From positions 2,411,877-2,443,876 of the forward strand of contig OY781919.1 in the NCBI GenBank assembly GCA_963677215.1: a stretch of DNA of 32,000 bases. Reading direction: 5' to 3'. Below the pieces are notes generated by a model. That model saw only the letters and a list, made by a program, of their open reading frames with translations. It did not search any database and was not told where the DNA came from. Shown here piece after piece: positions 1 through 32,000 of this stretch (position 1 is its first letter; every line of letters begins with the position of its first letter). Made by a program: the position numbers and the translations under genes. The stretch comes from Geopsychrobacteraceae bacterium. GTDB lineage: Bacteria; Desulfobacterota; Desulfuromonadia; Desulfuromonadales; Geopsychrobacteraceae.

Positions 1-1642
1 GGTCTTCAAGGGAGAGGAGTTCGAGCCTGTTGACGCTGTAGCCGGTCATTTTTAGAAAAGTGGGGTTGCCGTAGCGGCAGCGATTATCAAGTACCAGCAG
101 GGTCCCTTCCGTTGTCGCCTCAACGAGCGAGCGATAGCGTTGTTCCGCCAGGCGCAGATCTTCCTGCATATCGAGACGTCGGTTCTCCTGCAAGACACTC
201 TGGCGCACGTTGACGAGCAGAACGATGAGAATCAGGGCAACAATGCCGCTCAGGGTATAGGTCAGTTTTTTTTCAATCTGCCAGATCTCGCGATGAACAT
301 CATCGATGTACATGCCGGTGCCGATAACCCAGTCCCACGGCTCGAATCTGACGACATAGGATTCCTTTGCCGCCAGACGTTCCGGATCATCCTGCCATTG
401 CCAGACATAGGCGGCAAAGCCGCCTCCGTGCTTTCTCACCGTTTCGACAAATTCGACGAAAATGGGGGTGCCGCGGGGATCCTTGAAGCTGGAGAGGTCC
501 TTGCCGTTGAGTTCAGGGCGATAGGGATGCATGATCATGCGTGGCGACAGGTCCTGAATCCAGAAATAGTCCTTACCGTCCTTGCCGAAACGCAGGGCGT
601 TGATGGTCTTGCTCACCCGTTGTTGCGCCTCAGTGCGTGAAACCTTGCCGAGCAGTTCGTCCTGGTGGGCCTCGGCAAGCAGACTCAGGGTTATATTGGT
701 GTATTCCTGAATCATGTTCCGTTTGCGATCGATCAGGATGTTCTCAAGTGACGGGAGGACCATGCCCCAAATGGCGATAACAAAGAGCAGGATCGCCAGG
801 AGTGAGGGCAGGACAATGCGGGGGCGCAGAAAGATCCATGGGGTACGCCGTTTTCTTCGCCTTGTTTCCTGGTGCTGAGATTCAATCTCCACGTCCGCCG
901 GAATTGGGTCATTGCTGAGCGAGCGCACCGTTTGCCGCCAGATTTCACTGGGAATATCGCAGTATAAACTGTCATCGATGTCTGCGACCATCTTATGAAT
1001 GTCGGTCCCGGCACAGACCAGTAACTCATGGTCCTCCAACTGTTTACGTAAGGCTTCTTGTTGTGTCGCTGCTCCGCAGCTGCTGTAGCCCTCAAAGCCG
1101 TCCAGGCCCATCGCCAATAATTCTTCGATGGTTGAGGAAAGGAGATCGAGATCGCTATCGATTACCAGTGGATGAGCGAGGAAGGCCCGACCGCCGCTGC
1201 GATGGATCAGTCCGATGGCCTCTTTGGTTTCGAGATATCCATTCTCAACCACACCGGGCGCCGGTTTTCCGTTTGGGGCAGAGGCCCGCTGCGACGGCAT
1301 TTGCCGTAGCGGTCCCTGCACCCTGGAGCGACGATTGTGCCTGAGATGTTCGAGGGTTGAGAGCAGTTCAGGGTCTGCAGTGTCGATACCGTAGCCGAGC
1401 AGATGGAGCTCTTTGCCATTGTGGAAGCTGGTGATCTCAACGCCGGCGAGAAAGCCGATATGATACCGCTTCAAGGCTTCGTGGAAGCGTGCGACCCCGG
1501 CGACAGAATCATGATCCGTGAGCGCAGCGAATTGCACTTTGGCTTCCGCCAGTTTTTGGGCCAGCAGTTCAGGTGCATACTCGCCGTCGCTGAAGGTTGA
1601 ATGACAGTGAAGGTTGACGCGTATGGTTTCTGTTGGGAACAT
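1..1642 (-). CDS. PHP-domain phosphoesterase fused to TM / single Cache-like / TM / PAS sensor region; C-terminus runs off the left edge
   Basis: Manual reverse-strand translation from ATG at 1642 gives one open frame to the edge (absent from the ORF track because it has no in-window stop). PHP motifs: LHCHSTFSDGEY, LTDHD, GVEITSFH, AFLAHP, CAGTDIHK. Then RIVLPSLLAILLFVIAIWGMVLPSL (TM), Cache-like 'GKDGKDYFWIQDLSPRMIMHPYRPELNGKDLSSFKDPRG...GGGFAAYVWQW...YVVRFEPWDWVIGTGMYIDDV', LTYTLSGIVALILIVLLVNV (TM), PAS-like 'QRYRSLVEATTEGTLLVLDNRCRYGNPTFLKMTGYSV'. Confidence 0.85.
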   Translation of the reverse strand, partial: MFPTETIRVNLHCHSTFSDGEYAPELLAQKLAEAKVQFAALTDHDSVAGVARFHEALKRYHIGFLAGVEITSFHNGKELHLLGYGIDTADPELLSTLEHLRHNRRSRVQGPLRQMPSQRASAPNGKPAPGVVENGYLETKEAIGLIHRSGGRAFLAHPLVIDSDLDLLSSTIEELLAMGLDGFEGYSSCGAATQQEALRKQLEDHELLVCAGTDIHKMVADIDDSLYCDIPSEIWRQTVRSLSNDPIPADVEIESQHQETRRRKRRTPWIFLRPRIVLPSLLAILLFVIAIWGMVLPSLENILIDRKRNMIQEYTNITLSLLAEAHQDELLGKVSRTEAQQRVSKTINALRFGKDGKDYFWIQDLSPRMIMHPYRPELNGKDLSSFKDPRGTPIFVEFVETVRKHGGGFAAYVWQWQDDPERLAAKESYVVRFEPWDWVIGTGMYIDDVHREIWQIEKKLTYTLSGIVALILIVLLVNVRQSVLQENRRLDMQEDLRLAEQRYRSLVEATTEGTLLVLDNRCRYGNPTFLKMTGYSVNRLELLSLED

Positions 1643-1796
1643 CGAGTACCCCGTAAACTATTAAATTTCTTCTCTTGCTGGAGTGCTAAAACTCTATGCG
1701 GTCATCCACCCACAAGGATACCTGGCACTGTAGTCGCAGGATCATAAGGAGCCTGTAATATTGTAACAAAAATACCGTACAGAGGTTCTTCACGAC

Positions 1797-1831
1797 ACAT
1801 CGCCGGTCTGCATACGCAGGACCGGCGATGT
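1797..1831 (-). terminator. Perfect 12-bp inverted repeat ACATCGCCGGTC / GACCGGCGATGT downstream of the actP-like gene
   Basis: Direct inverted-repeat match, 55 bp past the actP-like stop at 1886; no strong T-tract on either strand, so the terminator role is inferred. Confidence 0.5.
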
Positions 1832-1885
1832 CCTCTTCCCTAGCGTGAGTCAAGTGACTGTGGTCGAACGGGTATTACAGCGGCA

Positions 1886-3604
1886 TCAGTCGTTATCGGG
1901 TTGATGCGCAATGGCCATGAATTTATCCGGATCATCGCCGGTGTCACTGGTTAGTGCGGTAACGACAAGCAGGACGATGGCGGAAGCGATGACACCGAAG
2001 AGCCCTGGTCCGCCGCCGACAGGCAAGCCGACAATGGTGTAACCGGGACCTTTGGCGAAGAGCAGAATAATGAAGATCACAGAGACGACGAGTCCGGTGA
2101 GGATACTGGCCATGATCGCCTGTTTCGTGGCGCGTCTCCACCAGAGTGTTGCGCACATGGCCGGGAAGACGGCGCTTGCGGCGATACCGAAGGCCAGCAT
2201 GACGAGCCAGGCTATATTTTCACCCTTCAGAAAGACGGCCAGGCAGACGGCAATTGCGGACATGGCCAGGGTGGTGAGCTTGGCGATGCCGAGTTCCTGT
2301 TTCTCGGTGGCATTCCTGTTGATGTAGACCTTGTAGAGATCGTGACTGACCGAAGAGGCCACGGTGATCATGAGTCCGGCTGAGGTGGAGAGGATCGCCG
2401 CGACGGCGCCAGCGGCACCGACAGCCATCAGCCAGGTGCCACCGACACGGAAGCTCATTTCAAGAACGGCCATATTTTTGGCCAGGCCGACACCGAGTGT
2501 GCCCTGTGATATCCAGGTGACCAGTTTTGGATAGATACCGGGGAAGAGCAGGAAGCCGAGGATGATGGCTGCCAGGTAGAAGAGCCCGAGAGCGACGATA
2601 CAGAGGGCGACGCTCTTTTTGGCAGCTTTGGCACTTGGAACGGTGAAGAACATGATGAGGATATGCGGCAGACCGGCGGTTCCGAAGACCAGGGCGACAA
2701 CCGTGGAAATCATGGCCAGGGTGCTGGACGTCTTGACGCCGATGGTCATGGCACTCTTGGCATCAGGCATCATTTGGCGGGCAACCTCGATGGCCTGGTC
2801 CGGAGGCAGGTTCCTGATGGCTTCGACTACGGCCATGTCCTTGCCGGCCAGCAGCGGCGGCACGATCTCTTTGGCCATTTCAAAAATCTGCAGGAAGTTG
2901 CCGTGCCCCACTTTAAAAAAGGCCAGGGTGATCAGAACGACCATCGTACCCCAGAGAAACAGGGCCTGGACAACCTGATTGTACAGGGTGGCCTTCATGC
3001 CACCGAAAATGATGTAGATACACATCAGAATGCCGAGGCCGATGGTCACCCAAACGAAGTTCCAGTGCAGCAGAAGTTCGAAGAGCAGGCCGGCACCGAG
3101 CATCTGCGGAACCAGGTAGAAGGTTGAGATGATGACTGTACAAAGCATGACGCACAGCTTGATGCGATCATCGTTGAAACGACTGTTCAGGGCTCCGGCA
3201 ACGGTAAAGGAACCGATGTTGCGCAAGGGGCCTGCAATAAGCAGCAGAACGGCCATATAACCGCCGAAGAAGCCAATGGAGAGCCAGATGGAGTCGAGGC
3301 CGTAAACGCCGATATCGCCTGCGCAACCGAGGAAGCTGGCAGCGGAAAGATAGCTGCCGGTCATGGCGATACCGACCTGAACCCAGGGTACGCCCTTGCC
3401 GGCAACATAGAAGTCACTGGTGGATTTCATGGTGCGGCTTGTCCACCAGGTAATGACGATACTGACAAGGACGAAGAACAGAATAAAGCCAACGACGATG
3501 GGGATGTTCAAAGTCGCCTCTTCTTGTCCAGGGGCTGCAAAGGCTTGCAGCGGAGAGCTCAGGGCAACGATTAGAAAGGCAAATTGTCTAAGAGCTTTTG
3601 GCAT
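1886..3604 (-). CDS. actP: Sodium:solute symporter family, ActP-like cation/acetate symporter
   Basis: ORF 1886..3739 with likely start at internal ATG 3604 (MPKALRQFAFLIVALSSPLQAFAAPG... signal-like N-terminus); 'TSDFYVAGKGVPWVQVGIAMTGSYLSAASFLG' and 'MFFTVPSAKAAKKSV' are typical of ActP-like SSS transporters. Confidence 0.85.
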   Translation of the reverse strand: MPKALRQFAFLIVALSSPLQAFAAPGQEEATLNIPIVVGFILFFVLVSIVITWWTSRTMKSTSDFYVAGKGVPWVQVGIAMTGSYLSAASFLGCAGDIGVYGLDSIWLSIGFFGGYMAVLLLIAGPLRNIGSFTVAGALNSRFNDDRIKLCVMLCTVIISTFYLVPQMLGAGLLFELLLHWNFVWVTIGLGILMCIYIIFGGMKATLYNQVVQALFLWGTMVVLITLAFFKVGHGNFLQIFEMAKEIVPPLLAGKDMAVVEAIRNLPPDQAIEVARQMMPDAKSAMTIGVKTSSTLAMISTVVALVFGTAGLPHILIMFFTVPSAKAAKKSVALCIVALGLFYLAAIILGFLLFPGIYPKLVTWISQGTLGVGLAKNMAVLEMSFRVGGTWLMAVGAAGAVAAILSTSAGLMITVASSVSHDLYKVYINRNATEKQELGIAKLTTLAMSAIAVCLAVFLKGENIAWLVMLAFGIAASAVFPAMCATLWWRRATKQAIMASILTGLVVSVIFIILLFAKGPGYTIVGLPVGGGPGLFGVIASAIVLLVVTALTSDTGDDPDKFMAIAHQPDND

Positions 3605-3837
3605 TATTTTGACCTCCAGAACCAAATGATCATGATGATCCATGAGACGGGAAAAACGAGCAAGGAAAGCAGTACTCCAAGTGGCAGCCCGAGTACGGGT
3701 AGGTAGGCAATATCCTTGAACGTCGGCGTCTGGATACATGCCGAAACCAGGTAGAAAATAAAAAAGATGAAAAACAAACTGAAATTGAATAACGCCTTTT
3801 TCTTTAATGCATTATTGGATGCTGAACCAGGTGTCAT
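3604..3837 (-). CDS. Small two-TM membrane protein, DUF485 (YjcH-like) partner of the acetate symporter
   Basis: MTPGSASNNALKKKALFNFSLFFIFFIFYLVSACIQTP...LPLGVLLSLLVFPVSWIIMIIWFWRSK; start at 3837 preceded by AGGAGGAATT; stop overlaps the actP-like start (TAATG); location upstream of an ActP-like gene. Confidence 0.7.
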   Translation of the reverse strand: MTPGSASNNALKKKALFNFSLFFIFFIFYLVSACIQTPTFKDIAYLPVLGLPLGVLLSLLVFPVSWIIMIIWFWRSK

Positions 3838-4124
3838 AATTCCTCCGTTAGTAATAATTGTTTTCCAACTTAATGAATTATCTAGTTCCAACAGGAAGAG
3901 GCCTTAATACTTTACCGGAAAATTTAAAGTTTACAGGGGAAATGTTGATCTAGGTTTAAGAATTGTAAAGATAATCCGGAGGTTTGAGGCTTATTAACTA
4001 CTCAATGGTAAAAAAGTAGATTAGTGGTAATGGGGATTTGATGCAGATTTTGGATGTGCCACACCGAGATACGTTCTGTAATAACGCCCTCGTGACCTTG
4101 TTGTACGGAAATGTGTTTATGCAG

Positions 4125-4155
4125 AAATGGCCTCTCATGTGGTGAGAGGCCATTT
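4125..4155 (-). terminator. Perfect 13-bp stem (AAATGGCCTCTCA / TGAGAGGCCATTT), 5-nt loop; probable terminator of the 4240-5472 gene
   Basis: Direct inverted repeat 4125-4137 and 4143-4155, located 85 bp downstream of the minus-strand stop at 4240. Confidence 0.6.
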
Positions 4156-4239
4156 GTTGTAGTGTATTTACCCTCGTTAAGTACGGTGGTAACGTCTTTA
4201 TATTGTTTTCTTGTGCGGTATGGGTATCTGTGTGCTCAT

Positions 4240-5472
4240 CTACGTCTTAAAGTTAATATCAAAGGGGTATCCTGGATTAGAAATAATATTTTTCAGGGTT
4301 TTGAGGCTGGTTTCAAAGCTATTGTCATTGTTGAAAATTGTATATTCGGTCGGGCACTGTCTGGAAAAATGTTCAAACATCATCTGATCATATAACCGAT
4401 GCCCGGCGGCCGTAATTTCCTGCTTTCGGCCTTGGATTGTTTCATAGCTGGCAATGCAATGGATTGTCGGTGTTCTTTGGCCCAGAAAGTTTGAAACCGG
4501 ATAGAATTTTGACCAGCGTGGCTTGTCTGTCTGGCGGTGCAGACATAAAAAATCAGCCAGGCTGCGGTCATAAATCATAATCTTTTTACGGTTTGAAAGT
4601 TTTTTCAGTGTGAGCCCCAGGCAGGCACGCAGATAGATCAGTCCGGAAAACCTTTCATCAAACAGATCCCGGTTGGGGAAGATCGGATGTAACAGAAGTA
4701 ACGATATTTTGTAGAGCATGGATAGGCGGTAGAGGCGTTTTCCGCGAAAAGATTTGGCAGGTGGGGAGGTTCTCTTGGCCAATGCCATTACCAGGGAGGT
4801 TTTCCCGACCCCGTCACAGCCCATGATACACAGCATGTTTCGACCACCCTGCAATCGCTTTCGGCAGTTATTTCTCAAGGGAGTTTGCTTCGGAGGCAGG
4901 GCTGCTAAAATCAATGTCAATGTTTTCTGCAGATCCTGCTTGTTCACCTGCCCATTTTCAACCGTCCGTTGCAGAGCTTCCAGGACCAGAGTTTCGCTGC
5001 ACCTGCCCAGATAATCTTCCAGTCTCTGGTGGATGTAATTCAAGGACAGGTCTTTATTCTTTAGCGCTAGATGGTGCAGGTAAATACTGGCTTCAATATC
5101 AACCTTAATGCGGCAGATAGAGAGATCATCGTTGTTTTCGGCAGCTGCTTGCAATGCCTCATAGGTCAGGGGAACTTTTGTCCCGAACAGTTGAGGAAGA
5201 ACATACCACAGATCGAGCCTCAGGCTCTTCAGCCCGTCCCGTGAATATAAAGTCAGCATTTTTTTGCCAAATTTTCGGGCTCCGATGTGGGCGTGACAAT
5301 AACCTTTTTTGACCCAGGTGTAGGCCTCAGCAGTTAGCGCATTTATCGATTCTTCACTGGCCAGGAAATCAATATCGCCACGGTTGATGTCAGCAGCGGA
5401 AATAAGGTCTCCGCGTAGTTGAATCAACCGCCAGGGGCCTGACAGAATGTTGCTGATACATTTTTCTATCAT
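4240..5472 (-). CDS. Orphan protein: N-terminal nucleotidyltransferase-like region plus C-terminal thymidylate-kinase-like P-loop domain
   Basis: Walker A 'MLCIMGCDGVGKTSLVMALAKR', TMPK-like 'IMIYDRSLADFLCLHR'; N-terminal 'LRGDLISAADINRGDIDFL ... LRLDLWYVLP' resembles NTase-fold acidic motifs. Confidence 0.6.
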   Translation of the reverse strand: MIEKCISNILSGPWRLIQLRGDLISAADINRGDIDFLASEESINALTAEAYTWVKKGYCHAHIGARKFGKKMLTLYSRDGLKSLRLDLWYVLPQLFGTKVPLTYEALQAAAENNDDLSICRIKVDIEASIYLHHLALKNKDLSLNYIHQRLEDYLGRCSETLVLEALQRTVENGQVNKQDLQKTLTLILAALPPKQTPLRNNCRKRLQGGRNMLCIMGCDGVGKTSLVMALAKRTSPPAKSFRGKRLYRLSMLYKISLLLLHPIFPNRDLFDERFSGLIYLRACLGLTLKKLSNRKKIMIYDRSLADFLCLHRQTDKPRWSKFYPVSNFLGQRTPTIHCIASYETIQGRKQEITAAGHRLYDQMMFEHFSRQCPTEYTIFNNDNSFETSLKTLKNIISNPGYPFDINFKT

Positions 5473-5673
5473 ACGGATAACCTGTCCATTTTATCAATGT
5501 TGCACAAATGTATAATGACCAACAGAAGCATTCCGTTGGTGCAGGACGAGATAAAACAATAGCACCCTGTCGCTAAACAGAGTGCTATTACCAATCCTCA
5601 ATTCGTCATATTGCACAGTCCATGATTTTTGAAAGTTCGAATATCGCGCAATCAACTTGGGTGTCGTGACCGA

Positions 5674-7350
5674 TCACTGACGGGTCAACGACCGGTACCT
5701 GATCCGGTGCGGCTGATCGGCGTCACGGCCCAGGCGGCGTTTGCGGTCTTCTTCGTATTCGGAGTAGTTGCCTTCGAACCAGACAACCTGGGAATCCCCT
5801 TCAAAGGCCAGCATGTGGGTAGCGATGCGGTCGAGGAACCAGCGGTCGTGGCTGATGACCACGGCGCAGCCGCCGTAGTTTTCCAGACCTTCTTCAAGAG
5901 CGCGCAGGGTGTTGACGTCGAGATCGTTGGTCGGTTCGTCAAGCAGCAGGACGTTGGCTTCTTCGCGCAGCATCTTGGCCAGGTGGACGCGGTTACGCTC
6001 GCCACCGGAGAGGACGCCGACCTTCTTCTGTTGATCGGAGCCGGAGAAGTTGAAGCGGGCCACATAGGCGCGCGAGTTGAGCGATTTGCCACCCATGACG
6101 ATGGTGTCCTGACCACCGCAGACCTCTTCCCAGATGGTCTTGTTGCTGTCGAGTTCACGCCCCTGATCGACGTAGCCTAGCTTGACCGTTTCGCCAACCT
6201 TGAAGCTGCCGGCATCCGGCTGTTCCTGGCCGGTGATCATCTTGAACAGGGTCGACTTACCGGCGCCGTTGGGGCCGATGACGCCGACGATCCCGCCAGG
6301 AGGCAGGTTGAAGGTCAGGTCGTCGATCAGCAGCCGCTCACCGAAGCCTTTGCTGATCTCCTTGGCCTCAACAACGATGTTACCCAGACGTGGTCCCGGC
6401 GGAATGAACAGCTCGAGGGTCTGCTCCTTGGCCAGGCCTTCGTTGCCGAGCAGCTTCTCATAGGAGTTTATGCGGGCCTGGGATTTGGCGTGACGCCCTT
6501 TAGGCGACATGCGAATCCACTCGAGCTCACGCTGCAGGGTCTGCTGACGTTTGCTCTCGGCTTTTTCTTCCTTGCGCAGACGTTCCTGCTTCTGTTCCAG
6601 CCAGCTGGAGTAGTTGCCCTTCCATGGAATTCCGTGGCCGCGGTCAAGTTCAAGAATCCAGCCGGCGACGTTGTCAAGGAAGTAACGGTCGTGGGTGACC
6701 GCGATGACGGTGCCTTGGTAGCGCTGCAGGTGCTGCTCCAGCCAGGCGACGGTTTCGGCGTCCAGGTGGTTGGTGGGCTCATCCAAAAGCAGGATATCCG
6801 GTTTGTTCAGAAGCAAACGGCAGAGGGCGACGCGGCGTTTTTCACCACCGGAGAGGTTCTTGACCGGGGTCTCAGGCGGCGGGCAGCGCAGTGCTTCTTC
6901 TGCCAGTTCCAGGCGGGAGTCGAGCTCCCAGGCGTCGGCGGCGTCCAGTTTGTCCTGCACTACGGCCTGGCGGGCGAGCAGCTTGTCCATGTCGCAGTCT
7001 GGGTCGGCAAAAGCGTTGTTGATCTCCTCGAATTCGGCGAGCAGATCGACGACCTCCTGAACCCCTTCCTTTACAACTTCACGGACGGTCTTGCTGTCGT
7101 CGAGCTGTGGTTCCTGCTCCAGGTAGCCGACGCTGTAACCCTCGGAGAGTACGGCTTCTCCCTGAAATTCCTTGTCGACACCGGCCATGATTTTCAGCAG
7201 GGTCGACTTACCGGAACCGTTGAGACCTAAGACGCCGATCTTGGCACCGTAGAAGTAGGAGAGGGAGATGTCCTTGATGATCGGCTGTTTGTTGTAGCTC
7301 TTGCTGACCTTCATCATGGAGTAGATGACTTTTTTTGTGTCTTCGCTCAT
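5674..7350 (-). CDS. ettA: Energy-dependent translational throttle protein EttA (ABC-F ATPase)
   Basis: 558 aa with two ABC domains ([18 protein letters not shown]; [16 protein letters not shown]) and the EttA-type N-terminus '[36 protein letters not shown]'. Confidence 0.95.
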
Positions 7351-7437
7351 GCCTGACCTTTAATGGTATTGATTATATGGTTGATTCAGGTACTGAAAAG
7401 AGTCTGTATAGCATCGCCGGAGGGCTTGCTGCAAGTC

Positions 7438-8586
7438 TCACTTTGGCTGACTGAGCTGTTCCCGGGCGTTCTCTTCCATCTGTTCTATGGCAATGAGAAA
7501 CGATTCGGTCAGTTGCGGGTGAAGCAGTTGCCCGCTGCTCTCGGTCATGATCTGCTTGATCTGGGCAAAGGTCAGCGGCTCCCTGTAGGTCCGTCTGGTA
7601 CGCAGCGCGTCATAAACGTCGGAGATGGTCGTCATGTAACTGCAGGTATTGAGTTGCCAATGGTCCGGAGTCTGGGGATAGCCTTTGCCGTTGTAGCCGA
7701 TATGGTGTTCGTAGGCGTTGACCACGGCCAGCTTCGGCGCGCCCGGGCAGCGCAACAGATATTCGGCGCCAAGTTGCGGGTGACGTTGCATCTGGGCCCA
7801 CTCTTGAGGATCCAGCTTGGTTTGCTTGTTGAGAATGTCCGGTGAAATGAACATCTTACCGACATCGTGGAGCATCGCTGCGATGCCGATCTGATTGAGG
7901 ATCTGGCCTTCAAAGCCGAGCAGCCGGGCCTGCGCCAGATTGAGCAGGCAGATGTTGGTTGAGTGGATGTAGGCATATTCATCCATGGAGCGCAGCGGTG
8001 CCAGGGCCAGCAGGGCCGAGCTGTGGGTGCTGAAGGCTGAGACAAAATCGTTGACCAGCTCAGAGATCCCGCCGATGTCGACATGTTTGCTGCGGCCGGC
8101 GGAAGCCTGAACCTCGTAAAACCGGTCTTCACCGTGCAGGCGGATTTCTGCCGCTGTTTCGGCCTGGGGAGAGGGGGGCTTCTGTCTGCTGCGCACGGCA
8201 ACACGGCCAAAACGGATGTGTTCCGTTTTTCTCGGTTCTACTTTGCGGCTGTGCTTGCTCAGGGTTGTCGCCAGTCTGATCATCTCTTCACTAGAGACCC
8301 CGGAGCTGATTTCCAGAAAGCTGATCTGCTGGGCTGTCAGGGTTTCAATCAGCCGGTCTGTCATCATGTTGCGCGGCACCGGCTGGTCATTGAAGATCAG
8401 CTCGTTGTTGACTATCTTGAAAGTGACCATACTGTGATCATTCATCAGCAGGCGCATTTCTTCGCGAGCCTGCTGGCAGAGGTGATGGACCTGAGGGTGC
8501 TCGCTGTCGTAGAGGGAGATATTGGCCGCCGCAGTTGTGATCTGGCGGATAAAGGCGGCCAGGTATTTCTGTTCCTTGAACGTCAT
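7438..8586 (-). CDS. HD-GYP-like phosphohydrolase, module copy 1 (HD1)
   Basis: C-terminal domain: YAYIHSTNICLLNLAQARLLG, AAMLHDVGKMFISPDILNK, RHPQLGAEYL, AYEHHIGYNGKGYP, TISDVYDALRTRRTYREPLT. N-terminal ~120 aa is a separate domain shared with the neighbouring genes. Confidence 0.85.
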   Translation of the reverse strand: MTFKEQKYLAAFIRQITTAAANISLYDSEHPQVHHLCQQAREEMRLLMNDHSMVTFKIVNNELIFNDQPVPRNMMTDRLIETLTAQQISFLEISSGVSSEEMIRLATTLSKHSRKVEPRKTEHIRFGRVAVRSRQKPPSPQAETAAEIRLHGEDRFYEVQASAGRSKHVDIGGISELVNDFVSAFSTHSSALLALAPLRSMDEYAYIHSTNICLLNLAQARLLGFEGQILNQIGIAAMLHDVGKMFISPDILNKQTKLDPQEWAQMQRHPQLGAEYLLRCPGAPKLAVVNAYEHHIGYNGKGYPQTPDHWQLNTCSYMTTISDVYDALRTRRTYREPLTFAQIKQIMTESSGQLLHPQLTESFLIAIEQMEENAREQLSQPK

Positions 8587-10715
8587 TTTTGCCCCCGATC
8601 TGTCAGGCGCTGCAGCTGCTTTTCGACCAGTTCCCTTTCGGTCTTGTCGCGACCGCTCTGCAGGGAATGCAGAAGCGGTAGCACGCTGCGTCTGGGATAG
8701 CCACCCAGGGAACGGATGATTTCCAACTGAAAATCTTTTTCCCGGCGGCGGCGGAGCAGTTTCTTCTGCAGCAGTCTGGCGAGGACCGGGATGGTCTGTG
8801 GTTTGCCGATCATGCTTAGGGTCTCAAGGGTTTTTCTGCGGATCTGCAGATCCGGATCGCGATTGTGGTCGATCTGCAGCAGGAGATGCAGTTGGGCCAG
8901 AACCTTGCCGTCATGACTCTGGTCGGCGATTTCAACGGCTGCGGAGATCGATTCCCGGTTTCCACCCGAGAGGTCTTTGAGTAATTGCCGGTTGGCCATC
9001 ATCGGGTCGAAGCGGAAGATGATGCGCAGTGCTTCCTGGCGGACCTTGGGGTGCTCATGTGTTGCGAGGGGGCGGATTTCCCTGATCGGAATGGTTTCCT
9101 TGTCGAGCTTCGAGAGGATCAGCAGTACGTTGCGGACCAGATACCAGCGCTGATCCTTCAAGGTCTGGGTCAGTAGCTGAGCTGCTTTTTTGCCGAGCTC
9201 CTCCAGCAGGCGGACCCAGATCCTGCGTTTGGAGAGTTGCTTTTCTTTCCCGAGGCGGTTGATCAGCAGTTCGGCATAAGGCTCGCCAACCTCGAAGATG
9301 TAGGCACTGATCTCTCCCCCCTTTTCCGCGCCCCAGATTTCGACATGGTCAAGTACGTCGGACATGAAGAGCTCACTGGTCTGCAGGGCCAGGACGGTTT
9401 CATCCAGAAAGCGGGCATTGGCTTTGCCGCTGTAGAGGTATTCGGCCCAGTTGACAAAAATTTCGCGCAGCGTCGTGAAGTCCCCTGTATCCAGGTAGAA
9501 TCTGGCCATTTCGGTCAGGTTATGTTGCAGGCTTTTTTCCGCTTCGGAATCGACACCGTTACTGAGCATGTTGAAGATGATATTGACGCACTGATTTTCA
9601 ATCGCCAGGGTTTTCAGGCTGTTTCTCAGCTTTAGTGCGACATGTTCCGGAAGGGAACTTGTCATCTGCTGGTTGAGGATGTTTTTCAGGGTGGTCTGGT
9701 ACACATCGGGCACAAACTGGCTGTGGCTGTCTTCGAGCAGGAGAATGTCGATCTGCGCATTCAGAACATCGGTGTCGATTTTTTCAATGTCCAGTGCAGC
9801 CGGAGTCGTCAATATATCGTCGTTGTCGGCAAATTCCTCGAGCAGGTCAATAAGTCTGGCCGAGACTGTCTCCTTGTTTTGGGATTGACGATGAATGGCT
9901 GTTTTAAGCAGATGCTGCGGAAACGAATTGAGGAACTGCGAGGTCAGGTCGGGGTGTCCGGACAGGGCATTGAGGATGCTGTCGGTGAATCTTTCCTGGA
10001 TCTGCGGGTGCAGTTGCTCAACGACTTCAGCGACCTGAAGGGGAACCTCTGCTTCTTCCCTCGGTTCAGACGCAAACCTGGAAATCAGATTGCTGATCAG
10101 CGGATCCAGGTTGTCCGTGTGGCATTTTCCCTGGTTGATGGCTCTGGCGATCTCGGCACTTTCGATGGTATCGGAAAGACTATGTTTCTCATTGAGAAGT
10201 TCTGTGATGAAATCGTTCCAGGGGGAATCGCTGGAATCGCCGTCATCGGCCTGAAAGGCTCCAAAGTCGACCAGAACGATCTGAATCTGGTGGATCCCCT
10301 GTTGCTGAAGCTGTTTTGGCAGTTCCTGATTGACTCCTGTTTCGTTGCCTTCTGTGCTGAGGAGCTGATAGAAGCCGAGTACCTCTTTGGCGGAGAGGTT
10401 CCGGAAAAAGCGGATCGAGGCGATTCGGTATGAAGACAGGAATTGGGCGAAGTCGCGGATGGCTCGATTGCCGGCCTCCTGCCACTGCCCTTCAAAAAGA
10501 ATATTGTCGGGTGCGATCCCGAGGTGGATGTCCTGCCCGGACTGACAGGTTTGGGCCAAGGCGCGCAGAACCGCATCACAACTCTGGGTTAGTTGTGGGT
10601 GCCCTGGCGGATACAATTTCAGCTGACGCTGAAAAATATTGAGGTCCTGGATGAATCCGGAAAGCTGGTGGCGATTGTTTGCCGTGGCAGTTTTGGATTC
10701 TCCTGACATTAACAC
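8583..10715 (-). CDS. Large helical/HEAT-like repeat protein, module copy 1 (HEAT1); likely GTG start
   Basis: 710 aa; C-terminal repeats such as 'HEHPKVRQEALRIIFRFDPMMANRQLLKDL', 'DPDLQIRRKTLETLSMIGKPQTIPVLARLLQ', 'EIIRSLGGYPRRSVLPLLHSLQ'; GGAGG upstream of GTG 10715; 4-nt ATGA overlap with HD1. Confidence 0.8.
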   Translation of the reverse strand: MLMSGESKTATANNRHQLSGFIQDLNIFQRQLKLYPPGHPQLTQSCDAVLRALAQTCQSGQDIHLGIAPDNILFEGQWQEAGNRAIRDFAQFLSSYRIASIRFFRNLSAKEVLGFYQLLSTEGNETGVNQELPKQLQQQGIHQIQIVLVDFGAFQADDGDSSDSPWNDFITELLNEKHSLSDTIESAEIARAINQGKCHTDNLDPLISNLISRFASEPREEAEVPLQVAEVVEQLHPQIQERFTDSILNALSGHPDLTSQFLNSFPQHLLKTAIHRQSQNKETVSARLIDLLEEFADNDDILTTPAALDIEKIDTDVLNAQIDILLLEDSHSQFVPDVYQTTLKNILNQQMTSSLPEHVALKLRNSLKTLAIENQCVNIIFNMLSNGVDSEAEKSLQHNLTEMARFYLDTGDFTTLREIFVNWAEYLYSGKANARFLDETVLALQTSELFMSDVLDHVEIWGAEKGGEISAYIFEVGEPYAELLINRLGKEKQLSKRRIWVRLLEELGKKAAQLLTQTLKDQRWYLVRNVLLILSKLDKETIPIREIRPLATHEHPKVRQEALRIIFRFDPMMANRQLLKDLSGGNRESISAAVEIADQSHDGKVLAQLHLLLQIDHNRDPDLQIRRKTLETLSMIGKPQTIPVLARLLQKKLLRRRREKDFQLEIIRSLGGYPRRSVLPLLHSLQSGRDKTERELVEKQLQRLTDRGQK

Positions 10716-10814
10716 CCTGGTTCCTCCCCCCGTATACTGTTTTATTCAATAAATCCTAATTTTATGAGAATAGACCCTTTTGCAGTTTTTTAGAAGAGGT
10801 TCATTGATGTGTTG

Positions 10815-11951
10815 TTAAGTTTTTGCCATGTCCCGATCGAGCTCGCTGATCGTTCCCAGAAAATTGTAGGTCAACTGCGGATGCAGTTTGTTGCCCGCAA
10901 GGTTGAGCATGATCGAAATGATCTGGTTCAGGTCCAGGGACTCTTCGTAGGCACGATGGGTGCGCATGGCGTCATAGGTATCTGATATGGCCGTCAGGTA
11001 GGAACTCAAGTGCTGCAGCCATGGCCTTGAGGTCTGCGGGTAGCCGGCATTATCAAACCGCATATGATGTTCATAGGCGGTAATCACGGCAAGTCTGGGT
11101 ATCCCCGGGCAGCCAGTCAGATATTCGGCGCCGAGACGCGGGTGTTGCTGCATGATCTCCCATTCGGCCCCAGTCAGGGCTTCGTTTTTGGTCAGGATCT
11201 CCGGCGGAATGAACATTTTTCCAACATCGTGCAGCATTGCCGCGATACCGATGTCGTTGAGCAGTTGTCCTTCTATGCCGAGCATTCTGGCCTGGGCGAG
11301 GTTGAGCATGCAGATGTTGGTTGAGTGGGTGTAAGTATACTCGTCCATGCTGCGCAACGGCGCAATCGCCATCAGGACATCGTTCTGTGAATCGAAGGCA
11401 TTGATGAAACCGGAAACGATCTCGGAGACACCAGCGATATTCAGGGGTTTGTTCTTTCTGATCGTCTGGTAGAGGTCCATGATGCTGTCGGCTTCAGACT
11501 CGGCAATCCAGGTCAGTGGGGATACTGCCGGGCCTGATTCTTCGCCCTTGAGACGGACCTCAATCTTGCCATAGCGGATGTGCTCGGTATTGGTTGGTTG
11601 GTGCGTAGAGTTCTGGATTTTGCTGAGCAGTAGGGCAAGGCCAAGCAGTTCGTCGGCATAGATGCCATCCAGGATCTGCAGGTGTGAGACTCCGCTGCGA
11701 TTCAGGGCGCTGACAAGACGTTTGACGGCATTGCTCTGCTCGACGGGCTGATTGTCAAAAATCAGCCGGCTATCGATAACTTTCAGGACGATTTCATTAT
11801 GTTTTTTGAGCAGCTCATGGGCGATCTGCAATGCTTGGTTATTGAGGCGCAGCACCTGCCGATGGTTGGCGTGATAGAGGGATGCATTGGCGGATGCCGT
11901 GGTCAACAGGCGTAAAAAGGTCTGAAGTTGTTCCTGTCTTGAGCCGCTCAT
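10815..11951 (-). CDS. HD-GYP-like phosphohydrolase, module copy 2 (HD2), paralog of 7438-8586
   Basis: YTYTHSTNICMLNLAQARMLGIEG, AAMLHDVGKMFIPPEILTK, QHPRLGAEYL, AYEHHMRFDNAGYP, AISDTYDAMRTHRAYEES; collinear with HD1 along its whole length. Confidence 0.85.
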   Translation of the reverse strand: MSGSRQEQLQTFLRLLTTASANASLYHANHRQVLRLNNQALQIAHELLKKHNEIVLKVIDSRLIFDNQPVEQSNAVKRLVSALNRSGVSHLQILDGIYADELLGLALLLSKIQNSTHQPTNTEHIRYGKIEVRLKGEESGPAVSPLTWIAESEADSIMDLYQTIRKNKPLNIAGVSEIVSGFINAFDSQNDVLMAIAPLRSMDEYTYTHSTNICMLNLAQARMLGIEGQLLNDIGIAAMLHDVGKMFIPPEILTKNEALTGAEWEIMQQHPRLGAEYLTGCPGIPRLAVITAYEHHMRFDNAGYPQTSRPWLQHLSSYLTAISDTYDAMRTHRAYEESLDLNQIISIMLNLAGNKLHPQLTYNFLGTISELDRDMAKT

Positions 11952-14095
11952 AGGTTTGTTCTCCGTTTTTCCTGCACCTCTTTGGCGGCGTTTTTGTAAG
12001 GCCCTTTGGCCATTTCATCAAGCAGTTTGTCGGCTCCTGAGCCGGGAAATGTCAGCAGCGCATTGAGGATCTGCTGCTGCAGGGACTTCAGGTGGCGGGA
12101 CTTGAAAAGTTTCGGTCCGCTCAGCAACAGCCGGCGGAAGATGGTCAGCGATTCCGGCCGTCCACAGCGGGAGAGGGCTGCGATCACGGCTTCGACGTAA
12201 TGCAACTGCTCGGCGGTTTCGATACTCATCTCCAGCTGCCTGTGCAGCTGACTGAAGACGCCCGAATCCTGACTCAAGTGCACCAGCCCAAGAGCCGCGT
12301 TTCGCGCACTGAGATCGGCGTTCTGCAGTTCCGTGATCAGCAACCGGTTGGCTGTCGCCGGATTGCAGCGGAACAGGTTGCGGATGACCTCGGCCCTGAC
12401 TCTCTGATCGGGATGGTCTGCGTACTTCAGGTTGGCCTTGATGCTCGCCGGGGTCTGCTCTTCGCCTAAGACAATCAGCAGATTGCGTAGCAGATACCAG
12501 GGTTCAGGCCTGAGGGCCTGGAGGACCTTCTGCTGAACGTCCCCGTCAATCTTTCTGAGCAGGCCCATCCAGAGCATGCGTTCCTTCTGTTCTGTCGCGT
12601 TGGAAAGACGGTCGATGATCGGGTCGCAGTATGGTTCGCCGACGAACAGAATATAGTTGCTGATCTGCTCCCATTTCTGCTCTTCCCAGAGCTCAAAACT
12701 GTCGAGAATGTCGTTCATGAAACTGGACTGGGTGTGACCGGCAATCAACTGCTCATCGAGAATGCTGGTCTGGGCATGGTTGCTGTACAGGTAGTTGTAC
12801 CAGTTCCTGAAGACCGCCCGCAGGCTGATGAAATCACCGGTATCGGCAAAGAAACGGGAGAGCTCCATGAGGCTCTGCTGGATGTGAGATTCCTGCTCCT
12901 TGTCCAGCGGAGAGAGCAGCAGCTCGAAAATGACTGCCGCGAAATGGTGTTCGATCGACTGCTCCTCCATGTCCTGCTTCAGTTGCAGCTTTTCCGCTTC
13001 TGACATGTGGCCATGGAGGTCGCCGGCAAGCATGGTGTTGAGGGCCTGCTGGTAGCTGTCGGGAAGAAAGAGATCCTCCTGTTCTTCGCTGAACAGGGTC
13101 TCCAGCCGGGCTTTGACGACGCTTGATTCCATGCGTGGTGAGTTGAGGCGGATCTTGTTTTTCTGGTCAGTATCCGAGGCGGCCAGAACCTCGACCAGCC
13201 CTAGCAGACGCTGGGAGATCTGCAGCTGTGAACCCTGATTCGAGGCAAAGCTGTCGTGCAGTAGCCGGGGGGAAATCTTTTTCAGTGCGTTCTCTGCCTG
13301 GTCCTGATGACGGTCGATCACCTTGAGGGTGCTTTCCAGGAATGCCTGCCGGGCCCCGGGCTCAAGCTTGAGCAACAGCTCATTGAAGACCTGATCCGCT
13401 TCCGATTCCGGAGTGGTGATCAGCCGTTTTTCAACATAGTTGGACAGGGATTGCCGGCACTGCTCACGATCATCGCGGGTCCCTTTGAACCTGCTGTTGA
13501 TGATTTCGGCAATGACTGACAGGTTGCTGGAAATTTCCGAGAATCCCAGGTCGAGGATTCCCTGCTGCATGCCATAGATGAAATTTTCCCAGAGCAGTTG
13601 CTCTTCTTTCGCGTCGCCTCTTCCGACCTGAAACGCATTGTAGTCGATGGTGATGATCTGGATATGACGAATCTGGTGCTGTTCGAGCAGTTGGGCAAAA
13701 CCGCCGGAATTTTCAATGCTGATCCGGTCCGAACAGAGCAGCTTGCAGAAACAGAGCAGCTCTGCTTCTGTCAGCCCTTTTGCGAAATTGATGGTTGCAA
13801 TGCCAAGCTCGGCAAAGAAAGCGGCGAAGTCCCTGTTGGCGGGGTCGTTTTTGTCAAGCCAGGTCTGCTCAAAGAGGATTCCGGACGGGGATATGCCCAG
13901 GGTGAGTAGAGGAAAGTTCTCCATAATCAGCGCGAGTAGCGACATGGCTTTTTCGATGCTGGCCGTGATCTGGGGGTGCTCATCCGGATAGAGGGCCAGG
14001 TTGCGCTGTGCTGTTTTCAGTTCCTGCAGAAAAACAGTCAGCAGAGGACGATCCTGTCTCCTGGTGTCAGTGCTTGATATGGCGTTCCGGTTCAA
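11948..14095 (-). CDS. Large helical/HEAT-like repeat protein, module copy 2 (HEAT2); likely TTG start
   Basis: 715 aa, collinear with the 8583-10715 protein (e.g. 'YADHPDQRVRAEVIRNLFRCNPATANRLLITEL'); GAGG 6 nt before TTG 14095; 4-nt ATGA overlap with HD2. Confidence 0.78.
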   Translation of the reverse strand: MNRNAISSTDTRRQDRPLLTVFLQELKTAQRNLALYPDEHPQITASIEKAMSLLALIMENFPLLTLGISPSGILFEQTWLDKNDPANRDFAAFFAELGIATINFAKGLTEAELLCFCKLLCSDRISIENSGGFAQLLEQHQIRHIQIITIDYNAFQVGRGDAKEEQLLWENFIYGMQQGILDLGFSEISSNLSVIAEIINSRFKGTRDDREQCRQSLSNYVEKRLITTPESEADQVFNELLLKLEPGARQAFLESTLKVIDRHQDQAENALKKISPRLLHDSFASNQGSQLQISQRLLGLVEVLAASDTDQKNKIRLNSPRMESSVVKARLETLFSEEQEDLFLPDSYQQALNTMLAGDLHGHMSEAEKLQLKQDMEEQSIEHHFAAVIFELLLSPLDKEQESHIQQSLMELSRFFADTGDFISLRAVFRNWYNYLYSNHAQTSILDEQLIAGHTQSSFMNDILDSFELWEEQKWEQISNYILFVGEPYCDPIIDRLSNATEQKERMLWMGLLRKIDGDVQQKVLQALRPEPWYLLRNLLIVLGEEQTPASIKANLKYADHPDQRVRAEVIRNLFRCNPATANRLLITELQNADLSARNAALGLVHLSQDSGVFSQLHRQLEMSIETAEQLHYVEAVIAALSRCGRPESLTIFRRLLLSGPKLFKSRHLKSLQQQILNALLTFPGSGADKLLDEMAKGPYKNAAKEVQEKRRTNL

Positions 14096-14135
14096 GAAAT
14101 ACCTCTGTAAAAATAATTATTTCAATCAGATTGAC

Positions 14136-14165
14136 AGTATAACATTTATTTTTTTCAGGGTTAAA
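14136..14165 (-). promoter_or_regulatory. Possible sigma70-like promoter for the HEAT/HD operon
   Basis: Minus-strand TATACT (14141-14136) with TTTAAC (14165-14160) at 18-bp spacing, upstream of the start at 14095; weak -35. Confidence 0.25.
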
Positions 14166-14257
14166 CAAGAAAGGCATTTGTCAGGACTATTGCATTTCTG
14201 CGCCATTGCGTGCTAGATTTCCGCCGATATGGACACTCATTATTTAATGAATGGCTT

Positions 14258-15223
14258 ATGAGCCCGCAGACGCATTTTGATGTTGGTGATGCGGACCTGG
14301 CCCAGCAGCTTTTTGGCCGGCAGAATAAGCATCTAAAACAGATAGAAAAGAAACTCGGCATTCGGGTCGGCAGCCAGGGGACGGTTATCCACCTCTCCGG
14401 CGATGAGGCTCAGGTCGGGGTTGCCAGGCGCCTGCTTGAAGAGCTGTGCACCCTGCTTCGCGAGGGGATGCCGCTCTACCCGGCTGATGTCGATTACGCC
14501 ATTCGCATCCTCTCTGCGGATTCTTCCGCGTCTCTGAAAGATATCTTCTTTGATACTGTCTTCGTTTCGGCCCGCAACAAGATGATTGCGCCGAAAAGCA
14601 TCGCCCAGAAGAGTTATGTTGACAATATTCGTGAAAACCATGTTGTCTTCGGTGTCGGCCCGGCCGGAACCGGCAAGACTTATCTGGCCATGGCGATGGG
14701 CGTGGCCTCCCTGCTGCGTAAGGAAGTCAGCCGGATCATGCTTGTCCGACCTGCTGTCGAAGCCGGGGAAAAGCTCGGTTTTTTGCCTGGCGATCTGGCC
14801 GAGAAGGTCAATCCGTACCTGCGTCCACTCTACGATGCCCTTTATGACATGCTCGATTTTGACAAGGCCAGGGAGTTGGTTGAAACCGGTATTGTCGAAG
14901 TAGCCCCTCTGGCCTTCATGCGCGGCCGGACCCTGAATGACGCTTTTGTCATTCTTGACGAAGCGCAAAATACCACCGCAGAACAGATGAAGATGTTTCT
15001 CACCCGCCTCGGTTTTGGTAGCCGGGCCGTCATTACCGGGGATGTGACCCAGGTCGATCTGCCCCGGGGGCAGCAATCGGGGCTGCTGCATGCGATGGAA
15101 GTGCTGGTCGGTGTGCGCGGGATTGAGTTTACCTATTTCAGCGATCGGGATGTCGTTCGTCATCCGATTGTGCAAGCGATTGTTCAGGCCTACCAGAGAG
15201 CTGAAAAGCACGAAGACTCCTGA
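14258..15223 (+). CDS. phoH: PhoH family ATPase (YbeZ-like)
   Basis: 'VVFGVGPAGTGKTYLAMAMGVASLL', 'AFVILDEAQNTTAEQMKMFLTRLGFGSRAVITGDVTQVDLPRGQQSGL'; ORF opens at 14210 but ATG 14258 (MSPQTHFDVGDADLAQQLFG) fits better. Confidence 0.93.
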   Translation: MSPQTHFDVGDADLAQQLFGRQNKHLKQIEKKLGIRVGSQGTVIHLSGDEAQVGVARRLLEELCTLLREGMPLYPADVDYAIRILSADSSASLKDIFFDTVFVSARNKMIAPKSIAQKSYVDNIRENHVVFGVGPAGTGKTYLAMAMGVASLLRKEVSRIMLVRPAVEAGEKLGFLPGDLAEKVNPYLRPLYDALYDMLDFDKARELVETGIVEVAPLAFMRGRTLNDAFVILDEAQNTTAEQMKMFLTRLGFGSRAVITGDVTQVDLPRGQQSGLLHAMEVLVGVRGIEFTYFSDRDVVRHPIVQAIVQAYQRAEKHEDS

Positions 15224-15266
15224 TGCGAGCTCTGGTGGAGGGCGGCCTTCATCTTTTTGAGGACAT

Positions 15267-17678
15267 ATGACGAAAGACGAGAAACAGAAAGCCCTGCAGA
15301 GGCGAAGCGCCTTTTTCAGCGATGGTGTTCAGGGTTTGCGGAACCGCAAGGGGGCCAACCTTGGAGGCTGGCTGCTGCTGATCGTTGCCGTGCTGTTGAC
15401 CTTTATCATCATACCGAAGGGTGGGCTGATTCCGGATTACTATGCTCCCGGCGATGTCGCTTCCCGCAATATCAAATCGCCCCGCGATCTGCTGGTCGAA
15501 GACCTGCCTTTGACAGAAGCCAAGCAGCTTGAGGCTGCCAACGCGGTTGCTCTGGTCTATCAGTTTGATGTGGCTGGTGGGAGTCAGGCTGTTGAACGGC
15601 TGGACCGGGGGCTGCGCGGCCTGTTGAATTATCAGCTCAGCAGCAGGGCCCTAAATGGACAGGATGTTCTTCCCCAGCTGGAGACCGACCTTGGCATCCC
15701 GCTGACCAGTGAAGAGTTTTTGCCTTTGCTGAAGCTGCCCCTGACAATCGAGCTGATCGACCAGATCAGGTTAGCTTTAGAGACTGTTTTTCACCGGCCG
15801 ATCGTTGCCAATCAGCAGATCTATCAGAGCGACCAGGACAAGGGACTGGTGGTTCTCGATTGGGCGAGTGGAGAGCCGCTTGAGTTGAAGATTGGTGATC
15901 GGGTGATTGGTCTCACCCAGGCTCTGAGCGAAGTTCAGACACAATTGGGGCAGCTCATGGGGCTTGCGGAGGGGCAGCGCCAGGTTCTGGCGCGCCTCGT
16001 TCAGCAACTGCTGCGGCCCAGCCTGATCTACGATCAGGATGAAACCGAAGCACGACGCCAGTTGGCCCGCGAGCAGGTCGCGCCTGTTCTGTTTCAGATC
16101 AAGAAGGGGGAGATGATCGTCCGCGAAGGGGAACGTATCTCCGCCGATCAGATCCTCAAGCTCAAGGCTATTCGTAATTCCGGACTCGACAACCGTAACC
16201 TGCAGACGGCCGCGGGGCTGTTGATCTGCATCCTGCTGCTGATCTATGTCGGCTATCATTTTGCCAACGGCAACATCAGTAAGTTTCGTCCAGATCAGCG
16301 TGACCTGCTGTTTCTGTCGAGCGTTTTTCTGGTCTATTTCGTTCTGGTCAAGGTCTCGATCCTGATTGTTTCCGCTATCGGCAACAGTTTTACCTACATC
16401 GATTCAACAGCTTACCTCTATGCGGTCCCTTTCGCGCTGGGTGCCATGCTGGTGCGGATCGTTCTCAATTCCGAGACCGCGTTCATCTTTTCCGTCGGCT
16501 GTGCCGTGCTGGTCGGTATTATCATGGGCAATAGCCTGCTGATGGCTCTGTTTGTCCTGATCGGCAGTCTGGTCGGGGCGCACGGAGTCCGGCACTGTCA
16601 GCAGAGGACCAGGCTTTATCGGGCCGGGCTGTGGATCGGCCTGACCAACGCCGCTTTGCTGCTGGGCATGCATTTTCTGTCGGGACGGGTTTTCGAGCTG
16701 CAACTGCTGTGGAAGCTTGGTCTCGGGTTTTTCGGTGGTATCGCCAGTGCCGTTTTTGTCAACGGCACGGTCCCGCTGGTCGAATCCTTCTTCAAGTACA
16801 CGACCGATATCAAGCTGCTTGAACTGGCCAACATGAACTCACCGGTATTGCGCCAGCTGATGATCGAGGCTCCCGGCACCTATCATCATTCGATCCTGGT
16901 CGGCAATTTGGCCGAGGCCGGGGCCGAAGCGATACGGGCCAATCCGTTGCTGGCTCGGGTCGCAGCCTATTATCATGATATCGGCAAGATCAAGAAACCG
17001 CTCTATTTTATCGAGAACTCTGGCGGTCAGCGAAACAAGCATGACAAACTGGCGCCGTCGATGAGTGCCCTGATCCTCACCTCACACGTCAAGGACGGAG
17101 TGGAACTGGCCCGCGAGCACAAGCTGGGATCGGAGCTGATGGAAATCATCCAGCAGCATCACGGCACCTCGCTGATCAAATTTTTTTATGACCGCGCCAA
17201 GAACCTGTCCGACCCGGAGGTCCATCAGGTTGATGAGCGTGATTACCGCTATCACGGGCCGAAACCTCAGACTCGGGAAGCGGCGCTGATTATGCTGGCC
17301 GATGCGATCGAGGCCGCCAGCCGGACACTGACCGATCCGACCCCGGCACGGATTCAGGGGATGGTGCAGAAGCTGATCAACAATATCTTTATTGATGGCC
17401 AGCTCGATGAGTGTGATCTTACCCTGAAGGACCTGAATCTGATCGCCAGGAGCTTCAATCGTGTGCTGTCGAGTTCATTCCATCATCGCGTCGATTACCC
17501 CGAACCCGTACATATCGTCAAGGACAAGGCCGAGCCTGAGGACAAGGTGGCCGTCAAAGAGAAAGTGAAACAGAAGAATGCGAATTCAGATCGACAACCG
17601 GCAGAACAAACAACGGATTCTGAAGCGTCCCCTGCGCAAGATAGCCCAGAAGATCTTAGACGTCTCGGGATATCCTAA
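15267..17678 (+). CDS. pgpH: 7TM-HD family phosphohydrolase, PgpH/YqfF-like
   Basis: 803 aa; N-terminal extracytoplasmic region, multi-TM block, HD domain 'GTYHHSILVGNLAEAGAEAIRANPLLARVAAYYHDIGKIKKPLYFIEN ... IIQQHHGTSLIKFF ... ALIMLADAIEAASRTL'. Confidence 0.9.
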   Translation: MTKDEKQKALQRRSAFFSDGVQGLRNRKGANLGGWLLLIVAVLLTFIIIPKGGLIPDYYAPGDVASRNIKSPRDLLVEDLPLTEAKQLEAANAVALVYQFDVAGGSQAVERLDRGLRGLLNYQLSSRALNGQDVLPQLETDLGIPLTSEEFLPLLKLPLTIELIDQIRLALETVFHRPIVANQQIYQSDQDKGLVVLDWASGEPLELKIGDRVIGLTQALSEVQTQLGQLMGLAEGQRQVLARLVQQLLRPSLIYDQDETEARRQLAREQVAPVLFQIKKGEMIVREGERISADQILKLKAIRNSGLDNRNLQTAAGLLICILLLIYVGYHFANGNISKFRPDQRDLLFLSSVFLVYFVLVKVSILIVSAIGNSFTYIDSTAYLYAVPFALGAMLVRIVLNSETAFIFSVGCAVLVGIIMGNSLLMALFVLIGSLVGAHGVRHCQQRTRLYRAGLWIGLTNAALLLGMHFLSGRVFELQLLWKLGLGFFGGIASAVFVNGTVPLVESFFKYTTDIKLLELANMNSPVLRQLMIEAPGTYHHSILVGNLAEAGAEAIRANPLLARVAAYYHDIGKIKKPLYFIENSGGQRNKHDKLAPSMSALILTSHVKDGVELAREHKLGSELMEIIQQHHGTSLIKFFYDRAKNLSDPEVHQVDERDYRYHGPKPQTREAALIMLADAIEAASRTLTDPTPARIQGMVQKLINNIFIDGQLDECDLTLKDLNLIARSFNRVLSSSFHHRVDYPEPVHIVKDKAEPEDKVAVKEKVKQKNANSDRQPAEQTTDSEASPAQDSPEDLRRLGIS

Positions 17679-18036
17679 GGGCGAACTGTCGATCGTTCTG
17701 CTCGACAACGCCGGGATTCAGGAGGTCAACCGCGATTACCTGGGGCGCGACTGGCCGACCAACGTCATTTCCTTTTCGATGCTTGAAGGTGAGGGGGCCG
17801 GTATCCAACCCGATCTGCTCGGCGATGTGATTATCTCGACTGAACGTACGGCCAGCGATGCCGACGAGGCCGGGATCCCTTTTGAGCATGAACTCTGGTT
17901 CCTGCTACTGCACGGCATCCTTCATCTGATCGGTTATGATCATGAGCGGGGTAGTGAAGAGGACGCTGCGCAGATGGAAGCCAGGGAAAAAGAAATCTTT
18001 TCCATACTTGTTAACGAATTTTCTATTTCTGCATAG
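17578..18036 (+). CDS. ybeY: Endoribonuclease YbeY
   Basis: 152 aa; 'IQIDNRQ' N-terminus, 'RDWPTNVISF', metal site 'HGILHLIGYDHE'. Confidence 0.93.
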   Translation: MRIQIDNRQNKQRILKRPLRKIAQKILDVSGYPKGELSIVLLDNAGIQEVNRDYLGRDWPTNVISFSMLEGEGAGIQPDLLGDVIISTERTASDADEAGIPFEHELWFLLLHGILHLIGYDHERGSEEDAAQMEAREKEIFSILVNEFSISA

Positions 18037-18059
18037 ATTGCAAGGAGCTCGAAGATCTG

Positions 18060-18920
18060 GTGGATAGTGACAATGCGCAAGATTCTGACAGTTGGTTGAA
18101 GCGTCTGACCGATAAACTGGCCCTGCGTCCCAAGGCCAGCACTGAAGAAGATCTGCATGAAATGATCGATGCCTCGGAACAGCAGGGGATCATCGATGAA
18201 GAAGAAGGGGAGATGCTCCAGTCGATTCTGGAGTTGGATGAAACAATCCTCCGGGAGATCATGGTGCCGCGGACCGATATGGTCTGTGTCGACAGTGATG
18301 CTCCTCTCAGCGCTGTACTTAAAGCTATTCTCAAGACCGGTCATTCCCGGATTCCCGTCTATCGTGGCAATATCGATAACATCATCGGCCTGGTCTACGC
18401 CAAGGATCTTTTGCGTTACTGGGGGAGAGAGATTGACAATATCGTCCTCGGCGAAGTTCTGCGTCCTCCCTATCTGGTCCCCGAATCGAAGACCGTCAGC
18501 GACATGCTCAAGGAGTTTCAGGAGACCCGCGTCCATATCGCCATCGTCATCGACGAGTATGGCGGTACCTCCGGGCTGGTGACGATTGAGGACCTGCTCG
18601 AAGAGATTGTCGGCGATATTCAGGATGAGTACGACCGAGAAGACGAGTGGCTGATTGAAGAACCTGACGGAACCCTGCTGGTTGATGCCCGCCTGAATAT
18701 CGAAGAATTTGAAGAATATTACGAAGTTGAGGTTCCTCGCGAAAAATTCGATACCATCGGTGGTTTTATCGTCGAGCATTGCGGCCGGGTTCCGGCTGTT
18801 GGCGAGCGAATCAAGGTCGAGAATTTCGAGATGCTGATCGAGCAGGGGAACCAGCGGGTCATTCGCCAGGTGCGGATCTTTCCGCAGCAGGTCGCTGAGG
18901 CAGAAGGAAGCGACTCTTGA
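18060..18920 (+). CDS. corC: CorC/HlyC family CBS-domain protein (YbeX-like); GTG start
   Basis: '[54 protein letters not shown]', '[34 protein letters not shown]', CorC_HlyC C-terminal domain. Confidence 0.9.
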
Positions 18921-20434
18921 AGTATTTTTCCCAGATTGACCGGACCATCCTGATTTCTGCTCTTTCCGGGGTGCTGCTGGCGCTTGCTTTTCCTCGCCCC
19001 GATTTGTTCTGGCTGGCCTGGATCGGTCTGATTCCTCTGCTGCTGGTCATGGGGAAACGTCCTTTTGCCAGTGGTTTTTCTGCCGGAATCGCCTTTTTTG
19101 CCGTCGTTCTCTACTGGCTGAATATCGTGATGACCAACTACGGTGGTCTGATGCCGGTCTTTTCCGCGATCGCCTACCTGATGCTGGTCATCTATCTGGC
19201 GTTCTATTTCGGGATCGCCACCCTGACCAGCTGGGGGTTGAAAAAGCGTTACCGGATTCCACTACTGCTCAGTTTTCCCTTTTTCTGGGTTGCTCTCGAA
19301 TACCTGCGCGGTCTGATTTTCAGCGGGTTTCCCTGGGCTCTGCTCGGTTATTCCCAGCAGGATTTTTCGCTGGCCATCCAGAGTGCCGATGTGACGGGGG
19401 TGTATGGCGTCAGTTTCATCCTGGTTGCGGTCAATTGCGCCCTGGCCTGGCTGATTGTTGAACCGCGCAAACGGAACGCTTGGATAGGCGCCGTGGTTGT
19501 CGCTGTGCTGCTGGCCGGCCACCTTGGTTATGGGCACTGGTGTGAGCGGACAAAAAGTGATGAGCGCGAGGAAAGCCTGCGCATCGCCCTGATTCAGGGT
19601 AATATTGAGCAGGGGCAGAAGTGGTTGCCGGAAAATCGTCAGCAGACGGTCGATTTCTATCGTGATCTCTCCTTGCAAGCAGCCGAGCAGCCAGTTGACC
19701 TGTTGCTCTGGCCGGAAGCGGCGACCCCGTTTTTTCTGCAGGATGACGGTGCGCTGCAGCGCCAGGTCAAGGCCGTGCCTGGTGAGGCGCAGGCCGCACT
19801 GCTGGTCGGTAGCCCGTCTTATGAAGCAGATGGTGAAGGGCAGGTGAGCTATTACAACAGCGCTTATCTGTTCTCGCCGCAGGGGGAAAAGATCGGTCGC
19901 TCCGACAAGCTGCACCTGGTGCCGTTCGGGGAATATGTGCCGCTTAAATGGTTACTCGGTTTCCTTGATAAGCTGGTCGTCGGCGCCGGCGATTTCTCGT
20001 CCGGAAAATTGCAGCCGCTTGTTTATGCTGACCACAGGCTCGGAGTGCTGATCTGTTATGAAGCGATCTTTTCCGAGCTGGCCAGGACCCAGGTGCGCAA
20101 AGGGAGCGATCTGCTGATCAATCTGACCAATGATGCCTGGTTCGGCCGCTCCTCGGCACCTTATCAGCACCTTGCCATGGTGCGTTTTCGCTCCATCGAG
20201 AACAGGGTGTGGACGGCGCGCACGGCCAATACCGGAATCTCGGCCTTTATCGCCCCTTCGGGAAAAGTCATCAGCGCGACCCCGCTGTTTGAACGCCTGC
20301 AGCAGCGTGGCATCGTCGGGCTTGGGGCAGAGCAGACCTTTTATACCCGTTACGGTGACGTTTTTGCCCTGGCTTGCCTGATGCTCTTCTGCTTTGCCTG
20401 CTTTGCTCTGACGCGCAAGAAAAACAAAGACTGA
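18917..20434 (+). CDS. lnt: Apolipoprotein N-acyltransferase
   Basis: 505 aa; multi-TM N-terminus then nitrilase domain 'IALIQGNIEQGQKW...LLLWPEAATPFFL...KLHLVPFGEYVP...VLICYEAIFSELAR...LINLTNDAWFGRSSAPYQHLAM'. Confidence 0.95.
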   Translation: MKYFSQIDRTILISALSGVLLALAFPRPDLFWLAWIGLIPLLLVMGKRPFASGFSAGIAFFAVVLYWLNIVMTNYGGLMPVFSAIAYLMLVIYLAFYFGIATLTSWGLKKRYRIPLLLSFPFFWVALEYLRGLIFSGFPWALLGYSQQDFSLAIQSADVTGVYGVSFILVAVNCALAWLIVEPRKRNAWIGAVVVAVLLAGHLGYGHWCERTKSDEREESLRIALIQGNIEQGQKWLPENRQQTVDFYRDLSLQAAEQPVDLLLWPEAATPFFLQDDGALQRQVKAVPGEAQAALLVGSPSYEADGEGQVSYYNSAYLFSPQGEKIGRSDKLHLVPFGEYVPLKWLLGFLDKLVVGAGDFSSGKLQPLVYADHRLGVLICYEAIFSELARTQVRKGSDLLINLTNDAWFGRSSAPYQHLAMVRFRSIENRVWTARTANTGISAFIAPSGKVISATPLFERLQQRGIVGLGAEQTFYTRYGDVFALACLMLFCFACFALTRKKNKD

Positions 20435-20544
20435 TCGTTGGCCTCTAGCCATAACCTTAACTCGTATCCAACCTGAATACTTACGCGTCGCCCACCGGAG
20501 TTTTCGGTTGGCAGCTAACTATCACCAGTTCCGGAGATTTTCAG

Positions 20545-22299
20545 GTGCGCTATTCCTCTTTGCTGCTGGTTCCGCTTCTGTCTCTCTTGGTGTTTGCCGT
20601 CCCGCTCTGGGCGGCAGATGCCAACAGTTCATCATCCCTGCAAACAGGGATGATGACTATCGGGCTGTTCGGTGGACTGGCCCTGTTTCTTTTTGGTATG
20701 GAACAGATGACCGAAGCGCTCAAGGCCGCAGCCGGTGGTGGCCTGCAGACGATTCTGGCGCGCCTGACGACCAATCGCTTCAGCGGCGCGCTGATGGGGG
20801 CCCTGGTCACAGCGATCATTCAGTCCTCTTCGGTCACGACCGTTCTGGTTGTCGGCTTTGTGAGTGCCGGCCTGATGACTCTGAATCAGTCGATCGGCGT
20901 GATCCTCGGGGCGAACATAGGTACGACAATTACGGCCCAGATCATCGCCTTCAAGGTGACCAAGTATGCGCTGCTGATCGTTGCCGTCGGTTTTTTCATG
21001 ACTTTTACCGGTCGACGCGAGAAGGTTCGCCAATATGGGGCGATGTTTTTCGGGCTCGGACTGGTCTTTCTCGGTATGGGGATCATGAGTGAATCGATGG
21101 CTCCCCTGCGCCAGTATCCGCCGTTTCTCGATCTGATGAGACAGATGGCCAATCCTCTGCTGGGTATTCTGGTTGGCGCGGTTTTTACTGCGGTGGTTCA
21201 GTCCTCTTCGGCGACAACAGGGATCGTCATTGTTCTGGCCAGTCAGGGCTTTGTCCCTTTGACGGCGGGAATTGCCCTCGCTCTGGGAGCCAATATAGGC
21301 ACCTGTGTGACGGCGATGCTGGCGGCTATCGGTAAGCCCAGGGCCGCACTGAGGGCTGCAGCTGTCCATGTCCTGTTCAATGTCGTTGGCGTTCTGCTCT
21401 GGTTTGGATTTATCGGTCAGTTGGCGCGGCTAACGCAGTTTCTGTCACCGCTTCACCCTGAACTGACTGGTCTTGCCCGGCTGGCAGCGGAGACGCCGCG
21501 TCAGATCGCCAATGCCAATACCCTGTTCAACCTGGTCAATACCCTGCTGTTCATCGGTTTTACGCCATGGCTCGGGCAGGTTGTCAGTCGTATTTTTCCG
21601 GATCGGTTAAGGCGGGAAGACCAGCCGCTGATTGCGCCGAAATATCTTGATGAGCATCTGCTCGAGACTCCTTCGGCGGCGCTCAATGTCGTACGTCTGG
21701 AAATCGGTCATCTCGGTCAGCAGGTCCTGCTGATGTTGGCAACCGCGCACCGGGCCCTTGAGGAGCAGAGCGTCGATCTGTTCCGCGATGTTGAAAAGGC
21801 CGACGACGCTGCCGATATTCTGCATAAGGATATTCTGGAATATCTCAACGCGATAGGCAAACGGGAATTGACCGGCCAGCAGATTGAAGAATATTTTCGT
21901 CTGGCCCAGGCGGTCGATACCCTTGAAAGTATCGGTGATCTGCTGGAATCCGATTTTGCCGTGACCGGTGTGGAACTGGCCCAGCAGGGATCGCGGCCAA
22001 GTTCGATCATGTACGCGCACCTAAAAAAATTGCACGGGCTGGTTGTTGAAGCCCTGGAGTCGGCGATTCAGGCGGTTGTCAACAGCGATCAGAAGGCGGG
22101 GCAGGATGTTCTGGGGTTGCGCCTGGCGGTCAACGGCACGGTTGCCGAAGCCTTTCAGCATCAGGTGGAAAGTCTGGCCAAGAGTAATCGGGAGAGGATC
22201 GCGACGCTGCAGCTCGAGTTTGAAATGATCGACAAGCTGAAGCAGATCTACTCACTGAGTAAGCGGATCGCCCGCCTTTTTGTTCCCCCTGAGGTCTGA
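20545..22299 (+). CDS. Na/Pi cotransporter family protein with C-terminal PhoU-like domain
   Basis: 'LFGGLALFLFGMEQMTEALKAAAGGGLQTILARLTTNRFSGALMGALVTAIIQSSSVTTVLVVGFVSAG' and the repeat 'GAVFTAVVQSSSATTGIVIVLA', plus helical PhoU-like tail. Confidence 0.92.
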   Translation: MRYSSLLLVPLLSLLVFAVPLWAADANSSSSLQTGMMTIGLFGGLALFLFGMEQMTEALKAAAGGGLQTILARLTTNRFSGALMGALVTAIIQSSSVTTVLVVGFVSAGLMTLNQSIGVILGANIGTTITAQIIAFKVTKYALLIVAVGFFMTFTGRREKVRQYGAMFFGLGLVFLGMGIMSESMAPLRQYPPFLDLMRQMANPLLGILVGAVFTAVVQSSSATTGIVIVLASQGFVPLTAGIALALGANIGTCVTAMLAAIGKPRAALRAAAVHVLFNVVGVLLWFGFIGQLARLTQFLSPLHPELTGLARLAAETPRQIANANTLFNLVNTLLFIGFTPWLGQVVSRIFPDRLRREDQPLIAPKYLDEHLLETPSAALNVVRLEIGHLGQQVLLMLATAHRALEEQSVDLFRDVEKADDAADILHKDILEYLNAIGKRELTGQQIEEYFRLAQAVDTLESIGDLLESDFAVTGVELAQQGSRPSSIMYAHLKKLHGLVVEALESAIQAVVNSDQKAGQDVLGLRLAVNGTVAEAFQHQVESLAKSNRERIATLQLEFEMIDKLKQIYSLSKRIARLFVPPEV

Positions 22300-22387
22300 T
22301 CTGGGTAGCAGCGCGATTTGGCGGTTGACAACTGGTAAGTTTCGAGCAAGTATCTCTGTTTTTTTGCGAGCCTGAAGGATCGAATCT

Positions 22388-23155
22388 ATGCAGCAGGTCA
22401 CAGCAATTCTGCCGGCCCGTTATGCCTCTACCCGCTTTCCGGGCAAGCCATTGGCACTGATCGCCGGCAAGCCGATGATTCAGCATGTTTATGAACGGGT
22501 GTCGTTGGCCGACTCGGTGGATCGGGTCATTGTCGCCACGGACGATCAGCGCATCGTTGATTGCGTTGCGGCTTTCGGTGGAGAGGTCATGCTGACCCGT
22601 GCCGATCATCCGACCGGGACGGACCGTCTGGCTGAAGTCGCAAGCCGTATCGATGCGGAGCTGATTGTCAACGTTCAGGGGGATGAGCCGCTTATTCAGC
22701 CTGAAATGATCGATCAGGCCGTGGTGCCGTTGGTCGCGAATAGCGAGATCCAGATGGGAACACTGGCGTCTGTAGTCGACAGCGTCGACGATTTCCGCAG
22801 CCCGAACGTGGTCAAGGTGGTCAGGAATCTGGCCGGGTTCGCCCTCTATTTTTCCCGGGCACCAATCCCCTGGCCGCGGGATATTTTCGCGGATCAGCTT
22901 GGATATCAGCTGGCCGGTCTTGGCATCCTGCGCCATATAGGCCTTTATGTCTATCGTCGTCAGTTGCTGCTCGACTATCCGAAGTGGCCCAAGACCCCGC
23001 TGGAAGAGCTGGAGAACCTGGAACAGCTACGTGCTCTGGAGCGCGGTATCGGGCTCTATGTCGCTCAGACCGACTGCTCCTGCCATGGGGTCGATACGCC
23101 AGAGGATCTGCTTAGGGTTGAACGGCTTCTGAGTGAAAAACACGAATTAAAATAG
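22388..23155 (+). CDS. kdsB: 3-deoxy-manno-octulosonate cytidylyltransferase
   Basis: 'AILPARYASTRFPGKPLALIAGKPMIQHVYERV', 'VNVQGDEPLI', 'LRHIGLYVYRRQLL'. Confidence 0.95.
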   Translation: MQQVTAILPARYASTRFPGKPLALIAGKPMIQHVYERVSLADSVDRVIVATDDQRIVDCVAAFGGEVMLTRADHPTGTDRLAEVASRIDAELIVNVQGDEPLIQPEMIDQAVVPLVANSEIQMGTLASVVDSVDDFRSPNVVKVVRNLAGFALYFSRAPIPWPRDIFADQLGYQLAGLGILRHIGLYVYRRQLLLDYPKWPKTPLEELENLEQLRALERGIGLYVAQTDCSCHGVDTPEDLLRVERLLSEKHELK

Positions 23156-23282
23156 TAGGTTCGATTCTATTTGCAGGGTGGATCGATTTTTGCTAGATCG
23201 GGGTTTCTTTCGGACCTGTTTCTGTGTAGAATCAGCCAACTGAAGGCAAATGGCCATATGGTGGCCTTAAGTGCGAATATAG

Positions 23283-25735
<2,453 letters not shown>

Positions 25736-25743
25736 GGAAAGAG

Positions 25744-26706
25744 ATGATAGAAACAGCCAAACGTGTCCTGCAAGTCGAAGCTGAAGCCGTTCTTGCCCTT
25801 CAGGATCGTCTTGACGGGGATTTTACCAGGGCTGTAGAGATGATCCTGGCCTGCCAGGGGAAGGTTGTCATCACCGGAATGGGCAAGTCTGGGCTGATCT
25901 GTCAGAAGATTGCCGCGACCATGGCTTCAACCGGGACCCCGACCTTTTTTCTTCATCCGGCTGAAGGAATCCACGGTGATCTCGGCATGTTGTCCAGGGG
26001 GGATGTCGTCATTGCCGTCTCCTTCTCCGGCGAAACCGAAGAGGTCTGCCGGATTCTGCCGGTCATTAAACGGATGGGGCTGCCGCTGATCGCCATGTCA
26101 GGTAACCCCAAGAGTACACTGGGAATTGCCGGTGACGTTCACCTCAATGTCGCTATCAAGGAAGAAGCCTGCCCGCTGGGGCTGGCTCCTACTGCAAGTA
26201 CCACTGCGACGCTGGCCATGGGTGATGCCCTGGCCGTTGTCCTGCTCAACGAGCGCGGTTTTAAGGCGGAAGACTTTGCCCTGTTCCACCCCGGCGGTTC
26301 TCTGGGCCGCAAGCTGCTGCTGCGCGTAGATGATATCATGCTGCGTGGTGATGCTGTGCCGCTGGTCAGTGAAGAGACTCTGCTGCGCGATGCGCTGTTT
26401 GAGATCACCAGTAAAAAACTGGGGGTCACCGGTGTCGTCGATCTGGCCGGGCATCTGACCGGGGTGTTCACCGATGGCGACCTGCGTCGTATTATGGAGA
26501 AAGGGCTGGATGGCCTGGAATCCCCGATTCGGGAGGCGATGTCGACAAGTCCGAAGCGGATCCTGCGTCACAACCTGGCGGCCAAGGCGCTGCAGGTGAT
26601 GGAAGCCCACAAGATCTCCTCATTGTTCGTTTTTGAAGAAGAGGATGGCAAGGTTCCCGTTGGTGTTGTCCACCTCCAGGACCTGCTCAAGGCCGGAGTT
26701 GTCTGA
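25744..26706 (+). CDS. kdsD: Arabinose-5-phosphate isomerase (KdsD/KpsF family), SIS + CBS domains
   Basis: 'GKVVITGMGKSGLICQKIAATMASTGTPTFFLHPAEGIHGDLGML', 'SGNPKSTLG', 'ALFHPGGSLGRKLL', two CBS domains. Confidence 0.95.
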   Translation: MIETAKRVLQVEAEAVLALQDRLDGDFTRAVEMILACQGKVVITGMGKSGLICQKIAATMASTGTPTFFLHPAEGIHGDLGMLSRGDVVIAVSFSGETEEVCRILPVIKRMGLPLIAMSGNPKSTLGIAGDVHLNVAIKEEACPLGLAPTASTTATLAMGDALAVVLLNERGFKAEDFALFHPGGSLGRKLLLRVDDIMLRGDAVPLVSEETLLRDALFEITSKKLGVTGVVDLAGHLTGVFTDGDLRRIMEKGLDGLESPIREAMSTSPKRILRHNLAAKALQVMEAHKISSLFVFEEEDGKVPVGVVHLQDLLKAGVV

Positions 26707-27224
26707 TGTTGCAGAAGATGGAAAAGATCAAATTGCTGCTGATGGATGTCGACGGGGTTCTGACCGACGGGCGGATCATTTATGACAACCAGGGGAACGA
26801 GTTGAAGGCCTTTGACGTCAAGGACGGGCATGGACTGAAAATGCTGCAGCGGGCTGGAATCCAGCTGGGTATCATCACCGGGCGATCATCTCAGGTTGTT
26901 GAGAAGCGTGCCACGGAACTGGAGATTGAGATCCTCTACCAGGGGGCCAAGGTCAAGCTTGAGCCTTATCTGGAAATCCAGGCCACGACGGGACTGAGCG
27001 ATGAGCAGATCGCCTACATCGGTGATGATATCGTCGATCTGCCGCTGCTCAGAAGGGTTGGGTTCAGTGCGACCGTTGCTGACGCTGTCGAGGATGTCAA
27101 GCCGCTTGTCGATTATGTGACCACGCGCCCCGGAGGGCGCGGGGCTGTTCGTGAGGTCTGTGATATGCTGCTGCGGGCCAGTGGCCACTGGGATTCCTTG
27201 ACCGAACGCTACTTCAAGGCCTAA
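26706..27224 (+). CDS. kdsC: 3-deoxy-D-manno-octulosonate 8-phosphate phosphatase
   Basis: 'IKLLLMDVDGVLTDGRIIYDNQGNELKAFDVKDGHGLKMLQRAGIQLGIITGRSS', 'YIGDDIVDLPLL'; 1-nt overlap with kdsD. Confidence 0.94.
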   Translation: MLQKMEKIKLLLMDVDGVLTDGRIIYDNQGNELKAFDVKDGHGLKMLQRAGIQLGIITGRSSQVVEKRATELEIEILYQGAKVKLEPYLEIQATTGLSDEQIAYIGDDIVDLPLLRRVGFSATVADAVEDVKPLVDYVTTRPGGRGAVREVCDMLLRASGHWDSLTERYFKA

Positions 27225-27251
27225 CGAGACTTTGGCTTACGGATTTTGTCG

Positions 27252-27812
27252 ATGTTGAGGATACGTCGTGCACTGGCCGTTATCATTCTGCTAACTGTCG
27301 CTGCTGTTGTCACAGGTATCTGGTTTAATCGTCCTGATACCCCGCAACAGCTGCTGAATCAGCTGCCGGCAGATGTCGATCTGAGCTTGCAGGAACTGCA
27401 CTATACGCAGAATGAAAATGGCAAGGCGGCCTGGTCGCTCGATGCGACTCAGGCGGAGTATCAGCGCGAGTCGGGGGTGGCCCACCTGGCGAATGTCTCT
27501 CTTGTGCTCTATCAGCAGCAGGAGTTCGGTGAGGTGACGATGACGGCCCGACAGGGTTACTTCGATCAGCAGGCCAATGAGATTGAGGCGATTGGTGATG
27601 TTGTTCTTGTCAGTGAAAAAGGCGATCGCCTCTACACGGACAGGTTGCGCTACGATACGAAAAACAAACAGATAAGCACAGCGGATGCTTTTCGTTATCT
27701 GTCCTCCGGGAATGAGTTGACTGGCGTCGGAATGCAGATCGATCTTTCCTCCGGTCAGATGACGGTAGAGAACGATGTCCGGGCTCTTTTTGTCCCGGAA
27801 ATGGAGCCCTGA
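27252..27812 (+). CDS. lptC: LPS export ABC transporter periplasmic protein LptC
   Basis: N-terminal TM then 'VDLSLQELHYTQNENGKAAWSLDATQAEYQRESGVAHLANVSLVLYQ'; position immediately before lptA/lptB. Confidence 0.85.
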   Translation: MLRIRRALAVIILLTVAAVVTGIWFNRPDTPQQLLNQLPADVDLSLQELHYTQNENGKAAWSLDATQAEYQRESGVAHLANVSLVLYQQQEFGEVTMTARQGYFDQQANEIEAIGDVVLVSEKGDRLYTDRLRYDTKNKQISTADAFRYLSSGNELTGVGMQIDLSSGQMTVENDVRALFVPEMEP

Positions 27813-28304
27813 ATGAAGAAATGGATATTGGCAGCACTTTTTCTGTTGCTAGCGACAGTTCCCCCATCTCTTTACGCAGCTGATGCACCAGCGGATTATG
27901 ATGCCAGCCAGCCGATCGAGATCTCGGCACAGCAGCTTGAAGCTAACCGGGAGGAACGGCGCTCCATTTTCCGCGGTGATGTCGTTGCTGTTCAGGGCAA
28001 CATGACCCTGAAGGCGGACACTCTGACCGTCTACTTTCTTAAAGAAGAGAACCGTATCGACCGGCTGATTGCCACCGGTCATGTCAGGGTTGATCAGCTG
28101 GATCGTATCGCGACGGCCGACGAGGCCGTTTACAGTCGTGTTGATGAGGTGCTGACCCTGAAAGGTAATGCCCAGGTTGAGCAAGGGCAGAACCGGGTCA
28201 ACGGTAATGAGATTGTCCTCTATCTGAACGAAAACAGGACCCTGGTCACGGGATCCGAACAGGGTAGGGTCAAGGCGGTTTTCAGTCCGGAGGACGATCA
28301 GTGA
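27813..28304 (+). CDS. lptA: Lipopolysaccharide transport periplasmic protein LptA (OstA-like)
   Basis: Signal peptide; '[43 protein letters not shown]...[59 protein letters not shown]'. Confidence 0.9.
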
Positions 28305-29026
28305 GTCGGCTGCTCAAGGCCAGTGGCCTGAGAAAGGCCTACGGTGGCCGTGAGGTTGTCGCCGGAGTTGACATGGAGGTCCGCTCCGGACAGGTGATCG
28401 GTCTGCTCGGACCCAACGGGGCAGGAAAGACAACCAGTTTTTACATGGTTGTCGGACTGGCCAGACCGGATCAGGGGCAGGTGTTTCTTGACGAACAGGA
28501 GATCACCCGCCTGCCGATGTATCAGCGCGCACGGGCCGGGATCTCTTATCTGCCTCAGGAGGCGTCGGTTTTTCGCAAACTGACTGTTGCCCAGAACCTG
28601 TTGGCGATCATTGAAACTCTGCGCCTGACCAGCGGCGAACAGAAGCAACGTCTCGAGGCCCTGCTGGATGATTTCAATATCGGGCACATCCGGAATTCGA
28701 AGGGCTATGCCCTGTCCGGTGGTGAGCGGCGCCGGGTCGAGATTGCTCGCTCTCTGGTTCTGGAACCCTCGTTTCTGCTGCTGGATGAGCCTTTTGCCGG
28801 AATCGACCCGATTGCCGTCGTCGATATTCAGGAGGTCATCTCGCAATTGAAGGAACGCGGCATTGGAATCCTGATCTCCGATCACAACGTCAGGGAAACT
28901 CTGGGGGTCTGCGACCAGGCATACATCCTCAATCAGGGAAAGATTCTGGAATTCGGAACCCCGCAATATATTGCCGACAGTCCGCTTGCCAGAGAATTTT
29001 ATCTGGGGGAAAAGTTTAGTCTTTAG
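28301..29026 (+). CDS. lptB: LPS export ABC transporter ATP-binding protein LptB (GTG start)
   Basis: '[20 protein letters not shown]', '[36 protein letters not shown]', '[10 protein letters not shown]', 'FYLGEKFSL'. Confidence 0.95.
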
Positions 29027-29075
29027 TAGTATGACTGCAGTGGAGATGGTGTCGTCACTTCAGGAATAAGGGAAT

Positions 29076-30533
29076 ATGGCTCTCGATTTACGATTACAGG
29101 TCAAACTCAGTCAGCAATTGGTGATGACGCCTCAGCTACAGCAGGCGATCAAGTTGCTGCAACTGTCTCGTGCGGAACTGCTCGATGTCGTCACCGAGGA
29201 GCTGGCGGAGAACCCTCTGCTGGAAGAGGGGATGGACGTCAAGGATGAGCATGAGCAGGAGGCGGTTGCCGTCGCTGGAGAAGAGATCAGCGATACTGTC
29301 GAGGCTCCCCCCGAACAGGAGATCAAGGGCGAATCCGAGGGGATGGAGGATATCGACTGGGAGACCTATCTCGAAGGCTACAGCATCGGCAATACCGACG
29401 CCCGTGACAATTATGAGGATATCGAAGAGCGCCCCTCCTATGAAAGCCTGCTGACCAAGAAGGAGAGCCTCTACGATCACCTGATGTGGCAGCTGAGCCT
29501 GTCCGACTTTGAAGATCAGCAGCGGATTATTGCCACTGAAATCATCGGTAATCTTGATGAGGCCGGTTACCTGCAGGCTGCCCCCGAAGAGATCTCTGCG
29601 ACTCTTGAAGTTGAGCAGGAGATAGTTGACGATGTCCTCGACATGGTCCAGCAGTTCGACCCGGCCGGCATCGCCTGCCGGAATCTGCAGGAATGCCTGC
29701 TGCTGCAACTGGAGCGTCTCGATCTGGAAGAGTCACTTGCTGCCGAGATCCTGCGCGACTGCATCGTCGAGCTCGAGGGGCGCAAATATCCGCAGATTGC
29801 CAAGAAGCTGCAGGTCTCGGTGGAGGATGTTCTTGCTGCCGCCAAGTTGATCTCCGGTCTCGATCCCCGCCCCGGGCGGATCTACAACACCGAGGACGTT
29901 CATTATATCGTTCCCGATATCTTCGTTCACAAGGTCGGCGACGAGTACGTTGTGACCCAAAACGATGAAGGTCTGCCAAACTTGCGCATCAACTCTTTTT
30001 ACCGCAACGCTCTGACCGATTCGGACTCTGTCGACAAGCAGGCCGGTGAATATATCCAGGAAAAGATGCGCAGTGCCGTCTGGCTGATCAAAAGTATCCA
30101 TCAACGCCAGAGAACGATCTATAAGGTGACCAAGAGCATCGTCAAGTTCCAGCGTGAATTCCTCGATCATGGTATCGAATACCTGAAGCCTCTGGTGTTG
30201 CGCGACGTTGCTGAAGACATCGAGATGCACGAATCGACGGTCAGTCGGGTGACAACCAACAAGTATGTCCAGACCCCTCAGGGGCTTTTCGAATTGAAGT
30301 TTTTCTTCAACAGCGGTATCAACACTGCTGACGGCGATGCTGTCGCCTCGGAGAGCGTCAAGAGCCGCATCAAGGAGATTGTCGCCGGCGAAGATCCCAA
30401 GAAGCCATATTCTGATCAGAAGATTGTTGCCCTGCTCAAGGACAAGGATATCAATATCGCTCGCAGGACCGTGACCAAGTATCGTGAAATGCTTGGGATC
30501 GGCTCTTCCACGGAGCGCAAAAGACTGTTTTAA
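29076..30533 (+). CDS. rpoN: RNA polymerase sigma-54 factor
   Basis: N-terminal region I 'LKLSQQLVMTPQLQQAIKLLQLSRAEL'-type sequence and RpoN box 'ARRTVTKYREMLGIGSSTERKR'. Confidence 0.97.
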   Translation: MALDLRLQVKLSQQLVMTPQLQQAIKLLQLSRAELLDVVTEELAENPLLEEGMDVKDEHEQEAVAVAGEEISDTVEAPPEQEIKGESEGMEDIDWETYLEGYSIGNTDARDNYEDIEERPSYESLLTKKESLYDHLMWQLSLSDFEDQQRIIATEIIGNLDEAGYLQAAPEEISATLEVEQEIVDDVLDMVQQFDPAGIACRNLQECLLLQLERLDLEESLAAEILRDCIVELEGRKYPQIAKKLQVSVEDVLAAAKLISGLDPRPGRIYNTEDVHYIVPDIFVHKVGDEYVVTQNDEGLPNLRINSFYRNALTDSDSVDKQAGEYIQEKMRSAVWLIKSIHQRQRTIYKVTKSIVKFQREFLDHGIEYLKPLVLRDVAEDIEMHESTVSRVTTNKYVQTPQGLFELKFFFNSGINTADGDAVASESVKSRIKEIVAGEDPKKPYSDQKIVALLKDKDINIARRTVTKYREMLGIGSSTERKRLF

Positions 30534-30640
30534 CTGATTAATGACCGCGGCGTGGGGCCTGATGCTTTGTCGGCGATTCTGCGCTATACTGTAGTTACAG
30601 GTTTCATTCCGAAACCCGCTTGATTGAAGGAGGATGCCAT

Positions 30641-31189
30641 ATGCAAATTGCTGTTACCTTCCGGCACATGGAGACTAGTGAAGCTGTCCGCAACTATGTT
30701 GAAGAAAAACTTGCCCGGGTAAAAAAATACATTGATGAGCCGATTGATGCTCAGGTTGTTCTGTCTGTTCAGAAAAAGATAAATCACCGTGCAGAAGTAA
30801 CCATGGTCGCCAAGGGGTTGACCATGAAAAGTGCTGAAGAAACCAGTGATATGTATGCCGCAATCGATCTGATGGTTGATAAGATCGAGCGTCAGCTCAA
30901 GCGTTACAAGGAAAAACTCAAACGCCACAAGGGGAGCAGTGGTCCCGAGCGTCGGGTAGAAAAAACTGTCATTTCCGCACCGAGTGTCGATGCGGATGAC
31001 GCTTCTCCAGAGATTATTCGCAGCAACTCCTTTTTCGTCAAGCCGATGTCGGTTGAAGAAGCTGTCATGCAAATGGATCTTCTCGAGAAGGACTTTCTGG
31101 TCTTCACCGATGACCGTTCTGAAGAGATGAACGTTGTCTATCGGCGTAAAGACGGTAACTACGGTCTAATTGTCCCACAGGGCAGCTGA
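30641..31189 (+). CDS. hpf: Ribosome hibernation-promoting factor, long form
   Basis: 'MQIAVTFRHMETSEAVRNYVEEKLARVKKYIDEPIDAQVVLSVQK' and C-terminal 'VVRRKFFVKPMSVEEAVMQMDLL...FVFTDDRSEEMNVVYRRKDGNYGLIVP'-type domain (actual: SNSFFVKPMSVEEAVMQMDLLEKDFLVFTDD). Confidence 0.93.
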   Translation: MQIAVTFRHMETSEAVRNYVEEKLARVKKYIDEPIDAQVVLSVQKKINHRAEVTMVAKGLTMKSAEETSDMYAAIDLMVDKIERQLKRYKEKLKRHKGSSGPERRVEKTVISAPSVDADDASPEIIRSNSFFVKPMSVEEAVMQMDLLEKDFLVFTDDRSEEMNVVYRRKDGNYGLIVPQGS

Positions 31190-31197
31190 TTGACCAG

Positions 31198-31225
31198 GGC
31201 GCGGGTCCTTTTAAGGGCCCGCGCC
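31198..31225 (+). terminator. GC-rich 11-bp stem (GGCGCGGGTCC / GGGCCCGCGCC, one G-T wobble), TTTTAA loop, T-rich tail
   Basis: Direct inverted repeat between the hpf stop and ptsN start, followed by TGTTTCTGTTG. Confidence 0.6.
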
Positions 31226-31258
31226 TGTTTCTGTTGACACAAGAAAACGAACTTGACT

Positions 31259-31714
31259 ATGAAAATTTCCGAACTACTCAATGCTCAGGCGATAGTCGCC
31301 GATCTCAAGGCAAAAGATAAGAACAAGGCGCTGGGTGAACTGACCGACGCGTTGATTGCCTGCGAACCATCCCTGAGCCGGGATAACGTCCTGGCTGTCC
31401 TGCTTGAGCGTGAAAAGCTTGGCAGTACCGGGATCGGTGACGGTGTGGCCATTCCTCACGGTAAACTGTCCGGTATCCCTGAACTGAAACTGGTTTTCGG
31501 CCGCAGCATCGGTGGTGTTGATTTTGAGTCGATGGACGGTCAGATGGCACATCTGTTCTTTCTGCTGATCGCTCCGGAAGAGTCGGTCGGAGTTCATCTC
31601 AAAACCCTGGCCCGGATCTCCAAGCTGCTCAAGGATCCCGCTGTTCGCCAGAAGCTGATGGCTGCTGCAGGTCAGGACGAGATTTTTCAGGTCATTGTTG
31701 ACGAAGAAGAATAA
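31259..31714 (+). CDS. ptsN: PTS IIA-like nitrogen-regulatory protein (PtsN/EIIA-Ntr)
   Basis: 'AIPHGKLSGIPELKLVFGRSIGGVDFESMDGQMAHLFFLLIAPEESVGVHLKTLARISKLLKD'; ATG 31259 chosen over the TTG at 31253. Confidence 0.9.
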   Translation: MKISELLNAQAIVADLKAKDKNKALGELTDALIACEPSLSRDNVLAVLLEREKLGSTGIGDGVAIPHGKLSGIPELKLVFGRSIGGVDFESMDGQMAHLFFLLIAPEESVGVHLKTLARISKLLKDPAVRQKLMAAAGQDEIFQVIVDEEE

Positions 31715-31778
31715 TACTGTTTTTCATGGCTCCGGAGCCTGATCCGGATGTGACCAATGGCTATATGCCCCGAGAATT

Positions 31779-32000
31779 ATGCCGAAGCTCACAATTCAGG
31801 AAATCTTAGATGAAACAGAGGCTGGTCTTGATCTTGAGCTTCTCGCCGGAGCCGAAGGCCTGGGCAATACTGTTTCTGCGCCACGGATCCAAAAACCGGG
31901 ACTAGCCCTGACCGGTTATACGACAAATCTTCACTCGGACCGTGTTCAGGTGCTTGGTTCGACCGAACTCAGTTATCTTGCAACCCTGCCCGGTGCCAAG
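31779..32000 (+). CDS. hprK: HPr kinase/phosphorylase, N-terminal fragment running off the right edge
   Basis: Manual translation from ATG 31779: MPKLTIQEILDETEAGLDLELLAGAEGLGNTVSAPRIQKPGLALTGYTTNLHSDRVQVLGSTELSYLATLPGAK; matches the HprK N-domain and lies next to ptsN. Confidence 0.85.
   Translation, partial: MPKLTIQEILDETEAGLDLELLAGAEGLGNTVSAPRIQKPGLALTGYTTNLHSDRVQVLGSTELSYLATLPGAK

Follow-up and report, generated by a model that had tools for sequence, protein, structure and literature searches.

Why would a bacterium carry, back to back, two copies of a bicistron that joins a large HEAT-like protein to an HD-GYP-like phosphohydrolase, and do the two products of each copy act together? 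These questions are raised by a locus in the window, that is, the entire 32,000-nt stretch of Geopsychrobacteraceae DNA that was analyzed. A preliminary description had listed four minus-strand open reading frames, and all were present with the coordinates and lengths it gave (every feature located below is likewise on the minus strand). Large partner A (11948 to 14095) encodes 715 amino acids from a TTG start and HD-GYP partner A (10815 to 11951) encodes 378 from an ATG; large partner B (8583 to 10715) encodes 710 from a GTG and HD-GYP partner B (7438 to 8586) encodes 382 from an ATG. The stop/start overlap reported within each pair could be read directly from the sequence as ATGA at both junctions (11948 to 11951 in pair A and 8583 to 8586 in pair B). 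The two HD peptides quoted in the preliminary description, however, do not follow the transcription order it gave and need to be exchanged: AAMLHDVGKMFISPDILNK comes from 7438 to 8586, and AAMLHDVGKMFIPPEILTK comes from 10815 to 11951.

The pairing of the large gene with the HD gene is obligate. An exhaustive search with large partner A recovered homologs in 476 cluster representatives at E ≤ 1e-30, and whenever a large-protein gene came with downstream sequence, the HD gene was next in every case (~85 loci, drawn from six or more phyla). A genome neighborhood check had been proposed earlier, and it turned up no large-gene homolog lacking an HD neighbor on any contig long enough to show one. 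Of the 76 genome loci found via the large protein, which include members of Nitrospirota, Armatimonadota, Actinomycetota, Coriobacteriia, and Elusimicrobiota, every one whose contig extends past that gene has the HD gene directly downstream, in the same orientation; at two apparent exceptions (L073 and L077), the start of the partner is present but truncated. The same pairing was found on independent contigs, in relatives at 26% and 21% identity with unrelated neighborhoods, and a reverse test starting from HD homologs found the large gene paired in five of five. The junction is an exact 4-nt overlap in 65 of 84 loci (77%), across phyla, and the distance between the genes lies between −23 and +16 nt in 83 of the 84. 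Termination-reinitiation coupling at overlaps of this 4-nt type is documented (PMC6728339). A conserved third gene was considered and rejected: clustering of neighbors within 5 kb at 29 distant loci revealed none consistently linked to the pair and gave lineage-specific synteny only (sigma-54-type response regulators, histidine kinases, and GlnRS). In Geopsychrobacteraceae-like genomes, the place of the module in the gene order is constant, with phoH-pgpH-ybeY-corC-lnt on one side and an ABC-F gene on the other; other lineages carry it in different genomic contexts. The number of pairs per genome varies, as Malonomonas rubra DSM 5091 carries two and Desulfuromusa kysingii DSM 7343 a single one.

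Judged by its sequence, the smaller protein is a genuine HD-GYP with a full set of catalytic residues. Both HD partners match Pfam HD_5/HD. The catalytic domain of partner A (10818 to 11381; residues 191 to 378) carries H209, H241-D242, K245, H270, H295-H296, D324, and G303-Y304-P305, and that of partner B (7441 to 8004) carries the motif HHIGYNGKGYP. Across 36 partners, which represent at least six phyla and include both window copies, H209, H241, D242, G244, K245, H270, H295, H296, and GYP are invariant and D324 is nearly so. The HD dyad and the further metal-binding His and Asp residues of HD-GYP proteins (PS51832/IPR037522; refined model of Galperin & Chou) are present and align to those of PmGH. 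Invariant K245 corresponds to the Lys conserved in HDxGK; in PmGH, this Lys (Lys235 in 4MCW numbering) binds c-di-GMP according to the published HD-GYP census. Compared with the signature HHExh(D/N)GxGYP, HD_A reads HHMRFDNAGYP and HD_B reads HHIGYNGKGYP, such that HH, D/N, and GYP are retained, another residue takes the place of Glu throughout the family, and HD_A has Asn where Gly would follow D/N. The three extra C-terminal helices beyond the HD core are predicted at residues 315 to 330, 341 to 351, and 358 to 377 in an AF2 model of the HD partner, built on a shallower alignment (A4), and the alignment to PmGH extends to residue 371. Foldseek matched the model to 4mcw, 3tm8, 4r8z, and 9rbz, and the best solved relatives are the active HD-GYP phosphodiesterases PmGH, V-cGAP3, PA4781, and DvhD. 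The HD-GYP-like identity first proposed for these proteins is thus borne out by the complete catalytic residues and by both sequence and structural matches.

The name HEAT-like, which the preliminary description had applied to the whole large protein, holds for its C-terminal half and fails for residues 1 to 380. In the AF2 model of large partner A (pLDDT 85.1), a confident alpha-solenoid is confined to residues ~380 to 715, where block pLDDT is mostly >90; this region of HEAT/PBS-lyase-type repeats (residues ~381 to 715) is encoded at 11951 to 12955. Pfam HEAT_2 (PF13646) covers only residues ~520 to 660, with the match in large partner A at 523 to 586; its score is 26.0 bits in large partner A, just under the gathering threshold of 27.7, and 43.5 bits in large partner B, while distant orthologs reach HEAT_2/HEAT_PBS-type scores of up to 111.6 bits (E = 2.3e-32). 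PDB sequence matches of the solenoid are to alphaRep, and Foldseek matches of the large protein are to PP2A-A, importins, CAND1, and alphaRep. Nearly invariant residues in the solenoid are D530, R532, W533, R537, and N538. The variable helical middle of large partner A (12956 to 13645; residues ~151 to 380) is the lowest-confidence part of the model and is largely missing from the ~550-aa versions found in Nitrospirota. The possibility that this middle region is a decayed HD-GYP, or pseudoenzyme, was rejected, as hhalign against the HD-GYP domain gave a probability of 0.6% (E = 0.1).

Both partners open with a related alpha/beta domain of ~130 aa that carries the motif LYPxxHP. Profiles of the large-protein and HD-partner N termini align over 128 columns (hhalign, 99.5%, E = 2.6e-23), the two sets were combined in a joint alignment (A5), and the HD partner from Elusimicrobiota was matched directly by the N terminus of the large protein. 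In pair A, the domain lies at 13646 to 14053 in the large partner (residues ~15 to 150; LYPDEHPQ, with Y36, P37, and H40 conserved) and at 11562 to 11951 in the HD partner (residues 1 to 130; LYHANHRQ, Y26 and H30), where it is followed by a helical linker and then the HD-GYP domain. In pair B, it lies at 10272 to 10676 (LYPPGHPQ; N-domain HMM E = 1.5e-45) and 8197 to 8586 (LYDSEHPQ; E = 4e-38). The Tyr/His pair of the motif is nearly invariant in both proteins. The AF2 model of large partner A predicts the element order H-H-E-E-H-E-H-(H-H)-E, with block pLDDT mostly 88 to 97, and the predicted order is identical in the HD partner. The domain has no Pfam match and no natural PDB sequence match, and its HMM matches only large and HD proteins across all loci examined and the window, with no other output fused to it. 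By these searches, the shared N-domain appears to be previously undescribed, having neither a Pfam model nor a solved relative.

The two pairs had been called collinear paralogs, and their similarity is indeed far above chance: large partners A and B are 30% identical and collinear over their full length (E = 4e-104), and the HD partners are 46% identical (E = 6e-125). By domain, A-versus-B identity is 36% and 37% in the two N-domains, 59% in the catalytic domain, and 23% in the middle region of the large partners. Neighbor-joining (NJ) trees of the large and HD proteins branch in almost the same way, and their clades correspond: A holds all position-1 pairs, and B and C hold two kinds of position-2 pair. 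This congruence supports the earlier proposal that the bicistron was duplicated as one unit and shows that the partners have codiverged since. Taken together with congruent trees, equal divergence of the two N-domains after duplication fits partners that are obliged to match each other. Against an 88%-identical relative, dN/dS was 0.138 for large A, 0.060 for HD A, 0.125 for large B, and 0.136 for HD B, so purifying selection acts on all four genes (dN/dS of 0.06 to 0.14).

The claim that no described system has this architecture agrees with our searches. No NCBIfam model covers the two proteins of the module, the large protein appears in public sources only as "hypothetical protein," no paper describing its pairing with an HD-GYP was found in the literature, and the module is absent from the HD-GYP architecture census. 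PADLOC-DB 2.0 gave no match for either large protein and only chance-level matches of the HD proteins to Cas10 HD (E = 0.003 and 0.008). The module proteins have no Response_reg match, as would be seen in the RpfG family (REC-HD-GYP), and the NosR-type response-regulator phosphodiesterase model matched the HD-GYP part only, at 59.6 and 66.5 bits, far short of its cutoff of 400.

Parts of the module do resemble known proteins. Among solved structures, PmGH of Persephonella marina (PDB 4mcw; E = 1.5e-21 with a single sequence, 2.3e-45 with a profile, and 1.9e-8 with Foldseek) is the best relative for the catalytic half, and its HD, HH, GYP, and Lys residues align with those of the HD partner. 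However, PmGH has a GAF N-domain and no described HEAT partner, and the HD partners here differ from it in replacement of the Glu after HH and in an N-terminal acidic ligand shifted by one position. The Bd1817/PA4108 family (DUF3391-HD-GYP; structural match 3tm8) likewise has a single N-terminal domain of unknown function and a long helix leading to the HD-GYP domain, but DUF3391 consists of four beta-strands followed by two long helices, whereas the N-domain here is predicted to open with two long helices and then a beta-hairpin. Among 26 N-domain sequences, neither GAF nor PF11871 (DUF3391) had a Pfam match, even at E ≤ 1, and the HD profile alignment to 4mcw was limited to chain residues 173 to 358, the HD-GYP domain, stopping short of its N terminus. 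Identity of the N-domain with either the GAF of PmGH or the DUF3391 of Bd1817 was rejected at the level of sequence, on these matches and on predicted element order. Geobacter-type bacteria use 3'3'-cGAMP signaling, which makes V-cGAP3 of Vibrio cholerae, a 3'3'-cGAMP-specific enzyme (PDB 5z7c), a relevant comparison. It is the second-best profile match (E = 2.3e-42) but has tandem HD-GYP domains, a different N terminus, and no partner, and the alignments do not reveal substrate preference.

For the large protein, the closest counterparts by repeat type are PBS-lyase HEAT-like proteins such as CpcE/CpcF and NblB (HEAT_2/HEAT_PBS, alphaRep), the class of repeats from which alphaRep designs derive. 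The match to NblB is faint (E = 9e-4), and these proteins are 200 to 300 aa of repeats only, with no N-domain, middle region, or linkage to an HD-GYP gene. The eukaryotic PP2A holoenzyme offers an analogy in how it works, as its HEAT A subunit scaffolds a metal-dependent phosphohydrolase, the C subunit. The large protein has PP2A-A as one of its best structural matches, though at TM <0.33 and with no homology beyond the repeat fold; furthermore, the PP2A catalytic fold is unrelated to HD and its subunits have no common domain.

The constant pairing and shared N-domain suggest an unstudied two-subunit signaling enzyme. We lean toward the reading that each pair encodes a heteromeric cyclic-dinucleotide phosphodiesterase of two subunits, in which the N-domains are paired and the solenoid regulates or targets the enzyme. 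The small subunit would be an active HD-GYP enzyme with c-di-GMP or 3'3'-cGAMP as its substrate. The N-domains of the two subunits may pair, a common behavior of homologous domains, and in doing so would tether the enzyme to a HEAT solenoid of ~330 residues, which could either control HD-GYP activity or dock the enzyme on a target and make signaling local. The 4-nt overlap would couple translation such that the subunits are made together, and duplication of the bicistron, with the partners codiverging and both N-domains changing equally, would have left two insulated holoenzymes in the genome. A scaffolding or regulatory role for the large protein had been suggested earlier; it remains our inference, made stronger by the homologous N-terminal domains of the partners, and the solenoid does resemble HEAT scaffolds that bind proteins, the PP2A A subunit being one example. 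A bolder version, which we offer tentatively and with some doubt, is that the N-domain common to both partners acts as a new heterodimerization module, building an asymmetric, PP2A-like bacterial holoenzyme present in many phyla, and that coevolved N-domains insulate the duplicates into two separate local circuits of cyclic-dinucleotide degradation per cell.

Other explanations can be offered for the same pairing. Rather than forming a stable complex, the proteins might be parallel sensors coexpressed in one response, with the N-domain of each binding a ligand, the HD-GYP degrading the messenger, and the HEAT protein providing a separate output. The usual view of HD-GYP N-terminal domains is that they act as sensors, many of them undefined (census), and near-invariance of the LYPxxHP Tyr and His in both proteins is as expected for a binding site. 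Yet coregulation alone needs neither a 4-nt overlap, which 77% of junctions keep across phyla, nor the strict order and adjacency seen in ~85 loci; the N-domains diverged equally after duplication, with congruent trees, and were not seen with any other output in the sequences examined. We consider parallel sensing unlikely. It is more improbable still that the large protein acts outside the working enzyme as a maturation factor, a dedicated chaperone that assembles the di- or trimetal center of the HD-GYP or loads its metals. HD-GYP enzymes do need properly loaded Fe or Mn centers (as in the trinuclear site of PmGH, 4mcw), enzyme-chaperone pairs typically show tight genetic coupling, and the HEAT_PBS matches, with the faint one to NblB, invite analogy with HEAT proteins of the PBS-lyase type, whose targets are other proteins. 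However, the solenoid shows no conserved Cys/His metal-handling motif, its nearly invariant residues looking instead like ordinary PBS-type HEAT consensus; it is not obvious why a chaperone would carry a duplicate of the N-terminal domain of its client; and the HD-GYPs that have been characterized do not depend on a factor of this kind for activity (census).

Among defense systems, it is common to find a repeat-protein sensor and a hydrolase effector encoded as a two-gene module, and the context of this module varies between lineages, so a toxin-antitoxin or antiphage role, with the HD hydrolase as effector, also deserves mention. We regard such a conflict system as very improbable, and a defense system was rejected as a candidate on the negative PADLOC result, which went no further than chance-level Cas10 HD. 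The fixed syntenic position in Geopsychrobacteraceae-like genomes, the host-like GC of the module, and strong purifying selection also argue against it, as does an HD domain of the signaling HD-GYP type, with GYP and the conserved HDxGK Lys.

A heteromeric phosphodiesterase would bear on a broader gap, as HD-GYP is the less understood of the two classes of c-di-GMP-degrading enzymes and control of its activity is largely unknown. Many HD-GYPs carry undefined N-terminal domains (architecture census); the module defines one of these, common to an HD-GYP and an obligately coencoded HEAT-repeat protein. The pair, spread over at least six phyla, provides a concrete, testable case of an HD-GYP that may have a dedicated noncatalytic subunit, and its natural tandem duplicates provide a built-in system for studying insulation between paralogous signaling complexes. 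Proteins labeled no more specifically than "hypothetical" or "HD domain-containing" would also gain two new definitions from it, at the family or domain level.

The DNA around the genes adds minor observations on expression. A riboswitch or other RNA element governing the putative operon was rejected, as a search of the whole window at gathering thresholds matched no Rfam family. A candidate sigma-70-like promoter (14136 to 14164; TTAACC-17-TATACT with a TG extension) upstream of large partner A comes from a consensus scan only and is weak: such sites occur in the region about as often as chance predicts, and counts from promoter and terminator scans overall were likewise at chance level. Between the pairs lies an AT-rich spacer of 99 nt (10716 to 10814), in which a scan found no minus-strand terminator-like site and which carries a GGAGGA ribosome-binding site before the gene for large partner B. 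The exact 710-aa sequence of that protein was absent from the protein collection, and an ATG at 10709, two codons downstream of the GTG, is an alternative start that would give 708 aa.

The module consists of four minus-strand genes in two pairs. Pair A encodes large protein A (715 aa from a TTG start; 11948-14095) and HD protein A (378 aa; 10815-11951), and pair B encodes large protein B (710 aa from a GTG start, with an alternative ATG two codons downstream; 8583-10715) and HD protein B (382 aa; 7438-8586). An ORF check returned these coordinates exactly as in the preliminary description, and the identical ATGA overlap that it claimed for both pairs was read at both large/HD junctions. Pairs A and B are separated by a 99-nt AT-rich spacer with a GGAGGA ribosome-binding site at its end. 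As had been proposed, the pairs are collinear paralogs: the large proteins align end to end at 30% identity (E 4e-104) and the HD proteins at 46% (E 6e-125). The sole slip in that finding was the attribution of two example peptides to the wrong HD copies. Compared with L003, an 88%-identical relative, dN/dS was 0.138 for large protein A, 0.060 for HD protein A, 0.125 for large protein B, and 0.136 for HD protein B, indicating that all four genes are functional. No Rfam elements, including riboswitches, were found in the window, and promoter and terminator scans gave chance-level counts, bar one plausible sigma-70-like site 5′ of the first gene.

Pairing of the large and HD genes is obligate. 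Scanning a single genome per species recovered 76 loci with large-protein relatives, among them loci from Nitrospirota/Thermodesulfovibrionales, Armatimonadota, Actinomycetota, Coriobacteriia, Elusimicrobiota, and Desulfuromonadales. At every locus with a continuing contig, an HD gene lies immediately 3′ of the large gene on the same strand, so that the scenario of a large gene usually found without an adjacent HD gene did not hold at any of them; seeming exceptions are contig ends, and in two of these, L073 and L077, the beginning of the HD gene is still present. The overlap is exactly 4 nt at 65 of 84 junctions, and the junction distance falls between −23 and +16 nt at 83 of 84. Contigs whose large proteins are only 26% and 21% identical, with unrelated gene neighborhoods, have the same pair and the same 4-nt overlap, and a reverse search from HD homologs found the large gene upstream in 5/5. 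Neighbor clustering found no third gene consistently linked to the pair. An exhaustive profile search returned 476 cluster representatives of the large protein at E ≤ 1e-30, nearly all of ~720 aa. Large proteins are named in their sources only as "hypothetical protein." The sole clear departure from tight coupling is the second pair of the lineage containing loci L024 (12398-12476) and L083 (5211-7325), which has a 77-nt gap instead of an overlap and a shorter large protein (678 to 685 aa). At locus L079 (2622-4968), in a divergent relative, a same-strand Rieske/cytochrome b/multihaem cytochrome c cluster directly precedes the module, 33 nt away, a single case that might point to a connection with respiration or electron transfer.

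The C-terminal half of the HD protein (residues ~190 to 378) is a bona fide HD-GYP domain, in keeping with the enzyme assignment first made. It matches Pfam HD_5/HD, and its closest solved relatives, PmGH (4mcw), V-cGAP3 (5z7c), PA4781 (4r8z), and DvhD (9rbz), are all active phosphodiesterases. An alignment of 36 partners drawn from six or more phyla shows full conservation of H209, H241, D242, G244, K245, H270, H295, H296, and the G303-Y304-P305 triplet, with D324 nearly invariant. The HD-GYP motif given in a census of domain architectures, HHExh(D/N)GxGYP, corresponds to HHMRFDNAGYP in HD protein A and HHIGYNGKGYP in HD protein B; its Glu is substituted family-wide, the other essential residues (HH, D/N, and GYP) are kept, and the Gly after D/N is Asn in HD protein A. 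Since PmGH and V-cGAP3 gave near-equal profile scores, c-di-GMP and 3′3′-cGAMP are not distinguishable as substrates. HD partners of 440 to 500 aa in Armatimonadota, Actinomycetota, Elusimicrobiota, and some Nitrospirota (L050, L056-L058, L060, L062, L066-L069, and L076; HD-partner alignment columns ~440 to 540) carry an extra conserved C-terminal region of ~90 aa with the pattern GxxPxGxxVxLxxGExxVV...RPxV..., which has no Pfam match and is missing from the window's HD proteins.

The label "HEAT-like" suits only the C-terminal part of the large protein. Pfam HEAT_2 matches only residues ~520 to 660, with alphaRep/PBS-type matches, and is far stronger in distant orthologs (down to 2e-32). An AF2 model (pLDDT 85.1) comprises an alpha/beta domain (10 to 150), a poorly defined helical middle (160 to 380), and a confident solenoid (380 to 715) structurally similar to generic protein-binding HEAT scaffolds (PP2A-A, importins, CAND1, and alphaRep). 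We ruled out the helical middle as a decayed HD-GYP domain (probability 0.6%). In Nitrospirota/Thermodesulfovibrionales, large proteins of ~540 to 565 aa (L051-L055, L059, L061, L063-L065, and L070-L072) keep the N-terminal domain and solenoid and lack most of this middle, indicating that it is dispensable for the conserved core. Two overlapping ORFs (507 and 194 aa) take the place of an intact position-1 large gene at L046 (6935-9023), reflecting either a frameshift pseudogene or a MAG assembly error.

The N termini of the two partners, ~130 aa each, are alike by eye (FLQELKTAQRNLALYPDEHPQ versus FLRLLTTASANASLYHANHRQ). Single-sequence comparisons were marginal (E 0.003 and 0.023), and the relationship is decisive with sequence profiles: hhalign of 88 large-protein against 83 HD-protein N termini gave 99.5% probability and E 2.6e-23 over 128 columns. 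An Elusimicrobiota HD partner also matches the large protein's N terminus directly, and in two AF2 models both domains have the element order H-H-E-E-H-E-H-(H-H)-E. Conserved in the joint alignment are LYPxxHP, GIxxIxFxxGxxxxELxxLxxLL, and GGxxxLLxxxxxxHI. Among 26 members, none matched a Pfam family, and a PDB sequence search matched only an artificial designed protein. Identity with the GAF domain of PmGH or DUF3391 of Bd1817 was rejected at the sequence level, on profile and secondary-structure comparison. Across all loci and the window, HMM matches were confined to large and HD proteins, and the domain appears to be undescribed.

In Geopsychrobacteraceae-like genomes, the module has a fixed position, with a divergent phoH-pgpH-ybeY-corC-lnt cluster on one side and an ABC-F gene on the other. 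Desulfuromusa genomes have one pair; two are present in the window, in its close relative L003, in Malonomonas rubra, and in some ten further genomes. Every position-1 pair is of type A. Those at position 2 belong either to clade B, the type found in the window, or to clade C, the type found in Malonomonas, with which the lone pairs of L040, L045, and L048 group. Large-protein and HD trees share clades A, B, and C with nearly the same topology, which bears out the suggestion that the bicistron duplicated as a unit and indicates that the partners co-diverged. This duplication is ancient and possibly occurred more than once. Identity between A and B is 36% and 37% in the N-terminal domains, 34% in the solenoid, 23% in the middle region and linker, and 59% in the catalytic domain.

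Beyond these genetic and homology relationships, the best-supported reading is that the module encodes a translationally coupled heteromeric phosphodiesterase, whose complex, interface, solenoid role, and substrate we infer. The homologous N-terminal domains of the two subunits would pair, the HEAT solenoid would regulate the HD-GYP subunit or dock it onto a target, and co-diverged N-terminal domains may insulate the duplicated pairs from each other. Rival explanations are that the two proteins are parallel sensors with a common ligand-binding domain and form no stable complex, or that the large protein is a factor dedicated to maturation or metal loading. Much less likely is a conflict system, given the lack of a PADLOC match, the housekeeping synteny, a GC content like that of the host, and purifying selection on the module genes.

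The census describes REC-, GAF-, DUF3391-, and membrane-sensor architectures, with many N-terminal domains undefined, and makes no mention of HEAT proteins. A full-text literature search for HD-GYP with HEAT repeats or partner genes returned nothing relevant, and NCBIfam has no model for either protein, in agreement with the initial statement that no described system of this kind was known. From these negatives, we judge that the module places a catalytic domain that was already known in a two-subunit architecture that is new, widespread, and obligate, built on an undescribed common domain.

The plus-strand cluster divergent from the module (14210-20434) comprises phoH, a 7TM-HD gene (PgpH-like, 803 aa), ybeY, corC, and lnt. 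A second HD-superfamily hydrolase, of the PgpH (4s1b) type known for c-di-AMP degradation, thus adjoins the two HD-GYP genes, an arrangement conserved in relatives. The first ~100 nt of the mechanically called YbeY ORF (17578-18036) lie within the tail of the 7TM-HD ORF (15267-17678), and since the Pfam YbeY match begins at residue 15, translation of ybeY probably starts farther 3′. A minus-strand 410-aa ORF (4240-5472), lying in the window's only low-GC stretch (0.45 to 0.48 at 3001-5000, ~0.55 elsewhere), matches no Pfam family at E ≤ 1e-5, carries the P-loop-like motif IMGCDGVGKTS, and may encode an orphan NTPase gained by horizontal transfer.

Follow-up and report, generated by a model that had tools for sequence, protein, structure and literature searches.

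One N-terminal domain common to predicted HD-GYP phosphodiesterases and their HEAT-repeat neighbours points to an undescribed two-subunit signalling enzyme

Four adjacent genes on the minus strand of a 32,000-nucleotide stretch of DNA from a Geopsychrobacteraceae bacterium, referred to here as the window, encode two HEAT-repeat proteins (HEAT1 and HEAT2) and two predicted HD-GYP phosphodiesterases (HD1 and HD2), and all four proteins begin with a copy of one homologous domain. This N-terminal domain (N-domain) occurs exactly four times in the window, and it is uncatalogued in Pfam, NCBIfam and the PDB sequence set. Genes for HEAT-type proteins and for N-domain HD-GYP proteins form an almost obligate pair that is found across many environmental bacteria, and this gene pairing points to an undescribed two-subunit signalling enzyme.

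Pair A consists of HEAT2 (11948..14095, 715 aa), to which protein P0005 of the public collection is identical, followed by HD2 (10815..11951, 378 aa). Pair B consists of HEAT1 (8583..10715, 710 aa) followed by HD1 (7438..8586, 382 aa); an ATG at 10709 is a possible alternative start for HEAT1, and the public gene call (P0004) is 708 aa long. The upstream gene of each pair encodes the N-domain, a helical middle region and a solenoid, which is of HEAT type in HEAT1 and a C-terminal HEAT/ARM-like solenoid in HEAT2, and the downstream gene encodes the N-domain and a predicted HD-GYP phosphodiesterase. HEAT1 and HEAT2 are 30% identical over their whole length, and HD1 and HD2 are 46% identical. Within each pair, the stop codon of the first gene overlaps the start codon of the second in the tetranucleotide ATGA, at 11948..11951 in pair A (reading ...cctATGAgc... 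on the minus strand) and at 8583..8586 in pair B (...aaaATGAcg..., also minus). The pairs are separated by a spacer of 99 nt (10716..10814, minus strand) with a GGAGGA ribosome-binding site ahead of HEAT1, and a terminator scan of the spacer revealed no terminator-like site. A promoter-like site 5' of HEAT2 (14136..14164, minus strand; TTAACC, 17 nt, TG-TATACT) is a consensus match only, and the promoter and terminator scan of the region returned a number of sites at chance level.

The N-domain is about 125–150 residues long, with a core common to all four proteins of about 115–130 aa. On the minus strand, the copies lie at 13604..14068 in HEAT2 (residues ~10–164, motif LALYPDEHPQI), 11532..11951 in HD2 (residues 1–140, ASLYHANHRQV), 10230..10682 in HEAT1 (residues ~12–162, LKLYPPGHPQL) and 8173..8580 in HD1 (residues 3–138, ISLYDSEHPQV). 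The initial annotation had proposed from the sequence that a single N-terminal domain is common to the four proteins and that their first ~110–140 aa align. Both proposals hold: the peptides it quoted are present in the open reading frames, and cross-class profile scores, profile-profile alignment and the order of predicted structural elements agree. With BLASTP, alignment between the enzymes and the repeat proteins is confined to the N termini, with E-values of 1.5e-8 for HEAT2 and HD1 (22% identity, 115 aa), 5e-5 for HD2 and HEAT1, 3e-3 for HEAT2 and HD2, and 0.023 for HEAT1 and HD1. The N-domain of either HEAT protein is no closer to that of its own partner than to that of the other pair in these comparisons. 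Gene conversion between partner N-domains was considered and rejected, partners being no more alike than non-partners.

Profiles were built for each class from relatives of that class only, leaving out the window proteins and their close relatives. The HEAT-type profile matches HEAT2 with 169.8 bits (residues 10–164) and HEAT1 with 140.6 bits, and the HD-type profile matches HD1 with 130.6 bits and HD2 with 126.5 bits. Across the classes, the scores are 47–64 bits (HD-type profile: HEAT2 48.4, residues 13–122, and HEAT1 47.3, residues 12–124; HEAT-type profile: HD2 59.4, residues 6–120, and HD1 64.4), from class profiles that are not fully independent, as a mixed profile served to collect the family set. 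HHalign of the HEAT-type against the HD-type N profile gives a significant match, with a probability of 99.4% and an E-value of 4.3e-21 over 130 columns, β-strands included. A chance or compositional likeness, for instance of two amphipathic helices with no real shared domain behind it, is therefore a reading to which we give practically no weight and which we reject, although pairwise identity across the classes is merely 19–23%. The TPR protein P0138 matched profile positions 7–47 eight times, so that the helical hairpin alone can draw repeat proteins. Against this stand the cross-class scores, compared with best scores of 11.8 and 10.9 bits for the two class profiles on 2000 shuffled N termini, the extent of the HHalign match, an element order that is identical in both AF2 models, and a tyrosine and a histidine that are invariant.

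In the AF2 models, the N-domain has the element order α-α-β-β-(β)-α-β-α-α-β. The HD1 N-domain was modelled with a pLDDT of 93.7 and a pTM of 0.86, and the HEAT1 N-domain, within the full-length model, has a block pLDDT of ~84–96, with helices at residues 10–34, 40–59, 84–94, 109–121 and 132–138 and strands at 62–68, 71–74, 98–104 and 144–148. The models of the two classes share this secondary-structure order, as the common-domain proposal predicts. The invariant tyrosine and histidine are situated in an 'LYPxxHPQ' loop. Among 69 HD-type and 148 HEAT-type domains, which are elsewhere ~20% identical, the tyrosine is conserved in 100/100%, the histidine in 99/98% and a glutamate in 77/92%, respectively. 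This pattern suggests a ligand-binding or functional site rather than a simple dimer interface.

No Pfam family was found for the N-domain, either in the four full proteins or in 46 diverse N-domains scanned singly at E ≤ 10; the latter scan matched 28 families, 25 of which were listed, with at most 2 of the 46 domains matching any one family. An NCBIfam scan gave no N-domain match either, and a profile search of the PDB with the N-domain returned noise only, the best hit being a designed protein (E 0.0046, 35 residues). Foldseek found no fold match for the N-domain in the PDB. Its weak matches are mostly to chains of GAF sensors (E 0.17–4, TM ~0.2, rmsd ~13 Å). A GAF-like domain was rejected, because these structural matches are insignificant and neither GAF nor DUF3369 is among the Pfam families listed. 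For the 120 closest homologues, the precomputed Pfam assignments are PF13487/PF01966 only. A word-indexed protein search yielded 2 matches for the four N-domains and none for the 46 diverse ones.

An exhaustive search of cluster representatives at 50% identity nevertheless shows the domain to be widespread, with 383 representatives scoring on the N-domain profile at E ≤ 1e-10 and 2795 at E ≤ 1e-3. Malonomonas rubra DSM 5091 and Desulfuromusa kysingii are cultured carriers. The domain also occurs in other architectures: it precedes a REC-PP2C (REC-SpoIIE) phosphatase in P0145/P0154, and there are solo N-HEAT proteins without an adjoining HD-GYP gene. Relatives of the form GGDEF-AAA_16(STAND)-HEAT carry two tandem N-domains, ~20–35 residues apart, and in split versions of these fusions the N-N-HEAT gene overlaps the GGDEF-STAND gene by 4 nt. 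Both tandem copies score higher with the HEAT-type profile, which rules out one copy of each type and indicates that the tandem arose by an independent duplication. In this subfamily a serine takes the place of the conserved histidine. A link of the STAND fusions to defence systems was considered and dropped, as PADLOC finds nothing.

The catalytic halves of HD1 and HD2 are recognised by Pfam as HD_5 (1e-13 for HD1; 5.5e-15 for HD2, which also matches HD at 4.6e-9), and PF13487 scores 51.8 and 56 bits on HD1 and HD2, respectively, with a cutoff of 27.2 bits. Residues 205–376 of HD1 match the HD-GYP structure of PmGH (PDB 4MCW) with an E-value of 6.3e-19, and further matches are to the solved HD-GYP structures 5Z7C (4.4e-15) and 4R8Z (3e-14). 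HD1 contains HDVGK at position 240, HHIGYNGKGYP at 294 and DVYDA at 323. The corresponding motifs of HD2 are HDVGK at 241, HHMRFDNAGYP, in which GYP is retained and the preceding glycine is replaced by asparagine, and DTYDA at 324. The HD dyad, HH, GYP and the distal aspartate are conserved with respect to 4MCW. Judged by these motifs, HD1 and HD2 look like catalytically competent class II c-di-GMP phosphodiesterases of the HD-GYP type.

For the HEAT proteins, the Pfam family HEAT_2 (PF13646, cutoff 27.7 bits) gives 43.5 bits with HEAT1 and 26.0 bits, marginally under the cutoff, with HEAT2; HEAT-type relatives have HEAT profile scores far over the cutoff. The full AF2 model of HEAT1 has a pLDDT of 82.7, and residues 357–709 form an entirely helical α-solenoid with a pLDDT mostly above 90. 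With this model, Foldseek finds 66 PDB matches at E ≤ 1e-3, all of them HEAT, ARM or alphaRep, among them alphaRep, the PP2A A subunit, β-catenin and importins at E ~1e-5 to 1e-4. The HEAT1 solenoid is thus modelled as a scaffold of the protein-binding type. No recognisable output domain was found in the HEAT-type protein with Pfam, the AF2 model or Foldseek.

The order of the two genes is conserved well beyond the window. Metagenome loci were located with the HEAT-type protein as query, using a scan alignment of 15 sequences, and in 64 of the 69 testable loci an N-domain gene lies directly downstream of the HEAT-type gene, nearly always encoding N-domain plus HD-GYP. The reverse look-up, starting from distant HD-type representatives, found a HEAT gene of 714–723 aa directly upstream in three of three cases. 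Of 75 junctions examined in related loci, 60 have a 4-nt stop/start overlap, as do both junctions in the window. A third gene conserved around the pair across clades was sought and not found, and a third partner was rejected because the surrounding synteny is clade-specific (EttA, PhoH and PgpH in closer relatives, other genes elsewhere). The HEAT paralogues and the HD paralogues give congruent identity matrices, which indicates that each pair was copied and then diverged as one unit. Pair A clusters with the single pairs of loci L005 and L013, with the A-type HD of L002 and, in L003, with the upstream (A) pair; the downstream (B) pairs of L002 and L003 cluster with pair B. By their sequence relationships, the four genes arose by tandem duplication of a conserved two-gene operon, and this duplication is ancient.

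On the evidence of these sequences, it may well be that the N-domains pair and that the solenoid protein serves an active HD-GYP phosphodiesterase as its regulatory subunit or scaffold, a reading that we hold with moderate confidence. Translation of the second gene would be coupled to that of the first through the ATGA overlap, and the N-domains of the HEAT and HD proteins would then associate as a hetero-pair of homologous domains. Such an association, which the initial annotation had suggested as possible homotypic heterodimerisation through a common interaction or sensory domain, is supported indirectly by the relatives that carry tandem N-N in one polypeptide, by the almost obligate gene pairing, by the stop/start overlaps and by the duplication of the pairs as units. 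If the N-domains associate, the solenoid protein would be a stoichiometric regulator or scaffold of the phosphodiesterase, as the HEAT-repeat A subunit is in PP2A. A ligand or partner bound by the solenoid or by the N-domains could be relayed via the N:N pair, so that c-di-GMP hydrolysis is switched or localised, and the two paralogous pairs may act as two insulated channels in one genome. Three observations count against pairing: the invariant tyrosine and histidine, with the conserved glutamate, are less suggestive of a dimer interface, the N-domain also occurs without a partner, in the REC-SpoIIE phosphatase and in HEAT proteins with no adjoining HD-GYP gene, and the HEAT N-domains are no closer to the N-domain of their own partner. 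More tentatively, the N-domain, for which we use the working name 'LYP-H domain', could be an undescribed α/β fold for both pairing and sensing. It would couple a solenoid receptor or scaffold to c-di-GMP enzymes, in trans as an obligate two-subunit HD-GYP holoenzyme with one N-domain per chain, and in cis as tandem N-N in GGDEF-STAND cyclases.

It is possible, if rather unlikely, that the N-domain works as a cytoplasmic sensor, with the Tyr/His(/Glu) site as the place where a small molecule, a nucleotide or a metal is bound independently by each protein, which would respond to a common signal with no N:N interface. PAS and GAF domains both sense and pair, and sensing and pairing are compatible readings. 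The strong conservation of the three residues in otherwise divergent domains favours a sensor, as does the position of the domain ahead of differing outputs, HD-GYP or REC-PP2C: input domains typically occupy such a place, an argument that Galperin and Chou make for HD-GYP N termini. The solo N-HEAT proteins and the weak matches to GAF sensors, insignificant though these are, point the same way. However, there is no recognisable output domain in the HEAT-type protein that a sensor could act on, the histidine is replaced in the tandem N-N subfamily, and independent sensing explains neither the near-obligate, translationally coupled pairing nor the presence of two N-domains per c-di-GMP enzyme. 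It seems improbable that the N-domain is a homodimerisation module only and that any contact of the HEAT protein with the enzyme is made by the solenoid. HD-GYP enzymes function as dimers. Solenoids are generic protein-binding surfaces and the N-domain is present in unpaired proteins, both of which suit such a module, and the DUF3391 domain of PA4108 has been suggested to promote an active dimer (Galperin and Chou). On the other hand, tandem N-N in a single chain suggests that two copies are one unit, and the strict co-occurrence of one N-domain per partner would be an unexplained coincidence.

Of the c-di-GMP phosphodiesterases, HD-GYP proteins form the less well understood class. According to the main survey of the family, most of their N-terminal regions are undefined and the signals they receive are unknown. 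One such region is now delimited as a distinct, widespread domain, which is common to the HD-GYP enzyme and its obligate, co-translated HEAT-solenoid partner and is also wired, as the same module, to GGDEF-STAND cyclases. If the N-domains do pair, this provides a concrete model of a two-subunit phosphodiesterase and of how paralogous pairs within a cell could achieve partner specificity, and a candidate new fold joins the c-di-GMP toolbox. If the LYP-H domain both pairs and senses, it would represent a new widespread input system for c-di-GMP synthesis and degradation. A literature search on HD-GYP proteins with HEAT, solenoid or adaptor partners found nothing relevant.

Among known systems, the Bd1817 family (DUF3391/PF11871-HD-GYP; PDB 3TM8; PA4108, VC2497 and BB_0374) similarly has a cytoplasmic N-terminal domain of ~120 aa and undefined role before an HD-GYP phosphodiesterase, and DUF3391, like the N-domain, is reported fused to SpoIIE. 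In contrast, four β-strands come first in DUF3391 and then two long helices and an S-helix (3TM8), with conserved Gly, Trp and Met, whereas the N-domain starts with two long helices, continues as mixed α/β and has an invariant Tyr-x3-His loop. No HEAT partner with the same domain has been described for DUF3391. PF11871 has no match in the four full proteins (E ≤ 1) and is absent from the 25 families, out of 28 matched, that were listed for the 46 N-domains (E ≤ 10), and 3TM8 is absent from the best 50 Foldseek matches. The N-domain is thus not DUF3391, given the missing PF11871 match and the different topology.

The C-terminal ~350 residues of HEAT1 form an α-solenoid like those of the PP2A scaffold A subunit, alphaRep and PBS-lyase-type HEAT proteins, and the proposed logic, a HEAT scaffold as stoichiometric partner of a hydrolase, would be that of the PP2A A subunit. 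The likeness to the PP2A A subunit and alphaRep is one of generic repeat fold only (TM 0.2–0.3 over the full length), and HEAT1 adds the N-domain and a helical middle region. As in STAND NTPases, the N-HEAT module of the GGDEF-AAA_16/STAND-N-N-HEAT relatives is situated at the sensor-repeat position, but the window proteins have neither an NTPase nor a cyclase. HD1 has the same catalytic domain as the solved HD-GYP enzymes (PmGH, 4MCW), with the metal ligands and GYP kept, and the logic of a regulatory domain that precedes and governs HD-GYP would also be common to them; RpfG is reported to act through protein-protein interactions too. Unlike HD-GYP enzymes with REC or GAF inputs, HD1 and HD2 have as their input an uncatalogued domain, a further copy of which is carried by a distinct solenoid protein co-translated with the enzyme.

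Four genes on the minus strand of the window are arranged as two pairs, each consisting of a helical-repeat gene followed by a gene for an HD-GYP enzyme. Pair A comprises HEAT2 (11948–14095, 715 residues, TTG start) and HD2 (10815–11951, 378 residues), and pair B comprises HEAT1 (8583–10715, 710 residues from a GTG start) and HD1 (7438–8586, 382 residues). The start of HEAT1 is ambiguous (10709–10715, minus strand): the open reading frame opens with the GTG at 10715, and the public call (P0004, 708 residues) uses an ATG two codons downstream. The ATGA at the end of each HEAT gene holds the start codon of the next HD gene, and the pairs are separated by a 99-nt spacer carrying a GGAGGA ribosome-binding site. 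The two HEAT proteins share 30% identity along their entire length and the two HD proteins share 46%, which makes the region a two-gene unit duplicated in tandem.

The initial annotation had proposed that one N-terminal domain (N-domain) is common to all four proteins, and that it might allow homotypic heterodimerization. The observation is confirmed, and its interpretation is partly supported. When the enzymes were compared with the repeat proteins by BLASTP, the N termini alone aligned, with E values of 1.5e-8, 5e-5, 3e-3, and 0.023. Class profiles were built from 84 HEAT-type and 12 HD-type relatives, sorted by their C-terminal regions, with close relatives of the window left out. The HEAT-type profile scored 64.4 bits on HD1 and 59.4 bits on HD2, and the HD-type profile scored 48.4 bits on HEAT2 and 47.3 bits on HEAT1; the best scores of shuffled N termini (n = 2000) with the two profiles were 11.8 and 10.9 bits. 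The HHalign comparison of the two profiles, set beforehand as a refuting check, was significant (probability 99.4%, E 4.3e-21, 130 columns). The common N-domain is real, chance similarity being hardly conceivable, and the window contains exactly four copies.

For the HD1 N-domain, AlphaFold2 (46-sequence alignment, pLDDT 93.7, pTM 0.86) predicts α1 (residues 3–25), α2 (31–47), β1 (53–59), β2 (62–65), α3 (74–85), β3 (90–94), α4 (99–109), α5 (111–115), and β4 (124–127). The same elements occur in the same order in the HEAT1 model, and judged by this order alone the predicted folds of the two classes agree, which was the second refuting check set beforehand. Across 69 HD-type and 148 HEAT-type domains, the Tyr of the LYP motif is present in 100% of both classes, and the His four residues later in 99% and 98%, respectively; both residues lie in the α1-α2 loop. 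A Glu at the start of α4 is found in 77% of HD-type and 92% of HEAT-type domains. Class-specific residues include NIARR in α1 of the HEAT-type and R..L.TA.AN in the HD-type.

No record of the N-domain was found among Pfam, NCBIfam, PDB sequences, or PDB folds. Pfam searches with the four full proteins (E≤1) and 46 diverse N-domains taken singly (E≤10) gave no common family, none matching more than 2 of the 46, and NCBIfam gave no match on the N-terminal part of the proteins. Searching all PDB sequences with a profile returned only noise, and Foldseek with the confident N-domain model against the PDB reached at best E 0.17 at a TM score of ∼0.2, the weak matches being mostly GAF domains. For the 120 closest homologues, HD_5/HD is the sole precomputed Pfam assignment, and they are titled just "HD domain-containing protein" or "HD-GYP domain-containing protein."

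HD1 and HD2 each have an HD-GYP domain as their C-terminal half (Pfam HD_5, 51.8 and 56 bits; cutoff 27.2), and residues 205–376 of HD1 match the PmGH structure 4MCW (E 6.3e-19). The HD, HH, GYP, and distal Asp motifs are kept in both, which are ordinary members of the family and, judging from these motifs, should be catalytically active phosphodiesterases of c-di-GMP (or cGAMP). Pfam HEAT_2 matches HEAT1 with 43.5 bits and HEAT2 with 26.0 bits, just under the cutoff. For HEAT1, the model from AlphaFold2 (50-sequence alignment, mean pLDDT 82.7) shows a confident N-domain (residues 10–148), a low-confidence helical middle (∼165–350), and a very confident α-solenoid (357–709). Foldseek matches to this model are alphaRep proteins, the PP2A A subunit, β-catenin, and importins, all of them generic protein-binding scaffolds.

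Querying metagenomes with the HEAT-type protein gave 78 loci, with identity down to ∼22%. The next gene downstream begins with an N-domain in 64 of the 69 loci having enough downstream sequence and, wherever complete, runs on into HD-GYP; a 4-nt stop/start overlap is present at 60 of 75 junctions. Conversely, a HEAT gene of 714–723 residues lies directly upstream in all three distant HD-type representatives looked up. A third gene conserved around the pair across clades was sought and none was found. The conserved unit is thus the HEAT/HD pair, and its translationally coupled pairing is near-obligate. In some metagenome contigs (L003, L008, L016, L021, L051, L060, and L066) the HEAT-type gene is broken into two to four consecutive open reading frames, which may be frameshifts or assembly errors. 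Tandem double pairs occur in several relatives (L001, L003, L008, L009, and L018). Pair A falls in one group with the upstream (A) pair of L003, L002's A-type HD, and the single pairs found in L005 and L013; pair B falls in another, together with the downstream (B) pairs from L002 and L003. The HEAT and HD paralogue identity matrices are congruent; therefore, the pairs were duplicated long ago as units, and partners were kept.

Housekeeping genes flank the module, with one for an EttA-like ABC-F protein downstream and, upstream and divergent, PhoH, PgpH-like 7TM-HD, YbeY, CorC, and Lnt (14210–20434, plus strand), followed by KdsB, PyrG, KdsA, and KdsD. PhoH accompanies the module syntenically in 13 related loci, PgpH in 10, and EttA, downstream, in 16; because it is confined to the closer clade, this neighborhood seems to reflect lineage synteny and not a functional tie. 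All four genes of the module recur, with synteny preserved, in a Geopsychrobacteraceae MAG whose HD1 is 89% identical, and the nearest named homologues are those of Malonomonas rubra, Desulfuromusa kysingii, and Pelovirga; the source accordingly belongs to the Desulfuromonadales. Between an SSF symporter gene and the EttA-like gene lies a 410-residue open reading frame without a Pfam match (4240–5472, minus strand); open reading frames or called genes of similar size occupy the matching position in L001 (13122–14357, 411 residues) and L002 (6205–7431, 408 residues, no Pfam match).

When 1.84 billion cluster representatives were searched exhaustively with an N-domain profile, 2795 matched at E≤1e-3, of which 383 reached E≤1e-10 and 7 reached E≤1e-30. 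The α1-α2 hairpin is similar to the helical hairpins of TPR-like repeats, and the 2795 matches probably include false positives such as P0138, a TPR-rich protein of 2094 residues matched eight times by profile positions 7–47, the hairpin only. The best 150 of the 2795 include 86 HEAT-type proteins (∼720 residues), 17 HD-GYP-type proteins (∼385 residues), and one 524-residue protein that fits both C-terminal classes, the remainder being mostly fragments. Further relatives are GGDEF-AAA_16 (STAND NTPase)-N-N-HEAT fusions of ∼1400 residues with an AGDEF or GGDEF motif (P0049, P0067, P0097, P0099, and P0108; loci L081, L084, and L085), at which no HD-GYP gene lies nearby. In a split form, GGDEF-AAA_16 and N-N-HEAT are encoded by separate genes with a 4-nt overlap. 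The N-domain also heads an N-REC-SpoIIE (PP2C) architecture (P0145 and P0154, 649 and 716 residues; L082, 2132–4282; motif MYSAEHPA) with no HEAT-type neighbor, so its range extends beyond c-di-GMP enzymes. Finally, a distant N-HEAT group of 762–779 residues (L075, 4381–6720; L077; L078; L079, 5959–8247) has no downstream HD-GYP; on one side is a BamD/TPR-LptD_N-like gene and on the other a radical SAM gene, with an FtsZ gene just past the latter in L079.

Overlapping stop and start codons are typical of subunits produced in a fixed ratio. The N-domains of the HEAT and HD proteins may associate with each other, in which case the solenoid protein would serve, in stoichiometric amounts, as a regulatory or scaffold subunit controlling or localizing the phosphodiesterase; we regard the chances of this pairing model as evenly balanced. 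The strongest indirect argument for N-domain pairing is of the fusion (Rosetta-stone) kind, because two N-domains are present wherever a c-di-GMP enzyme is joined to the module, one per chain in the HD-GYP system and both on a single chain, in tandem, in the GGDEF-STAND system. A role in homodimers only seems unlikely beside this arrangement. A stand-alone sensor is possible, if less probable than pairing: the invariant Tyr and His suggest a ligand or functional site, and the unpaired contexts of the N-domain likewise speak against a pure interface, but in the tandem N-N subfamily the loop reads LYPxxS, with Ser in place of the His. Pairing and sensing are compatible, as in PAS and GAF domains.

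What is new here is an uncatalogued N-domain, a two-protein architecture resting on it, and a link to GGDEF-STAND cyclases. According to Galperin and Chou, the N-terminal regions of most HD-GYP proteins are undefined, and the N-domain belongs to this class. Among N-terminal domains of HD-GYP proteins, only DUF3391 (PF11871; Bd1817, PDB 3TM8) is well known. Galperin and Chou describe it as four β-strands and then two long helices, in which Gly, Trp, and Met residues are conserved. Compared with DUF3391 as so described, the N-domain has a different topology.
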